A DNA stretch of 63,885 nucleotides, filler included, from an uncultured bacterium (GTDB lineage Bacteria > CAZSTA01): the NCBI GenBank assembly GCA_964609495.1. It is 4 parts of 4 records of this genome, joined end to end, with 100 filler letters (N's around TTAATTAATTAA, not from the genome) between each part and the next. Parts side by side here need not be neighbours in the genome. Positions count along the whole stretch, not along the records: positions 51,699 to 63,885 come from CAZSTA010000103.1; 3 more parts are not named here. One strand, 5' to 3'. Position numbers and translations under genes: made by a program. Shown in pieces: positions 1 to 63,885 of this stretch; the first letter of the stretch is position 1, and the number at the start of each line of letters is the position of its first letter. A model generated the notes under the pieces. It was not told where the DNA came from, ran no database searches, and was given only the letters and a program-made list of their open reading frames with translations.

Positions 1-78
1 GAGATCAGCTTTATCTGGATATTCCCTCTCCCCTCGTGGGAGAGGGATAGGGAGAGGGGATAATTATATCTTGAACTC
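1..78 (+). repeat. REP/MITE-like palindromic repeat, module A (CCCTCTCCC-CTCGT-GGGAGAGGG core)
   Basis: Near-identical copies at 46240-46306 and 51699-51765 (+) and at 26700-26764 and 45102-45156 (-). Confidence 0.85.
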
Positions 79-134
79 CCCTTTTTTAATGCGCCACTCA
101 TCGCGATCATTAACGTTAATGTGGAGGACTTTCA

Positions 135-2144
135 ATGGAAGATATAGGAGGGGTAGAGGAAAAGGTTTCTCCCCCCGTGAAGATTAAGCCTTTGCTCAGG
201 AGATTAAGCTCTAGATTCAAGGATGAACGAGTAAAAGCTATAGATGAGTTGACTAGTTATGGTTCTGAGATAATTCCTATCTTAGAAGGGGAATTTACAA
301 TCGGTGACGAACTGAAGAGAAGGGATATCATTCAAATACTTGGCCAACTCGGAAGTAATGAGGCTAAAAGCCTATTAATTAAGGCTCTAGAAGATGAGGA
401 TAAAAATGTTGTTCGGGCGGCGATATGGGCCTTAGGAAGGATAAAGGCAACTGAGGTTCTGGATAAGTTGCATAATATGTTACTGCTTAGTGATGGAAAA
501 ACCAAGAGATCTATAATATGGACTTTAGGACAGATAAGGGATGAAAGCTCCTTACCTTTCTTAATCGAGCAGATTGAGGACGACAATGATGAAGTTATTA
601 GAAGCACTCAAGTAGCTTTAGTGAACTTTGGAAATAAAGCAATAGATAGTCTGTTAAAATTACTCCTTGGCGAAGATAATTCCCTGCGTTTAAGAGCAGT
701 TGAGACTATGACGAAGATGAAGGGGACCGATTCAGATCAGCTCGAACTCAAACTAATAGAACTTGCAGATCATCAAAGTGTGAAAGTTAGACGCTCAGTA
801 GCATACATCTTAGGTAGGCTTGGTGATCCAAATGTCATTGATACCCTAACTGAGATGCTAAAAGATGATGATGAACGAGTTAGAAGAAATTCCGCTAGTG
901 CCTTGGGATTGATAGGGGATAAGAGGAGCGTTCCACCTTTAATCGAAGCTCTGAGACGTGAGGGGAGGTATAAAGTCCAGAAGGTTATCCTTAAAGCATT
1001 GGGTAAGCTTGAAGATGAAAGGGCGATTGAACCATTGATAGCTTTCAAAAGAGAGTGTGCTGAAGAAATTCGCGAGAGTGTAGATAAAACTCTAGCGTCC
1101 TTGAGTCATAAGGAAATATCACCTCTAGCGCTTACCAAAGATTGTATTATCAAATGTTCTTTCGTCCCTTATATCGTGAAAGGATTAGAGGAGATCGCTA
1201 TTAAATCTCTCAGAGATGAACTCGGCGAAATCGATATCTTACTTCAAGATGAAGGTTCGGTGATCTTTGAGTATCAAGGTGATATAAGAAAGCCATTATC
1301 CCTTCGCTCTGTGGAGGATATGTATCTTCTCCTAGGTAGGATTAAAAGCTCTGATATTGTCCAAGAGATAGAAGAGCTAGATTGGTCCTCTATAGTAGAG
1401 ATCGTTCAAAGCCTAGATAGGATACCCACCTTCTCCATTGAAAGAGAGGGGGAAAAAGCCCTTGATTTATCCCTGCTTAGAGAGGCTATCGAGAAAAAGT
1501 TCGGATGGAATTATAGTTTGAATGATAGAGGAATAAAGTTTAGGATTATAAGATTGGATGATGTTATATTCCTGGCGGCGAAGATCGAGATAAGAGAAGC
1601 GGTTGAGAAGTATAGCTATAGAAAGTATCTACTTCCAGCCTCCCTGAATCCCTCCCTTGCCTATTGTATGTGCCTGATCGCAGGTATAGAGAAGAGCGAT
1701 GTATTTTTAGATCCGATGTGTGGAGCGGGCACCATATTGATAGAGAGAGCTTTTGCCGGAGAATCTAAGGAGATCATAGGAGGTGATGTAGATCCTAAGG
1801 CAGTTGATTTCGCCAAGAAGAACGTATCTTTAAGTGGCAAAGATGTCAAAATACACAGGTGGAATGCTGAAAAGATTCCTCTTCCCGATGGATATGCCGA
1901 TAAAGTAGTTTGTAATTTGCCTTATGGAAGACGATCAGGAATCCATAAGGATAATATCCTGCTTTATAAACAATTTGTCAGGGAACTGGAGAGATTACTC
2001 AGTAATAGGGGGAAAGCTGTTTTACTCACTCAAGAGAAGAGGCTGATTAAAAGGGTGCTAAGCAAGCATCACAATTTACGTATCAAAGAGGAGATCGCGA
2101 TAGAGATTGGAGGACTTACTCCCTCCATCTTTGTAATTGTATGA
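135..2144 (+). CDS. HEAT (PBS-lyase-like) repeat protein fused to THUMP-like and class I SAM-dependent RNA methyltransferase domains (Trm14/TrmN/RlmL-like)
   Basis: Tandem HEAT units (VRAAIWALGRI, VRRSVAYILGRL, VRRNSASALGLI) in the N-terminal half. C-terminal ASLNPSLA, FLDPMCGAGTILIE and NLPYG motifs. GGAGGA RBS. Confidence 0.8.
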   Translation: MEDIGGVEEKVSPPVKIKPLLRRLSSRFKDERVKAIDELTSYGSEIIPILEGEFTIGDELKRRDIIQILGQLGSNEAKSLLIKALEDEDKNVVRAAIWALGRIKATEVLDKLHNMLLLSDGKTKRSIIWTLGQIRDESSLPFLIEQIEDDNDEVIRSTQVALVNFGNKAIDSLLKLLLGEDNSLRLRAVETMTKMKGTDSDQLELKLIELADHQSVKVRRSVAYILGRLGDPNVIDTLTEMLKDDDERVRRNSASALGLIGDKRSVPPLIEALRREGRYKVQKVILKALGKLEDERAIEPLIAFKRECAEEIRESVDKTLASLSHKEISPLALTKDCIIKCSFVPYIVKGLEEIAIKSLRDELGEIDILLQDEGSVIFEYQGDIRKPLSLRSVEDMYLLLGRIKSSDIVQEIEELDWSSIVEIVQSLDRIPTFSIEREGEKALDLSLLREAIEKKFGWNYSLNDRGIKFRIIRLDDVIFLAAKIEIREAVEKYSYRKYLLPASLNPSLAYCMCLIAGIEKSDVFLDPMCGAGTILIERAFAGESKEIIGGDVDPKAVDFAKKNVSLSGKDVKIHRWNAEKIPLPDGYADKVVCNLPYGRRSGIHKDNILLYKQFVRELERLLSNRGKAVLLTQEKRLIKRVLSKHHNLRIKEEIAIEIGGLTPSIFVIV

Positions 2145-2150
2145 GCTATC

Positions 2151-2921
2151 TCAATCTCGATCAGTTTTTATTCCGATTACTCCTCCCATAGCAATAGCGT
2201 TCTCTTTATCACGTCTATAAGATGGGTAGATATCTTTTTCACAGGATGTGCATATTTCGGAGATCTCAATATTCCCTTCAGAGACTTCCATTTCTTTTAA
2301 TTGCTCAAAACAGATTTGCCATAGATCGATAAATATCTTGTTATTCTTTCTTATTATAATATCTTCTCTAAATCCGAAATCTTCAAAATTAGGTAAAATA
2401 TCCTCTTGTATTTCAAAGCAACATGGGCCAATTGAAGGGCCTATACTAACTAAGATATCTTTAGGACTGCATTGAAATACGTCTCTCATTTTCGATATCA
2501 TCTGTTCACAGATATTTAGAGCTACACCTCGCCAACCAGCATGGGCCAGTCCAACTACTTGGCGCTTTGGATCAAGGAAGAAGATAGGAAGACAATCAGC
2601 AAAAGTCCCAAATAGAAATACGCCCTTTTCCCTGGTTAATAAACCATCGACATTTTCTATCCAGTCCGCTTTGCTAAAAGCTCCCCGGCCTTTATCTTTA
2701 GCGTCCGCTATATAAATGTGATTGCTATGCACTTCTTGCATAGCGACTACATCATCCAATTTAATACTAAGGGTTTTGAGAAAGCTTTTGCGATTTTTCA
2801 CCGCCTTGTTCTCGGGACCTCTTTTGAAGGAGAGATTCCCGTGGTATTTATTAGAGAGCCCATAAATTAGATTATCCTTCCTCGAAAGTCTCCCGTAGAA
2901 CCTAAATTGTTCTGTCTTCAT
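2151..2921 (-). CDS. pgeF: PgeF/YfiH family (peptidoglycan editing factor / purine nucleoside phosphorylase, laccase domain)
   Basis: QEVHS, ADCLP, AHAGWRG, IGPSIGPCCFE, CTSC and SYRRD motifs. Confidence 0.9.
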   Translation of the reverse strand: MKTEQFRFYGRLSRKDNLIYGLSNKYHGNLSFKRGPENKAVKNRKSFLKTLSIKLDDVVAMQEVHSNHIYIADAKDKGRGAFSKADWIENVDGLLTREKGVFLFGTFADCLPIFFLDPKRQVVGLAHAGWRGVALNICEQMISKMRDVFQCSPKDILVSIGPSIGPCCFEIQEDILPNFEDFGFREDIIIRKNNKIFIDLWQICFEQLKEMEVSEGNIEISEICTSCEKDIYPSYRRDKENAIAMGGVIGIKTDRD

Positions 2922-2979
2922 AATTTCTTATAGCTAATGATTCGCCTTCTTTGAAACAATAGTTGAGATCAATTCTATG

Positions 2980-3774
2980 TTACTCTCGACAGAGTTCTAC
3001 TTCTCCGCTTGAGATGTTTATATAGGTATCATCGGGAAGGTGTAATACCAACTCTCCATTCTCACCAAGATCAACAACATAGCCCTCAAAAGTCTTTCCC
3101 CCAACTGTCACCTTCACCCACTTGTTCAGAGTAGATGATAATAGTCTCCATTCTGGTAAAACCGAGGTAAATTCGTCCTCCTGACCACTCAAGTAGAGTT
3201 TCTCAAACTCCTCTAACACCTCTCTCAAAAGAGCAACACGAGATATCTCCTCTTCTAATTCCGCGCTTATAGAGGTAGCCCTATCTCGAATCTCCTCGGG
3301 AAATAGCTCTCGTTTCATATTGACATTGATCCCGATCCCCAGAACAAAAAGATCAATTCTATCTCTGGAGATCCTGCTTTCTCCCAAGATCCCACAGATC
3401 TTTTTACCCTTAACCAGCACATCATTAGGCCATTTCACATAAGCCTTCAACGCTGTCACCTTGCGAACTGCCTTCGCCACCGCTACCGCACCCGCTAGAT
3501 TAACTCTCGCTATCGCCTGAGGTGGAAGAGCAGGCTTGAGGATCAAAGAGAACCATAAACCCGCATTCGCTGGAGATGACCAACTACGTCCCCAGCGACC
3601 TCGTCCCGAGGTTTGCTTCTCAGCGATAACTAGAGTCCCCTCCACAGCGGCTTCCTGAGCAAGGCTAAATCCAATATTATTGGTGGAGTCTACCTCTGGG
3701 AAGTAATGGATCTCCCTTCCTATGATCTCTGTTCTAAGCTCAGCTCTTATTATCTCTGCTGATAGATGCTCCAC
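2980..3774 (-). CDS. birA: Biotin--[acetyl-CoA-carboxylase] ligase without the N-terminal HTH
   Basis: DSTN, QTSGRGRWGRSW, KWPND, KKICGIL and GIGINVN motifs. Confidence 0.92.
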   Translation of the reverse strand: MEHLSAEIIRAELRTEIIGREIHYFPEVDSTNNIGFSLAQEAAVEGTLVIAEKQTSGRGRWGRSWSSPANAGLWFSLILKPALPPQAIARVNLAGAVAVAKAVRKVTALKAYVKWPNDVLVKGKKICGILGESRISRDRIDLFVLGIGINVNMKRELFPEEIRDRATSISAELEEEISRVALLREVLEEFEKLYLSGQEDEFTSVLPEWRLLSSTLNKWVKVTVGGKTFEGYVVDLGENGELVLHLPDDTYINISSGEVELCRE

Positions 3775-3776
3775 TT

Positions 3777-5291
3777 TTATCTCGCTCCATAATCGTATTC
3801 TAAAATATCGATATCCAAATTGCTCATAGTCCGCAGGGTATTCAAGCCCATCTGGGCTAGGGATTCGACGGTCCCTAATCCCTCGGATAGTTTAATGTGA
3901 GTAGCATCAACTAGTTCCCCTTGCCCTGAGGAGGGATCTAAGGCTATCCACTCTCCAATATACACCTCCGCCCAGGCATGGTAGAGGAAGCCTCCTTGAA
4001 GATATACTATCCCCCCCACTAACCTAGCAGGTATTCCCACCGCTCTAGCCAGAGCTATGAGGAGGACGGAATGTTCCGTGCAATCTCCCTGTCGGGATTC
4101 CAAGACCTCCTTAGCCGAGGCGAAAAGCACCTCATAGTCCTTTTTAGTCATATTCTCATATACCCATCTGTTAAGCTTGAGAGCAGCTTGAAAAGCATTT
4201 CTCTCCTCGCCGATTATCTCCTGAGCAGTTCGCCTTATATCTCTATCGTTGCACTGGATATAATCTGTCTCCTCTAAGTAGGGAGCATATTCTGGGTCAG
4301 TTATCGGTAGAAGAATTTCCTGGCTCTCCTTCGAGATAGGGGGAACTTCTATGACCAAGATCGCCTCATTCTCTTGAGGGGAAATGGACTCTACCCTCTG
4401 CCTATCATCGGTTATGATAACCTTGCTTATGTCTCCCTCCTTGAGCTTCAATCTAGCTTTTAGCTTGGTGATCTGGCTTATCGGAGGGAGAAGCGGCTTA
4501 TCGGGTCTGATAGCGGTCCTAAAAGCTAGATCCACCAATTCTTCCTCAGAGATCGCTTCCTCGGGAGTGACTCGAACCACCTCTAAACCCAAGGCTGGTA
4601 TATATCCCTTTAACATCCTCCCCGATTCGTCCAAGAGATCTGTCCCCTTAACTCCTAAGGTGCTACTGAAGGTCTCCACTACAAATACCTCTTTCTCCTC
4701 CCCACGAAACTCGATCGTCTTCTTCTCTACGATGTTTATTTTGATCTCCCCAAATTGAAGGAGTTCGACATTGAAGACCCTGACCTTATACTCCTCTCCC
4801 TCCTTCAATCCCTTCTCCAGCACTAACCAAGCTCCTACAATATTTTCGAGAAGGACCTTATCCTCTAAGGGGAACTCCCTCTTGGTAGTAGAACCCGCAA
4901 CATAGGCTCTTATCTCCAACCTGTCATCGACTCTCTTCCCCTCCACCCTTTGCTCTTGCTCTCCCATCTCGGTTTCCAACAGGAAGTAGAGGGGTGAGAA
5001 ATCAAGGGATACATAAGCCTCGAAATTCGTTCTCGACTCGAACTCAAGATCGAACCTCTTCGCCTTAAAGATCCCCTCCGACCGAAGGTGATAAGCTGGC
5101 TCTCCCTCAAAGGTTGATTTCTCCAGGACATCATGCTCGTAGCCAACCTTAACTCCAGAAAGGATAAGATTCAGCCAGGCATCATCTATAACTATCCCGG
5201 TGTTTGCGTAACACTCTCTTATCATTAATCCTCCTATAACTAGGTTGATGGTCAAAGTTAAAGCTAAGATAACAAGCGTTCTTCTTATCAT
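3777..5291 (-). CDS. Exported transglutaminase-like domain protein
   Basis: N-terminal signal or anchor. C-terminal Cys-His-Asp triad motifs GDCTEH, YHAWAEVY and ALDPS. Confidence 0.8.
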   Translation of the reverse strand: MIRRTLVILALTLTINLVIGGLMIRECYANTGIVIDDAWLNLILSGVKVGYEHDVLEKSTFEGEPAYHLRSEGIFKAKRFDLEFESRTNFEAYVSLDFSPLYFLLETEMGEQEQRVEGKRVDDRLEIRAYVAGSTTKREFPLEDKVLLENIVGAWLVLEKGLKEGEEYKVRVFNVELLQFGEIKINIVEKKTIEFRGEEKEVFVVETFSSTLGVKGTDLLDESGRMLKGYIPALGLEVVRVTPEEAISEEELVDLAFRTAIRPDKPLLPPISQITKLKARLKLKEGDISKVIITDDRQRVESISPQENEAILVIEVPPISKESQEILLPITDPEYAPYLEETDYIQCNDRDIRRTAQEIIGEERNAFQAALKLNRWVYENMTKKDYEVLFASAKEVLESRQGDCTEHSVLLIALARAVGIPARLVGGIVYLQGGFLYHAWAEVYIGEWIALDPSSGQGELVDATHIKLSEGLGTVESLAQMGLNTLRTMSNLDIDILEYDYGAR

Positions 5292-5595
5292 TTTAACCCT
5301 CCTGGTTAAGACTTCTCAACTATCTATAATCTCCAATCAATATGAAACCTGCCCAGAGATAAGGTCGTTCATAACTTTTGCTGAGCGCAATGTGAAAGCC
5401 TCCCCTAATTTGAAGTTATATTCGAGGGATAGATTGTTCTGCTCTCGCCCAATTCGTTAATATCCCTGAGAGGATGAAGAGTAATATTATGAGAAAGTTT
5501 TGTCTCATCTAGGAAAAGTTATGCTGAGTTGACCCACAAAGATACCTTGAGTTAGTGAGTAACTCAGCGTGATCGCCTTCCCTAGCCTTAAATAA

Positions 5596-5624
5596 ATTAT
5601 AGCATAAAGTCTTCTATATACCAA
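5596..5624 (-). promoter_or_regulatory. sigma70-type promoter upstream of the transglutaminase-birA run
   Basis: Minus strand reads TTGGTA-17nt-TATAAT with an extended TGn. Confidence 0.55.
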
Positions 5625-5646
5625 TAATTTTTAGGATAAATAGAGA

Positions 5647-5746
5647 TAGCATCGCTCTTAGAAGTTTATTTGTTTCTTTCTTTTCATTTCAATTCCTCAT
5701 TTTCAATTCCTCATGCGGAATTATCTTTAATCTAAAAGCGATGCTA
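5647..5746. repeat. 16-bp inverted repeat enclosing a 14-bp tandem duplication
   Basis: TAGCATCGCTCTTAGA (5647-5662) pairs with TCTAAAAGCGATGCTA (5731-5746) at 15/16. TTTCAATTCCTCAT occurs twice at 5687-5714. Confidence 0.7.
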
Positions 5747-5786
5747 CCTTCTAATATTCTCTATTAATTCTCATATTATCTTTTGC

Positions 5787-6665
5787 TTAACCTTTAACCC
5801 CGGTTATTACCACTCCTTGGACGAAGTACTTTTGAGCGAAGAAGAATATGATAAGACAGGGGGAGAGAACAACTAGGGAAGCCGCCATCAATAGATTCCA
5901 ATAGGTGGAGTAGTAGCCAGCGAAGACGTTCAATCCCAAAGATAGGGTTCTTTTATTCATAGAGTTGAGATAGATCAGAGGTCCTAGGAAATCATTCCAG
6001 GTCCAGAGAAAGGAAAATATACCTACCGTAGCTAGAACTGGCTTAGCTAAGGGAAGCATTATCCTCCAGTAGATTCCAAAGAAGCCACAGCCATCTATCT
6101 TTGCCGCATCGTCGAGTTCAGGATGGATGGTCATAAAGAATTGTCTTAAGAGGAAGATAAAGAAGGGGCTGCCCCCGAAGAAGGCAGGAACGATGAGCGG
6201 CTTAAAGGTATCAAGCCATCCTATAATTCTAAAAAGGATGAATTGTGGAATCATAGTTACCTGAGGGGGGACCATCATAGTGCTTAACGCCACTAGGAAA
6301 ATAATATCTCGACCCGGAAAGCGCAGTCGGGCGAATCCATAAGCTACCAGGGAGGCAGATAGGAGCTGACCGATGATGGTGCTGAAGGTTATAATACAGG
6401 TATTCTTAAAGTAAAGACCAAAGGGAAGAATAGTAAGAGCTTTGGGGAAGTTGCTCCACATTATAGGGCTGGGAATCCACACCGGAGGGAATTTAAGCAC
6501 TTGACCAGGTCTCTTAAAGGCAGTTGAAACTACCCAGAAGAAGGGAATCATCACCAAAAAAGCTCCTCCAATCAGAAGTGCATAAATAGAGATTATTTTG
6601 ACGGTTTCGCGAAATACTTTCCTCTTATACCAGGGTAATCCTCCTCTTATAGTCCTCGTTCTCAT
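5787..6665 (-). CDS. Carbohydrate ABC transporter permease (MalG-like)
   Basis: EAA loop ELDDAAKIDGC, WNDF motif and TM pattern. Confidence 0.93.
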   Translation of the reverse strand: MRTRTIRGGLPWYKRKVFRETVKIISIYALLIGGAFLVMIPFFWVVSTAFKRPGQVLKFPPVWIPSPIMWSNFPKALTILPFGLYFKNTCIITFSTIIGQLLSASLVAYGFARLRFPGRDIIFLVALSTMMVPPQVTMIPQFILFRIIGWLDTFKPLIVPAFFGGSPFFIFLLRQFFMTIHPELDDAAKIDGCGFFGIYWRIMLPLAKPVLATVGIFSFLWTWNDFLGPLIYLNSMNKRTLSLGLNVFAGYYSTYWNLLMAASLVVLSPCLIIFFFAQKYFVQGVVITGVKG

Positions 6666-6668
6666 AAT

Positions 6669-7580
6669 CTATCTCCCTTTCAATTCCCCTTCGTAATACA
6701 CCCACATAGGTGAACTCTTGAAGATCAACAAGGTAAAGACCAAGACGATAATAAATAGAATCCAAGCGAGGGCTGAGCCATAACCCATTTTGAAATATAA
6801 GAACGCGTTTCGATAAAGATAAAGCACATAAAAGAGCGAGGCGTTCATCGGACCTCCGCCAGTCATAACGTAAGCTTGAGTAAATATCTGGAAAGAGCCT
6901 ATAATACCCATAACTAAGTTGAAGAGGATAACCGGAGACATCATTGGGATAGTGATTGAGAAGAACTGTTGTAAGACGGAAGCCCCATCTATCTTAGCTG
7001 CTTCATAAAGTTGAGTGGGAATCCCTTGCAGACCTGCTAGATAGATGATCATACTTCCTCCTACTGCCCATAGGCTCATAACGATAAAGGCGGGAATAAC
7101 CCAGTTGGTATCTCCTAACCAAGCAGGTCCCTTTATCCCTATCAGACGGAGGAGATAATTAAGCACCCCGAAATCTGGGTTGAAGATCCAACGCCAGAGA
7201 ATAGCTACCGCTACGCCTGAGACCACCGCTGGAGTATAATACATAGTTCTGAATAAATTTATACCTTTCACCTTCTGATTCATTAATACGGATAGTAACA
7301 ATCCTATTATCAGATGCAGGGGGACCGCCCCGAGGGCGTAATAGGAGGTTACCTTAAGAGATTTCCAGAATAACTCATCGCCGAATATCTCTCTATAGTT
7401 CTCTAAACCGATATACTTAGGGGATTGCACTATCGGATACTCGCAGAAGCTGAAGATGAAGGAGGCGATTATTGGGCCTCCAGTAAAGATTATAAATCCT
7501 AATATCCAAGGGGATATAGCTATATATCCGGCGATAGCCTCCTGAGTAGTCAGCTTTCTTTTCCCTTTCCTTTCAGTCAT
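6669..7580 (-). CDS. Carbohydrate ABC transporter permease (MalF-like)
   Basis: LYEAAKIDGA EAA loop, GLENY motif and TM pattern. Confidence 0.93.
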   Translation of the reverse strand: MTERKGKRKLTTQEAIAGYIAISPWILGFIIFTGGPIIASFIFSFCEYPIVQSPKYIGLENYREIFGDELFWKSLKVTSYYALGAVPLHLIIGLLLSVLMNQKVKGINLFRTMYYTPAVVSGVAVAILWRWIFNPDFGVLNYLLRLIGIKGPAWLGDTNWVIPAFIVMSLWAVGGSMIIYLAGLQGIPTQLYEAAKIDGASVLQQFFSITIPMMSPVILFNLVMGIIGSFQIFTQAYVMTGGGPMNASLFYVLYLYRNAFLYFKMGYGSALAWILFIIVLVFTLLIFKSSPMWVYYEGELKGR

Positions 7581-7639
7581 AATTGCTTCTCTCCTCTAAA
7601 ATATCAAAATGACTCCAGAGATCGCGTGAGAAACACCTC

Positions 7640-7684
7640 TAAGAAAAAGATGCGACTGCCGAAACTTTGAATTCGGCAGTCGCA
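7640..7684 (-). terminator. Intrinsic terminator or mRNA-stabilising hairpin after the solute-binding gene
   Basis: 13-bp perfect stem TGCGACTGCCGAA/TTCGGCAGTCGCA followed on the minus strand by TCTTTTTCTT. Confidence 0.75.
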
Positions 7685-7694
7685 ATCTGTCGAT

Positions 7695-9011
7695 TTACTT
7701 CTCCTCCAGTTTCTCGTAGAACTCCACCAACATCTCGTTAGCCTTCTCCGTGATCCTCTTGCAGGCGTCCTCAGGGGTGGTTTTGTCGAGCCATAGCTCA
7801 TCGAGTATAGGATGATAGATATCCATAAACTCCGCCCAAGCTGGATTATAGGGGTTGGGCTTTCCGTAGTTCTCCATGGAATCTATCGCGATCATAGCGC
7901 TCTTGGGCTTCCCACTGGGATGCTTCAGGAAAGCCTCGCTCTTCGCAACGGAGACGCGCCAGGGGGCTTCCCCATACTCAACGGTGATCTCCGAAGCCTT
8001 CACCGAATACATCCACCTCACAAACTCCCAAGATGCATCAGCATTCTTGGTGGTATTTGTGATGCAGTAAGCGCCAGAAGCGGATTCGTTGGGAACTAAT
8101 CTTCCCGCAGGTCCTTTAGGCATATAAGTGATATCCCAATCGAAATCCATATTTCTCATCCAACCCCAATCCCAAGGACCAGCCTCATACATACTGATGA
8201 CGCCGGTAGCGAACAACTGGTGAGCGGCACCCATATCCGCCAACTGAGCGACCGTAGGAGCTACCTTATAGGTATAGATCAGATCGTAGAGGAACTTATA
8301 CCCCGCGATCGTCTCTGGCATATCGAGGGTGCATTTCGTGCGATCCTCATTGAAGAGCTCACCACCAAAGGGATAGATAAAGGGCATATGATATCCAATC
8401 CAGTTAGGGATGCTGAAGCCCCAGATGTCATTTATGCCATCGCCATTCTTATCGACGGTCAACTTCTTACAATCCTCGGCGAAGGCTTCCACAGTCCACT
8501 CCTCGGGATCACGTTCGTTAGGATTGGGGATCCCTACCTCCTTATACAGATCAGCGTTGTAGTGGAGGAAGTGGCTGGTGAGCCTCGAATCGGGCCCTCC
8601 ATATAGAACCCCTTTGAATCTTGGGGCATCAGTAGATCCGGGCCACAGATCGGCTATTATCTCCTCCTCAGCCATAAAGCGATCGGTGATATCCAGGAGC
8701 ATCCCTTGAGCCACCCATGGCCAATACTGCTGTCCCCAAACCCACACGACATCCGGGGCTACACCCCCGGCATACTCGACGACGATCTTGCGGTCGAACT
8801 CGGTGGGAGTGGACTCCAGGTCGATCTTTATATCTGGATATTCTTGGTTAAAGCCCTCGATCAGAGCGATGGACATCTTCTCCCTATCGAGGGTGAAGGC
8901 AGGAACAGCATATCTGATTCTACCTTTCACTTGCGCATCAGCTATGGTGGCGAACCCCATAGCTAAAAGCATAATACCAGCTGCCACTAAAACTAATCTA
9001 GTTCTCCTCAT
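7695..9011 (-). CDS. Sugar ABC transporter solute-binding protein
   Basis: Signal peptide, GVAPDV and YNADLY motifs, located upstream of two permeases. Confidence 0.9.
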   Translation of the reverse strand: MRRTRLVLVAAGIMLLAMGFATIADAQVKGRIRYAVPAFTLDREKMSIALIEGFNQEYPDIKIDLESTPTEFDRKIVVEYAGGVAPDVVWVWGQQYWPWVAQGMLLDITDRFMAEEEIIADLWPGSTDAPRFKGVLYGGPDSRLTSHFLHYNADLYKEVGIPNPNERDPEEWTVEAFAEDCKKLTVDKNGDGINDIWGFSIPNWIGYHMPFIYPFGGELFNEDRTKCTLDMPETIAGYKFLYDLIYTYKVAPTVAQLADMGAAHQLFATGVISMYEAGPWDWGWMRNMDFDWDITYMPKGPAGRLVPNESASGAYCITNTTKNADASWEFVRWMYSVKASEITVEYGEAPWRVSVAKSEAFLKHPSGKPKSAMIAIDSMENYGKPNPYNPAWAEFMDIYHPILDELWLDKTTPEDACKRITEKANEMLVEFYEKLEEK

Positions 9012-9156
9012 AAAATAAGCACCTCCATTTTATAGATTCTTAAAGCTTATTAACATCTAGGCTAGGATATATCCTATATTAGTCTCTTGACCACCTCCCT
9101 TCAGTCTCCCTCAACGCCTAGAAAAGAAATCGGGCATCACCTAATTTTCTTATCAA

Positions 9157-9185
9157 AGTATATCAGAAAATCGGGGTAGAGTCAA
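9157..9185 (-). promoter_or_regulatory. sigma70-type promoter of the ABC transporter operon
   Basis: TTGACT-17nt-TATACT with extended TGn on the minus strand. Confidence 0.7.
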
Positions 9186-9235
9186 GAGCGATTTTGATAA
9201 ATCTTAGCCTTTATTATCAGTCCCTTAGCGATAGT

Positions 9236-11581
9236 TTAACGAGTAAGTCTGATCCTACTAATTCCCCTCGGTTGCAGGTATATAGGGAATTTCCCCTCCT
9301 CAGCCTTTATCTCTCCTCCGTTTAAGAATAATCTCCACCTTTGATCGGAAGGTAATATTACCAGATTATCCTTTACCCCTCTATCCCATACATTATATAT
9401 CTCAAACTCGATCTCATCTCGGAAGCTTATCTGATGAATCTCAACTCCAGGCTCTATCACGTGGATATTCTTCTCCTTCACATCTACGATTATATCCCCG
9501 AAGTCATGGGTTTCGTGATTGGCGTAAGCGATGAAGCCAGCACACCAGATATGAGCTAGCTGTAACATCGCTCCCTTAGGTTGCCACCAGTCGGTATGAT
9601 ACCATTGCTCGGTTATCATCCCCTTGCGAGCGTTGAAATCTCCATCCTCCCTAGCGATGAATTGATGGAAGCAGTAGAGGTGATCTCTCGCTCTCTCCAG
9701 ATAATAATCATCCTTCGTATAGGACCAAAGACGAAGGAGTTCAGGATGACATATCAATCCATAATTGTGAAGATGATTGTTGGAAGGAGAGGCTAAATCT
9801 GCTCCAACAGTATGGAAATTATAATCATCTAATATGGTAAAAGGTGGGAATTTAACGTTATACGCGAAACGGAAGGTCAGCATCCAATCAGCGGCTTTGC
9901 AAGCATAGGTGAGCCACCTCTTATCTTGAGTAGCCTCATAGAGATGAACATAGGCGATAAGGGCGTTGTATCCATCCTCGGAAGTGGGCGTGAGATGAAC
10001 ATCCTCCGGTGCTCCATATATATATTCGTCATCAACGAACTTGGTGTAGTAATCCCCTCCTTTGATCGCGGATTCCCTATACTTATTCTCACTGAAATAT
10101 CTAGCGGAAGCCAATAGAGCCGGAATCCACATCAAGCTACCTGCCCCATCCCACTCTACAACTTCGCCCGTCTCAATATCATAATATGATCCGAAGTTTC
10201 CATCTTCTCTCTGAACTTTCAAAGCGAACTCTAAGTTATTTTTTACTGCTTTCTCCCAATTCGGATGATCATATCCGAACTCTTTCTCATACTCCAAAGC
10301 TCTGATCATAAAGAGAGTCGCTTCGCTCACTGTCCTAGCCTGAACCCAATTCGCCTTAGGATTCCATCCCGTTCCCCAACCTCTTTCTCTAGTCCATTCC
10401 GGCCAGAATGTGCCACAAGGAGCAATTCCCGAGCTGATCTTATCTATAACTACTCTAGCCGCCTTCTCATACTCCGAAATACCCTCCTCTCTCCCCTGTC
10501 TCAATATAGCATAAGCGTAGGTAACTCCGCTGACCCAAGCTACATGCATATGAGGTCGATCGAAGTAGGTATCCCCTTTGCCGAAATATTTGTCGAAGCT
10601 AGCGGTCTCGTATAAAGCTGAGTTCTCTTTATCATAATGCCAGTGATATATTCCATAGCTTGTCAGAGAACTAGCTTGATCTTTCGGTATCCAGGAATTG
10701 GGCGGATTATAGGATTTTTCTTGATCATAAATATCCCGCACAAAGCCATTATAGGCGTGCAGTTCACTCTCGCAAGCCATAAGCTTAAAGGAGAGTTTGA
10801 ACTTCGCTCCATTTTTAATCGATAGATTTCTCACGATGGACTTATGACCATCTCCAAAGCAGGTAGTATATTTGATCGGTTCTTCTCGATAAGGGAAGAA
10901 CAAATATAATTGAGTATGGGCTTCATCTCCTCTAAATCCCAAACCCGATATCCCATCACGAAAGAGGGCGAAAGGAGAAGGATCCTCTACGTAATCATCA
11001 AATCGCTCTTTAGTAGCTAAACAAGTGGTAAAGTTATCCGTCCAGCAGAAGACAGCGGGTAAAGCGCAGCGATCTGATCGGAAATACCAATAGTTGGAGA
11101 TGAAGAGATCGGGATCTACCTCGTTTGGATCATAGCGAGGATACATCTTAAAGCAATTCTTGGGACGATTATGCTTATAGAACATCCCGGGTAGCATCCA
11201 ACGAGGGATACCAGTATCATTCACCTCGAAAGCGATAGAGAAATTAGCTTTATGCTCTTTATCCCCTTCATAGGTTAGCATAAGCTCAAAATGGAAGTAT
11301 TCGGAATCACCTATGGATAAGCGACAACTCCCTATAAAGCGGAAGGGCTTATCTTCGCTCTCCAATTCACCTTCGAAGATCAGTTTATCATCCTCAGCTC
11401 GAACTTCTCTAATTATTCCTGATACTCTCTCTCCATCCAACTCGGCAGTTAGAAACTCCTCTCCACTCATCGCTTGCTTCCATACATTCTCAGACTTAAC
11501 ATATACTATAGGAATATAACGATCCTCTTCCCGCTGAAATCGTAATCTACTCTTTGATCCTATAAGCTCTTGTTCATCCAC
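9236..11581 (-). CDS. Uncharacterised protein, probable six-hairpin (alpha/alpha)6 glycosidase-like fold
   Basis: 781 aa, rich in Trp/Tyr/His/Glu. Repeated helical-hairpin patterns (YVHLYEATQDKRWL, LWSYTKDDYYLERA). Lies between GH35 and the sugar ABC genes. Confidence 0.5.
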   Translation of the reverse strand: MDEQELIGSKSRLRFQREEDRYIPIVYVKSENVWKQAMSGEEFLTAELDGERVSGIIREVRAEDDKLIFEGELESEDKPFRFIGSCRLSIGDSEYFHFELMLTYEGDKEHKANFSIAFEVNDTGIPRWMLPGMFYKHNRPKNCFKMYPRYDPNEVDPDLFISNYWYFRSDRCALPAVFCWTDNFTTCLATKERFDDYVEDPSPFALFRDGISGLGFRGDEAHTQLYLFFPYREEPIKYTTCFGDGHKSIVRNLSIKNGAKFKLSFKLMACESELHAYNGFVRDIYDQEKSYNPPNSWIPKDQASSLTSYGIYHWHYDKENSALYETASFDKYFGKGDTYFDRPHMHVAWVSGVTYAYAILRQGREEGISEYEKAARVVIDKISSGIAPCGTFWPEWTRERGWGTGWNPKANWVQARTVSEATLFMIRALEYEKEFGYDHPNWEKAVKNNLEFALKVQREDGNFGSYYDIETGEVVEWDGAGSLMWIPALLASARYFSENKYRESAIKGGDYYTKFVDDEYIYGAPEDVHLTPTSEDGYNALIAYVHLYEATQDKRWLTYACKAADWMLTFRFAYNVKFPPFTILDDYNFHTVGADLASPSNNHLHNYGLICHPELLRLWSYTKDDYYLERARDHLYCFHQFIAREDGDFNARKGMITEQWYHTDWWQPKGAMLQLAHIWCAGFIAYANHETHDFGDIIVDVKEKNIHVIEPGVEIHQISFRDEIEFEIYNVWDRGVKDNLVILPSDQRWRLFLNGGEIKAEEGKFPIYLQPRGISRIRLTR

Positions 11582-11610
11582 AATTGTTACCTCCTCTTTT
11601 CATATAAAAT

Positions 11611-11635
11611 AGATCCGAAATTGAATTTCGGATCT
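11611..11635. promoter_or_regulatory. Perfect 25-bp palindrome (operator or hairpin)
   Basis: AGATCCGAAATT-G-AATTTCGGATCT between the GH35 gene and the downstream gene. Confidence 0.5.
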
Positions 11636-11741
11636 TGATATGCAATCCGATGATCGAATGTTAAACTTGGGCTTGATCTCACTCGAAATAACATCTCATT
11701 TAAGAGAAGCAATAGAATATATTTGAGGAGATGTCTCCTCT

Positions 11742-14700
11742 TCATCCCTCAAATCTTACTGATAATCTATCAGGTATCTTGGTATGATAGGGCTGAATCG
11801 ATATATTCCATTCGTTAAGGGAACTGTAACCTTCCACAATTAAGTTGATATAGTTCTCCTCTTCGATATAGGACTCAGGGATGTAGAATATCTCTTGAGG
11901 GCCCTCTGGAAAATATAATCCTATCATCTTTCCGTTCCAATAGATAACGATGTTCGATTTAGCCCCAGTTATCCTGAGTCCCAGAGGAGCGATGAGATCG
12001 GTTTTAGGAATCTCGACTTTTCTCCTCAGCCAAAGGATATCGGCCGATAATCTATCTAAAGAGATATCATAAAGAGAATCCCAACCCGAGTCGTCGAATC
12101 CCTTCTCTAACCATCCCTCGTTCTGTCCGAATAGATTATGCTTCACTTTACAATTTCCCTCTAATTTATAATGATACAACTCGATTGTGACCGATCCTAA
12201 TATACCTCCTCCTTTAGGGCCAGGCTGAAGGCGGATCGCAATGGTATTCTTCGCAGATCGCTTCACATAATCCGTTATATCATAGTTATAGGGCTTGTCC
12301 TCATTTCCCCATCCACTCCATCCTTGCCAGTGGCTACCTATATGCTTACCATTTACGAAGGTCTGACTTATTAAGTCTATATCATTGAATTGGAGGATAA
12401 CATATTCATCCCCTTCGGGTAGCTCGAACTCAGTTCGATACCAAACGATCCCCTGATTAGCACTAGAATCAACATTTATGGATTTTCGAAGATCAGTTAC
12501 CCTCTCTCCTACAACAGTTGAAGTCCAACCCCTTTCACTTCCTTCAGGCAATACCTCTTGTATCTCCTCCGAGTATTCTCCCCTATTAAGCGATACGAAG
12601 TGATCGCGGTGATAAGCCTCCTCTATCCATCCTTTCGTATCAGTATCAGCCTTGAATTGCCAATTATTCAGATAATATCGCGCCCGTCGGGATAGGTAGA
12701 AGCACTTTGCTATCCCGTTGAGGATAGGAAGCATACTATCCTTATCGTGACCAATGCTATGCACCCGCACTGCTAGGGTATTCTCTCCCCTCACAATAGC
12801 GGAATGGATATCTACTTCCGCCTCCTTCTTGCCAGAGCTTATGAATTCCCCATTACAGAATATAGCGAAAATATCATTCACCTCTGGCAATTTCAAAGTT
12901 AAATCCTCATCTTCATAAGAGGAATAATCAAAGTCATATAGATACCAAGTATAACCGTTGGAGTAGATTCCCATCTTTTCAAGAGGGGTCCCTAGCGGAA
13001 CCTCCGGCCAGTTTTCTGCTAACACCTTAGGGGGATAAGGGTTATCCGCCGGAGAATCAAATTTGGCTTTCCACTCAGGATCATTTAAGGAAAGTTCTAT
13101 AGAGGATCGTTGAGCATAAGCTGAATGATTAGATATCTTAACAATATTAGTGTCCAAGCGCTCTATGTCATCCACTTGACCTGTCTCCAGATAGACATCC
13201 TTAATGGGAAAAGGAGTTATCAACAGACTAGTGAATTCCCCTTCGGGCTTCTGCTCTAAATCGATCTTTAATTCTCCATTATCTTCCTCAACTGATTGAA
13301 AAGCGTAGTAATAATTAGATACCAGGTAGCCGTTACACCCCTTATGAGCGAATTTCCAAGTTCTCATAGCTCGGTAGGTATTAGTAATGATAATGATAAC
13401 CTCGGGGAAATTCGAGTCATTTCTATCGAACAATCTAACCACATTATCCCATCCTTGAGGGGTATATTCTATAAGAAGGTAATTTCGTTCTTTGTCATAG
13501 CGTCTTCTGCACATTCCTTCGACCTCGATCCTCTCTACATCAGGGAAGGAGAGGCAAATTTCTCCCCAGATATCCTCATCTCCATAGACGATCATAATGA
13601 TTTGATTGGTCTCCTCATACCTCTCGATGGCAAATATCTCGAAGGCAGAATAGTTGATCTTGATCTCAGTGTCAGGTATGGAGTAGGCAAGAGGAAATAC
13701 CCTCGTAGTTCGAGCCTCTATGTTTATAGGTAGCTCGACTGGGAATCCTATCTTCTTATTCGATATAGGAAGAGAGGTCTTCTGTATCTCAGGGGTAAGG
13801 TTAGTTACGAAGAGAAGATCTCCCCTATTGCTAGTTACAAGATCAAAATTGAGTGGCTCTCCTGTCACCTCGAACTGGGTATTTTTGACTTTCTCATCCA
13901 AGAGGATATCTTTGAAAGTCTCTAACCAAGCGGAATTAAGTCTTACATAGTAATATCTCTCCCTCAGTTCACCCCATTCGGAGATCCCCGCATCCAAGTC
14001 GTAGCTAGTGATAAGATACTTTCCCGCCAAATAGTCGAAGTGAGTCCCACCGCTTATCATATATAGATTAGAGCTTCTAACTCCCTCAGCGTAGGCGATC
14101 TTAATGAGCATATCGGTCCAACGAGGGGGGATATGCCCTATCACTGTAGGGGGATGAGATCCCACTACTGACATCCATCCCCCCTGAAATTCGATGATCA
14201 TCATCGGTTTATCGGGCTGGACATTACGAAGATCCGAGAGAGATTCCCTCAATCCCTCTAGCTTCCAAAAAGGAGGATAGATATCTAAGGCTAATAATAG
14301 GTCAGTGCTATAGTTGGTATTGCAGGAGTTATTGATGATTGGCACTTCTATTCCCTCTTCCCTGATCATACTTGCCAACTTCTCCAGATAAGGTAGATTA
14401 CCCCAGAAGTATTCGTTCTCCACTTGAACAAGGATTATATTTCCTCCTTTGGTGATCTGTTCCCCTCTTATAAGCGAGCAGATTTTATCGAACCATTTTT
14501 GAACGAAGGATAGGAACTCTGGAGTGTTGGATCGCATAATCACCCCCTTATCCCAGAGCCAACTGGGCATTCCTCCACCATCGGTCTCATTACAATTATA
14601 GGGGCCGATCTTAGCGATATGGAATAAGCCATAACGTTTAAGAAGTTCTATAAAGGATAGGTAATCTTTATTCCCGGAGAAATCGAAACTCTCGGGAAGA

Positions 14701-14888
14701 GGTTGATGAACGCTCCAGGGAACATAAGTGGTTATGCAGTTGAGAAGAGCGCTCTTTGCCTTTCTGATGCGATCCTCCCAATCTTCACGGGCTAATTTAT
14801 AATACTGAATCTCCCCTCCAAAGATGATAAGAGGCTTTCCATCTATCATAAAACTCAGTGAATTATAGGTTATATCTCTATTTTTCAT
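11742..14888 (-). CDS. Glycoside hydrolase family 35 (beta-galactosidase-like) with C-terminal jelly-roll domains
   Basis: GGEIQY, TYVPWSVHQP, IGPY..NE..GGG.P.W, acid/base QVENEY, nucleophile IEFQGGW, YM..GGT and TSYD motifs. Confidence 0.87.
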   Translation of the reverse strand: MKNRDITYNSLSFMIDGKPLIIFGGEIQYYKLAREDWEDRIRKAKSALLNCITTYVPWSVHQPLPESFDFSGNKDYLSFIELLKRYGLFHIAKIGPYNCNETDGGGMPSWLWDKGVIMRSNTPEFLSFVQKWFDKICSLIRGEQITKGGNIILVQVENEYFWGNLPYLEKLASMIREEGIEVPIINNSCNTNYSTDLLLALDIYPPFWKLEGLRESLSDLRNVQPDKPMMIIEFQGGWMSVVGSHPPTVIGHIPPRWTDMLIKIAYAEGVRSSNLYMISGGTHFDYLAGKYLITSYDLDAGISEWGELRERYYYVRLNSAWLETFKDILLDEKVKNTQFEVTGEPLNFDLVTSNRGDLLFVTNLTPEIQKTSLPISNKKIGFPVELPINIEARTTRVFPLAYSIPDTEIKINYSAFEIFAIERYEETNQIIMIVYGDEDIWGEICLSFPDVERIEVEGMCRRRYDKERNYLLIEYTPQGWDNVVRLFDRNDSNFPEVIIIITNTYRAMRTWKFAHKGCNGYLVSNYYYAFQSVEEDNGELKIDLEQKPEGEFTSLLITPFPIKDVYLETGQVDDIERLDTNIVKISNHSAYAQRSSIELSLNDPEWKAKFDSPADNPYPPKVLAENWPEVPLGTPLEKMGIYSNGYTWYLYDFDYSSYEDEDLTLKLPEVNDIFAIFCNGEFISSGKKEAEVDIHSAIVRGENTLAVRVHSIGHDKDSMLPILNGIAKCFYLSRRARYYLNNWQFKADTDTKGWIEEAYHRDHFVSLNRGEYSEEIQEVLPEGSERGWTSTVVGERVTDLRKSINVDSSANQGIVWYRTEFELPEGDEYVILQFNDIDLISQTFVNGKHIGSHWQGWSGWGNEDKPYNYDITDYVKRSAKNTIAIRLQPGPKGGGILGSVTIELYHYKLEGNCKVKHNLFGQNEGWLEKGFDDSGWDSLYDISLDRLSADILWLRRKVEIPKTDLIAPLGLRITGAKSNIVIYWNGKMIGLYFPEGPQEIFYIPESYIEEENYINLIVEGYSSLNEWNISIQPYHTKIPDRLSVRFEG

Positions 14889-14942
14889 CTTGATCTCTCC
14901 TGTTTGATTGGAGAATAGAGAAAGAAAACTAGAAGACGAAAA

Positions 14943-16505
14943 TTAGGAAATAGAGAATGTCTCTAATCCATTGATTGCCTCGGGGACCTTCTCTAAGAGA
15001 TCGCCAGCTATCATCCCTAGTTTGCCTTTCTCGCAAGCGGCTAGATCACCAGCTAAACCATGAATATATACTCCAGCTATCGCCGCAGAAGTAGGATTCA
15101 CTCCTTGAGCAATCAAGCCAGCGATGATCCCAGTCAGCACATCTCCCGTTCCCCCCGTAGCCATCCCAGAATTACCCGTAGGATTGATGAAAGCTTTTCC
15201 TTCAGGAGTAGCAGTAATCGTTCTAGGGACTTTCAACACTAAGGTTGCGGATAGCTCTTCGGCAGTATTACGCCCAATTTCTATCCTATCAGCTAATATT
15301 TCGGATATATCGATCTCGATGATTCGCGATAGCTCTCCAGGATGAGGAGTCAATACTAGAGGCGCTTTAATTCTCTTGAGAAGATCACGTCTTCCGGCGA
15401 AGGCGTTTAGTCCATCGGCATCTATTACTAGAGGTAAATTTATCCTCTGGACTAGTTCCTGAACTAACTTGACCGTATCCTCAGCGGTTGATAAACCAGG
15501 TCCTAGCGCCAAGACCGATGATTTATCAGCTAGATTCATAATTTTATCGAGAGCCTTATAGCTCAGGCTTCTGCTCGAGGTCTCTGGCAAGGGATAGGTC
15601 ATAACCTCTGTTACCTTGACCTCCATCAGATCGTTCAAGCTCTCAGGAAGTGCTAGGGTGACTAATCCCGCTCCACTTCTCAAGGCGGCGGTGCTAGCCA
15701 TCGCCGCGGCTCCAGTTAAGCCAACCGATCCTGCAACCACTAGAACCCTTCCGCAAGACCCTTTATGCGCATCATCTGCCCTCGTTGGTATGATAGACCG
15801 AACCATCTCCTCATCAACTAGCTCTACCTTTATCTCCTCGGAATTCAAGAGCTTAGCTGGTATCCCTATATGAGCTATCGAAAGTTTTCCTACGTATGAT
15901 GCTCCCGGATATACGACTAATCCTCGTTTGGGAAGTCCTAAAGTGACCGTCCGATCAGCTTTTACACACACTCCTAGAGGTGATCCTCTATCGGTATCAA
16001 GCCCTGATGGGATATCAACGGAGAGGACTGGACGAGGCATTTCATTTATCAGCTTTATAGCAGGAGCGAATAGTCCCCTCACCTCTCCCTTGATTCCCGT
16101 TCCTAATAGAGCATCTATGATTAAATCGGAATGAACGAGCGAGCTTCTGATCTGCTCTAGCTCTTCCTCCGAAGTTATCTCCTTAGGCGAAAGATCGATC
16201 CTCTCCAAAACTTCGAGATTCGTCTTGGCATCTCCAGAGATTTTCTCCTTCTCGGCTAAAAGGAATACTTTGACCCTCACTCCATAGTTGGCTAGATGAC
16301 GAGCTACTACAAAGCCATCTCCTCCGTTATTGCCCCTCCCTGCTACCACGCTCACGCTTTTGCCGTTGCTTTCCCTCAGCATCTCCAGAGCAGCTATAGC
16401 AATGCTCGATCCAGCGTTTTCCATAAGTGCTATCCCCGGAAGCCCGATCTCCTCCATACAAACCCTATCTATATTCCTCATCTCGAATGCTGTGGATACT
16501 TTCAT
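14943..16505 (-). CDS. nnr: Bifunctional NAD(P)H-hydrate epimerase/dehydratase (NnrE-NnrD, YjeF)
   Basis: LMENAG, GRGNNGGDG, DIPSG, HKGSCG, DADGL, TPHPGE and GGTGDVL motifs. Confidence 0.95.
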   Translation of the reverse strand: MKVSTAFEMRNIDRVCMEEIGLPGIALMENAGSSIAIAALEMLRESNGKSVSVVAGRGNNGGDGFVVARHLANYGVRVKVFLLAEKEKISGDAKTNLEVLERIDLSPKEITSEEELEQIRSSLVHSDLIIDALLGTGIKGEVRGLFAPAIKLINEMPRPVLSVDIPSGLDTDRGSPLGVCVKADRTVTLGLPKRGLVVYPGASYVGKLSIAHIGIPAKLLNSEEIKVELVDEEMVRSIIPTRADDAHKGSCGRVLVVAGSVGLTGAAAMASTAALRSGAGLVTLALPESLNDLMEVKVTEVMTYPLPETSSRSLSYKALDKIMNLADKSSVLALGPGLSTAEDTVKLVQELVQRINLPLVIDADGLNAFAGRRDLLKRIKAPLVLTPHPGELSRIIEIDISEILADRIEIGRNTAEELSATLVLKVPRTITATPEGKAFINPTGNSGMATGGTGDVLTGIIAGLIAQGVNPTSAAIAGVYIHGLAGDLAACEKGKLGMIAGDLLEKVPEAINGLETFSIS

Positions 16506-16857
16506 CTTATCACACCTTAGAAGATAGAAAATGCCTAAATTATGTTAATTCTCCTATATTATACAATATAATTGTCTCTAATGCAATCGCTTTCAGAAGA
16601 GACCTTCTACAATTATGATATAAGAGGAATTATACACAAGATTCCCAGCCACAAAACCCTTCACAAGCATAAAAATTAGCCCTCATCTGAGGGCTTTATC
16701 TTAATCGTTATACTAGAGAACGTAATGTGCAACTCTTCTTTGCAACTATAGAGGTCACATCATAACTTCGCACTAAAACCTGATAATAAATATTGTATAT
16801 ACTATAGTAAAGTGCGATTTTAGAATGTGATGTCTGTATTAATATCTAGATGCTTCT

Positions 16858-17088
16858 TTAAGAACTAACTTCCACTTTAGATCTTCCATCTAACGAGGAA
16901 TAGCGAAGTAGTTTCCCTGCGATCCTATCTCCACTTCTAAATATGACAGTAGATTCTTCAAATTCGCCAGTGATTCCTTCGACAAAGGTTATATACAGGA
17001 CATCTTCCTTTGGGAAGTTGAGAGCACCATAACTAGTATTAACCCTGAACTTCTCATCAAGATAGCTGTATAAATCACCGGTAACCAC
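16858..17088 (-). CDS. Small hypothetical protein, possibly a remnant
   Basis: 76-aa ORF with an AAGGAG RBS directly after the HicA-like stop codon; no recognisable family. Confidence 0.35.
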   Translation of the reverse strand: MVTGDLYSYLDEKFRVNTSYGALNFPKEDVLYITFVEGITGEFEESTVIFRSGDRIAGKLLRYSSLDGRSKVEVSS

Positions 17089-17097
17089 ACTACTCCT

Positions 17098-17195
17098 TTA
17101 TTTTAGAAGTTTTAATCTTTTTAAATCATCCTCAGTCCACTTAGCCTGTTCTTCAATCATAGTTTTGAGAATCTTTGGCCGGAAGGTATCGCCTG
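17098..17195 (-). CDS. HicA-like type II toxin, C-terminal fragment cut by the contig end
   Basis: Manual translation GDTFRPKILKTMIEEQAKWTEDDLKRLKLLK* resembles HicA-family C-termini. Not in the ORF track. Confidence 0.55.
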
Positions 17196-17295
17196 NNNNN
17201 NNNNNNNNNNNNNNNNNNNNNNNNNNNNNNNNNNNNNNNTTAATTAATTAANNNNNNNNNNNNNNNNNNNNNNNNNNNNNNNNNNNNNNNNNNNN
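17196..17295. other. Artificial contig linker
   Basis: 100 bp of N with a central TTAATTAATTAA (stops in all frames). Confidence 0.98.
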
Positions 17296-18005
17296 TGCAG
17301 TCAGAGATAGGTGAAGAGGATGTGAAGGTGGCGGAGGCGGGAGTGAAGCAGGCGCAGGCGGAATTGGATTTAGCGAAGGCGAGCGAGTTACAGTCAGAGA
17401 TAGGTGAAGAGGATGTGAAGGTGGCGGAGGCGGGAGTGAAGCAAGCACAGATGACGTTAGATTTAGCGAAAGCTGGACTTATTCAGATCGATCTGGGAGA
17501 ACAAGATGTGGAAGCGGCAAAAGCCGCGGTTAAACAAGCTGAAGCTGCCCTGGAGTTGGCTAAAATTCAACTTGATAATGCAACTATCCGCGCTCCAATT
17601 TCAGGAGTGGTATCTCAACGTTTCACTAATGTTGGAGAAATGACCGGGCCGACTTCTCCCATAGCTAAAATAGTTCAAGTGGATAAAGTTAAAGTGATAG
17701 TTAACATAACTGAGAGAAGGATTAGCGAGATATCAGTAGGAGATACTGCGGAGGTTAGGGCTGATGCCTATCCTGATATCCTGTTTAGTGGAAAGGTTAT
17801 CAAGATAAGCCCCGTGGCAAATCCTGATACTAGAACGATCCCTATTGAGATCGAAGTTCAGAATAAGGATTATAAACTGAAGCCTGGTATGTTTGCAAGA
17901 GTGAATATAACTCATGGCCCTAAGAAGAAGACATATTATCCTTTGATAGGTAAGGAATTAGTTTTCTTTATCTTAGATAGTTTGACAGATATAGAGAAGG
18001 CATAA
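17296..18005 (+). CDS. Efflux periplasmic adaptor / membrane fusion protein (HlyD/RND MFP), 5'-truncated
   Basis: ATIRAPISGVV, ADAYP..FSGKV.KISP, TRT and LKPGMFARV motifs. The frame is open back to the gap. Confidence 0.88.
17298..17471 (+). repeat. 93-bp (31-aa) intragenic tandem repeat in the adaptor coiled coil
   Basis: CAGTCAGAGATAGGTGAAGAGGATGTGAAGGTGGCGGAGGCGGGAGTGAAGCA starts at both 17298 and 17391. A third, diverged unit is visible at protein level. Confidence 0.9.
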
Positions 18006-18163
18006 GGAGTGGGAGAATATTAACAGTTACTCATATAAATGAAGGTGGGGCAGTTAAAGATGGCCTCGGTATCCTCTGATTTTTGCTCCACCTTCGATTA
18101 TTTACTTGAAACTACCCAACTTTTTGTCAATAGAGATACCTTTAATATTAGAGGGTATCTCGT

Positions 18164-19312
18164 TCAATATTGGCCATATTTCAAAGCCGAATCTATAAAC
18201 TGAAAGTAATTCCGCTCTGTTCTCTCCCAAAGAGGAATGTTTATGGGAGCGGCCGTAGGCATTATGACATAGCCTCCCCCTAGTTTTGCCGCCTCCATCG
18301 CCTCGCGCACTATCCTATCTATCCCCTCAGGAGTCTGATATTCCAGATCTCTCAGTTGGATATTCCCCATTAGGCAGATATTATCTCCACATCTCTTCTT
18401 TACTTCGTCTAAGGTTATATCTCCACTTGGAGGAGCTTCTATTGGATCCAAGGCATCAGGCTCCATAGCGGCAATCATATCGAGGACGTTAGCTAACCTC
18501 CCGTGACAATGGAATCTCGCAAAACAGCCATATTCCTGAATCATATCGATTATAGGCTTATCGTATCTAACTACGAATTCGTCAAAATAGAGAGGAGATA
18601 GATACGGCTCGGTTACATATTCTGATCCACATATCCTGAATAGAGGTCCTACTCCATTTTTGAGAAGATATTCGAGGAATTGATAATGTTTTTCGGCTTC
18701 TACCTCTAAAAGCTCGATTATCTTCTCCTTCTGGGTCATCGCTCTTATCATAAAGTCGCCAAATTCGAATAGCTCGGATACTGTGCATACAGGATCAGCG
18801 ATTGAGATGAGCATAATACCCCTATCTCCCAGACGCTCTTGAGCGATGAAAAAGTCTGATATATCTGGCTCTTCAAATTCATAAGGGATCGAGAGGTATC
18901 TTTCGATATCCTCATCAGTTTTGAGCAACGGTTCTATTTTCCAGGTGGTGTGTATCCCTTCATCGGTTCTGCTGAGGGTTGTTAAGTCTCCTTTGGAGGT
19001 ATGATATATCTTTCTCACAAAGGTGCTATTTCCTTCAATCCATTCCTCGACCGATAATATCTCCTCTTCGAGAGCATTCATCCGCCCCTCTCTAGTCAAT
19101 AATAACTCCTCTTTAAGAGTGTTCACCTGACTTACTCCCCACATATACATACAATCGGTCTTCTCGCGAATATAGTCCATAAGGAGGCGATAGGAGGGGG
19201 CTTTGTTCTCCCATGAGTCGGGATTATATCCTACCAATTCATAAGTAGATATGGGAACTCTATCCACCTCTTTATGCTGGAGCGCATTCAGCAGCCTTTC
19301 TCTGGGATTCAC
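18164..19312 (-). CDS. Uroporphyrinogen decarboxylase / MtaA-CmuA methyltransferase superfamily protein
   Basis: NPRERLL...DRVP N-terminus, FHCHG, LMGNIQ and GGYVI motifs. Start moved to GTG 19312, which follows GGAGG. Confidence 0.8.
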   Translation of the reverse strand: MNPRERLLNALQHKEVDRVPISTYELVGYNPDSWENKAPSYRLLMDYIREKTDCMYMWGVSQVNTLKEELLLTREGRMNALEEEILSVEEWIEGNSTFVRKIYHTSKGDLTTLSRTDEGIHTTWKIEPLLKTDEDIERYLSIPYEFEEPDISDFFIAQERLGDRGIMLISIADPVCTVSELFEFGDFMIRAMTQKEKIIELLEVEAEKHYQFLEYLLKNGVGPLFRICGSEYVTEPYLSPLYFDEFVVRYDKPIIDMIQEYGCFARFHCHGRLANVLDMIAAMEPDALDPIEAPPSGDITLDEVKKRCGDNICLMGNIQLRDLEYQTPEGIDRIVREAMEAAKLGGGYVIMPTAAPINIPLWERTERNYFQFIDSALKYGQY

Positions 19313-19376
19313 TTTGATAAGACCTCCTTCTGAAGCTCGAAGATGAAGAGTCGAAGATTTCTGTTTTCCCACTCAA

Positions 19377-19405
19377 TTGACAATAGGGGGAGAATGTAGT
19401 ATACT
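19377..19405 (+). promoter_or_regulatory. sigma70 promoter of holA
   Basis: TTGACA-17nt-TATACT. Confidence 0.8.
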
Positions 19406-19411
19406 ACAAGT

Positions 19412-20425
19412 ATGAATTATAAAGAGCTATTAAATCAACTTAAACAGGGCGAGTTAGATAATCTCTATCTCCTCTATGGGGATGAAGATTTTCTCATAGA
19501 GAAAGCTTTGCAGGAGATAGTAACTAGAGTAGTCGATCCAAATTTCAAGGATTTCAACTTCGATCTGATAGAGGGTGATAAATCTATTAAAGCGGGGACA
19601 ATACGAGATCTAGCCAATACTCCTCCCCTCATGACAGAATGCAGATTAGTGATTGCTAAGGAGGTGGATAAACTCCCTATAGATGAACAGAGGATATTGT
19701 CTGCTTATCTTGCCTCTCTACCCTCTACCACTTGTTTAGTTCTTACCGCCCAAGGTATGGATAAAAGAACTAGGCTCTTCTCAGCCCTCAAGAAGAAGGG
19801 GCAGGTTATTAAATTCGATCCTCTAAACTCTCGTCAATTGCCCTCCTGGATAAAGGAAGAAGTTCGGCGGTTAAAGAAGAAGATAGATAATGAAGCTATC
19901 CACTATTTAGCTGAGGCTATTGGTAATAATTTGAGGCAGTTGCATACGGAGATAGAGAAGCTAGCAAGTTATATAGGGGATAGAGAGAAGATGGAGATAG
20001 AGGATGTGAAATCGGCGGTAGATATCTCCAGAGGCTATCTTATATTCGATCTGCTCGATGCTCTGGGAGAGCGGAGGAAAGATGAGGCTCTTTTTCTCTT
20101 ATCTAAGATGATAGAAACAGGAGAACCAGAGATCAAGATATTGTATATGATCGTTCGCCAGATCAGATTAATCTTACAGGCAAAGTTACTGAAAGCTAGT
20201 GGAGAATCTAACTCTCAGATAGTATCAACTCTAGGGCAACATCCTTATACCATAAAAAAATGCCTCGACCAGGGAGCTAAATTCTCTCTAGCTGAGCTTT
20301 ATAAAGCTATGGAGGATCTCTTTACGGTCGAGCTTAAAGTTAAAACTGGGCGCCTACCTTGGAAGCTCGCTTTAGAGATGTTAATTATCGAGTTAAGTGA
20401 AGTAGAAAATCGAGTTGTAAAATAG
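19412..20425 (+). CDS. holA: DNA polymerase III delta subunit
   Basis: YLLYGDEDFLI, EIEKLASY, IFDLLDA and HPYTIKK motifs; conserved convergence with rpsT. Confidence 0.93.
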   Translation: MNYKELLNQLKQGELDNLYLLYGDEDFLIEKALQEIVTRVVDPNFKDFNFDLIEGDKSIKAGTIRDLANTPPLMTECRLVIAKEVDKLPIDEQRILSAYLASLPSTTCLVLTAQGMDKRTRLFSALKKKGQVIKFDPLNSRQLPSWIKEEVRRLKKKIDNEAIHYLAEAIGNNLRQLHTEIEKLASYIGDREKMEIEDVKSAVDISRGYLIFDLLDALGERRKDEALFLLSKMIETGEPEIKILYMIVRQIRLILQAKLLKASGESNSQIVSTLGQHPYTIKKCLDQGAKFSLAELYKAMEDLFTVELKVKTGRLPWKLALEMLIIELSEVENRVVK

Positions 20426-20431
20426 AAGTTA

Positions 20432-20470
20432 GAAAACGGAAAATAGATTAGCTATCTAATCTCCGTTTTC
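20432..20470. terminator. Hairpin between the convergent holA and rpsT genes
   Basis: GAAAACGGA...TCCGTTTTC outer stem with inner AGATTAG/CTAATCT pairing. Confidence 0.55.
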
Positions 20471-20479
20471 AATCTTCAT

Positions 20480-20764
20480 TTAGACATTGGCAATTTCAGC
20501 TTCCGCCATTTTATTGACCTTACGAGTAAGCCTCGATTTCTTACGGTTTGCGTTGTTTTTGTGGATTATACCTTTAGAAGCTGTCTTATCAATAACCTTT
20601 ATAGCTCCACGGAGAGCTTCCTTAGCCGCATCTTGATCGCCAACCTCTATCGCTTTCAATACCTCCTTAATAGCGGTTTTCATCCTCGATTTAGCGGCGA
20701 CATTTCTCATTCTTCTCTTCTCGCTAGTTCTTAATCTCTTCAATGAAGATTTGATATTCGGCAT
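20480..20764 (-). CDS. rpsT: 30S ribosomal protein S20
   Basis: MPNIKSS.KR start and [18 protein letters not shown] motif. Confidence 0.98.
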
Positions 20765-20882
20765 ATATCTCCTCCTTAGTTATCTGAATTCAATAGTTTG
20801 ATATTCCCACCCTATTCCTCGGACATCTCCTCCTCGGAGAAGAGGAGGGGTAGGAAAGATCTTAATTATATAAACCCCTAAG

Positions 20883-20911
20883 ATTTTATCATATCTTGGG
20901 CTTAAATGCAA
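20883..20911 (-). promoter_or_regulatory. sigma70 promoter of rpsT
   Basis: TTGCAT-17nt-TAAAAT with extended TGn on the minus strand. Confidence 0.6.
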
Positions 20912-20929
20912 GTGGTTTTCAGATTTTTA

Positions 20930-20958
20930 TTGTCAAACAGCAAAAAATATGATATAAT
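20930..20958 (+). promoter_or_regulatory. sigma70 promoter, divergent from rpsT
   Basis: TTGTCA-17nt-TATAAT with extended TGn. Confidence 0.7.
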
Positions 20959-20992
20959 AAAAATAAAATTTACTTTGTAGGGGGCGAATTTT

Positions 20993-21343
20993 ATGGAAAT
21001 CTGGGATCAAATTAGAGAGGGTGCTAAAACTGTTGCTGATAGAGCTAAGGAGTTAGCTGAGACCACGAGAATAAATTCTGAGATCGCGAATCTCAATCGT
21101 AATAAGTCAGATAAAATTAAGCAGATAGGTGATTTGATCTACAAGTATTATTCAGAGGGTGAGTTAAAGATCTCCAATGAAGTACGTACGCTGTGTGAGG
21201 AAATTAAAGGTCTGGACGATCAGATAGCTGCTAAAGAGGAGGAGATCGAGGAGGTAAAGAGGAAATATAGAGCTGAAGAGGATACTACTACAACGAGCGA
21301 GAAAAAAGTAGAGGAAGAAGAGGAAAAGGAAGGGTCTGATTGA
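20993..21343 (+). CDS. Coiled-coil hypothetical protein with an acidic tail
   Basis: 116 aa with its own promoter and RBS; helical pattern (QIGDLIYKYY, LCEEIK). Confidence 0.7.
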   Translation: MEIWDQIREGAKTVADRAKELAETTRINSEIANLNRNKSDKIKQIGDLIYKYYSEGELKISNEVRTLCEEIKGLDDQIAAKEEEIEEVKRKYRAEEDTTTTSEKKVEEEEEKEGSD

Positions 21344-21474
21344 TATTTAATGGGAGAGAGATGTTAATTATCGTCTTTATTATTAGTTGGTATGCTTCAC
21401 TAAAAGCTGATCAAGATCAGCTAGGGGCTAGCTCATAGCTGGTTTTTTTGATTATATAGTCAGGATACGAACCA

Positions 21475-22569
21475 GTGTATAAGACAGATATAGGGGTGGT
21501 TGGAGCAGGACCCGCAGGATCGCATTTAGCCTTTCGCCTGGCTAAAGAGGGAAGAGATGTCCTTCTGCTCGATGATTCTCATCCTCGAGAGAAACCTTGT
21601 GGGGGAGGGATATCGGTCTTAGCGCTTCAGAAGTTTCCCTCATTAAATGATTATCGGTCTCTTGGGCATTCCACTGATCTCTTCCAACTTATCTCTCCTA
21701 GAGGAAGGATAGCAAAAGTATCTGGAAATAAGGAAGGATTCATAATATCAAGAAGGATATTAGATGAGGCATTACTGAAGAAAGCTCTATCCTGGGGAGC
21801 ACGATTGATACCGGCGTATGTGAGAGAGATAGAGCGAGATGGAGATAGGTGGATACTCGGAGCTGATGGTGAGAGGGTAGAATGTCGAATCTTGATCGGT
21901 GCGGATGGAGTGCATAGTTTGGTGAGACGAAGGGTTATAGGTAAGATTCCAATTCACTCTCTATCATTGACCTCTGGATATTTTATAACAGGTTATCCTG
22001 ATGATATTCAACCAATTATCAAATTTACACCCTTTCGGGGCTATATTTGGGCATTCCCTCGCTTAGATCATGCTAGTGTGGGAGGAGGAGGACCTACTGA
22101 GAAGGCGAAGATAGTCAAGGCTAGCGTTAAAGAATTTCTCGATTCGTTTACTTTCAACTTCGAGATTATAGGGAAGTGGACTTGTTTCATCCCTTTTATC
22201 AGCAATCCTAAATTCTTCGATTTACCTTGTGCTGGAGAGGATTGGATTCTGATCGGGGATGCGGCGGGGCATGTCGATCCAATAACTGGAGAAGGGATAT
22301 TATACGCTTTGTGGTCGGCTGATCTAGCCGCCGATGCTATTTTAAATAGTAATATATCTGAATATGATGTTAGCTGGCGCAAGGAGTATGGAAAGCACTT
22401 GAAGATCGGAAGCAGACTAAGTAAAATTTTCTACAAATCCTATGTTATAGAAACAATTATCAAAATAGCATCCAGAAATAGGAAGGTGAATAAGCTACTC
22501 TATGGCATCTTGGGAAGTGAGCTTAGTTATGATCGTTTATGGGGAGAGTTGCTCCCCAGATGTTTATAG
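21475..22569 (+). CDS. Geranylgeranyl reductase family FAD oxidoreductase
   Basis: GAGPAG, REKPCGGG, GADG, GYIWAFP and GDAAG.VDPITGEGI motifs. Confidence 0.85.
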   Translation: MYKTDIGVVGAGPAGSHLAFRLAKEGRDVLLLDDSHPREKPCGGGISVLALQKFPSLNDYRSLGHSTDLFQLISPRGRIAKVSGNKEGFIISRRILDEALLKKALSWGARLIPAYVREIERDGDRWILGADGERVECRILIGADGVHSLVRRRVIGKIPIHSLSLTSGYFITGYPDDIQPIIKFTPFRGYIWAFPRLDHASVGGGGPTEKAKIVKASVKEFLDSFTFNFEIIGKWTCFIPFISNPKFFDLPCAGEDWILIGDAAGHVDPITGEGILYALWSADLAADAILNSNISEYDVSWRKEYGKHLKIGSRLSKIFYKSYVIETIIKIASRNRKVNKLLYGILGSELSYDRLWGELLPRCL

Positions 22570-22582
22570 AATATATTGGAGT

Positions 22583-22617
22583 GTCAACTACCCCTACTGA
22601 TTTTTAATCAGTAGGGG
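22583..22617 (+). repeat. Hairpin resembling an IS200/IS605-family end
   Basis: GTCAACTA followed by a 12-bp perfect stem CCCCTACTGATT/AATCAGTAGGGG; no transposase nearby. Confidence 0.45.
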
Positions 22618-22643
22618 ACTCCGTGCCTGATTTGAGGTGAAAG

Positions 22644-23900
22644 ATGTCCGATTATGAGGTCATAGTCATTGGGGGAGGACCAGGTGGTGCTTTGTGTGCT
22701 AAACGTTTAGCTAAGGGTGGTTTGAAAACCCTCCTATTAGAGAAGGGAGGGGGGAAGAGACATAAATCCTGTGCAGGTGGAATAAGTCAATTTGCCTATC
22801 TGCTGGCGCCTTTTCCCCAGGATATAGTGGAGAGAGAGATTACTGGTGGGACTATGGTATCTGCTTCTGGAGACCGACTTAGGGTGACAAGCGTTGCGCC
22901 AGAAGAAAGAGGGTATAATGTTTATCGAAGTGAATATGATGCCTGGTTGAGGGGAGAGGCGTCGAAAGCTGGAGCGGAGATAAGGCTTAATACTAAAGCT
23001 GAGTCTCTCGATATCGGAGATGGAGGAGTCGAGATCGAGATCGATTCTCCCGCGGGGAAAGAGAAGGTGAAAGCGGAGGTTGTAGTGGGAGCCTTCGGGG
23101 CGGTCTCACCTCTTTACAAATTTTTAAAGCTCGATAAATCCAGAAGATATATCTATACTATGCAATATGAATTCAGCCTTCCTCGGGAGGTTATAGATGA
23201 ACGTATTGGAGATGTTATAGAGATATACTTGGGAAGTAGATATGCTAAGTGGGGTTATGTTTGGATTTTCCCCAAAAGAGAGGGATTGAACATTGGACTT
23301 CTAAGCACTCCCGGAACTAAGAATTTGGAAGGGCTATTGATCGACTTTATGGAAAATCACCCTGTAGCCTCCGAGAAGTTGAAGGGGGTCATTCCTAATG
23401 AAATCGAGGGGCGCTATCGCTTTTCAGCTCCCATACCTTGGGGAATACTCTCTAAAACTTATGGCAGGAGATTTCTTCTGGTAGGCGACGCTGGAGGATT
23501 CGTCGATCCGCTCACTTGTGAGGGGATCGGTAACGCTCTCAAATCAGCTTTGATCGCCGCGGATGTGATTTTAGAAGCTTTCGGAGGAGGAAATTTCTCG
23601 GAGGATTATCTGGCTGAATATCAAAGAAGATGGAAGGGAGAGATTTTTGATGTCGATATCAGATATGGTAATAAGCTTCGGAGATTATTATATAATCCCG
23701 CTTGGGCAAATGAGATGAGCGAGATTATAGTATCTCTTGGCAGACAATCCGAATCTCTTGAATCCTCAGTACTCTGGTTAATGAATCACTCTCGAACGAG
23801 ACGGGAGATATATAATCTAATTATGTCCCATAAGTTTAAATTATTGAAGATGTTAAAGCCTAGGACTATTTTGAGGATGATCCCTAAGCTTTTATCTTAA
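22644..23900 (+). CDS. Geranylgeranyl reductase family FAD oxidoreductase (second paralog)
   Basis: GGGPGG, HKSCAGG, GYVWIFPK and GDAGGFVDPLTCEGI motifs. Confidence 0.85.
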   Translation: MSDYEVIVIGGGPGGALCAKRLAKGGLKTLLLEKGGGKRHKSCAGGISQFAYLLAPFPQDIVEREITGGTMVSASGDRLRVTSVAPEERGYNVYRSEYDAWLRGEASKAGAEIRLNTKAESLDIGDGGVEIEIDSPAGKEKVKAEVVVGAFGAVSPLYKFLKLDKSRRYIYTMQYEFSLPREVIDERIGDVIEIYLGSRYAKWGYVWIFPKREGLNIGLLSTPGTKNLEGLLIDFMENHPVASEKLKGVIPNEIEGRYRFSAPIPWGILSKTYGRRFLLVGDAGGFVDPLTCEGIGNALKSALIAADVILEAFGGGNFSEDYLAEYQRRWKGEIFDVDIRYGNKLRRLLYNPAWANEMSEIIVSLGRQSESLESSVLWLMNHSRTRREIYNLIMSHKFKLLKMLKPRTILRMIPKLLS

Positions 23901-23910
23901 AAATATATAA

Positions 23911-24255
23911 TTGGAAGAAGAGATGCAAGGGATTAGGTTAACGCTAGATACTAAGTGGGGTGATTTATTATGCCCATCGTTACTATTTACCTCTAAGAAT
24001 CTAAAATCGATTATAGATCGTTATTTGATGGAGAATCAGATTAAGGATAATGACCAGTTGATAGTGATCTCTAGTAAGGATAGATTGATTATTAAAGAGA
24101 GAATAGTTAGCGATGAAGTTATAAAGAGAGATTTAGAGATAGTTGATAAGCTATCAGGACTGGTTAAGAGTAGAGGAGTGATAGATATCGAAGAGATGAT
24201 GGAATTAAGGAGCTTCGATGATGAAGAGGGTATAGTTGATCTAGAAAGGAGGTGA
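23911..24255 (+). CDS. Hypothetical protein with weak resemblance to AbrB/MazE-like antitoxins
   Basis: Segment QIKDNDQLIVISSKDRLIIK and an acidic C-terminus. Confidence 0.4.
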   Translation: MEEEMQGIRLTLDTKWGDLLCPSLLFTSKNLKSIIDRYLMENQIKDNDQLIVISSKDRLIIKERIVSDEVIKRDLEIVDKLSGLVKSRGVIDIEEMMELRSFDDEEGIVDLERR

Positions 24256-24345
24256 GGTCTTTCAGTTACTGATAAGGTTTTTCTATATCAAACTAGATCA
24301 AATCAAATACGAAGTATAGACTAAATTTAAGGAGGGATTGAATTT

Positions 24346-25311
24346 ATGAAGTTAGGTGTCCTTACCGCTATGTTTCAGGATCAACCTTTGGGGCAAGCAT
24401 TAGACTATATAGTTAAGTCTGGAGTTCAGGCAGTGGAGATCGGTGCTGGTAATTATGTAGGCAAGAGCCATTGTGATCCTGATATTCTTCTGGCCGATGA
24501 GAAGAAGCTAAAAGAGTTCAAGAAGATGATCGATGATAGGGGATTAGAGCTCAGCGCTCTTAGCTGTCACGGCAATCCCTTACATCCTGATAAGGATTTT
24601 GCCAAAGCGAATATCGAGGCGCAACATAAGACTATATTAGTGGCTGAGAAGTTGGGACTTCCTCGTATAAACACCTTCTCTGGTTGCCCTGGTGGTTCTG
24701 AGGATGACAAAACCCCCAACTGGGTAACCTGTCCTTGGCCTCCTGATTTCTCCGAGATAGTCAAGTGGCAGTGGGAAGAGAAGGTTATCCCCTTCTGGGA
24801 AGAGGAGGTCAAGTTCGCCAACGATCACGGAGTTAAGGAGATCTGTTTGGAGATGCACCCCAACTTCGTGGTCTATAATACCGAAACCTTGCTTAAACTG
24901 AGGGAAGCTGTCGGGGAAACCATCGGGGCGAACTTCGATCCCAGCCATCTCTTCTGGCAAGGGATGGATCCTCTGGCTTCCGTCCGAAAGCTGGGGAAAG
25001 CTATCTATCATGTTCATGCCAAGGATACGAAGATCGATCCATATAATACGGCGGTCAACGGCGTCTTGGATACTAAGTCTTATGCCGATGAGATCAATAG
25101 ATCTTGGATCTTCCGCTCCGTTGGATATGGAAATTCTATTGAGTTCTGGAAGGATTTCGTAAGCAATCTTCGCCTTGTTGGTTATGACGGAGTCCTCTCC
25201 ATCGAGCATGAGGATAGCTTAATGTCCGCCAATGAAGGCTTCCAGAAGGCGGTTGCTCTGCTGAAGGAAGTTCTGATCACCGAGAAGCTCGGAGCTATGT
25301 GGTGGGCATAA
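24346..25311 (+). CDS. Sugar phosphate isomerase/epimerase family (AP-endonuclease-2 / xylose-isomerase-like TIM barrel)
   Basis: Metal-ligand motifs LEMHP, NFDPSH, HVHAKD and SIEHED. Confidence 0.88.
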   Translation: MKLGVLTAMFQDQPLGQALDYIVKSGVQAVEIGAGNYVGKSHCDPDILLADEKKLKEFKKMIDDRGLELSALSCHGNPLHPDKDFAKANIEAQHKTILVAEKLGLPRINTFSGCPGGSEDDKTPNWVTCPWPPDFSEIVKWQWEEKVIPFWEEEVKFANDHGVKEICLEMHPNFVVYNTETLLKLREAVGETIGANFDPSHLFWQGMDPLASVRKLGKAIYHVHAKDTKIDPYNTAVNGVLDTKSYADEINRSWIFRSVGYGNSIEFWKDFVSNLRLVGYDGVLSIEHEDSLMSANEGFQKAVALLKEVLITEKLGAMWWA

Positions 25312-25329
25312 TTAGTTGATAATCCGAAA

Positions 25330-25362
25330 GTGGTCGCTAGGCCGGATAGACCTAGCGACCAC
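25330..25362 (+). other. Intergenic stem-loop (stabiliser or attenuator)
   Basis: 12-bp perfect stem GTGGTCGCTAGG/CCTAGCGACCAC with no U tract. Confidence 0.6.
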
Positions 25363-25394
25363 GTAGCATAATTTAGAAGGAGGTATTATAACTT

Positions 25395-26594
25395 ATGGCA
25401 GAAGAGAAGAAAGTTGGATTCGTGACTATGGGCGAAGCCGAAGAAATAAAGGAGGTCCCTGTAATAGGAGTGGGGATGCTCGGCTACGCCTTTATGGGTA
25501 AAGCTCATACTAACGCTTATAAGAAGATACCCTATATTGTCTGGCCACCTCCAGCTATCCCCAAGTTAGTGGCTATCGCAGGGAGGACTAAGGATAGGGT
25601 GGCCGCCGCAGCGCAACGTTTCGGCTTCGAGAAATACTATACCGATTGGAAGGAAATGATCGCTGATGACGAAGTGCAGTTATTCGATAACGTTGGTCCG
25701 AATAATATGCATTCAGAGCCTTGTATTGCCGCAGCCGAGGCGGGGAAGCATATAATCTGTGAGAAGCCTCTCGCTCGAAATGCGGAGGAAGCTAAGAGGA
25801 TGTTGGAGGCAGCCAACAAAGCTGGCGTCAAAAATATGTGTGCCTTCAACTATCGCTTTGTGCCTGCTGTTCGCCTGATCAAGAACTTGATCGATGAGGG
25901 AGCATTGGGAGAGATATTTCATTTCCGCGCTAAGTATCTTCAGGAGTGGATCACCGATCCCAACTTCCCGCTTATATGGAGATTGCAGAAGGATGTGTCT
26001 GGCAGTGGAGCCTTAGGCGATCTTGGTGCTCATGTCATCGACTTAGCTAGATTCCTAGTAGGCGAACCGAAGAGCGTTAGCGGTCTGCTGAAGACCTTCA
26101 TCACCGAGCGACCTCTCTCCGATGATCCTTCTAAGAAGGGCAAGGTCGAGGTTGACGATGCCTTCGAATCGATCTTCGAGTTCGAAAATGGTGCGGTAGG
26201 AACAATAGAGGCCTCTCGCTTCGCTCCTGGTAGGAAGAACGCGAACGTCTTGGAGATCAATGGCTCGAAGGGTAGCGTTGCCTTCAATCTGGAGAGGATG
26301 AACGAACTAGAGATCTATATGGTTGATGATAAGCCTGAGATAGTGGGCTTCCATCGGGTCAGCGTTACTGAGGCTTATCATCCCTTCTGGGAAAACTGGT
26401 GGCCTCAAGGACACATCATCGGCTGGGAGCACACCTTCGTCCATGAGATGTCTCATCTCCTTGATGCCATTGTCAATGACAAGGAGGTCGCGCCTTATGG
26501 AGCTACCTTCGAGGATGGCTATAAGTGTGCGGTGATCTGCGACGCTATCGTTGAATCCTCCAAGATGGGCAAGAGGGTTGAGATCAAATACTGA
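25395..26594 (+). CDS. Gfo/Idh/MocA NAD-dependent sugar dehydrogenase (levoglucosan/glycoside 3-dehydrogenase-like)
   Basis: FMGKAH, CEKPLA, FNYR, YLQEW and GALGDLGAH motifs. Confidence 0.9.
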   Translation: MAEEKKVGFVTMGEAEEIKEVPVIGVGMLGYAFMGKAHTNAYKKIPYIVWPPPAIPKLVAIAGRTKDRVAAAAQRFGFEKYYTDWKEMIADDEVQLFDNVGPNNMHSEPCIAAAEAGKHIICEKPLARNAEEAKRMLEAANKAGVKNMCAFNYRFVPAVRLIKNLIDEGALGEIFHFRAKYLQEWITDPNFPLIWRLQKDVSGSGALGDLGAHVIDLARFLVGEPKSVSGLLKTFITERPLSDDPSKKGKVEVDDAFESIFEFENGAVGTIEASRFAPGRKNANVLEINGSKGSVAFNLERMNELEIYMVDDKPEIVGFHRVSVTEAYHPFWENWWPQGHIIGWEHTFVHEMSHLLDAIVNDKEVAPYGATFEDGYKCAVICDAIVESSKMGKRVEIKY

Positions 26595-26616
26595 TATCGG
26601 GCGATATCAGTTTATT
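26591..26616 (+). terminator. Intrinsic terminator overlapping the stop codon
   Basis: CTGATATCG-GG-CGATATCAG followed by TTTATT. Confidence 0.6.
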
Positions 26617-26630
26617 AGTTCTAATTAGTA

Positions 26631-26976
26631 GGTCGGTTCCTCCAGAATGGTCTTTGAGTAGATAATCGGAGTATCATATTATTAGCTTTTCGCTAGGGGG
26701 TTCAAGACATAATTCCCCCCTCACCCTATCCCTCTCCCACGAGGGGAGAGGGAATATCCAGATAGGACTGCTCTTATTATTCCCCTCCCTCGATGGGAGG
26801 GGTTAGAGGAGGGTGTAAAGGAAACTTTCTAACCTTATATATTTTTGGAGGTGAAAGTTACCAGAACGCTTGAGTTTTGTTGCCGGCAAAAGTTTCCTTT
26901 ATTTAAGGTGGGTTTGAGTTCTAACAGGAGAAAAATCTTCATAGTCTAGGCAAAGACCAGAATGGAGGAACTGCCC
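26631..26976. mobile_element. Non-autonomous MITE-like element carrying the fullest copy of the repeat family
   Basis: Imperfect 32-bp terminal inverted repeats (26631-26662 and 26945-26976, 25/32 match) enclose repeat modules A, B and C (26700-26906); no ORF. Confidence 0.55.
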
Positions 26977-27085
26977 ATTTGACTGCTCAGGGTCTTATAT
27001 CTACCATAATCGGATATTGAAAGGATTTATTCTTGATTATTGTCTATTTAGATAAGTAAGTATTAGAAAGCAGAGAGGGAGAGAT

Positions 27086-27499
27086 ATAATCAGAAAGGCT
27101 CTTATCCTAATTTTGAGCTTAGGTATTCTATTGGTAAGGAATTATACTTCTGTATCGGGGGTAGAGGTTCTCACTGTAAAACCAGAAATATTGACTCTGG
27201 GGATAGACGAGGCTTGGCTACCATTTCAATATAAGGATGGGAATAGCCTTGTCAACGGCTTTGATGTGGAATTAGCTATCGCTATTGCCGAGAAGCTAGG
27301 ATTAAAGGTGAAGATAGCTACTGCTCGTCTCGATAGGATTCAAGTTATGTTACGTGCTGGAAAGATCGATGCTATAATAGGTTTACCTCCTACTGCTGGG
27401 CGGAGGAAGATATTTAGCTTTAGTGAACCTTATGCTACTAGAGGGACTGCTATTTTCGTGCTTGAGGATTCTCCTATAATGAAGATAAAGGACCTCTAA
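27086..27499 (+). pseudogene. Truncated amino-acid ABC substrate-binding protein (family 3)
   Basis: PFQY, GFDVELA, GKIDAI and FSEPY motifs are present, but the ORF stops at about half normal length. The signal peptide begins at ATA 27086 behind an SD-like GAGGGAG, suggesting a lost ATG. Confidence 0.7.
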
Positions 27500-27546
27500 A
27501 GGAGTTTGAAGCATAAATTATCATATATTACAAGGGGGATTGATAT

Positions 27547-29085
27547 ATGCGTTATTTGATCGGGATAGATGTGGGGACGACTGGAGCAAAGACGATATTG
27601 GTGAGCGAGGAAGGAGAGGTAATAGCTAGCTCTTTAGAGGAATATCCGCTCTATACCCCTTATCCCAAATGGGCGGAGCAGGATCCTGAGGATTGGTGGA
27701 TGGCTACAGCCTCCTCTATCTCTAACGTATTGAGGGAATCTGGAGTTGATCCTGAGGATATAAAAGGGATCGGGCTATCTGGGCAGATGCATGGGTTGGT
27801 ATTACTCGATAAGGATAATAAGGTGTTAAGACCTTGTATTATGTGGTGTGATCAGAGGACGACGGAGCAGAGAGAGTGGATAATGAATACCGTGGGCGAA
27901 GATCTTATGGTTCAAATAGCTGGTAATCCTGCTTTAGAGGGCTTCACTGCTCCCAAGGTCATCTGGGTTAAGCAGAAGGAACCAGAGATATTTGCCAAAG
28001 CTAAGACCATGGTTCTTCCGAAGGATTACGTTCGCTTCCGTCTAACTGGAGAGATCGCTATGGAGGTCTCAGATGCGGCTGGGACCGTTCTCTTCGATAT
28101 ATCAAAGAGAACGTGGTCAGATGTGATCTTAGATAAGTTGGGCATTCCCAGGGAGATGATGCCACCGTGCTATGAATCTATAGATATATGTGGTAGGATA
28201 ACCAAGGAGGTGGCGGAGAGGACCGGCCTTAAGGCTGGCACTCCGGTAGTCGGAGGAGGAGCGGATAACACCTGTGGAGCGGTCGGAAATGGGATCGTAA
28301 GGACTGGGCGATTATCTGCTAGCATTGGAAGTTCTGGCGTAGTCTTCTGCCACACTGATGAAGTGAAGATCGATTCAGGTCTCAGGGTTCATACTTTCTG
28401 TCACTCCGTCCCTCATAAGTGGTATGTGATGGGAGTAACGCAGGGAGCAGGGCTCTCCTTTCGCTGGCTCAGGGATAATATAGGTCTTTCCGAGATTCAG
28501 GTGGGAAACTTGTGCGATATCAGCGCCTATGATCTCCTCGCGGCTCAAGCCTTTCAAGCAAAACCCGGCTGTGAGGGATTGATCTTTCTACCTTATCTTA
28601 TGGGAGAGAGAACTCCCCACCTTGATGCCAACGCTAAAGGAGTCTTCTTCGGCTTGACCGCTCGCCACACCCGGGCAGATATGATCCGCTCGGTGATGGA
28701 GGGAGTGGCTTATAGTTTGCGTGATTGTCTTGAGATAATCAAGGGGATGGGATTGGAGATCGGCGAGATAAGGGCTACCGGTGGAGGAGCGAGAAGTCCC
28801 TTATGGAGACAGATTCAGGCTGATATCAATGGGCATGAAATGGTTACGATCAACGTCACTGAAGGACCAGCCTTTGGAGCGGCGATCTTAGCTGGGGTGG
28901 GTGCGGGTGTCTATTCCTCGATCGAGGAAGCCACCGATGGGATAATCGAGATCACCAGCTACACTGAACCTATCGAGGGGAACGTGAGGTTATATGAGGA
29001 ATACTATGAGATCTATCGCTCTCTCTATCCAGCCTTGAAACCCAATTTCGATAAAGTGTCGAAGATAGTCGAGAAGATCTCCTGA
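27547..29085 (+). CDS. xylB: Xylulokinase (FGGY kinase)
   Basis: GIDVGTTGAK, EQDP, GLSGQMHG, WCDQRT, PKDY, GERTP and GGGARS motifs. Confidence 0.88.
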   Translation: MRYLIGIDVGTTGAKTILVSEEGEVIASSLEEYPLYTPYPKWAEQDPEDWWMATASSISNVLRESGVDPEDIKGIGLSGQMHGLVLLDKDNKVLRPCIMWCDQRTTEQREWIMNTVGEDLMVQIAGNPALEGFTAPKVIWVKQKEPEIFAKAKTMVLPKDYVRFRLTGEIAMEVSDAAGTVLFDISKRTWSDVILDKLGIPREMMPPCYESIDICGRITKEVAERTGLKAGTPVVGGGADNTCGAVGNGIVRTGRLSASIGSSGVVFCHTDEVKIDSGLRVHTFCHSVPHKWYVMGVTQGAGLSFRWLRDNIGLSEIQVGNLCDISAYDLLAAQAFQAKPGCEGLIFLPYLMGERTPHLDANAKGVFFGLTARHTRADMIRSVMEGVAYSLRDCLEIIKGMGLEIGEIRATGGGARSPLWRQIQADINGHEMVTINVTEGPAFGAAILAGVGAGVYSSIEEATDGIIEITSYTEPIEGNVRLYEEYYEIYRSLYPALKPNFDKVSKIVEKIS

Positions 29086-29171
29086 TATGGATCAAATTTA
29101 TCAAATCAGGGAAGATAATCAGGCGGGTGTTTAACGCCCGCCTTTGGAATATCTTCGTGAGGAGGAAGCTT

Positions 29172-30422
29172 ATGTTAGAAGTGAATGGTGATAGAGCCTA
29201 TCGGTTGTTGAAGAGATTTGCTTTCGAAAGGGTGGGCGGAACGAAGGGGGAGAGGCGAGCCGCGGAGATAATATCCGCAGAGCTGATAAATATAGGATTC
29301 AAGCCCATATTCGAGAAGTTTTATGTATGGACCTATATGAATACCGAAGCGGAGTTAGAAGTTCTAGTTCCTTATCAGCAGAAGTATAAAGCTGCCGCCT
29401 TGGGATTAACCGGGGAGACTCCTCCAGAGGGAATAGAGTCCGATTTGGTGTATGTGGAGACTGGAGGAGAAGGCTATCTTGATGGAGTGAAAGGCAAAGT
29501 CGCTATGATGTTCGGTCCTCTAAATGCGAATAAATATAAAGCTTTATCCGATAGAGAGGTCCAAGCTTTCATTATGATCTCTAATCCTGGTCGAGAACTG
29601 ACCCATACCGAGATCAGCGACTATTACTTCAAGAGATTTGGCAAGATACCAGGAGTTTTCATTACCTATGGGGATGCCTTGGAGATGATAAAGAATAAGG
29701 CTTCTCGGGTTAGAATAGGAGTAAAACAGAAGGAGAAGAGGTGTAAATCTAGAAATATCGTGGTGGAGATAAAGGGAACTGAGAAAGAGGATGAAGTCAT
29801 CATCGTTGGTGGACACTACGATAGTGAGCCTAAAACCGAGGGTGCTCATGATAATGCCGCGGGATCGGTGGTATTGGTGGAATTAGCCCGACACTTCTAT
29901 AGCAATCCTCCTCGGCGCACAATACGCTTTGTCTGGTTTGGAAGTGAGGAGCCGGGACTAAAGGGTAGCTTCGCTCATGTGGATAGGCACAAAGAGGAGA
30001 TCGATAAAGTAAAGATGATGATCAATTTAGATGTGGGAGGGGGCATAATCGCTGAAAACTTCGCTTACATAACTGGAAATGACTATCTAAAGAATTATAT
30101 AGAGATATTGAGTAAAGAAGAGGGCTTAGATCTCAGAATTAATACCGGAGTTATGAGTAGCGATAGTAGCCCCTTCAACGATCGGGGGATCCCAACGATA
30201 AGCCTGGGGAGAAGTGGCGGAAGCACTTATTATTGCCACTCTGCGGGAGATGTAGCAGGATTTATAGATGGCAACCATCTGGCTATGACTGGGGATTTTG
30301 CTCTCCTTGTTCTTTCGAGGCTAGCTAATGCCAAGATCTTTCCCTTTGAGAAGGAGATTCCAGAGAAGATAAAGGAAGAATTGGACAGATATCTTAGAGA
30401 GGGGTTGGGGATGGAGAGATAA
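29172..30422 (+). CDS. M28 family peptidase with PA domain
   Basis: GGHYDS, GAHDNAAG, SEEPG, NLD, SDSSPF and YCHS Zn-ligand motifs. Start at ATG 29172 behind GGAGG. Confidence 0.85.
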   Translation: MLEVNGDRAYRLLKRFAFERVGGTKGERRAAEIISAELINIGFKPIFEKFYVWTYMNTEAELEVLVPYQQKYKAAALGLTGETPPEGIESDLVYVETGGEGYLDGVKGKVAMMFGPLNANKYKALSDREVQAFIMISNPGRELTHTEISDYYFKRFGKIPGVFITYGDALEMIKNKASRVRIGVKQKEKRCKSRNIVVEIKGTEKEDEVIIVGGHYDSEPKTEGAHDNAAGSVVLVELARHFYSNPPRRTIRFVWFGSEEPGLKGSFAHVDRHKEEIDKVKMMINLDVGGGIIAENFAYITGNDYLKNYIEILSKEEGLDLRINTGVMSSDSSPFNDRGIPTISLGRSGGSTYYCHSAGDVAGFIDGNHLAMTGDFALLVLSRLANAKIFPFEKEIPEKIKEELDRYLREGLGMER

Positions 30423-30444
30423 ATTTCCCATCTGCCATAACGCA

Positions 30445-30654
30445 TCAACCTATAACATACATAATGGATATCCAGCCGAGAATGTAAAGGGTGACCCCGA
30501 TTATCAAGTAACCTATAGTTATCCCTAAGAAAGCGAATATTAAAAATAGCCACTTGCCTTGATAAGAGCGCTGGATAAATTTATATAGATATGCAAGCAG
30601 ATAACTCGCTACAATCGCTATCAAAAGTAACACTAATATAAGTTGATATAGCAT
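30445..30654 (-). CDS. Small two-TM membrane protein
   Basis: 69 aa with two hydrophobic segments and a GAGGGG RBS. Confidence 0.55.
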   Translation of the reverse strand: MLYQLILVLLLIAIVASYLLAYLYKFIQRSYQGKWLFLIFAFLGITIGYLIIGVTLYILGWISIMYVIG

Positions 30655-30675
30655 AAGTTACCCCTCTCTTTTAAG

Positions 30676-31452
30676 CTAAAGATTTCTAAGGTAACTGATA
30701 TTTCCTCTTAACTTATCCTCAATAGGCTGATCGGAGAAATCCTCACTGGAGAGATATCCTTCATATCCCACATCCTTGAGAGCCTCGATCACTGCCTTCC
30801 AATCCACCATTCCCTCTTCGAGCTTATCCCAACTCCAGATCCATTTTCCATCTCTCTTAGTCCAAGCGGCGTTTTTCACATGCACATGGGCAAGGTAATC
30901 CCCTAGTAACTGAAAACCTAACTTGTAACTCTCCATTCCCTCCACTACCATATTGCCCGGATCGAAGATCACTCCAATATAGTTAGAATCGAAATTCTGC
31001 ACAAGGCGATGGGCTAAGCTAGGGCTGGTAGTTATATTCCCGAAGTGTATCTCTATTGTAGCCTTAACTTTGATGCGCTCCGCTATCCTCTGTATTATCT
31101 CCAAATCTTTGAGCGTTTCATCATACAGGAAGGGATAGGGTATCGATCCGTCATAGTTAGGAACGGTGACTCTCACTTGAGGACATCCCATAACTCGCGC
31201 GGCATCTAGCACTCTCTCGATAAGTTCCTTCTTCTTTACGGATATATAAGATGCCAGAGCTGGTATCTCTAAGCCGTTATCTTCCGTCACCTTCTTTACA
31301 TATTTCGCCCTCTTATCGATCGTCTCGGGATCGATATGGTAAGCCTCGTGGACTCTCCATTCCACCCCATTATAGCCATACTGTTTAAGCTTATCAGCCG
31401 CCTCCTCTAGGGAAAATTCCTTCATAATCACGGTGAAGATAGAATATTTCAT
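30676..31452 (-). CDS. Sugar phosphate isomerase/epimerase family TIM barrel
   Basis: GVEWRV, IEIH, FDPGN, HVHVKN and SSEDF motifs. Confidence 0.85.
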   Translation of the reverse strand: MKYSIFTVIMKEFSLEEAADKLKQYGYNGVEWRVHEAYHIDPETIDKRAKYVKKVTEDNGLEIPALASYISVKKKELIERVLDAARVMGCPQVRVTVPNYDGSIPYPFLYDETLKDLEIIQRIAERIKVKATIEIHFGNITTSPSLAHRLVQNFDSNYIGVIFDPGNMVVEGMESYKLGFQLLGDYLAHVHVKNAAWTKRDGKWIWSWDKLEEGMVDWKAVIEALKDVGYEGYLSSEDFSDQPIEDKLRGNISYLRNL

Positions 31453-31518
31453 ATATCTTTTATCTCCTTTCCAAATTACCTCAGCTACTTTTTCTCTTCG
31501 ATCTCATCCACCAACAAG

Positions 31519-32859
31519 TCATAACTTATAGTCGATGACTTTATCTTCCTCAAGCCCGACTTCTCTTAAGAAAGCTAATAATCTCTGGTGGAGGGATTCA
31601 GCGATATCTTCTTTCTCATCGATCAAGTTTTTCTCTTGCTTTGGATCATCGTTCAGGTTATAGAGTTCGGCTCTTCTTGGCCAAAGGGATTTAGGCCAAC
31701 AGATCAGATTCCATCCCTCCTCATTCACTACACTTATACATTCTTGATATCGCGCGGAGAATGTGCAACTATGAAGCCTCTCGACTTTTCCTTCGATTAG
31801 AGGCATAAGTGATTTGCCCTGTATCGTCCCTTCAGCAGGAACACCGAGAAGATCTAAGATCGTAGGCATCATATCGGTTGATTGAACTAGAGCCTCGATT
31901 CGTTTCCCTCGCTCTCCATTTGGCAATCTGATGAGAAGTGGAACTCTGGTCATCTCCTCGTATAAGCTTCCCATATCCTCTCCTAAAGCGGCCCAAGGCT
32001 TTCCTATAGCTCCATGATCTCCATGATAATGTCCATGATCCGAGGTGAAGATGATCGCGGTATTCTCGAAAAGTCCTAACTGCTCGATCTTATCTAGGAG
32101 ATAGCCGACCCATTTATCGAGCATCGTTATCTCTCCCGCGTATAGAGCGCGCACTTGTTTAAGCTCTGCCTCGGTCATATAATCGCACTTCCCATACTCG
32201 GGATAAATTATCTCCTCTCCCTCATAACCGGGATTATACATTCGATTATAGGGGTAAGGCGGATCCCAGGGCTCGTGGGGATCGAAGGAATCGACCCATA
32301 ATAAGAATCTATCCAGCTTATAATTCCTCTCCAACCACTCCATAGCCTTGGTCATAACTTGGGGAGCGAAGTAGTCCTTTTCGTATTTTCTGGATGCCGT
32401 ATTTCGCATAAATTTTTTGACGATACGCTCTGGCTCCCGCAGTTTATGGGGAGCACAGGGGAACTTTATAGGGATAGTGGGGTCTGTTATGTATCTATCG
32501 TTCTCCTGCCCTCTGATCCACCACCATCCGCTGAAGCCGCGATTGAAATTGTATTCGTTGTTCATCATATGAGGGTTATCGGCGATAAGCATCGAGGTAT
32601 AACCTTCTTTGCCTATTACCTCGGAGAGGATAACATCCCCCGGTCTTAAAGGCGCCCAATCTCGGAAGGGGAAGGCGTATCTTCCGGTGAAGAGATCAGT
32701 GCGGTTGGGAATCGTTGGATGAGAGGCGACATAGGCTCTATTGAATATCAATGAATCCTGAGCTAAAAGATCTAAGTTTGGAGTCTCTATCCATTTGTTA
32801 CCATAACATCCTAGATGATCGCGTCTTAGGGAATCGGCCATAATGAAGATTAAGTTCAT
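31519..32859 (-). CDS. Sulfatase-like hydrolase (alkaline phosphatase superfamily) with Thr at the nucleophile position
   Basis: DSLRRDHLGCYG, PTIPNR..LFTGRY, FDPHEP and TSDHG motifs. Confidence 0.85.
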   Translation of the reverse strand: MNLIFIMADSLRRDHLGCYGNKWIETPNLDLLAQDSLIFNRAYVASHPTIPNRTDLFTGRYAFPFRDWAPLRPGDVILSEVIGKEGYTSMLIADNPHMMNNEYNFNRGFSGWWWIRGQENDRYITDPTIPIKFPCAPHKLREPERIVKKFMRNTASRKYEKDYFAPQVMTKAMEWLERNYKLDRFLLWVDSFDPHEPWDPPYPYNRMYNPGYEGEEIIYPEYGKCDYMTEAELKQVRALYAGEITMLDKWVGYLLDKIEQLGLFENTAIIFTSDHGHYHGDHGAIGKPWAALGEDMGSLYEEMTRVPLLIRLPNGERGKRIEALVQSTDMMPTILDLLGVPAEGTIQGKSLMPLIEGKVERLHSCTFSARYQECISVVNEEGWNLICWPKSLWPRRAELYNLNDDPKQEKNLIDEKEDIAESLHQRLLAFLREVGLEEDKVIDYKL

Positions 32860-32870
32860 CCTTATACCTC

Positions 32871-34402
32871 CTATTGTGTTAATTTATCTATGCCACAGAA
32901 TAGATCTTCTATCTTAACTAAAGTGTGATCCTTCTCACTACGGAGTTTAACCTCCACCGAATCGCTCTTCAAGGTTCGAGAACTGATAGTTAGGCGGATA
33001 GGGATCCCAATGAGATCAGCGTCCTTGAACTTGACTCCTGCTCGCTCATCCCGATCGTCAAATAGCACCTCATATCCCTTATCCTGCAGCTCTCTATATA
33101 TCTCCTCCGCCTTATTCGTTACCTCGTCCTCCTTACCCAGGGAGATTATATGTATCTGATAAGGAGCAATGGCCAAAGGCCAGATTATACCACCCTCATC
33201 GTGATGTTGTTCAATCACCGCGGCCATCAAGCGATCCACCCCTATTCCATAGCATCCCATCACTATAGGGTGTTCAGTGCCATGGCTATCGAGGTAAGTG
33301 GCTCCTAGGGCTTCGCTGTATTTAGTGCCGAGCTTGAATATATGGGCAAGCTCGATACCTCGCTTAAGTTCAAGTTCGCCTCGACATCTTAAGCATATAT
33401 CCCCCTCTCTAACCGAGGCTATATCGGTGATAATATCAGCTTTGAAATCGCGAGGATAGTTCACGTTGATTATATGCTTATCGACCTTATTCGCTCCAGC
33501 GACGAAGTTGCTTCCTGTGGTTATCGACTCATCAGCGATGATTTTAACTCCCTTTAATCCCACTGGAGATACGAAGCCAGCGACTATCCCTTTCCTCTCT
33601 AGTTCCCCTGCTTCGGCTATATATATTTCAGGAACGTTTAACGCTTTGATGAGCTTGTTCTCATTGATATCTAGATCGGCTCGGATCACCGCGGCTACTA
33701 TCTCCTCTCCAGTTGAATACATAACCGTCTTTAACATCCTGTTAGGAGAAGTATTGAGGAATTTCGATAGACTCTCTATAGTCCTAGCATTTGGAGTATA
33801 TACCTCTTCTATCTCCAGTGGTTCATTCTCTTCCCCTGATGGCTTCTCACTCACCGCAGACTCTAGGTTAGCTGCATATCCACAGCTTGGGCAGATCACT
33901 ACCGTATCCTCTCCATTCTCCGATAAAAGCATGAATTCGTTGGATTGACTTCCTCCTATCATTCCCGATTCGGCTTCGATAGGAAGTATATCTAAACCAC
34001 AGCGTTGGAATATATTCAGATAAGCCTGGTAAACTGAGGGATAATATCGATCGATATCATCCTCATCGGGGTGAAAGCTATATCCATCCTTCATCGTAAA
34101 TTCGCGCAATCTTATCACCCCTCGCGGTCGAGCTTCATCACGAGCTTTGGTCTTGATCTGGTAGATCATAAAGGGAAGTTGCCTATAAGATCTTATCCTT
34201 TTTCTCGCTAGATCGGTTACCACCTCCTCATTGGTCATAGCTAGAACCATCTCTCTATCTCGGCGATCTTTGAGTCGAATCAACTCTGAAGGGATATCGA
34301 ACCAGCGGCCGGTCTTTCTCCAAAGCTCCGCTGGATTTAGGAGCGGAAGAGCTACCTCTTGCCATCCTATCGCGTTCATCTCCTCGCGGATAAGATCCTC
34401 GA
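32871..34402 (-). CDS. proS: Proline--tRNA ligase, 5'-truncated by the gap
   Basis: KARDE.RPR, REFTMKDGYSF, INS editing domain (GANK), MGCYGIG and GVKFKDADLIGIP motifs. Confidence 0.96.
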
Positions 34403-34502
34403 NNNNNNNNNNNNNNNNNNNNNNNNNNNNNNNNNNNNNNNNNNNNTTAATTAATTAANNNNNNNNNNNNNNNNNNNNNNNNNNNNNNNNNNNNNNNNNN
34501 NN
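34403..34502. other. Artificial contig linker
   Basis: N run with a central TTAATTAATTAA. Confidence 0.98.
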
Positions 34503-34672
34503 CTCCCTAACGAAGAACCAAGAATATGATACCCCCGATTATAAGTTCAAAAACCAAGATGGGAGGGGTTGGGGGAGAAGGAAGTTCAAGGTCTAATCTG
34601 ATCTCGAACATCTCGGACAAAAAATTTTGAAACTACTTAAATCCTGTTACGCAAAGAATCTCTTCTTCATCT

Positions 34673-35359
34673 TCAATTAGATCTCTTCGGTATCTTAGGG
34701 ATAAGCCAAGCTAAGAATGCATTCGGACTCCTCGTCTGGAGAAAGACCTTACCAGGACCAGTTAATTCACAGACCAGTCCCTCTCCACTGAGGAGAGTTG
34801 ATTTCCAGCTTCCTACTCTCTTTACGTTGTAGGAGAGACCTTCATTGAAAGCTACCAGATGACCGGTATCAACGATGTATTTTTCTCCTTGAGCTAGATT
34901 GACCTCGTGAATAGCGCCATAGCTAGAGATAAAGAGAGGCCCTCTTCCCGTTACCTTCAATAAGAAAAGCCCCTCACCACCAAAAAAGGTCTTTGCTCCT
35001 CCCCACTTCGTATCTATTTCTATATTCGGCACCGAGGCGATATAAGATCCAGATTGCACATAGACAGTCTCGTTCTCCAACTCCCGATAGACTAGATCAC
35101 CCGGCAGAGCAGAAGCTAAAGTGAGCTCCCCAGGACCGTCTTCCGATTTGTAGTTATTGATGAAGAAGCTCTCCCCTCCTAGAACTGAACGCTTGAGCGC
35201 TCCAAAGATTCCCCCCTTAGCGCTCGTTTGTATAGAGATATTTCCGGACATACTAACCATAGCTCCAGCTTCGACTGATAGCTCCTCTCCAGTTTCCATC
35301 CTGACTATTGCCAAGGAAAAAGAGGGGCGATATAAGATCTCGTGTTGCATATCTCCCAT
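34673..35359 (-). CDS. TIGR00266 / AIM24 family protein
   Basis: EAGAMV, GGESFF, GGEGLF, VDTGHLVAF, SGEGLV and GPGKV.LQTR motifs. Confidence 0.9.
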   Translation of the reverse strand: MGDMQHEILYRPSFSLAIVRMETGEELSVEAGAMVSMSGNISIQTSAKGGIFGALKRSVLGGESFFINNYKSEDGPGELTLASALPGDLVYRELENETVYVQSGSYIASVPNIEIDTKWGGAKTFFGGEGLFLLKVTGRGPLFISSYGAIHEVNLAQGEKYIVDTGHLVAFNEGLSYNVKRVGSWKSTLLSGEGLVCELTGPGKVFLQTRSPNAFLAWLIPKIPKRSN

Positions 35360-35406
35360 CTCCTTTCTGATATGAAAGTGTCACTAGATATGATCGTTCC
35401 CGTCTT

Positions 35407-36300
35407 TCAACTACTACTTTCAGCTTCCCTCAACAAAGGATATCCCATTTCCTCTCTCTGCTTCACATATCCTATGGCACATCTCCTAGCCAAATCTCTC
35501 ACTCGTTTGATATATCTAGTCCGCTCAGTAACGCTTATAACTCCTCTCGCATCTAGCAGGTTGAAGGTATGCGAACACTTCAACACATAGTCATACGCTG
35601 GCAGGATCATATCCTTATCCAAAATTCGCTGGGCCTCTCCTTCGTAGATATCGAATAACTGAAACAGGATAGGGGTGTCAGCCTCCTCGAAGTTGTAACG
35701 ACATTCCTCTATCTCGCCTGTCAAATGAATATCACCATAAGTGATCCCATCCGTCCATTTTATATCAATGAAGTTATCTACCCCTTGAATATACATTGTC
35801 AATCTCTCTAATCCGTATGTCAACTCCACCGAAATAGGCGAGACCTCTAATCCCCCTACCTGTTGGAGATAGGTGAACTGAGATACTTCCATACCATCTA
35901 ACCAAACCTCCCAGCCTAATCCCCAAGCACCAAGCGTGGGAGCTTCCCAATCATCCTCCACAAATCTCACATCGTGCTGAGCTAGGTCTATCCCTAAAGC
36001 CCTGAGACTATCCAGATAGACATCCTGAACATCGCGCGGGGGTGGTTTTAAAACCACCTGATATTGATAGAAGTGTTGATAGCGATTGGGATTTCGGCCA
36101 TAACGCCCATCAGTTGGGCGTCGGGAGGGCTCAACATAAGCCACTTTCCAAGGTTCTGGTCCTAAAACTCGCAAAAAGGTAGCAGGATTAAAAGTTCCTG
36201 CTCCAACTTCTATCCCATAAGGATGTTGGATAACATAGCCTCTTTCGGCCCAATAACCCTCCAATTTCAAAATAACCTCTTGAAATGTAAGCTTTCTCAT
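35407..36300 (-). CDS. glyQ: Glycine--tRNA ligase alpha subunit
   Basis: [31 protein letters not shown] and ELTYGLER motifs. Confidence 0.97.
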
Positions 36301-36353
36301 TCTCTACTTATAATCACCCGTTTTAGCAATAGTTACGATTTCGCTCCTTGATA

Positions 36354-36382
36354 ACTATACCAAAATTAAGGCAAAGAGTCAA
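36354..36382 (-). promoter_or_regulatory. Internal sigma70 promoter for glyQ overlapping the recO stop
   Basis: TTGACT-17nt-TATAGT with extended TGn on the minus strand. Confidence 0.6.
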
Positions 36383-37158
36383 CTGGACGCTCGATATTTT
36401 TCTAAATCCCTAAGGGAATCGAGGAGGGTTAAAGAATTCAATTGCCTTTCGAGATAATAGCTGATATACCACCTGAGAGCTTTCTCGGTCTCCTTGCCAA
36501 AACCACCTGAATCTTTAACCCGCCCAGCCTTAGTTATATTAATCCTTGTAAGCAACCGCATTAAATTCAACGCCCCTCTGGAGATGATCACCTCGTCATT
36601 GCCCCTCTCACGATGACAATCATCACAGATGATCCCTCCCTGCGAAGGGCTAAATACAACTCGTTTATCCTCTATCTCCTTATTACAGTTGACACAGTTA
36701 TCCAAGTTAGGTTTATAACCAAGGATAGTAAGTGCTTTTAGCTCGAAAGCTCTAGTTATTATAGCTAATTCGGAATATTCTTCGAATAGATGTAAAGTTG
36801 ACAGTAACAGGCGGAATAACCACTCATTCTGCTCATTCTCACCAGTCATCGCATCTATTAACTCAGCCAGATAGGACCCATAGACCATCTTGACGAGATC
36901 TTCTCGAATTTTTCGGAACGATTCTTTTATAGAGCATTGCTGGATAATATCCAATCCTCGTCCTTTATAGATAAGAAGATCATCATAAGATAGGAGTTCC
37001 ATACTACTTCCGAAGCGGCTCTTAGTCCTTCTAACTCCCTTGGCAACAGCCTTGATCTTACCATAGTCCTTAGAATAAAAGGTAATTATTCGATCTGTTT
37101 CCCCCAGATCCCATCCTCTTAATACTATACCTTCGGTCTTAAAAAGCTTACTCACCAA
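36379..37158 (-). CDS. recO: DNA repair protein RecO
   Basis: GIVL...GE.D, AKGVR..KSRFG and Zn finger CVNC...CDDC; recO-glyQ synteny. Confidence 0.95.
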
Positions 37159-38026
37159 TATCCACCGGCTTTAAGTTAGGATGAACAATGGCAACGCTGG
37201 CGCTGGCTCCGATTCTGGTCGCTCCAGCCTCGATCATCTTCTTGGCGACCTCAAATGTTCTGATCCCTCCCGCGGCTTTAACTCCCATATCGCTTCCCAC
37301 CACCCGTCGCATTAAAGCCACATCCTCAACGGTCGCTCCTCCCGGACCGAATCCAGTTGAGGTCTTCACAAAATCAGCACCAGCAGTCTTAGCCAAAGTA
37401 CAGGCTTTCACCTTCTCCTCATCAGTCAATAGAGCGGCCTCTATTATCACTTTGCAAAGAGCCCAACCTCGGCAGGCGGAAACCACTCCTCTGATATCAT
37501 CCTCCACGAACTGGTAATCTCCTGATTTCAACGCTCCTACATTGATCACCATATCTATCTCCGAAGCTCCATCGTAGATCGCTTTCTTAGCCTCAAAAGC
37601 CTTGACCTCAGACACATTAGCTCCTAAAGGGAAACCCACTACCGAGCAAACTTTGACCGATACTCCTCGCAATAGCTCCGCGGCCAGGGAGACATAAGTT
37701 GGATTAACACAGACCGACGCGAATCTGAACTTCTTAGCTTCTTCACAAAGCTTAACCACCTGATCTCTAGTAGCCTCTGGCTTCAACAAAGTATGATCGA
37801 TCATCCCCGCTATCTCGCTCTGAACAATGCCTACTCCAGCTTTAGCACTGATTCGAGAGGCTCCTGCCTTAACGATCTCCTTAACCGCCTCCGGACAATT
37901 ATGGGCACAATAGCCATTCTCAGAGCAATTACGTTCGCCATTGCCACAACTAGAACTTTCACTATTCCCTTGAAGCTGTAATATAACTTCTCTTGTTACC
38001 TGGTTAACTATTCGTTCAAGGTCCAT
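37148..38026 (-). CDS. deoC: Deoxyribose-phosphate aldolase with an N-terminal extension (putative encapsulation peptide plus Cys cluster)
   Basis: [28 protein letters not shown] and VKAAGGIR motifs; about 70 extra N-terminal residues. Confidence 0.93.
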
Positions 38027-38029
38027 AAT

Positions 38030-38815
38030 TTACAACTCCTTTCTCTCTAGCGCGCTAATCTTAGCTACTCGACGCGAATGCCTGCCCCCAGCAAACTCGG
38101 TTTCCAACCAAACTTTTACGATCTCTCTAGCCAATCCTTTCCCAATAGCTCGCGCGCCCAGGGTTAGGACGTTGGCATTATTATGTTCTCGGCTACTCCT
38201 CGCGCTATAGAGGTCATATCCCAAAGCCGCCCTGATTCCAGGGATTTTGTTAGCTACGATACAAGATCCTATCCCCACCCCATCTATCATTATACCCCTG
38301 TGGCATTCGCCCCTAGCCACAGAATACGCCACCTTCGCCGCAATATCTGGATAATCCACTGGTGAGTTAGAGGAGAAAGTCCCATAATCCTTGAAGTCAT
38401 ATCCTAGCTCCTTCAAATATAACTTCAAATCGTCCTTGAGTTCCACCCCGCTATGATCACAACCGAGAGCGATCTTAACGATTACCTCCTCCCCGAAAGC
38501 CTCCTCAATCCTCGGTAACTCTGAGGAAACTACTATCTTTATCTCTCGCTCTCTAGCGGTATCCCTAGCTAAAGGAGTGATGATAGATTCGGGAGGCACC
38601 TGTATTTCTCCTCCCCGCGGAACAGTTGAAATACTTTCCTGAGTTATTAAAGTCTTTGCTCCATCCTTATCCGAGAAGGTTACTATATTCTTGGCTCGCT
38701 TTTGAGAAGAGGTATCTTCCCTCTCTGAATTTTCAATAGCTTCTGCTCCTTGAGAATCTAATAAACGATGCACTATATCCCTGATCATGGCTCTCAATTC
38801 ACTCTCCGAAGCCAT
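38030..38815 (-). CDS. rpiB: RpiB/LacA/LacB family sugar-phosphate isomerase with an N-terminal extension of about 110 aa
   Basis: GCDHSG, VDYPD, ANK.PGIRAA, REHNNANVL.LGAR and GGRH.RRV.KI motifs. Confidence 0.85.
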   Translation of the reverse strand: MASESELRAMIRDIVHRLLDSQGAEAIENSEREDTSSQKRAKNIVTFSDKDGAKTLITQESISTVPRGGEIQVPPESIITPLARDTAREREIKIVVSSELPRIEEAFGEEVIVKIALGCDHSGVELKDDLKLYLKELGYDFKDYGTFSSNSPVDYPDIAAKVAYSVARGECHRGIMIDGVGIGSCIVANKIPGIRAALGYDLYSARSSREHNNANVLTLGARAIGKGLAREIVKVWLETEFAGGRHSRRVAKISALERKEL

Positions 38816-38896
38816 CTATAATCCTCCTTCTCACCTAGAAAAGAGAGGGCTATTATCGTCCTCTCTTAGTGATTCGAGCTAGCATCTTATCACAAA

Positions 38897-39286
38897 TCAT
38901 TTTTCTATAAAGGTAAAGGCTTGGGGAAGAAGTTCCGATAAGTTTACGATCACCTGATCTCCCTTCAAATTAGCCAAGATTACCTTCATATCGGGGGCAA
39001 ATTCAGCTAATACCTGCCGACAAGCTCCACAAGGATTACAAGGACGCTCCTTATCAGCCACTATCGCTATCGCCACGAAATCGTCCTCTCCAGCGGATAT
39101 AGCTTTAACGACCGCGGTGCGCTCCGCACAGATAGTCAACCCATAAGAGGCATTCTCCACATTACAACCAGTAAAGATCTTGCCTCCTCTAGTCAAAAGA
39201 GCCGCTCCTACTTTGAAATCGGAGTAAGGAGCGTAAGCCTTCTCTCTAGCTTTTATAGCTTTAGATATAAGATCAGCGTAATCCAT
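38897..39286 (-). CDS. cdd: Cytidine deaminase
   Basis: AYAPYS.F.VGAAL, GCNVENASY, CAER and PCGACRQ motifs. Start moved to ATG 39286. Confidence 0.96.
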   Translation of the reverse strand: MDYADLISKAIKAREKAYAPYSDFKVGAALLTRGGKIFTGCNVENASYGLTICAERTAVVKAISAGEDDFVAIAIVADKERPCNPCGACRQVLAEFAPDMKVILANLKGDQVIVNLSELLPQAFTFIEK

Positions 39287-40649
39287 CTTCGGCTTTCGAA
39301 GTCTCAGACTTAGTTTTCCCACCATCATTATCTTTATCCGGCAATTTTATAATCCTGATCTTAGAGATCCGATGTCCTTCCACCTTCTCCATAACCATCT
39401 TCACTTTAAGATCATCCAACTGGAGAGTTTCCCCCTCCCGAGGGATTCTACCGAACATCGCAAAGGCAAAGCCACCAATCGTCTCGAACTCACCTTCAGG
39501 GAATCTAACTTCTACTATATCCTGAGCATCCTCAATAGAAACTATAGCATCCAATATTATACTATTATCATCTAATATCTTGAAGTGAGGCTCCTCGGTA
39601 TCATATTCGTCCTGGATCTCACCAAATATCTCCTCTATGATATCCTCCATAGTCACTAGACCAGCAGTTCCTCCGTACTCATCTAGCACGATAGCCAGAT
39701 GGGTTTTCCTCCTCTGAAAAGCGCGAAGTAGATCGTATATATTCTTGGTATCGGGAACGAAATAGGGAGGTCTTATTAGCTCCTCTACCTCTCGGATCGG
39801 TTTATCCTTCTGAGTGACCCAAAGGAGAGCCTTAGCATGAATAACACCTATGATATTATCGAGTGTCTCCTTATAAATAGGGATACGAGAATGTCCAGCT
39901 TCCTCAACGATCTTTGATACTTCCTCTACAGTAGAATCCTCCTCCACCCCAACTATATCTATCCGAGGGATCATAACCTCTCTGACGATCTTATCGCTAA
40001 GCTCAAAGATGTCCTGAATAATCTCTTTTTTATATTGGGGATCTCCCTCGTATAGTTCCTCTAAAAGAGCTATACCACCCTCAGAAGGAGAAGAGGGAAC
40101 TATCTCTAGTTCCTCCGAACTGTCTCCCCCTAATAATCTAACGAACTTACCGGATATAAAGATCAAGAGGAAAACAATAGGGCTTATTAGCCAATTATAG
40201 ATCCTGATTATAACGGAAAGTTTTATAGCCCATCTCGCAGGATCTTGTCTAGCTAAGGATCTAGGCACTATCTGAGCTAAAATAGCTATTAGGAAAAACA
40301 TTCCCCCGATGGCTATCGCGAGACCTTTATTGCCCCATAATATAAATGCCAGGTGAGTGGCAAAGGCAGAGGAAGCCACATTAGCTAATACGATACCAGC
40401 CATAAGCGATATCGGCAGTCCCGGCTTCTCTATCAAGCTTATGAGCACCTTGGCTCGAGATTCTTCCTCCTTTTTCAAAGTCTCGATCTGAGATTTGCTT
40501 AATGATAAAAGGGATATATAAGCACAGGAAAGAAGAGCTGAGGCTACTAATAATAAACCTAGCGCCGCGATCTCCCACCAGGGGATCTCATAGATAACAT
40601 CTCCAGCCAGGGTACTTACAGAATCTATATCACCTTCTGAACTTTCCAA
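39273..40649 (-). CDS. Hemolysin-family CNNM/CBS/CorC protein
   Basis: TM domain, VREVMIPR, HSRIPIY, DEYGG..GLVT.EDI.EEI.GEI.DEYD and CorC_HlyC tail. Start moved to TTG 40649 because ATG 40724 lies only 3 nt from the -10 box. Confidence 0.88.
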   Translation of the reverse strand: MESSEGDIDSVSTLAGDVIYEIPWWEIAALGLLLVASALLSCAYISLLSLSKSQIETLKKEEESRAKVLISLIEKPGLPISLMAGIVLANVASSAFATHLAFILWGNKGLAIAIGGMFFLIAILAQIVPRSLARQDPARWAIKLSVIIRIYNWLISPIVFLLIFISGKFVRLLGGDSSEELEIVPSSPSEGGIALLEELYEGDPQYKKEIIQDIFELSDKIVREVMIPRIDIVGVEEDSTVEEVSKIVEEAGHSRIPIYKETLDNIIGVIHAKALLWVTQKDKPIREVEELIRPPYFVPDTKNIYDLLRAFQRRKTHLAIVLDEYGGTAGLVTMEDIIEEIFGEIQDEYDTEEPHFKILDDNSIILDAIVSIEDAQDIVEVRFPEGEFETIGGFAFAMFGRIPREGETLQLDDLKVKMVMEKVEGHRISKIRIIKLPDKDNDGGKTKSETSKAEDGLR

Positions 40650-40727
40650 AAAAGGATTACCCCCCAAATGGGCCCTTACTAGCCGTTCTCTGAACCAATT
40701 ATCAATCGTGTTTATAGACCCCATCTA

Positions 40728-40756
40728 ATTATACAATCTTATTTTCTCTTTGTCAA
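40728..40756 (-). promoter_or_regulatory. Perfect consensus sigma70 promoter of the CNNM-cdd-rpiB-deoC-recO run
   Basis: TTGACA-17nt-TATAAT on the minus strand. Confidence 0.85.
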
Positions 40757-40801
40757 GTTAAATGCCCACTTTTGTAAGTGATAAGGGAGTCGCTAGATTT
40801 A

Positions 40802-41728
40802 CTATCTGAGGATAATATCGAGTAGAACCTCACCCACCATCCTTAGGCTCTCTGGGCTGCATTTATCAGAGGTATCTCCTGTAGTGTGCCAATAAGGATA
40901 ATCGAAATCTATTATATCTATGCATTTCACTCCAGCGACGATAAGAGGAAGATGATCATCCATTATAGCACTTCCAATAATATCCTCAAATTGATGATAA
41001 CCTAACTTCTGAGCCGTATTCCAGACCATATCAACGATATCAGGAGCATAAGCTAGAGAATACCTCTCTTTATGTATATTTAGGTCCTTATCCCCTATCA
41101 TATCTATTAATATCGCATAATCAGGGAGATATTGAGACATATTCTTAGCGAAATACTTCGAGCCGAGAAGCCAATCGTTATCTAGAGGATTATCAGGATC
41201 GAACCAAGTCCCTGCATCCTCTCCATCGAAGAGCACTATTATCACCTCTCGCTCTAAATCCTGCGAGCTTAGAATCCTAGCTATTTCCAACAAGACGGCG
41301 ACTCCAGACGCTCCATCATTAGCTCCGATAACTGGCTCACTCCTCCTCTTCTTACTTGGATCCTCATCGGCATGCGGACGAGTATCCCAGTGAGCCGCTA
41401 AAAGAATCCTCTCCTTGGCCTCCCCTTCTGGAGAGAAGATAGCGATGATATTCGTCAATTGGTAGCCAAAGGAAGTGAAATTCTGGGTATCTACCCTATC
41501 CGCATATCTCCTAAGCTCAGCTATCAGATACTTCTTCGCTTCAAAATGTCCTTTAGAGCCAGGATAACGCGGTCCAAAGCTGACCTGCTTTTCCAAATAG
41601 GAGAAAGCACTAAGAGCATTGAATTGCTCAGCAGAAGAGATGCTTACCTGACTCACTAAAGAAAATAGGATAATTAGCAACAGGGTGTATCTCAACATAG
41701 ATCCCCTCCTCACAATTGGTATTTTCAA
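40802..41728 (-). CDS. Exported M28 family peptidase / glutaminyl-cyclase-like protein
   Basis: Signal peptide; FGPR.PGS, AHWDTRP, GANDGASG, FDGED, DMIGD, DDH and WHT motifs. Confidence 0.85.
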   Translation of the reverse strand: MKIPIVRRGSMLRYTLLLIILFSLVSQVSISSAEQFNALSAFSYLEKQVSFGPRYPGSKGHFEAKKYLIAELRRYADRVDTQNFTSFGYQLTNIIAIFSPEGEAKERILLAAHWDTRPHADEDPSKKRRSEPVIGANDGASGVAVLLEIARILSSQDLEREVIIVLFDGEDAGTWFDPDNPLDNDWLLGSKYFAKNMSQYLPDYAILIDMIGDKDLNIHKERYSLAYAPDIVDMVWNTAQKLGYHQFEDIIGSAIMDDHLPLIVAGVKCIDIIDFDYPYWHTTGDTSDKCSPESLRMVGEVLLDIILR

Positions 41729-43284
41729 CTACAAATCGAACTATATACGAGAAAGAAGAGATATAATATTAGGCCAGCTATGATTATCTTGCTAACCATT
41801 ATAAATCTCTTCGGATGAGATAGTTTTATCATCTTAACCCGCAAGTTGTCAACCTTCTCAATACCGATTACCAATGTATTAGTGCTCGTCAGACCCTCAC
41901 AACTAACATCCTCTTGGAGATATGATCTCTCAGTCCTCGATTTAAGATATCCTAAAGAGATGAAGAGACCAGCTATCATCAAAGTTGAGATCACGGTTGA
42001 GGGGGTATGAAGAGGAAAATCGACCGCGCTATTGATCGCGATCCCTGCTAATCCAGAGATCATCCCTAAGCTTAGCCACCGCCAATATTTATCATCTAAA
42101 TTACTTATGATTCTAAGACCATCCCTAATAAAAAAGAAGATCGCTAGTGAAAAGAATATCAAGCTAAATATTCCCACCTCTGCCGCATATTGCAGGTAAT
42201 CGTTATGAGCATACATAGCGGTAGCGCTATTATAATGTTTTATATAATAGTCGCATCCCCCTCCAAGATTATCATTCGTCCAATCCAATCTATATCGAGG
42301 AAAAGCCCGATGAAAAGTTCCCAGACCAATACCGAAGACGGGATGATCCTTAATCATATTGATAGCTGATCTCCAAATCAGAGTTCTGATCTTAAATGAA
42401 CACGGATGAAGTATATACATACCTCCCAATCTTAATAGATACACCCCTCTTACTCTGAGTATATTACCAACTGATATCCCCAATAGAATAAGGAGGATTA
42501 AAGTAAATATTATAACCCGCTTTCTATCCATCAATTTCTTCCTTATCATCAACATCAGGAAGAATAGCATACCAAAGGCTATACTTATGAATCCTCCTCG
42601 CGAGGAAGTGAATAACAAACATAGAGAGAGAATTGTCAATATAGTTCCCGATAATATTTTCAATACCACCCTCGTATTAGCTAGGAATAAGCCGAGAGCT
42701 AGAGGTATCATTAAAGCTAAATATCCCGCTAGTAGATTAGGATTACCATATACCGATTGCACTTGTAATAGCTTATCTATTCTCATTTTTATCTCAAAGC
42801 CGAATAGACTGAATTGCAAAGTATAACTGAGGAAGTGCTGGCAGAATCCGTATATGGCTACTAAAGAGGCGATAGTTAACATAAAAATCAGAAGATTTCT
42901 GATCTGCCTCTCAGTTTTTATATTATTGACTACCACATAATATATGATCGTATAGGTTGCTAGTTTGTAAAATTCTTTTTTACTAGTGGAGCTATCTATT
43001 GAGAAGTTTATAGATATTAGGGATAGTAATAATATACCTAATATGGATATATCCAGAGGAGTAACTCTAAATATAAACTTAAGAGCAGTGGTCATCCTCC
43101 ATAACCAAAGGATGAGCAAAGCCAAAGTTATATAGTATATCAAAAGGATAGAGACGGGTGATCCTCTATCTCGAGTCAAAGGTATATATAAGCTCAGTAG
43201 TCCTATTAGTATCAGGAGAAGGTGAGTTGAATATCTCTTATCTGCTTGAGACATAATCATCTCTTCCCTATCTGCTAACATCAT
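41725..43284 (-). CDS. O-antigen ligase (Wzy_C) family membrane protein
   Basis: GNPNLLAGYL, TSSRGG, R..IW, P.FGIG.G.F and AHNDYLQ..AE.G motifs. Confidence 0.88.
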   Translation of the reverse strand: MMLADREEMIMSQADKRYSTHLLLILIGLLSLYIPLTRDRGSPVSILLIYYITLALLILWLWRMTTALKFIFRVTPLDISILGILLLSLISINFSIDSSTSKKEFYKLATYTIIYYVVVNNIKTERQIRNLLIFMLTIASLVAIYGFCQHFLSYTLQFSLFGFEIKMRIDKLLQVQSVYGNPNLLAGYLALMIPLALGLFLANTRVVLKILSGTILTILSLCLLFTSSRGGFISIAFGMLFFLMLMIRKKLMDRKRVIIFTLILLILLGISVGNILRVRGVYLLRLGGMYILHPCSFKIRTLIWRSAINMIKDHPVFGIGLGTFHRAFPRYRLDWTNDNLGGGCDYYIKHYNSATAMYAHNDYLQYAAEVGIFSLIFFSLAIFFFIRDGLRIISNLDDKYWRWLSLGMISGLAGIAINSAVDFPLHTPSTVISTLMIAGLFISLGYLKSRTERSYLQEDVSCEGLTSTNTLVIGIEKVDNLRVKMIKLSHPKRFIMVSKIIIAGLILYLFFLVYSSICS

Positions 43285-43519
43285 AACGAAACCCTCCCTA
43301 ATATGATAACATATTTTATCTTAATTTCCCAGATCGAACTAAAATTATTTTCTTAACTAAAGAGGGATGGATATGGTTTATATCCAAAGTTTCTCATTAT
43401 AGCTTGATTTTTGTGAGGATATATGATATACTTAAAACCATATTTATAACCTAACTTTGACAGCTAGGAAAGTTGAGAGCTCTCGAACAGATGGAATATC
43501 TCGTTCTATACGATAAGGA

Positions 43520-44269
43520 GTGATGAGAATGAAACGTTTCAGTTGGCAGATTCTTTTAGGCTTATCTTTGATTGCATTATCTATATTTTCTTATATCATT
43601 CACTATACAATCTTTAGAGATGTCTATCATATCTTCATCTACTTGGTAGGGGATATTGCCTTTGTCCCTATCGAGGTCCTGTTGGTTACCCTGATAATAC
43701 ACCAGCTACTGAGTAACAGGGAAAAACGCGCCAGATTAGAAAAGATGAATATGGTCATAGGAACCTTCTTTAGTGAAGTTGGAACAAGACTATTAACTTA
43801 TCTTTCCGACTTTGACCCTAAACTGGATAAAATTAGAAGTGAGCTTATTGTGAGCAACAATTGGTCTGAGCAAGAATTTCTTAATGTTAGCAAAAGTCTT
43901 AAGAATTATGATTATGGAGTCGAGATTCAAAAGGTCGATTTAGAGGATTTACGCAATTTCCTTACCGAAAAAAGGGATTTTTTACTGCGGTTATTGGAAA
44001 ACCCCACTTTGCTTGAACACGAATCCTTTACAGGGCTTCTCCGGGCGGTTTTTCATCTGACCGAGGAATTAGACAGCAGGAAGGATTTTAGTCAGTTGCC
44101 CGATACCGACTATGAACATCTTGCCGGTGATATAAAGAGAGCATACGGTTTGCTAGTCTATGAATGGCTGGATTATATGAAATATTTGAAAGATAATTAT
44201 CCCTATCTCTTTTCTCTTGCTATGAGGACGAATCCTTTTGATCAGGAGGCATCACCAGTAGTAAGATGA
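43520..44269 (+). CDS. Hypothetical protein with two N-terminal TM helices
   Basis: 249 aa with an AAGGAG RBS and an upstream TTGATT-17-TATACT promoter (43404-43432). Confidence 0.75.
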   Translation: MMRMKRFSWQILLGLSLIALSIFSYIIHYTIFRDVYHIFIYLVGDIAFVPIEVLLVTLIIHQLLSNREKRARLEKMNMVIGTFFSEVGTRLLTYLSDFDPKLDKIRSELIVSNNWSEQEFLNVSKSLKNYDYGVEIQKVDLEDLRNFLTEKRDFLLRLLENPTLLEHESFTGLLRAVFHLTEELDSRKDFSQLPDTDYEHLAGDIKRAYGLLVYEWLDYMKYLKDNYPYLFSLAMRTNPFDQEASPVVR

Positions 44270-44348
44270 AATGATTATAATATCATTTTCGAGTGTCGTG
44301 TAACCGTCAAAATATAAGATAAGCCCTAGGTGTTAAGGAGGGTGAGCT

Positions 44349-44522
44349 ATGAAAAAAGCTGAAATTAAAGAAGTAACCGTAAAGATCGATGGCAAAGAGA
44401 TACCAATTAATCAGTTTGTAACCGAAATTATAGGGCATACAATTTTAGGAATGATCTCTCCACTTAGAGAGGTGGGAAACCCTCGAAAAATTGAGATCAA
44501 GGTAGAGCTTGAATGCTCCTAG
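44349..44522 (+). CDS. 57-aa protein resembling the C-terminal domain of extended MobB proteins
   Basis: Manual translation MKKAEIKEVTVKIDGKEIPINQFVTEIIGHTILGMISPLREVGNPRKIEIKVELECS*. Strong AAGGAGG RBS. Below the ORF-track cutoff. Confidence 0.65.
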   Translation: MKKAEIKEVTVKIDGKEIPINQFVTEIIGHTILGMISPLREVGNPRKIEIKVELECS

Positions 44523-44725
44523 GGACTCAAACACCACAGATTAGATAAGAGAAACTTTATGAAGTTCTACCCTTGTTAGAGTCTATCTTCCTCAAATACT
44601 TTGATCTTATATCCAAAAGTCTTCATCTTTTATACCGAATTGAGGATAAAGTTGAAATTATTTCTGAAATATTAGATAATTATGATGGTAACTCTCAAAG
44701 AAGGGAAAGGAGGGAGAAGATAAAA

Positions 44726-45103
44726 ATGTTGAAGAAAGTGATGATTTTAGTTTTGCTATTCAGCATAGTAACATTAGCAATAGGTTGTGAAAAATCAAAG
44801 CCTATTATAAAGTATGGCAATGCTGAGGGATGTGTTAAAGATGCTATTACCAAGTTAGGAATTGAAGGAGCATCGGTAGTCATTGGGGGTAAACAGGATA
44901 AAACTGATGGTAATGGAGAGTATAACATTGCTAATATACCAGTAGGAAATCAAAGTATTAATGTTTCTAAAGAAGGTTACCAAAGCTATACCGGGAGTGT
45001 AGAAATCAAGGAAGGTTCAAATAACCTAGATGATATCTTACTAACTCCTCCTATGACTCCAGTTACATCGCTCAGTTCAGTCATCCAAATTACAAGAAAG
45101 TGA
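44726..45103 (+). CDS. Lipoprotein with a carboxypeptidase-regulatory-like beta domain, probably 3'-truncated
   Basis: Lipobox LAIG-C; IEGASV, TDGNGEY and VSKEGY motifs. The stop codon overlaps the first bases of a repeat copy. Confidence 0.7.
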   Translation: MLKKVMILVLLFSIVTLAIGCEKSKPIIKYGNAEGCVKDAITKLGIEGASVVIGGKQDKTDGNGEYNIANIPVGNQSINVSKEGYQSYTGSVEIKEGSNNLDDILLTPPMTPVTSLSSVIQITRK

Positions 45104-45156
45104 GTTCAAGACATAATTTCCCCCTCGTCCTATCCCTCTCCCACGAGAGGAGAGGG
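45102..45156 (-). repeat. Repeat family module A, inverted
   Basis: The reverse complement matches positions 24-78. Confidence 0.85.
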
Positions 45157-45182
45157 TCTCTTGCTAGAAAGGAGAGCATAAT

Positions 45183-46124
45183 ATGAGAACTGTTCCACTT
45201 GGAAACACCGGTGTCGAGGTGAATGTGTTTTGTCTAGGGACGATGCTTTTCGGGAGTAGCACCGATAAGGCAATGTCGTATCGCCTACTGGATCAATATG
45301 TCGAAGCAGGTGGCTCATTTTTGGATACCGCCAATGTATATGCCCAGTGGGTACCGGGCTACGTGGGTGGCGAAAGCGAAACCTTGTTGGGACGCTGGAT
45401 GCGGGAGCGTGACAACCGTTCCCAGATATTCATAGCTACCAAGGTGGGATTTCTGATGCCGGGCGTCGAACGGGGATTGCGGAGACATCAGATAGAAGCG
45501 GAATGCGAGAAGAGCCTTAAACGACTAGGAGTCAATACAATAGATCTCTACTATGCCCACGTCGATGATCGGAATACGTCCTTGGAGGAGACGATGGAGA
45601 CGTTCGATCGGCTGGTGAGAGCAGGCAAGGTGCGCTTCATCGGAGCGAGCAACTTTTTGGCGTGGCGTCTGGAGGGGGCGCGTTGGGTTAGCCAAACGCA
45701 CAACTGGGCTGAGTATTGCTGTATACAGCAACGCTACTCTTATGTGCGCCCTAAGCCCGGGGCGAGCTTCGATCCTCAGATTGCCGCCAACGACGATTTG
45801 CTCGATTACTGCCGCGCCCGGAACATCACTATGCTAGCCTATTCACCTTTATTAGGAGGCACCTACACCCGCGCCGACCGACCCTTGCCCGAACAGTATA
45901 TTGGGCCAGATAGCAACGCACGTCTGACTGCGTTGAAAGCTGTTGCTGAGGAGAAAGGAGCCACCGCCAATCAGATCGTGCTGGCCTGGATGATACAGAG
46001 TGAACCGTGCGTTATACCGCTGATTGGGACCAGTAGCGTTGAGCAGATGCGAGAGAACTTAGGCGCGCTGGAGATCGAACTCAGTGCTGACCAGATGGCT
46101 CGGTTAAATAACGCTTCTGCTTAA
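45183..46124 (+). CDS. Aldo/keto reductase
   Basis: LGTMLFG, LDTANVY, IATKVG, SLKRL..IDLYYAH, IGASN and AYSPL motifs. Confidence 0.94.
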   Translation: MRTVPLGNTGVEVNVFCLGTMLFGSSTDKAMSYRLLDQYVEAGGSFLDTANVYAQWVPGYVGGESETLLGRWMRERDNRSQIFIATKVGFLMPGVERGLRRHQIEAECEKSLKRLGVNTIDLYYAHVDDRNTSLEETMETFDRLVRAGKVRFIGASNFLAWRLEGARWVSQTHNWAEYCCIQQRYSYVRPKPGASFDPQIAANDDLLDYCRARNITMLAYSPLLGGTYTRADRPLPEQYIGPDSNARLTALKAVAEEKGATANQIVLAWMIQSEPCVIPLIGTSSVEQMRENLGALEIELSADQMARLNNASA

Positions 46125-46188
46125 TTCCCTATAGCACAACCTCACCAATAAATAAGGTATAGAGTCCTTCAGGGAGAATTGTTTAAAT

Positions 46189-46306
46189 CACCCTCCCCTA
46201 ACTCCTCCCATCGAGGGAGGGGAAATAAAGAGATAAGCTCTATCTGGATGTTCCCTCTCCCCTCGTGGGAGAGGGATAGGGTGAGGGGGGATTTATATCT
46301 TCAATT
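46189..46306 (+). repeat. Repeat family modules B+A
   Basis: CCTCCCATCGAGGGAGG hairpin followed by CCCTCTCCCCTCGTGGGAGAGGG; reverse complement of 26700-26815. Confidence 0.88.
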
Positions 46307-46376
46307 GATAATCTAAAACTAATAATGGGAACTTATTTCTTTGAAACTACTTAATTAGAAAGAAAGGTGAAAAAGT

Positions 46377-49300
46377 ATGACTATTAGAGATAAAATAATA
46401 TTATCATTTATCCTCTTATTACTATTAATCGCCTCGGGTTGTGCCAGCCCTCAAGTGAAGAGGACAAATCCCGGAGAAGAGAAACCTCGAATGACTATAG
46501 AACAGCTTCGAGAAAGGATAGCCCTTGATCCAAGAGATGCTTCTGCTCGCTTTGAATTGGGAAAGCGTTTAGCTGAAAGAGGAAATTATCAAGAGGCGAT
46601 ATCTTTCCTAGAAACTGCTCACGAGCTAGGTTTATCTGGCGACGGTCTAGGGGATTGGCTGCGCCTGGTTAGAGCCAAGTTAGAGCTGATGAAGAACCAC
46701 TACGAATCCGATCCCTACTTCCAATTAGGAGATATCTATTATAATAGAGAGGATTATCCCAAAACTCTCGAAAATCTCCAGAAAGCTATCGAATTAGGAC
46801 AGAATGATGTAAAGACTTACAAATTACTGGGAATGACCTATTGGCAGCTTGGCGATTTTGATAAATCAGCCGAAGCCTTCAAATCTGCTTTGGATATCGA
46901 TTCGAATGATGGAGATGTCGCCAATTGGCTTGAATTCATCGAGGTTGAGATAGCTCTGAAGAAGAATCCTGACGATAAGGAAGCCTACTTCAAGTTAGGA
47001 AATATATACTACTATGATGAGAGCTATAATGAAGCTATCTCCGAATATAAGCGGGTTTTAGAGTATGATAGTCAGCATCAACAAGCAAGAAGAATGTTGG
47101 GAAAAGCTCAAAGAGCACTCGAAGGGGATGAATTGATAGATAAGGGCAATGTAGAATATGACGAAGCCGATTATGAGGAGGCTATAAAGCTGTATAAAAG
47201 GGCGGGAGATATATTCGAGGAGATAAGGAATAATAAGGCGCTGATCAGAAGTTCAGGAGGGGTAGGAAATGCCTACTATATGCTCAATAAATATCCCCAA
47301 GCTTTAGAATATTATAACCGAGCATTAAGAGCCGCCAGGAGAGCTAAATATAGAGAAGGGGAAGCCGATCAATTGAATAACCTTGGTAATGTTCACTACT
47401 CCTTGAGCAACTATGATGAGGCTAATAAATATCATCTAAAAGCTTTAAGTATATCCAGGCAAATAGGTTATCGGTGGGGAGAGTCAGATCAGCTAAGCAA
47501 CGTCGCTAGCATCTATGCCAGCCTAGGAAAGTATCCTTTAGCTCTAAAATACTATCAACAAGCATTGCAGATAGCCCAGGAAATAGAGGATCGCTATAGG
47601 GAGATCAATCGTCTGAGTGGATTAGGTTGGGTATATTATCGCCTCGCTGATTATTCCACCTCCATCGAATATCACAAGAGAGCTCTGAAATTAGCGGAGG
47701 CGATCGAGGATAGATATTCTCAGGCTAACAGCCTGAACGATCTAGGGAATATCTATTCCGACTTAGGCGATTACCCTCAATCCTTGGAGTATTATGAAAA
47801 AGGGCTTCAATTATCACAGGATATATCAGCTAAGGATATAGAGGCTAGTCTTCTTAATAACTTGGGCAACCTATACTCCGATCGGGGTGATTATACTCCA
47901 GCTTTGGATTGCTATAATCAAGCTATTGCGATAGCTCATAGGATAGGTGATAGAGGAGGAGAGGCTTTGTATCTAGGAAATATAGGGCTCTCCTATATGG
48001 AGCTGGGAGATTATGAAAAAGCCCTACAATATCAACAAGAGGCTTTGGAGATAGATAGAGAGACAGGAGCCAAGTTCTTAGAAGGAGCAGTTTTAGATAA
48101 CATCGGCCTCATTTACTATCTTCAAGGGAAGCTTGATCTCGCTAAGGATTATTTCGAGGGCTCGGTCAAGATACTTGACCAGCTAGGAAGCAAGAGGGAA
48201 TTCGCCTTTGCTTTGACCGACTTAGCGCAGATATACTACGAATTGAAGGATTATAAGAGGGCGTTGGAGCTCCATCAAGAGGCTTTAGCTACCAGTCAGG
48301 AGATAGGTAATAAGGTGAATGTTGCCAATGTGCTTAACCATTTGGGGGAGACCTATCAAGCTTTAGGTGATTTAGAGGATGCCCAAAAAAGTTATGAGGA
48401 AAGCTTAAATATCTGTAAAGAATTAGGTGTCTTGAGCGTTATGTGGCAGAGCCAAAGCAATTTAGGTATGCTTCAAGAATTGAAGGGCGATAAAGAGAAG
48501 GCTATCGCCTATTATAAAGAGGCGATAGACACTATAGAGAGCATTAGAGGGAGATTGAAGAGCAAGGAATTACAAGCTGGTTTTATGAAGGCGGAGGATA
48601 AGATCGATGTATATGAGAGGTTAATAAACCTAGCTATAGAGCTTGAATCTCCTGAGAAATGCTTGGAGTATCTAGAGAGAAGTAAATCGGAGGTAATAAA
48701 GGAGATATTCGCAGGATTAAAGCCAAAAATCGAGAATGAATATGCTAGAGAGAGATTCGAGCAGATAAGTGAATTAGAGGGACGAATAGAAGCTACAGAG
48801 AAACAATTGGCTCAAGCAACTTCGGAGGAGGAAATAGAAAATCTCACCCAAGTCTTAGCGAAAACTAAGGGAGAGGTCAATCAACTGATGCTGGAATTGG
48901 ATAATGAACATCCCGAAGTATATAACTTTCTAACCGTTCATTACACCACCTTTGATATTATTCAAGAGCAATTACCAGATAATACCCTGCTTATAGAATA
49001 TGGGCTCCTGGACGATTATTTCTTGATCTTCACGATCTCCAAGGATTCCATTGTGGCTAAATCGGTCAAGGTCTGCAAAGATGAGATAGATAATCTAGTC
49101 ATAGACTATAGAAGAGAACTACGTCGTCCCCTTCTAGGAAGCGAAGCTGGCTCAGAGGCGCCGATAGAGGAGTTATCTTCAAAGCTCTATGGATATTTAA
49201 TTCTTCCCATCGAGGAGGAAATAGAGAAGTTCGATACTATAACCATCGTTCCTTATGGTTCTCTCTATTATCTTCCCTTTCATGCCCTTCAGAGAAAACT

Positions 49301-50006
49301 CCCCTCAGGAGAGCTTCAATATCTTCTGGAGTGGAAGCGAGTAGCTTATCTTACTAGTTCAACCTTGATGGATCTTCTAAAGGGAGGTAGCTTAAGCAGA
49401 GGAATGAAGGAAAGCTTAATAGCCTTCGGGAATCCAGATGGGACCCTAAAATCTGCCTTAGAGGAAGTAGAAGCTCTAGGGAAGATAGTAAGCGAAGCTG
49501 AGATCTTTACTCTTGAGGATGCCACGAAGGATAAATTCTTAACTTATGCTAAGGATTATAATATAATCCACCTAGCTACTCACGGTTATTTAAAACCCAA
49601 TCCTAAAAATTCTTATCTTGTTTTAGCTCCTAAAGGGGAAGGAAATCTAACGGTATGGGAAATTATGGGGGAACTAACAGATGCTCTAAAAGATGAGAAT
49701 CAACTTGTAGTTCTCTCCGCGTGTCAGACAGCCTTGCAGGAAGGAAAGCAACTTCAAGGTAAGGAACTATTGAGCCTAGCTTCAGCTTTCACTAGGGCTG
49801 GTTCTCCAGCGCTAATAGCGACTTTATGGAGTGTAGATGACAAATCCACTAAGGAACTTATGCTCGATTTCTATGAGAATCTGAGAGATGGGAATCACGA
49901 TAAATTGGAGGCTTTGAGGCAAGCTCAAATATCTCTACTGGGGAGTGGCAAATTCGACCATCCTTTCTTCTGGGCTCCATTCATACTTATCGGAGACTGG
50001 AGATAG
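46377..50006 (+). CDS. Lipoprotein TPR-repeat CHAT (caspase-like) protease
   Basis: Lipobox IASG-C and many TPRs. CHAT motifs IVPYGSLYYLPFHAL, HLATHG, VVLSACQT, IATLWSVDD and HPFFWAPF. Confidence 0.92.
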   Translation: MTIRDKIILSFILLLLLIASGCASPQVKRTNPGEEKPRMTIEQLRERIALDPRDASARFELGKRLAERGNYQEAISFLETAHELGLSGDGLGDWLRLVRAKLELMKNHYESDPYFQLGDIYYNREDYPKTLENLQKAIELGQNDVKTYKLLGMTYWQLGDFDKSAEAFKSALDIDSNDGDVANWLEFIEVEIALKKNPDDKEAYFKLGNIYYYDESYNEAISEYKRVLEYDSQHQQARRMLGKAQRALEGDELIDKGNVEYDEADYEEAIKLYKRAGDIFEEIRNNKALIRSSGGVGNAYYMLNKYPQALEYYNRALRAARRAKYREGEADQLNNLGNVHYSLSNYDEANKYHLKALSISRQIGYRWGESDQLSNVASIYASLGKYPLALKYYQQALQIAQEIEDRYREINRLSGLGWVYYRLADYSTSIEYHKRALKLAEAIEDRYSQANSLNDLGNIYSDLGDYPQSLEYYEKGLQLSQDISAKDIEASLLNNLGNLYSDRGDYTPALDCYNQAIAIAHRIGDRGGEALYLGNIGLSYMELGDYEKALQYQQEALEIDRETGAKFLEGAVLDNIGLIYYLQGKLDLAKDYFEGSVKILDQLGSKREFAFALTDLAQIYYELKDYKRALELHQEALATSQEIGNKVNVANVLNHLGETYQALGDLEDAQKSYEESLNICKELGVLSVMWQSQSNLGMLQELKGDKEKAIAYYKEAIDTIESIRGRLKSKELQAGFMKAEDKIDVYERLINLAIELESPEKCLEYLERSKSEVIKEIFAGLKPKIENEYARERFEQISELEGRIEATEKQLAQATSEEEIENLTQVLAKTKGEVNQLMLELDNEHPEVYNFLTVHYTTFDIIQEQLPDNTLLIEYGLLDDYFLIFTISKDSIVAKSVKVCKDEIDNLVIDYRRELRRPLLGSEAGSEAPIEELSSKLYGYLILPIEEEIEKFDTITIVPYGSLYYLPFHALQRKLPSGELQYLLEWKRVAYLTSSTLMDLLKGGSLSRGMKESLIAFGNPDGTLKSALEEVEALGKIVSEAEIFTLEDATKDKFLTYAKDYNIIHLATHGYLKPNPKNSYLVLAPKGEGNLTVWEIMGELTDALKDENQLVVLSACQTALQEGKQLQGKELLSLASAFTRAGSPALIATLWSVDDKSTKELMLDFYENLRDGNHDKLEALRQAQISLLGSGKFDHPFFWAPFILIGDWR

Positions 50007-50180
50007 AAAAAATTTTCAAAAAATATTGCTGGATATGCCTTAGAGGAAGGCATCTGAGAAAGGTTGCATGGCTGCTCTCAGAGGCTGACTGATGAGGATA
50101 TGAAGGCAAGGGAAGGTGAGTAAACAGAACTGGAAGGTTACTTGGGGCTATTTATATAATCTAGTGATCGCTTAATAAAA

Positions 50181-50208
50181 ATAGCGAGGAGAAGTTTCTC
50201 CTCGCTAT
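50181..50208 (-). terminator. Intrinsic terminator between the convergent CHAT and CsgG-like genes
   Basis: 13-bp stem ATAGCGAGGAGAA/TTCTCCTCGCTAT followed by TTTTA on the minus strand. Confidence 0.75.
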
Positions 50209-50241
50209 ATCTGAATCAAATATCAAATTTTCATTTAGCTC

Positions 50242-51261
50242 TTATTGAGAGCCTAAATATCTAACGATATCTTCTCTAGAGAATGCCTCTCCACTTACTG
50301 CGACTGCGATCGAAAACTTATCCTGAACGCTATTTACTTGAATTACTCCCACCTTGGTCTCCTCACTGCCCAAGGAGAGGCCGGTTTCGGGATCGATTAA
50401 CTCCTCGCCTGGCTTATAAACCTCGAGGAGCATCCCCACGGTAATTCCAGTATCCGCTCCGGCGTTGATATAAATCTTATCAAGGGTATCAGCCTTAACA
50501 ACTCGACCTTCCCAAGGCACAGTTTCCATCTGAGCAACTATGAAGTTGATCGCATCTTTAATCGCCTCACGGGTAACCTTGCCCAAGGGAGTCTTCTCAA
50601 AGCTAGAACCTCCAAAGGCGATCCCTTTATAAGCACCAGCCACAGCTACTCCGGTAGTCTTAGCCGTCTTCTCTACATGACGAGATTGGAGCACCTGGCC
50701 AGTGGTGGAATCATACATTCTAACATCTATAGCCACATAAGCTACTTCTTCACCTACTCCTATCTCTAGCCCTTTGACTTTTACTGCCCCTGCGCCACCA
50801 GATTTCTTATGTTCGAATTCGGTTATAGCCCCTCTGATCAATATCTGAGCGCCTAGAAGCTGGCCTACTTTAGCCGCAGTCTCCGGTCTGATCCTACCCT
50901 CTTCGGCGAGATCTTGCTCAGTTATTATATCTTCTAGGGCTTGTCTTTCGACGACGATGAATCTGTCCGTCTCAAACAGGGCAGTGGTTAGCATATCTGA
51001 CATACCTTCGCCGATCTCCCAACTCGGATCCCACCACCAATTTTGCACCTTGTTCTCGAAGCCTGCTACCGCGATCCTCTTCTTAGGTCCATAGTAGGGC
51101 TTAGCCTCGGTCTCCTGAACTGTTACTTTAGAGGCTTCGTATGATTCCTGCGAAGACGTGGTTTCCTCTTTAGCTGTAGTGATGGTGGCTGCACATCCAG
51201 TGAAGTAAAAAACGAACAGGATAAGCAACCCACACATCAAAATTGATAACCTCTTGCTCAT
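50242..51261 (-). CDS. CsgG/HfaB family lipoprotein with FlgT-C-like C-terminal domain
   Basis: Lipobox FTG-C; KKRIAVAGF, RFIVVER..L....EQ, GAITEF and IYINAG...G motifs. Start moved to ATG 51261 behind GGAGG. Confidence 0.85.
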   Translation of the reverse strand: MSKRLSILMCGLLILFVFYFTGCAATITTAKEETTSSQESYEASKVTVQETEAKPYYGPKKRIAVAGFENKVQNWWWDPSWEIGEGMSDMLTTALFETDRFIVVERQALEDIITEQDLAEEGRIRPETAAKVGQLLGAQILIRGAITEFEHKKSGGAGAVKVKGLEIGVGEEVAYVAIDVRMYDSTTGQVLQSRHVEKTAKTTGVAVAGAYKGIAFGGSSFEKTPLGKVTREAIKDAINFIVAQMETVPWEGRVVKADTLDKIYINAGADTGITVGMLLEVYKPGEELIDPETGLSLGSEETKVGVIQVNSVQDKFSIAVAVSGEAFSREDIVRYLGSQ

Positions 51262-51337
51262 TTTTATTACCTCCTTAGTCTTATTTTTACTATTAATCTG
51301 ACTTCTAACGCCTATCAAAAGCCAGCACAAACTACTA

Positions 51338-51598
51338 TTAGTCCTCAGATGATTCCTCCTTCTTAGTCTCTTCCATTTCCTCAAACATTTGCTGCATCAT
51401 CTGAGCGAAATCAATTATCTCTCCGGTGATAGCAGTCTTTGCTCCACTCGTTCCAAAGTCTATCACTTCCATTTCACTGGACATCTTGCTTTCCTCTTTA
51501 CCCTCCTCATCCTCCGTCTCTACTAGAGTGTCGCTTATGCTCCTCGCAACTGGGATGATAGGGATATCTTTATTCCACCAGAGCTTAACTTGACTAGT
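51338..51598 (-). CDS. Hypothetical protein, C-terminal fragment (5' end lost at the gap)
   Basis: Open frame TSQVKLWWNKDIPIIPVA...EEMEETKKEESSED*. Confidence 0.6.
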   Translation of the reverse strand, partial: TSQVKLWWNKDIPIIPVARSISDTLVETEDEEGKEESKMSSEMEVIDFGTSGAKTAITGEIIDFAQMMQQMFEEMEETKKEESSED

Positions 51599-51698
51599 NN
51601 NNNNNNNNNNNNNNNNNNNNNNNNNNNNNNNNNNNNNNNNNNTTAATTAATTAANNNNNNNNNNNNNNNNNNNNNNNNNNNNNNNNNNNNNNNNNNNN
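51599..51698. other. Artificial contig linker
   Basis: N run with a central TTAATTAATTAA. Confidence 0.98.
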
Positions 51699-51765
51699 TT
51701 ATCTCAATGTCCCCTCTCCCCTCGTGGGAGAGGGATAGGGTGAGGGGGAATTATATCTTGAACTC
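51699..51765 (+). repeat. Repeat family module A at the contig start
   Basis: CCCTCTCCCCTCGTGGGAGAGGGATAGGGTGAGGGGGAATTATATCTTGAACTC. Confidence 0.88.
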
Positions 51766-51837
51766 ACTAGCGAATATTTGAAGCTACTTAACATATTCTC
51801 AGCACGAAATTTTATATGCATCCCTTAGCTTAGTTAC

Positions 51838-51866
51838 TTGACAGAAGACTTTTTTTATGGTATACT
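51838..51866 (+). promoter_or_regulatory. sigma70 promoter of the secDF run
   Basis: TTGACA-17nt-TATACT with extended TGn. Confidence 0.8.
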
Positions 51867-51983
51867 CTTTATTGTTAAAGAGATTAATTATAACTGAAGA
51901 TTTGTAAATAACTACTCTAGTTTTTTACAATATGAGCTAAATTTGGTAATCGCGATATCTTGAGGAGCCTAAGGAGGAATTTA

Positions 51984-54146
51984 ATGCAAAGAAACATTCA
52001 GTTGCAGATTCTAGCTATAGTTATATTGATAGGATTAGCGATCTATTTCGCCTTTCCTTTAGGGGAAAAGATAAAGTTAGGATTGGATCTAAAAGGTGGT
52101 ATGCACCTCGTCTTAGAGGCTCAAGGTGAATTTGAGGATGAGGAAGCTAGAACTATAGCTATGAATCATGTTATAAAGATTATCCGCAACCGCGTCGATG
52201 AATTGGGAGTGGCTGAACCGGTCATTCAAAGATCAGGGCCAAATAGAATTTTGGTTCAACTACCTGGTATAACTGATATTGAGCGAGCTCGTAGATTAAT
52301 CGGGGAAACAGCTTTGTTGGAGTTTAGGATAGTAAAAAATATCATCGAGAGGGTGAATGAAGAGGGAGAGAAAGAGATAGAATATGACCTGGGTGAAACC
52401 CTCCTTACTGGTGATAAGTTGAAGTTGGCTAAGGTAGGATATGATCAGCTTGGTAAACCTAAAGTTGATATACAACTCACAGATGAAGGTGGCGAATTAT
52501 TTGAAAAGATCACGGGAGATAATGTAGGGCGACAATTAGCCATAGTGCTAGATGGAAAGGTGGAATCAGCTCCGGTTATTAAGACGAAGATCAGTGGTGG
52601 TAGAGCAGAGATAACCGGAATCCGTAGCCTTCAGGAGGCTAAGGATTTAGCCCTAGTTCTACGTACCGGTGCTTTACCTGTGGAGATGGATATAATAGAG
52701 GAGAGAACGATTGGCCCTACCTTGGGACGAGACTCTATAAGTAGTGGAGTAAGAGCCGCGATCATCGGAGCGATATTGGTTTTGATTTTTATGGTTATTT
52801 ACTACCGATTCTATGGATTGGCCGCCGATCTAGCCTTGATAATCGCGGGTATATTGATATTAGGTGCCTTAGCCGCTACTAAAGCCACTCTGACTCTGCC
52901 CGGTATCGCTGGTCTAGCCCTAACTATCGGGATGGCTGTTGATGCTAACGTCATAATCTTTGAGAGGATCAAGGAGGAGTTGAGGAGTGGAAAGACGACT
53001 AGAGCCGCTATGCACTCTGGTCATAGCAAAGCGTTCTGGACCATCTTCGATGCCAATGTCACAACTCTGCTGGCCGCGGCCGTTCTATTCCAATTTGGGA
53101 CTGGACCGGTAAGAGGCTTTGCCGTAACTTTGAGTATCGGTGTCGTAGTCAGTATGTTTACCGCTCTGGTAGTCACGAGATTGATTCTCATCTTATTCTC
53201 TATGTTTAAGGAGTTAGAATCCAAGGCTCTGCTTGGAGCTACTAGTATAAATTTCATGGGTAAGATCAGAACTGCGGCTATTGTATCGATAATTATCGTA
53301 GCAATAGGATTGGCATCGTTCTTCTTCCGGGGCTTCGCTTATGGGATCGACTTTTCAGGAGGAAACTTGCTCCAACTTCGTTTTGATAAGGCGGTGACTG
53401 TGGGTGATGTAAGGAAGGTGTTGGGCGAGTTTGGTTTAGAAAAGAGCGTTGTTCAGCGATTCGGTGGCGAGAGGGAAATCATTATCCGCAGTGAAGAACT
53501 GAAGCAGGAAGATATCGAGGGGGTAACTAGCGCTCTAAATGAGCAAATCGGTAATTCTGAAGTTCTCAGAGTAGAGACGGTAGGACCGACTATAGGTAGA
53601 GAATTACAGAAACAGTCTTTATACGCGGTTTTAGTATCGATGGCTTTTATGTTGGCTTATATCGCCTTCCGCTTCGATTTCAAGTTCGGAGTCGGAGCCA
53701 TTGTGGCTTTAATCCATGATGTGATCATAGTGCTGGTGATATTTTCCCTCTTTCGTCTGGAGATAAGCGCTCCGATAATCGCTATCCTTCTTACTATAGT
53801 AGGATATTCGGTTAACGATACGATTATTATCTCCGATAGAATAAGGGAAAATCTAAGGTTGATGCGTCGTAAACCTATCGTTGAGGTTACTAACCTGAGC
53901 CTTAACCAGACTCTAGCCAGAACGATAAATACTGTTCTTACCACTATGCTGCCGACTTTGTCCTTGCTCTTCCTAGGAGGTAAGATCCTGCAAAACTTCG
54001 CTTTAGCTTTCGCTATAGGTCTCATCACCGGAACTTATTCCTCGATCTATGTAGCTAGCGCAATCGTCGTCTGGTGGAGAAATGTCTCCGAAAGGAGGAG
54101 AAAACTCTATAAAGAAGGCCCGCAGGTGAGAGCCACAAGTAGATAG
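51984..54146 (+). CDS. secDF: Fused protein translocase subunit SecDF
   Basis: LGLDLKGG, GVAEP, GMAVDANV..FERI.EE, GIDFSGG and GYSVNDTI...DRIREN motifs. ATG 51984 lies behind AGGAGG. Confidence 0.96.
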   Translation: MQRNIQLQILAIVILIGLAIYFAFPLGEKIKLGLDLKGGMHLVLEAQGEFEDEEARTIAMNHVIKIIRNRVDELGVAEPVIQRSGPNRILVQLPGITDIERARRLIGETALLEFRIVKNIIERVNEEGEKEIEYDLGETLLTGDKLKLAKVGYDQLGKPKVDIQLTDEGGELFEKITGDNVGRQLAIVLDGKVESAPVIKTKISGGRAEITGIRSLQEAKDLALVLRTGALPVEMDIIEERTIGPTLGRDSISSGVRAAIIGAILVLIFMVIYYRFYGLAADLALIIAGILILGALAATKATLTLPGIAGLALTIGMAVDANVIIFERIKEELRSGKTTRAAMHSGHSKAFWTIFDANVTTLLAAAVLFQFGTGPVRGFAVTLSIGVVVSMFTALVVTRLILILFSMFKELESKALLGATSINFMGKIRTAAIVSIIIVAIGLASFFFRGFAYGIDFSGGNLLQLRFDKAVTVGDVRKVLGEFGLEKSVVQRFGGEREIIIRSEELKQEDIEGVTSALNEQIGNSEVLRVETVGPTIGRELQKQSLYAVLVSMAFMLAYIAFRFDFKFGVGAIVALIHDVIIVLVIFSLFRLEISAPIIAILLTIVGYSVNDTIIISDRIRENLRLMRRKPIVEVTNLSLNQTLARTINTVLTTMLPTLSLLFLGGKILQNFALAFAIGLITGTYSSIYVASAIVVWWRNVSERRRKLYKEGPQVRATSR

Positions 54147-54181
54147 GGTTCAATAGGGTTTTCAATTACGAGGAGGGGATA

Positions 54182-54562
54182 ATGCAGACTTTTGTTATTA
54201 TCATAGTCCTGTTGTTTATGATCTTAGCCTCGGTAATCGCCGCTCAAAATGCAGGACAGGATGTTACGCTTCAATTTCTTCTGAAGGATTGGTCCGTAAC
54301 TATCAACGCTTTACCTCTGATCCTAGTCTCCATGCTTTTAGGGGTTATCCTTACCGCTGTTTTAGGAATCTCAAGTTGGATCAAGCAAGAGGGTCGGGTT
54401 CGAAGACTTAACTCCCGCATCAGGGAATTGGAAAAGGAATTAGCAGAAGCGGTAAGTAGTAGTAGGAGAGTTATTGGAGGTGAATTGCCTGCCTCTGATT
54501 CTCATCAACCTATCGCTCCTCCTATCCCTGAGGAGGATAGAAGAATAGAAGAGGTAAAATGA
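54182..54562 (+). CDS. LapA (DUF1049) family membrane protein
   Basis: TM-AQN..V.L.F-TM followed by a coiled coil. Confidence 0.7.
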   Translation: MQTFVIIIVLLFMILASVIAAQNAGQDVTLQFLLKDWSVTINALPLILVSMLLGVILTAVLGISSWIKQEGRVRRLNSRIRELEKELAEAVSSSRRVIGGELPASDSHQPIAPPIPEEDRRIEEVK

Positions 54563-57193
54563 TTGATCGCTATTTCCAAAATTTGGCGGCATCGAGGTAA
54601 GGAAAGGGAGGATATAGAACGCGAATTCATCGCTGAATTAGGTATCTCTCCGCTTCTAGCCCGTTTGTTGATTAATCGGGGGGTCGATGATCTACAAAAA
54701 GCCAAATTATTTATGAACCCCGGTTTAGACCAATTACATCCTCCCCGAATGATGAAGGGGATAGAGGAGGCTTCCGAGAGGATCAAGTATGGGCTGGCTA
54801 ATAGAGAGAGGATCGTTATTTATGGAGATTATGATGTTGATGGATTGACCAGCACCGCTCTTTTGATGTCAGCTTTAAGAAACTTGGGAGGTTCGCCTCG
54901 TTGCTATATCCCCAATCGGCTGAGTGAGGGATATGGATTGACGGAGGATTCCTTAAATAAGATTCGCGAAGATGGAGTCGATCTATTGATCACGGTCGAT
55001 TGTGGCATAACTGCCACTAAAGAGAGTCATTTGGCCAAGAAGCTGGGCATAGATCTTATCGTTATCGATCATCATCGTCCTAAAGAGGAACTTCCGCAAG
55101 CGGTGAGCTTAATAGATCCTAAGCAAGAGGATTGCAATTATCCATTCTCCGAACTTACCGGGGTAGCCTTGACGTTTAAGCTAGCCCAGAGGTTATTTGA
55201 AGCTTATGGAAAGGATTCCTCTCTCGCCTATAGTTATCTAGACTTGGTAGCTTTAGGAACTATCGCTGATATTGCTCCTCTGATCAGTGAGAATAGGATA
55301 CTTATAAAGGAGGGATTGAAAGCTCTAAGTAATACTCAGCGTCCTGGCTTAAGAGCTTTGATATCATCTGCTGGTCTGGAGGGGAGGGAGTTGAGTGTGG
55401 GGCAGGTGGGGTATATCATCGCTCCCAGGATTAATGCGGCGGGTAGGCTTTCTGACCCTCGATCTGCATTGAAATTACTGCTCTCCGATTCCCCGGAGGA
55501 AGCTCAAAGGTTGGCCCTTAAACTCAATTATGAGAATGCTGAGAGACAGAGATTGGAGAAGAAGATATTAGAAGAGGCTTTAGCTTTGTGTGAGGAGATC
55601 GATTTTGATAAAGAGCGAGTTTTGGTTCTCGCTCATCCCGATTGGCATTTTGGAGTTATCGGGATCGTAGCTTCTCGGATAGTAGAGAGGCTATACCGCC
55701 CCACGATATTGATCTCCCTGGAGAATGGCCGAGGAAGAGGATCGGCGAGAAGTATCCCCAATTTCTCGATCTTCAAGGCTTTAGTTGAGTGTAGTTCTTA
55801 TTTGATCAAATTCGGAGGACATACTTATGCGGCTGGGCTTGAGATCGAAAGCGATAAGATAGCTGACTTCAGGGAGAAGATAAATCTTATCGCCTCCCAG
55901 TGGTTAGAGGAGAAGGATCTAATACCCAGCTTGAATATAGATGCCAAATTAAGCCTAGAGCAGGTAAATTTGGAATTGGCGGAGGAACTCGAACAATTAG
56001 CTCCCTATGGAAATGGCAATCCAAAACCGATCTTTGCCAGCTACGATCTGGTAGCTACGGATTGTCAACAAATGGGAAGAGGAGGGGATCATTTAAGGAT
56101 CCGGTTCAGGGAGGATAACTGGGTAAGAGAAGGGATTGGCTTTCGCATGGGAGACAAATTGGAAGCTTTTCTATCTCCCGCTTGGCCTAGGATAGATATA
56201 GCTTATACCTTAGATGCGGAGAGGAGAGAGGGAGGGAAACGATGTAGCTTAAAGTTCACGGACCTTAAGATCAAGGAGGCGGAACTCGATAACGAATCTT
56301 TCCTAGAGGGGTTGTTTCAAAGAGCAAGGGACATTCTAAGGATAAGCTCTTACCGAAGATCAGAGCTAGATATTATTTATGGTAGATTTAAGGAGGCCTT
56401 CAGCGTCGATCATAAAATCTCTCGGAGTTCTCCCTTACCGATAATAGATAAACGTTCGATAGCAGATAAGAGAGGAGTCTTGAGAGAACTCATATCTTCT
56501 TCCTCTGAAAGGACGCTAATTTATCTGCTTCGTGTCGAGGATGCGATCAACTTAGCCGATATTTTAAGGTGGGAGTTCCCTGAGAAGAGAAATTCCATAG
56601 CCTATTATCATCTGGGGCTTGCTCGTTCTACTCAATATCGAATAAAGGACATGTTCTCAAGGGGAGATATAAGGATTATATCGCTCTCAACAGGATGTAG
56701 GGAGATGGAGCTAGAGGAGAGCAGTGAGAGGGTTATTTTTTATTCCCTGGCTCCTGAACTCGCATGGTGGCAGGAAGAGGGGAGAGAACTGAGTAGAAGA
56801 AGGGAAATCCCGATAGGGCTTCTCTTCGGGGAAGAAGATATTCATTACAACGAAAAGGTTTGGGATATAATAGCCCCTGAGCTAGATACTCTACGAAGTT
56901 TATATAAAGTTCTTAATTCGAGACAAAGAACATCGATCGGCTTATCCTCTTCTGATATAGATATTATAACTCGTCAGGTGAGTTTATCGGCGTATACTGT
57001 ATCGGTAGGACTGGACATTTTCAGAGAATTAAAGTTAATTAAGCAAGAAAGAGAAGGATATATATCTTTAGTCCCTGTATCTCATAAGGTGGACATTTTC
57101 TCTTCGAATATCTTTTCGGAAAGACAAAGTATCAAAACAGCCGGTAGAGAATGGGAGAGACGTCTCCTTCGAACTCCTGAGGATGAACTATAA
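54563..57193 (+). CDS. recJ: ssDNA exonuclease RecJ with a long C-terminal extension
   Basis: YGDYDVDG, TVDCG, DHH, LGTIAD, PRINAAGR, GSARS, GGH..AAG and PYG.GNP motifs. Confidence 0.95.
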   Translation: MIAISKIWRHRGKEREDIEREFIAELGISPLLARLLINRGVDDLQKAKLFMNPGLDQLHPPRMMKGIEEASERIKYGLANRERIVIYGDYDVDGLTSTALLMSALRNLGGSPRCYIPNRLSEGYGLTEDSLNKIREDGVDLLITVDCGITATKESHLAKKLGIDLIVIDHHRPKEELPQAVSLIDPKQEDCNYPFSELTGVALTFKLAQRLFEAYGKDSSLAYSYLDLVALGTIADIAPLISENRILIKEGLKALSNTQRPGLRALISSAGLEGRELSVGQVGYIIAPRINAAGRLSDPRSALKLLLSDSPEEAQRLALKLNYENAERQRLEKKILEEALALCEEIDFDKERVLVLAHPDWHFGVIGIVASRIVERLYRPTILISLENGRGRGSARSIPNFSIFKALVECSSYLIKFGGHTYAAGLEIESDKIADFREKINLIASQWLEEKDLIPSLNIDAKLSLEQVNLELAEELEQLAPYGNGNPKPIFASYDLVATDCQQMGRGGDHLRIRFREDNWVREGIGFRMGDKLEAFLSPAWPRIDIAYTLDAERREGGKRCSLKFTDLKIKEAELDNESFLEGLFQRARDILRISSYRRSELDIIYGRFKEAFSVDHKISRSSPLPIIDKRSIADKRGVLRELISSSSERTLIYLLRVEDAINLADILRWEFPEKRNSIAYYHLGLARSTQYRIKDMFSRGDIRIISLSTGCREMELEESSERVIFYSLAPELAWWQEEGRELSRRREIPIGLLFGEEDIHYNEKVWDIIAPELDTLRSLYKVLNSRQRTSIGLSSSDIDIITRQVSLSAYTVSVGLDIFRELKLIKQEREGYISLVPVSHKVDIFSSNIFSERQSIKTAGREWERRLLRTPEDEL

Positions 57194-57244
57194 TTTTTCA
57201 ATTAATTTATCTAACGGACCTTAATCAAGAGAGGAGATGATCCT

Positions 57245-57616
57245 GTGGCGCAAACCAGAACCGAGCAGATGATCGCTATGTTGAAGGATTTGCAGGCGAG
57301 CACACCTGATATTGAAGCGGCGGCTGTAGTTAGTGTTGATGGCTTGATGATGGCTTCGGCCCTCCCCGCCGACGTTGAGGAGGAGAGAATCGCGGCTATG
57401 TCAGCAGCTATGCTCAGCCTGGGAGAGAGAACCGCTCAGGAATTGAGGCGGGGTGTTCTTGAGCAAGTATTTGTGAAAGGTGAAGATGGCTATATATTGC
57501 TGATGGGTGCGGGGGAAGAGGCAGTCCTAACCACCTTAGCGAGGAAGGAGGCGAAGTTAGGGCTCATATTTTTGGATATGAGGAGAACCGCGAGAGAGCT
57601 GGGAAGAATAGTTTGA
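57245..57616 (+). CDS. Roadblock/LC7 (MglB-like) protein
   Basis: AAVVSVDGL..AS, AAMSAA.LSLGER...EL..G.LEQ and AKLGLIFLDM motifs. Confidence 0.93.
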   Translation: MAQTRTEQMIAMLKDLQASTPDIEAAAVVSVDGLMMASALPADVEEERIAAMSAAMLSLGERTAQELRRGVLEQVFVKGEDGYILLMGAGEEAVLTTLARKEAKLGLIFLDMRRTARELGRIV

Positions 57617-57646
57617 TACAATCTATCCTGGTAAGGGGGTTTATCT

Positions 57647-58162
57647 ATGTGGTTGAAGATGTTCGGCCTAGCTCGGCATCTGAGATTGGATTCAGATCAA
57701 GGAGCTCTTAAAGTCAAGGACATACGATTTTTACTGATTCCTGGAGAAGTATTCCCTCAACTTTATATGGGGATGGAAGATCTCCTGGGGAGAGCAGCCG
57801 GCCCTCTTCTTTATAATGCTGGCAAAAGTGTGGGTGGCAAATATATGGAATTGATACCTGTACTTGGTATTGATGTTAGCACAGAGCGAGGTATAGTTCA
57901 GGCTCTGGAGCAGTTCAGCACTCTCTCAGGGATGGGGAGAACTGAGGTAACAGAGATAAGTTTAGCTGAGAAGAGGATAGTGATAAGAATCTATGGACTT
58001 ATTACTGCCTTAGGGATAAAGTCGAAGAGACCTGTCTGTCATTTAGTCAGGGGGGTATTTGCCAAATCACTGGAGACGGTGACGGGAGAGAGAGCGGTAT
58101 GCGAGGAGACGAAGTGTGTTGCTGTAGGGGATGAATATTGCGAGTTTGTACTACATACCTAA
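57647..58162 (+). CDS. Stand-alone V4R (XylR_N/V4R-type ligand-binding) protein
   Basis: LYNAGK..G, SGMG, PVCH..RG.F and EETKCVAVGDEYCEF motifs. Confidence 0.88.
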   Translation: MWLKMFGLARHLRLDSDQGALKVKDIRFLLIPGEVFPQLYMGMEDLLGRAAGPLLYNAGKSVGGKYMELIPVLGIDVSTERGIVQALEQFSTLSGMGRTEVTEISLAEKRIVIRIYGLITALGIKSKRPVCHLVRGVFAKSLETVTGERAVCEETKCVAVGDEYCEFVLHT

Positions 58163-58250
58163 TAGTTCTTTCCGCTTATTCTTGGAAGTGGGGTGGGGAG
58201 ATTCCGATACTTTATTTATCAGAAATTGTGCCAGTTTCAAGGAGAATTAT

Positions 58251-58347
58251 TTAAATAAAGGAAACTTTTGCAGTCAATAAAACTAAAGGTGAAAAAGTTT
58301 CCTTTACACTCTCCCCTAACCCCTCCCCCTCAAGGGAGGGGGAATAA
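58251..58347 (+). repeat. Repeat family modules C+B inserted inside the GTPase module
   Basis: Reverse-complement match to 26776-26906 with an internal deletion; TAAAGGAAACTTTT/AAAAGTTTCCTTTA inverted repeat. Confidence 0.8.
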
Positions 58348-58381
58348 ATATGATTTCCCTCGAAGGAGAGGTGGAGTAAAT

Positions 58382-59155
58382 ATGGAGCTAGCTGGAGATC
58401 TAAGCACTCATAAATTTTCTCTTCTTTTAACTTCCTTAGGCGAGGAGAAGACAACTGGAACTCTAAGGATCATAAGCGGAGATAAGAAATGGACTGTTTG
58501 CTTAAGAGAGGGTTCTATCGTCTTCGCAGGTTCAGGGAGGGATAGGCATTTATCAGATTTACTAGAATCAGCAAATAAATTGACTCGGCAACAAGTTAAG
58601 AGAGCGCTTCAGGCACAGTTGAGAGAACCTACAAAGCACTTTGGAGATATCCTAGTTGAGATGGGGATAATGGATGAGGAAGAGTTGATATCTTCTGTAA
58701 GAGAGCAGATAAATGAGACAATTTATGATCTTATGGATTTGGAGGAAGGAGAATATAAATTCGAGGAGGGTAGGTTGCCCTTTGAGGAGGATATGATAGT
58801 TTCGCTAGATGTTGACCTTCTGATCGAGGAGAAGGCTAAGAGGACCGAGGAGTTGGGAGTTATAAATCAGTGGCTTCCCTCCTCCGAATTAGTTTTACAG
58901 TTGTCTCTCAATCCTGAGAGAGATGTTCGGGATATCCATTTGAGCTCTCGAGAGTGGGGGGTTCTATCCTTAGTGGATGGAGAGAAAAGCATAGCCGAGA
59001 TAGTAGATTTGAGCTATCTCGGTGAGTTCGAGGTTTTCAGGATCCTATATAAGTTCTTCTCGATGGGGTTATTAGAGAGAGCTGATGAGGAGGAGTCCTT
59101 GCCGATAACTAAAGATGTGATCTTAAGAATTATAGATAGGATAAGTGATCTTTAG
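58382..59155 (+). CDS. DUF4388 (PATAN-like) protein with MshEN-like insert and C-terminal winged helix
   Basis: L.GDL, TGTLRI and GEYKFE motifs; FGDILVEMG; EW.VLSLVDG..SIAEI. ATG 58382 lies behind AGGAGAGGTGGAG. Confidence 0.8.
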   Translation: MELAGDLSTHKFSLLLTSLGEEKTTGTLRIISGDKKWTVCLREGSIVFAGSGRDRHLSDLLESANKLTRQQVKRALQAQLREPTKHFGDILVEMGIMDEEELISSVREQINETIYDLMDLEEGEYKFEEGRLPFEEDMIVSLDVDLLIEEKAKRTEELGVINQWLPSSELVLQLSLNPERDVRDIHLSSREWGVLSLVDGEKSIAEIVDLSYLGEFEVFRILYKFFSMGLLERADEEESLPITKDVILRIIDRISDL

Positions 59156-59166
59156 AGAGGGATGAT

Positions 59167-59685
59167 ATGCTAGCGGTAAAAATAGTAGTCACGGGCGCTT
59201 TCAATGCGGGAAAAACCGAATTTATTCAAACAATAAGCGATATCGAGGTAACAGCAGGGGAGAGAAGAATAACGGAGGCCACAAAGGTTATAGGGAAAGA
59301 AGTGGCAATGGACTTCGGAAGGATAAGTATTTCTGATGATTTAGTTCTCTACTTGTTTGGGACCCCAGGGCAAAAGAGTTTCGATTTTATGTGGGATATT
59401 CTCTCTCGGGAGATGTTAGGTTTCATAATTATCGTGGATAGCACTCAACCAGGGACATTTCAAGAGACGAAGGAGGTGATAGATTATTTCGAGAAATTAT
59501 CTGGAGTTCCTTTTGTCATTGCGGCTAATAAGCGAGATATGCCCGAGGCAGTCCCTTTAGAGGAACTCCGTCAAAAGTTAGATTTAGATGATAGGGTGGA
59601 GATCTTGTCTTGTGTGGCTTTCGATAAGGAGAGCGTAAAAAAGGTGATTTTGAAGTTATTGTATCTAGTATTGGAGAATATGTAG
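59167..59685 (+). CDS. Small Ras-like GTPase (MglA group / conservon CvnD-like)
   Basis: G1 GAFNAGKT, VAMDFG, G3 FGTPGQ and G4 ANKRD. Confidence 0.92.
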   Translation: MLAVKIVVTGAFNAGKTEFIQTISDIEVTAGERRITEATKVIGKEVAMDFGRISISDDLVLYLFGTPGQKSFDFMWDILSREMLGFIIIVDSTQPGTFQETKEVIDYFEKLSGVPFVIAANKRDMPEAVPLEELRQKLDLDDRVEILSCVAFDKESVKKVILKLLYLVLENM

Positions 59686-59699
59686 AGTTATATCTGCGG

Positions 59700-59736
59700 G
59701 TCAAGAAAACCCCGAGGCTTGTCTCGGGGAGTGTCA
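59700..59736 (+). repeat. Hairpin resembling an IS200/IS605-family end
   Basis: GTCAAGAAAA-CCCCGAG-GCTTGT-CTCGGGG-AGTGTCA. Confidence 0.5.
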
Positions 59737-59789
59737 CCCTGGGGGGAATTTATTCAGTATGATATCAATTATAGAGGAGAGATAAATAG

Positions 59790-60164
59790 ATGCCTTTAAG
59801 CAAAGCTGAGAGGATGGAGAATATCCTCAGAACTCTGCGAAGTGCTGCTCCAGGCATTCTGGCTGATGCGGTAGTTAGTAGGAGTGATGGATTGATCATA
59901 GCCTCTGCCTTTCCCGCGGATGAGCAAGGGGAGAGGATGGCTGCTATGTCATCCGCTATGCTAAAGGTTGGGGAGAGAGCCGCCCAAGAGTTAGAGGTGG
60001 GTAGTCTGGGACAGATGTTCTTGAGAGGAAAGAACGCTTCCTTATTCCTGGTAGAAGCTGGAGAAAACGCTGTTCTTACCGCTTTAGCTAGTAAAAGTGC
60101 TCAACCAGGTTTAGTTCTTCTCCGCATGAGGAGAGCAGCAGCCGAGATCAGGGAGATAATCTGA
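59790..60164 (+). CDS. Second roadblock/LC7 (MglB-like) protein
   Basis: Alignable to 57245-57616 (DGLIIASA.PAD, AAMSSAML..GER.AQEL, AVLT.LA). Confidence 0.9.
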   Translation: MPLSKAERMENILRTLRSAAPGILADAVVSRSDGLIIASAFPADEQGERMAAMSSAMLKVGERAAQELEVGSLGQMFLRGKNASLFLVEAGENAVLTALASKSAQPGLVLLRMRRAAAEIREII

Positions 60165-60365
60165 GATGTTTTCTCTTATCCTTCCCTTGATTATCAAGGA
60201 TAATAGTTGGTCTCTAGTTTATGTTTTGTAAGTTTTCTACTTTAAATAAAAGGGAAGGTAGAGAAGGAAAAACGTTACTATTATAGAGATTGAGTGTGAT
60301 CTTCTTGCGGTTGTTTAGGCTTTCCTATTGTGGTGTCTTTCACCAGATATAGATGAGAGGATATC

Positions 60366-63179
60366 TTGCCCACTATCGATGATTTAAGAAGAAGGGTATT
60401 ACGTGGATTAGCTCGTGTCACCTATCAGCATAGTTCATTGGTGTTGCTAGGTGCTGGTCTTATTACTTTAATATTAGGGATCGTAGCTCTGAGGTTAGAG
60501 GCAAAGGTTGATATACCCTCACTACTCGATGATTCGGAGGTGGTGAGACGCTTCGATTATGTTTCGAAGAACTTTGGTAGCGCTAATAGCCTCTTCATTC
60601 TGGTTGAGAGCGAGAAAGGTGATATAAAATCTGCTGAGGAATACCTCGAAGCTTTGGCAGATAGATTAGAAGAATTGAAGGAAGAGGAAGCCGGAGGATG
60701 GGTCAAGTTCGTCGATTATAAAATTGATGTTGATTTCTTAAAGGAGCACTCTCTCTTCTATCTTTCCCAAGAGGCTTTAGAGGATATAAGGGAGAGATTG
60801 CTTTCTAATAAGAAAGAGATAGAATCTCTTCTTTCCCGCTTCGGCTTAGTCAGCTTATACCAAGGGGTTAATGATAGATTAGAGAGGAGAGTAGCTCAAG
60901 GAGAGGTATTCGTTGCGGAAGAGGAGGTGGTGAATGAACTAGGGGCGCTACTCCAACTGGTAAAGGTAACTGAAGGATGGGTAAATAGCGATAGGGAGGA
61001 CCGAGACGCAGTAGAGAAGGCGATCACTGATTTTCTGATAGGCGGTCAAGAGGTCGAGGGAACAGAGATGCTCGCCAGCAAGTATTATCTATCGAAGGAT
61101 AAAACCGCTCTCTTGATGATGGTTCAACCCGCCTACCCTACCACCGATGCCAAATATAACGATCCCTTTATCGCCAAAGTGAGAGAGCAGGTGGAGGAAG
61201 TTCATAAAAACTTTCCTTCCCTTGAAATAGGGTTAACTGGAGATCCCGCCTTTATGTCGGAGTGGATGGGGGCTCTTTGGAGGGATGTGAAGTTCATATC
61301 CTTGATAGCCCTCTTAGGTGTCGTGCTGATAGTGACTCTCTCCTATAGCAAGTTATCTTATCCCTTATTCGCCGCTATTCCTCTCATTATGAGCGCTATA
61401 TGTACCCTCGGCTTCACTGCAATGTTCATCGGATATTTGACTATCTTCACCGCGGTATCCGCCTCGATTATCTTTGGAGTTGGTATAGACTCCTCGATAC
61501 ATCTGATCTCCCGCTATGAGGAGGAGAGGAAGAAGGGGTGGGGGGTTCGAGAGGCAATAGCGATAACTATTACTAGCACTGGACAAAGTGTAGTCACGGG
61601 AGGATTGACAGCCTCCGTTGCCTTCTTTGTCCTGATGATAATGGGTTTCAAGGGTCTATCCGAGGTAGGATTTGTCGCTGGATGCGGGATACTGACCTGC
61701 TTAGTATTTATGCTCTTTCTCATTCCTTCCCTAATATCTATAAAGGAAAGAGCCAGTGAGGCGAAACTACGGGGACATACTAGAGGGAAGAATCCTCTAA
61801 GTATAGGCCCTAGAGCGATAAGTAAAGCTATGGATTTTATAGCCCAGGTGGTAACCACTAACTTCAAGGCTTGTCTGATCGCGGGCTTAATCATAACTAT
61901 CCTCCTCAGCTTCCAATTAAGGAATGTGAAATTCAGCTATAGTTGGTTAGATCTTCAAGCTAGTGGTGGTGATGTCATCAAGTTGCTATATAAGGTTATA
62001 GATAAGTATGGGAGGTCCTTGGATTATGGGGTAGTGCTTGCTGATAACTTAGAGGAGGCGCGTCGATTGACGGATAAGCTCAAAGCTCAATCGACTATCG
62101 CCAAGGTCGAATCGATCACCAACTACTTGCCCGAAGATCAAGATGAGAAGAAGGAGATAATCGCCAAGCTGGGAGAAGAAATAGGGTGGCTTAAACCGAA
62201 TCCCCAAAGTTCTGAGGAGAAGTTAAATGTCGATCTGCTGGCGGAACAGCTCAAACGGCTAGGGGTCAATATCGAGGAGCTCTCGATCTCCGCTTTCCTC
62301 GGGGGATTAGATCGGATAGCAGACAAGAGCGAGGAATTATCCTCTAACCTCGATGAACTCATACAAGATATAAACTCTCGTGACAAAGATAAAGTTAAGG
62401 TTAGTTTAGATTCTCTCCAAAGGGAAATGGACGACTTGATCCATCAGATCTTTGAGGAGATGAATGTGATGACCAGGGCTCAGGAAGTTACGCTTGATAA
62501 CCTTCCCTTCAATATTAAAGCGATGTTCACGGAAAAGAGCGATAAAGAAGTTGGAAATGGTAAATATATAATCTTAGCCTATCCAGCTGAGAATATCTGG
62601 AACAAGGAGTATTTATTTAAACATCTGGATGAGCTGAAGGGCGTATCCGCTAAATCTACGGGGATCGGAGTTCTATTCGCTCAAATTATGAAGGAGATGA
62701 GGCAAAATCTAAGGAATACTAGTGTTGCCGCTTTGCTTGTCGTTGCTATGTTGGTATTTGCGGATTATGGGATCTTAAGAACCGCTGCTTTGGCTATGGT
62801 CCCGGTATTGACAGGGATCCTGTGGTTATTAGGGACTATGGGGCTTATAGGAATGAAATTCAATGCGGTGAATATGGCCGCTATACCGATGATCATAGGA
62901 ACGGGCGCCGCTTATGGAGTGCATGTCATCCATCGCTATCGTTCGGAGGGGAGAGGGGGAATTGTGCTTGCTCTTTCAAGTTGTGGTAAGGCTGTTCTTC
63001 TCTCAGCCTTTACTACTATGGCTGGTTTTGGAAGTATAGCTTTAGCCTCCCATCAGGGGTTGGCTAGTATAGGTAAGATACTAACTATGGGAGTTTTCTT
63101 TTGTTTGTTAATCTCCCTTACCATCTTACCAGCTATTATATCACTCCTAGAGTGGCGAGGAGAGAAAAACTTGAGTTAA
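60366..63179 (+). CDS. MMPL/RND family lipid transporter (HpnN-like)
   Basis: Two TM repeats with large loops; GLTG.P, GVGID..IHL..RY.EE and LSAFTTMAGFG..ALASH.GL.S.G motifs. Confidence 0.85.
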   Translation: MPTIDDLRRRVLRGLARVTYQHSSLVLLGAGLITLILGIVALRLEAKVDIPSLLDDSEVVRRFDYVSKNFGSANSLFILVESEKGDIKSAEEYLEALADRLEELKEEEAGGWVKFVDYKIDVDFLKEHSLFYLSQEALEDIRERLLSNKKEIESLLSRFGLVSLYQGVNDRLERRVAQGEVFVAEEEVVNELGALLQLVKVTEGWVNSDREDRDAVEKAITDFLIGGQEVEGTEMLASKYYLSKDKTALLMMVQPAYPTTDAKYNDPFIAKVREQVEEVHKNFPSLEIGLTGDPAFMSEWMGALWRDVKFISLIALLGVVLIVTLSYSKLSYPLFAAIPLIMSAICTLGFTAMFIGYLTIFTAVSASIIFGVGIDSSIHLISRYEEERKKGWGVREAIAITITSTGQSVVTGGLTASVAFFVLMIMGFKGLSEVGFVAGCGILTCLVFMLFLIPSLISIKERASEAKLRGHTRGKNPLSIGPRAISKAMDFIAQVVTTNFKACLIAGLIITILLSFQLRNVKFSYSWLDLQASGGDVIKLLYKVIDKYGRSLDYGVVLADNLEEARRLTDKLKAQSTIAKVESITNYLPEDQDEKKEIIAKLGEEIGWLKPNPQSSEEKLNVDLLAEQLKRLGVNIEELSISAFLGGLDRIADKSEELSSNLDELIQDINSRDKDKVKVSLDSLQREMDDLIHQIFEEMNVMTRAQEVTLDNLPFNIKAMFTEKSDKEVGNGKYIILAYPAENIWNKEYLFKHLDELKGVSAKSTGIGVLFAQIMKEMRQNLRNTSVAALLVVAMLVFADYGILRTAALAMVPVLTGILWLLGTMGLIGMKFNAVNMAAIPMIIGTGAAYGVHVIHRYRSEGRGGIVLALSSCGKAVLLSAFTTMAGFGSIALASHQGLASIGKILTMGVFFCLLISLTILPAIISLLEWRGEKNLS

Positions 63180-63209
63180 GTAGTTTCGAATAGGAGGGAT
63201 AGGGGGAAG

Positions 63210-63885
63210 ATGAGACTGGGAAAGTATGTATGGCAGATGTCAGAAGTTGATAAGGTGAGAATATTGATAATAATTATAAGCGTTCTATTGCTATTATCAA
63301 GTCTCTTAATATTTTTCTTCTACCAAGCGGGTCAGGAGGCGGGAGGAACGAGGGTAAGCGTTATATGGCTTTCCTCTCTCTTGGCGCTTATTTTAGCTAT
63401 CTCTCTATACGGTGGGCTTACAGGGGGGTTACTTGCTGCAGTAGTGATAATCTTCGTCTCAGGCGGAGTTACAACTATTATGAAAAGCTCACTTAGTGTA
63501 TTCTGGTTGTTATGTTGTGCTTGGACGGGGATTTTCGGAGGGCTTCTTAGTGATATATTGCGCAGGTGGTATAGGGAGAGCCAGCGACAATTCGCCGAGA
63601 TAGGATCTCTTTTAAGGGAGGATAAAGCCACGGGGTTAGATAGCCCTCAGCATTTCGATCTCGAGCTCAGAGCCTCTACCAGAAGGGCCTTACTCTATAG
63701 GCGAGATCTCGCTTTGATGATGGTTAAGATCGATGATCTTGCCTGGATGAAGGATCGTTATGGAGAGGAGACCCAACAGTATATACTTCAGGAGGTCGCC
63801 GAGATTCTCTCCGGAGGTTTGAGGGGCGCGGATGTTATCGCTAGATATAGCCAGGATGTTTTTGGGGCTTTGTTGCCTAAGACCC
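63210..63885 (+). CDS. Membrane protein with a degenerate GGDEF domain, 3'-truncated by the window end
   Basis: Manual translation gives about 4 TM segments, then DKATGL, KIDDL, DRYG and RGADVIARYSQDVF. Not in the ORF track. Confidence 0.8.
   Translation, partial: MRLGKYVWQMSEVDKVRILIIIISVLLLLSSLLIFFFYQAGQEAGGTRVSVIWLSSLLALILAISLYGGLTGGLLAAVVIIFVSGGVTTIMKSSLSVFWLLCCAWTGIFGGLLSDILRRWYRESQRQFAEIGSLLREDKATGLDSPQHFDLELRASTRRALLYRRDLALMMVKIDDLAWMKDRYGEETQQYILQEVAEILSGGLRGADVIARYSQDVFGALLPKT

Follow-up and report, generated by a model that had tools for sequence, protein, structure and literature searches.

A V4R protein as a possible member of a kinase-less MglA-family GTPase module in an uncultured bacterium

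Group 2-5 GTPases of the MglA family are among the commonest Ras-like switches of bacteria. In the motility-linked polarity switch of Myxococcus xanthus and Thermus thermophilus (Group 1), the roadblock protein MglB controls which nucleotide MglA carries, and a corresponding role toward CvnD is assumed for CvnB in the actinobacterial conservon CvnA-CvnB-CvnC-CvnD (Group 2). The main text of Wuichet and Søgaard-Andersen (Genome Biol Evol 2015; PMC4316618) places Group 1 and Group 5 genes near PATAN and MglB genes, crediting the PATAN-MglB link to Makarova et al. 2006. It also describes conserved G2 threonines in Groups 2-5, and NxFD as the G4 motif of Group 2. V4R has no occurrence in that main text; the gene neighbourhoods are listed in supplementary Table S2.

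The window analysed here, 63,885 nucleotides from an uncultured bacterium, consists of four pieces with runs of N between them. The last of these (51699-63885; 12,187 nt) carries the genes of interest, and genes that precede 51.6 kb therefore do not count as their neighbours. The other genes on this piece encode SecDF, a LapA-domain protein, RecJ, an MMPL protein and a GGDEF protein. The recJ gene (TIGR00644, 1.5e-164) terminates at 57193, and five plus-strand open reading frames follow on its 3' side between 57245 and 60164. The original prediction had listed five co-oriented genes here with these same parts, and both the coordinates and the domain searches agree with it. The features are as follows.

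57245..57616, plus strand: RB1, a roadblock/LC7 protein of the CvnB/MglB kind (123 aa, GTG start; Robl_LC7, 8.4e-19)
57647..58162, plus strand: stand-alone V4R protein (171 aa; PF02830, 2.1e-17, 63.4 bits against a cut-off of 31)
58256..58344 (limits approximate), no strand: repeated hairpin element in the V4R-PATAN gap, from folding and contig depth
58382..59155, plus strand: PATAN/DUF4388 protein (257 aa; PF14332, 2.7e-21, 76.3 bits against a cut-off of 25)
59167..59685, plus strand: MglA-family small GTPase (172 aa; Pfam Ras, Arf and ATP_bind_1 above their cut-offs)
59709..59729, plus strand: GC-rich hairpin CCCCGAG...CTCGGGG in the GTPase-RB2 gap, seen in the sequence
59790..60164, plus strand: RB2, the second roadblock protein (124 aa; Robl_LC7, 4.6e-14)

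From RB1 to RB2, the intergenic gaps measure 30, 219, 11 and 104 nt, and with gaps of these sizes a single operon for all five genes is not assured. The 219-nt gap folded better than 200 of 200 shuffled sequences (z = -3.5). Across four runs, contig depth at the hairpin element was 15-92 versus ~2-5 in the flanks, many loose contig ends fell at 58256, 58305 and 58344, and similar CCCTC...GAGGG hairpins occurred at 5 other sites in the window. An Rfam search of the element returned no match. The element is multi-copy and mobile-looking, and because of the gap that bears it the genes may be transcribed as three units: RB1-V4R, PATAN-GTPase and RB2. It is therefore not assured that V4R shares a transcript with PATAN-GTPase. 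The 104-nt GTPase-RB2 gap showed no stability excess over shuffles (z = -0.76), and no T-run was seen on the plus strand 3' of the hairpin at 59709..59729.

Judged by its motifs and relatives, the GTPase is an MglA-family member of the GTPGQ class (Groups 2-5), closest to Chloroflexota members (58-63% identity). It carries G1 GAFNAGKT, G3 GTPGQ and G4 NKRD, and LFGTPGQ is invariant in an alignment of 21 GTPase sequences that includes it. Group 1 was ruled out by the GTPGQ motif in place of TVPGQ and by the lack of an Arg-Thr pair in switch I. As in the MglA/MglB switch, where regulation is known, a small GTPase is accompanied by roadblock proteins, and Thermus MglA (3t12, 7.9e-9) is its closest solved relative. 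Unlike MglA, however, it has no intrinsic G2 arginine, and the roadblocks are closer to CvnB than to MglB.

The closest described arrangement is that of Groups 2-5, and especially Group 5, in the main text of PMC4316618. The shared features are a single-domain GTPase (<=240 aa), GTPGQ at G3, no arginine finger, an adjacent PATAN gene and a roadblock within four genes, with RB2 the next gene after the GTPase and RB1 three genes upstream of it; members of these groups are known in Chloroflexi among other phyla. The locus differs from these groups as described there in two respects: V4R is a regular member in the window and in Chloroflexota, and the window GTPase lacks the G2 threonines that its homologous family has. 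The GTPase, PATAN and roadblock core is thus already catalogued (PMC4316618), and the original claim of an undescribed system was too strong for it; what is new is the V4R link, which we did not find in the literature.

The missing threonines were conspicuous. Switch I reads GKE-VAMDFG in the window versus ..TTVAMDF in 119 of 119 non-self top matches, and the 'TT' is kept in 80 of 81 GTPase open reading frames at the loci compared, the window being the exception. The deletion is real: independent contigs of other runs (X2, X4) show no indel at this site. Four further changes (P11A, R71S, W129V and P148S) fall at positions at least 90% conserved. All five reading frames are intact, and the module sequence is identical in runs dated 2019 and 2025. 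Because the G2 threonines are missing, cycling of the GTPase may differ from that of a normal switch.

RB1 shares 65-72% identity with Chloroflexota copies and, by this comparison, is under strong conservation at ~70% identity. Its family profile matched the roadblock structures 7f8m_A (1.9e-37), CvnB5 (3leq, 1.8e-16) and Rv3364c (1.4e-13) far better than MglB (~6e-4). RB2 is a divergent paralogue of RB1 (51% identity, E 1e-37) that lies beside it on a long branch of the roadblock tree, with its placement unresolved. The roadblock similarity extends the likeness to the conservon, which also pairs a GTPGQ-class GTPase with a roadblock and includes a third protein bearing a winged helix. In contrast to the conservon, PATAN and V4R stand here in place of CvnA and DUF742 proteins. 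Domain searches found no kinase domain, CvnA-type included, among the genes of the 12.2-kb piece, as the original prediction had held. No DUF742 match was obtained for the five proteins at E up to 0.01, or for the PATAN C-terminus at E up to 1, where a distant winged-helix kinship is possible. The window G4 motif NKRD also departs from the NxFD given for Group 2 in the main text of PMC4316618.

The PATAN protein most likely starts at ATG 58382 rather than at TTG 58268, the start assumed earlier. In an alignment of 21 PATAN homologues their MALKGNL... start lines up with MELAGDL... of the window, and a ribosome-binding site, GGAGAGG, lies upstream of this ATG. In the AlphaFold model (mean pLDDT 82.8), helices 58-119 break up a beta-rich core. 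The predicted layout comprises an MshEN/GSPII-like helical insert (~58-119), a winged helix (~166-240) and a conserved C-terminal helix. The insert and the winged helix, both proposed originally, were borne out by several comparisons. NF053729, the NCBIfam MshE-related c-di-GMP motif, scored 34.1 bits, under its cut-off of 38, and the family profile matched PilF (4.5e-6), PilB (1.5e-3) and a MarR winged helix (3.2e-6). With Foldseek, the model gave local matches to c-di-GMP-bound MshE/PilF (54-56 residues, ~30% identity). Winged-helix matches of the model reached Z 9.1. The position that we take to be the first Arg of the MshEN motif is His in the window protein and Glu in the Chloroflexota homologues. 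Overall identity to the Chloroflexota counterparts is only 23-30%.

The V4R model (pLDDT 93) superposes over its entire 171-aa length on the sensor domain of the phenol-responsive sigma-54 activators PoxR, MopR and DmpR (TM 0.79-0.82, rmsd ~3 Å, ~20-22% identity in the structure comparison). Bet3/TRAPPC3 chains, including those of TRAPP-Rab complexes, matched with TM 0.6-0.67, so that both likenesses named in the original prediction were recovered. C131, E154, C157 and C165 are invariant across 26 family members, and we take these columns to be equivalent to the PoxR zinc ligands. Unlike the activators, the window protein stands alone, with no AAA+ or DNA-binding output, and its partner would be a roadblock protein. 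Its closest non-self relative has 35% identity, and NCBIfam similarities to BchJ and MsvR were seen.

In the V4R tree, the window protein groups with stand-alone V4R proteins of ~170 aa. A branch with 100/100 support and a length of 2.86 parts it from the Chloroflexota clade linked to roadblock and GTPase genes (~210 aa), and BLASTP aligned only 44 residues between it and the V4R of one such locus (L080). The window V4R and the linked V4R of Chloroflexota are, on this evidence, not orthologues. Within its own lineage, a roadblock was nearby in only 3 of 79 non-self loci, a count made with a narrow HMM that distant roadblocks may escape, and PATAN was near V4R in 0 of the 79. Two loci of this lineage do show roadblock linkage. 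In L161 a roadblock gene is followed by V4R after 13 nt, and the archaeal-looking L138 combines V4R with three roadblocks and a GTPGQ GTPase.

We compared the neighbourhoods of 80 Chloroflexota GTPase loci, limiting the PATAN and V4R counts to loci with enough flanking DNA. PATAN lay directly upstream of the GTPase in 74 of 75 loci, and V4R lay on the same strand within 2.6 kb downstream in 46 of 69. The V4R at L080 was backed by Pfam (44 and 34 bits against a cut-off of 31). A roadblock gene was found within 6 kb of the GTPase at only 11 of the 80 loci. L015, L040 and L051 held contiguous PATAN-GTPase-RB-V4R operons. In a set of five genomes, the RB1-type gene was directly followed by V4R in all five.

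A second sample covered 121 Chloroflexota genomes, whose presence tables were compared by eye. The RB1 type and the GTPase were present in one and the same set of 26 genomes; linked-type V4R occurred in 23 of these and was absent from the 95 remaining genomes, a co-occurrence drawn from one phylum and confounded by shared descent. A roadblock gene preceded V4R within ~210 nt in 12 of these 23 genomes, each with at least two RB1-type genes, and the two were not adjacent in the 11 single-copy genomes. RB-V4R adjacency was found repeatedly across several V4R lineages. V4R-V4R-Robl_LC7 fusions had both domains in 4 of 12 matches (P0271, P0209 and P0140 were confirmed by hmmscan), and V4R-roadblock fusions occur in some archaea. 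The refutation posed for the original prediction, that V4R would not be conserved beside the module in other genomes, failed on these comparisons. Since the same families are kept together in other genomes, chance assembly of the five genes is excluded, and the gene neighbourhoods suggest that V4R belongs to the GTPase switch.

Whether the five genes form one cytoplasmic signalling module built around the GTPGQ-class GTPase is, in our judgement, evenly balanced. In such a module a roadblock dimer, possibly RB1:RB2, would control which nucleotide the GTPase carries; in the RB1:RB2 case, RB1 would serve V4R and RB2 would serve the GTPase. V4R would bind a small hydrophobic ligand in a PoxR-like, zinc-braced pocket and relay its state to the roadblock partner; ligand gating and the roadblock heterodimer are what we infer from the parts. 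The active GTPase might then engage PATAN as an adaptor toward some target. Type IV pilus ATPases of cyanobacteria would offer a precedent, as a preprint reports a PATAN-PilB1 interaction there (bioRxiv 10.1101/2021.06.11.447907). Without its switch-I threonines, the GTPase may switch slowly or be locked.

The one-module reading is favoured by the PATAN-GTPase-V4R neighbourhoods and contiguous operons of Chloroflexota, by the RB1-V4R adjacency and the shared presence of RB1, GTPase and V4R, by the fusions, and by the roadblock linkage of L161 and L138 within the window V4R's own lineage. The sensor fold with its conserved Cys/Glu/Cys/Cys columns points the same way, as do the PATAN-PilB1 contact and the MglA/MglB-PATAN neighbourhoods in the main text of PMC4316618. 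Against it stand the position of the window V4R outside the linked clade, the scarcity of roadblocks and lack of PATAN at the 79 loci of its lineage, the few GTPase loci with a roadblock close by, the separation of RB and V4R in 11 genomes, shared descent and the repeat-bearing gap. The loss of TT and the divergence of PATAN also weigh against it; with these, the local module may work differently or be degenerating.

Alternatively, RB1-V4R, PATAN-GTPase and RB2 could be independent units that lie side by side here, with V4R doing a job unrelated to the GTPase, such as binding a hydrophobic cofactor or metabolite. The mobile-looking repeat sits exactly between V4R and PATAN, 76 of the 79 loci of the window V4R's lineage had no roadblock by the narrow HMM, and the lineage itself lies outside the linked clade. 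V4R also serves many contexts, including BchJ, MsvR and a ParA-linked form described in a preprint (bioRxiv 10.64898/2026.10.19.760177). However, the same four families meet repeatedly in Chloroflexota in several gene orders, RB1 lies 30 nt upstream of V4R in the order of the conserved RB-V4R pair, and roadblock linkage is seen inside this very lineage in L161, in L138 and in the fusions. We consider such independence unlikely.

V4R might instead be a structural subunit that forms, with roadblock dimers, a TRAPP-like exchange-factor platform for the GTPase, and not a ligand sensor. The TRAPP core, the exchange factor for Rab1/Ypt1, has pairs of Bet3-family proteins flanking its longin subunits. 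V4R has the Bet3 fold, its model matches Bet3/TRAPPC3 chains of TRAPP-Rab complexes, and roadblock proteins have a longin-like fold; by analogy, roadblock-dimerised fusions would flank a roadblock pair with V4R pairs. The adjacency of RB and V4R in several lineages is consistent with this, and the two roadblock paralogues recall the LAMTOR pairs of Ragulator-Rag. The likeness to both complexes is an analogy of parts only, as the five genes show neither sequence-level membership nor a membrane anchor. The top structural matches, however, are the ligand sensors PoxR and MopR (TM ~0.8), and the columns of the zinc site that characterise such sensors do not vary in the family. Roadblock and longin are, moreover, described as related yet distinct folds in PMC10933270, where such genes of Asgard archaea are reported outside operons with GTPases. 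This structural role seems to us quite improbable.

It is highly improbable that the GTPase is a non-cycling pseudo-switch, whether a constitutive scaffold or part of a decaying module, with the roadblocks and V4R acting mainly elsewhere: the TT deletion, the four extra substitutions and the unusual divergence of PATAN and RB2 fit such a reading, but five intact frames, the retained G1, G3 (with its catalytic Gln) and G4, the conservation of RB1 and the unchanged sequence of 2019 and 2025 do not.

Returning to the one-module reading, a broader version of it would make V4R with roadblock dimers a widespread prokaryotic regulator complex of MglA-type GTPases, a counterpart and possibly a forerunner of the Bet3-plus-longin core of TRAPP, whose pocket would tie the state of the GTPase to a small hydrophobic ligand. 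We hold this generalization to be unlikely. If true, a single ancient partnership would take four forms: the arrangement in the window, the operons of Chloroflexota, that at locus L138, and the V4R-V4R-roadblock fusions. Bet3 of TRAPP is proposed to descend from V4R, and a prokaryotic V4R wired to a roadblock and a small GTPase would bear on the origin of eukaryotic GTPase-regulator complexes. We know of no input for Group 2-5 MglA GTPases outside the actinobacterial conservon. A V4R partner of the sensor type would offer kinase-less modules a directly testable candidate input.

Five genes on the plus strand follow recJ, which ends 51 nt ahead of the first, and Pfam domains confirmed the families that the original prediction had given them. 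They encode two roadblock/LC7 paralogues (RB1 and RB2), a stand-alone V4R protein, a DUF4388 (PATAN) protein and an MglA-family GTPase, and are listed here with their neighbours.

54563-57193: recJ (TIGR00644, 1.5e-164)
57245-57616, plus strand: RB1 (Robl_LC7, 8.4e-19)
57647-58162, plus strand: V4R (PF02830, 2.1e-17)
ORF from 58268, start reset to ATG 58382, plus strand: PATAN (DUF4388, 2.7e-21)
59167-59685, plus strand: GTPase (Ras, Arf and ATP_bind_1 matches)
59790-60164, plus strand: RB2 (Robl_LC7, 4.6e-14)
60366-63179: MMPL/HpnN-like RND transporter (TIGR03480, 8.6e-109, under its cut-off)
63210-63884: membrane GGDEF protein, after the module and cut by the contig end

The PATAN start was placed at ATG 58382 by alignment with 21 homologues, which begin MALKGNL where the window protein begins MELAGDL. 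Counted from this start, the successive gaps between RB1, V4R, PATAN, GTPase and RB2 are 30, 219, 11 and 104 nt. RecJ itself has 876 residues, of which the equivalog model spans 29-563 only; its C-terminal extension of about 300 residues gave a weak ssDNA-exonuc_C match (5.2e-4, under the cut-off).

Because the window consists of four joined pieces, the gene neighbourhood cannot be read across the joints (17196-17295, 34403-34502 and 51599-51698), each of which is made of two 44-N runs with 12 letters between them. The last piece (51699-63885, 12,187 nt) encodes SecDF, a LapA-domain protein, RecJ, the five genes, the transporter and the truncated GGDEF protein. No kinase was found among its genes, so the description of the module as kinase-less holds within this piece. 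The transporter and GGDEF genes were not conserved beside the module in the Chloroflexota loci inspected. A Rfam scan of 57000-60500 (E up to 1) matched nothing, nor did PADLOC on the five module proteins. Elsewhere, another piece encodes a TPR-rich protein of 1209 residues with a C-terminal CHAT protease-like domain (46377-50006), and the second piece starts with two tandem 93-nt copies, 82% alike (17298-17483), probably a repeat inside a coding region.

The GTPase carries the motifs GAFNAGKT (G1), LFGTPGQ (G3) and NKRD (G4); GTPGQ marks Groups 2-5 of the MglA family, which lack an arginine finger (PMC4316618). Its closest solved relative by sequence was Thermus MglA (3t12, 7.9e-9). Homologues number in the thousands, with a top non-self match of 63% identity, and the named ones are mainly from Chloroflexota/Anaerolineae. 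The window GTPase lacks the two threonines ahead of VAMDF in switch I, a pair that is kept in 119 of 119 non-self top matches and in 80 of the 81 GTPase ORFs from the loci that were fetched, the exception being a fragment. Contigs of other runs (X2, 59214-59642; X4, 59016-60002) spanned the site with no difference or gap, and the deletion is therefore real. The absence of these threonines suggests that the window GTPase may cycle slowly or not at all.

The pairing of PATAN and GTPase was tight. Among 80 Chloroflexota loci fetched around GTPase homologues and scanned with purpose-built HMMs, PATAN lay directly upstream of the GTPase in 74 of the 75 that extended 800 nt or more in that direction. 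In the PATAN model (pLDDT 82.8) the core is rich in beta strands and bears a helical insert at residues 58-119; then come a winged helix (about 166-240) and, at the C-terminus, a conserved helix. Foldseek with the whole model returned no match at E up to 0.001 and local matches only, among which the insert resembled c-di-GMP-bound domains of MshE and PilF (54-56 residues, about 30% identity). The family profile matched PilF (4.5e-6), PilB (1.5e-3) and a MarR winged helix (3.2e-6), and the NCBIfam c-di-GMP motif model scored 34.1 bits, under its cut-off of 38. A wide structure search with VIA-align, which covered mainly residues 168-242, gave winged-helix matches with Z up to 9.1. DUF742 was absent from the C-terminus by Pfam at E up to 1, the sole match being HTH_27 at 0.11.

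RB1 is 65-72% identical to its Chloroflexota copies. Its family profile matched the solved roadblocks 7f8m_A (1.9e-37) and 9jue_D (1.8e-27), and was closer to CvnB5 (1.8e-16) and Rv3364c (1.4e-13) than to MglB, for which the values reached only about 6e-4 to 1e-2. RB2 is a paralogue of RB1 (51% identical) on a long branch of the roadblock tree, which gave it no firm pairing with the Chloroflexota 'orphan' copy.

V4R proved to be conserved near the module in other genomes. Within 2.6 kb downstream of the GTPase and on the same strand, it was found in 46 of the 69 loci that reached far enough downstream, and anywhere in the locus in 52 of 80, compared with only 11 of 80 for a roadblock gene; these counts, like all the Chloroflexota linkage counts here, are inflated by shared descent. 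Pfam verified Chloroflexota V4R genes at 44 and 34 bits, where the cut-off is 31. The common order was PATAN, GTPase, alpha/beta hydrolase, V4R and hexapeptide-repeat protein, with REC-GGDEF-like genes close by. Loci L075 and L080 (about 6560-9410) are of this kind, with the hydrolase between GTPase and V4R, a 425-residue LbH protein after V4R, and REC-GGDEF-like response regulators flanking the cluster. The hydrolase, the LbH protein and these regulators, which are absent from the window, may be extra members of the system.

The roadblock missing from most of these loci was traced in whole genomes. All five carried at least two RB1-type genes, 63-68% identical to that of the window, and in all five V4R immediately followed one copy; with copies present elsewhere, the 'missing' roadblock lies outside the GTPase locus. 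Across 121 sampled Chloroflexota genomes, with tables matched by eye, the phyletic patterns of RB1 and GTPase coincided: 26 genomes carried the RB1 type, and precisely those 26 carried the GTPase. Of these, 23 also had the linked V4R type, a clade of proteins of about 210 residues, which was missing from all 95 others. In 12 of the 23, V4R came within about 210 nt after a roadblock gene. Each of these 12 carries at least two RB1-type genes, and the 11 single-copy genomes had no such adjacency. Unbroken PATAN-GTPase-RB-V4R operons were seen in loci L015, L040 and L051. Complex prediction for RB1 with V4R gave an ipSAE of 0.08 in both runs, without controls, and weighs neither way.

The V4R model (pLDDT 93) superposed on the phenol-sensor domains of PoxR, MopR and DmpR with a TM of about 0.8, whereas the fit to Bet3/TRAPPC3 was poorer (0.6-0.67). 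C131, E154, C157 and C165 were unchanged across 26 family members. The window V4R is distinct from the linked Chloroflexota clade. A 100/100 branch of length 2.86 separated the two in the tree, where the window V4R clustered with stand-alone proteins of about 170 residues, and BLASTP against the L080 copy aligned 44 residues and no more. Among 1.8 billion representatives, the closest non-self protein shared 35% identity with it, a word-index protein search returned nothing beyond the window's own fragment, and a tree of its own lineage gave it no firm place. It looks as if the usual V4R has been swapped for another in the same slot after RB1. Alternatively, the window V4R sits there by coincidence. 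The 79 non-self metagenome loci sampled from its own lineage bear on this alternative: a roadblock was nearby in only three and PATAN in none. On the other side stand cases in which V4R and roadblock genes do meet. In L161 a roadblock gene is followed by V4R 13 nt on. Within 4 kb (1243-5151), the AT-rich metagenome contig L138 encodes three roadblocks alongside V4R, plus a GTPGQ GTPase and another Ras-like GTPase that weakly matches Gtr1/RagA (1.5e-4). In L167 (39-1085) a single protein joins V4R domains to a C-terminal roadblock domain. This V4R-V4R-roadblock/LC7 fusion is a recurrent architecture, present in the L167 product, P0271, P0272, P0209 and P0140 (386-484 residues) and verified by hmmscan as two V4R domains plus Robl_LC7 in P0271, P0209 and P0140. 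Both Pfam domains were found in 4 of 12 matches, down to 48% identity, and by its name one cluster member comes from a Candidatus Altiarchaeales archaeon. Taken together, these cases indicate that roadblock linkage occurs in several V4R lineages.

A multi-copy repeat element lies in the 219-nt gap that separates V4R from PATAN. The gap folds more stably than 200 of 200 shuffles (z = -3.5), contig depth rose to 15-92 over 58254-58367 from about 2-5 on either side (a 4-20-fold excess in four metagenome runs), and many contigs depart from the sequence at 58256, 58305 and 58344. Its GC-rich hairpin (58320-58342) recurs at five other window sites, some copies lying inside longer repeats of 58-75 nt.

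24-46, 26730-26752, 26782-26802, 46253-46275, 51711-51734 and 58320-58342, intergenic: hairpin family of the CCCTCTCCC...GGGAGAGGG type

The family looks like a REP-like dispersed element. The repeat may split transcription units, or it may simply lie within an operon.

The original prediction, which suggested a ligand-gated switch and ranked the module as the window's best candidate for an undescribed system, was partly supported, with novelty left to the V4R partner. The main text of PMC4316618 already reports MglA genes of Groups 1 and 5 close to PATAN, and MglB near PATAN, so the GTPase/PATAN/roadblock core is not new. V4R is absent from that main text, its supplementary tables, which possibly list V4R neighbours, aside. 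Podar et al. 2008, on V4R, mention no roadblock, GTPase or operon, and our literature search turned up no account of V4R beside MglA/roadblock genes. According to a 2024 Asgard study (PMC10933270), the GTPase genes of strain MK-D1 as a rule do not share operons with those for roadblock, longin or TRAPPC3 proteins. The module is thus of the MglA-family/roadblock/PATAN type, with an additional V4R partner for which no printed account was found.

By analogy with MglB/MglA and CvnB/CvnD, a roadblock dimer would set the nucleotide state of the GTPase. RB1 would face V4R and RB2 the GTPase, perhaps as a heterodimer, and V4R would bind a small hydrophobic ligand and modulate the roadblock. PATAN might act as effector or adaptor; the precedent is the binding of PATAN response regulators to the pilus ATPase PilB1 in Synechocystis, as given in a preprint (bioRxiv 10.1101/2021.06.11.447907). 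That V4R and roadblock form a prokaryotic regulator complex analogous to TRAPP seems unlikely, if conceivable. What the window adds is an arrangement in which all partners, including a pair of roadblock paralogues, stand side by side, a V4R from a different lineage in the slot next to the roadblock gene, the fusion proteins, and a GTPase without G2.
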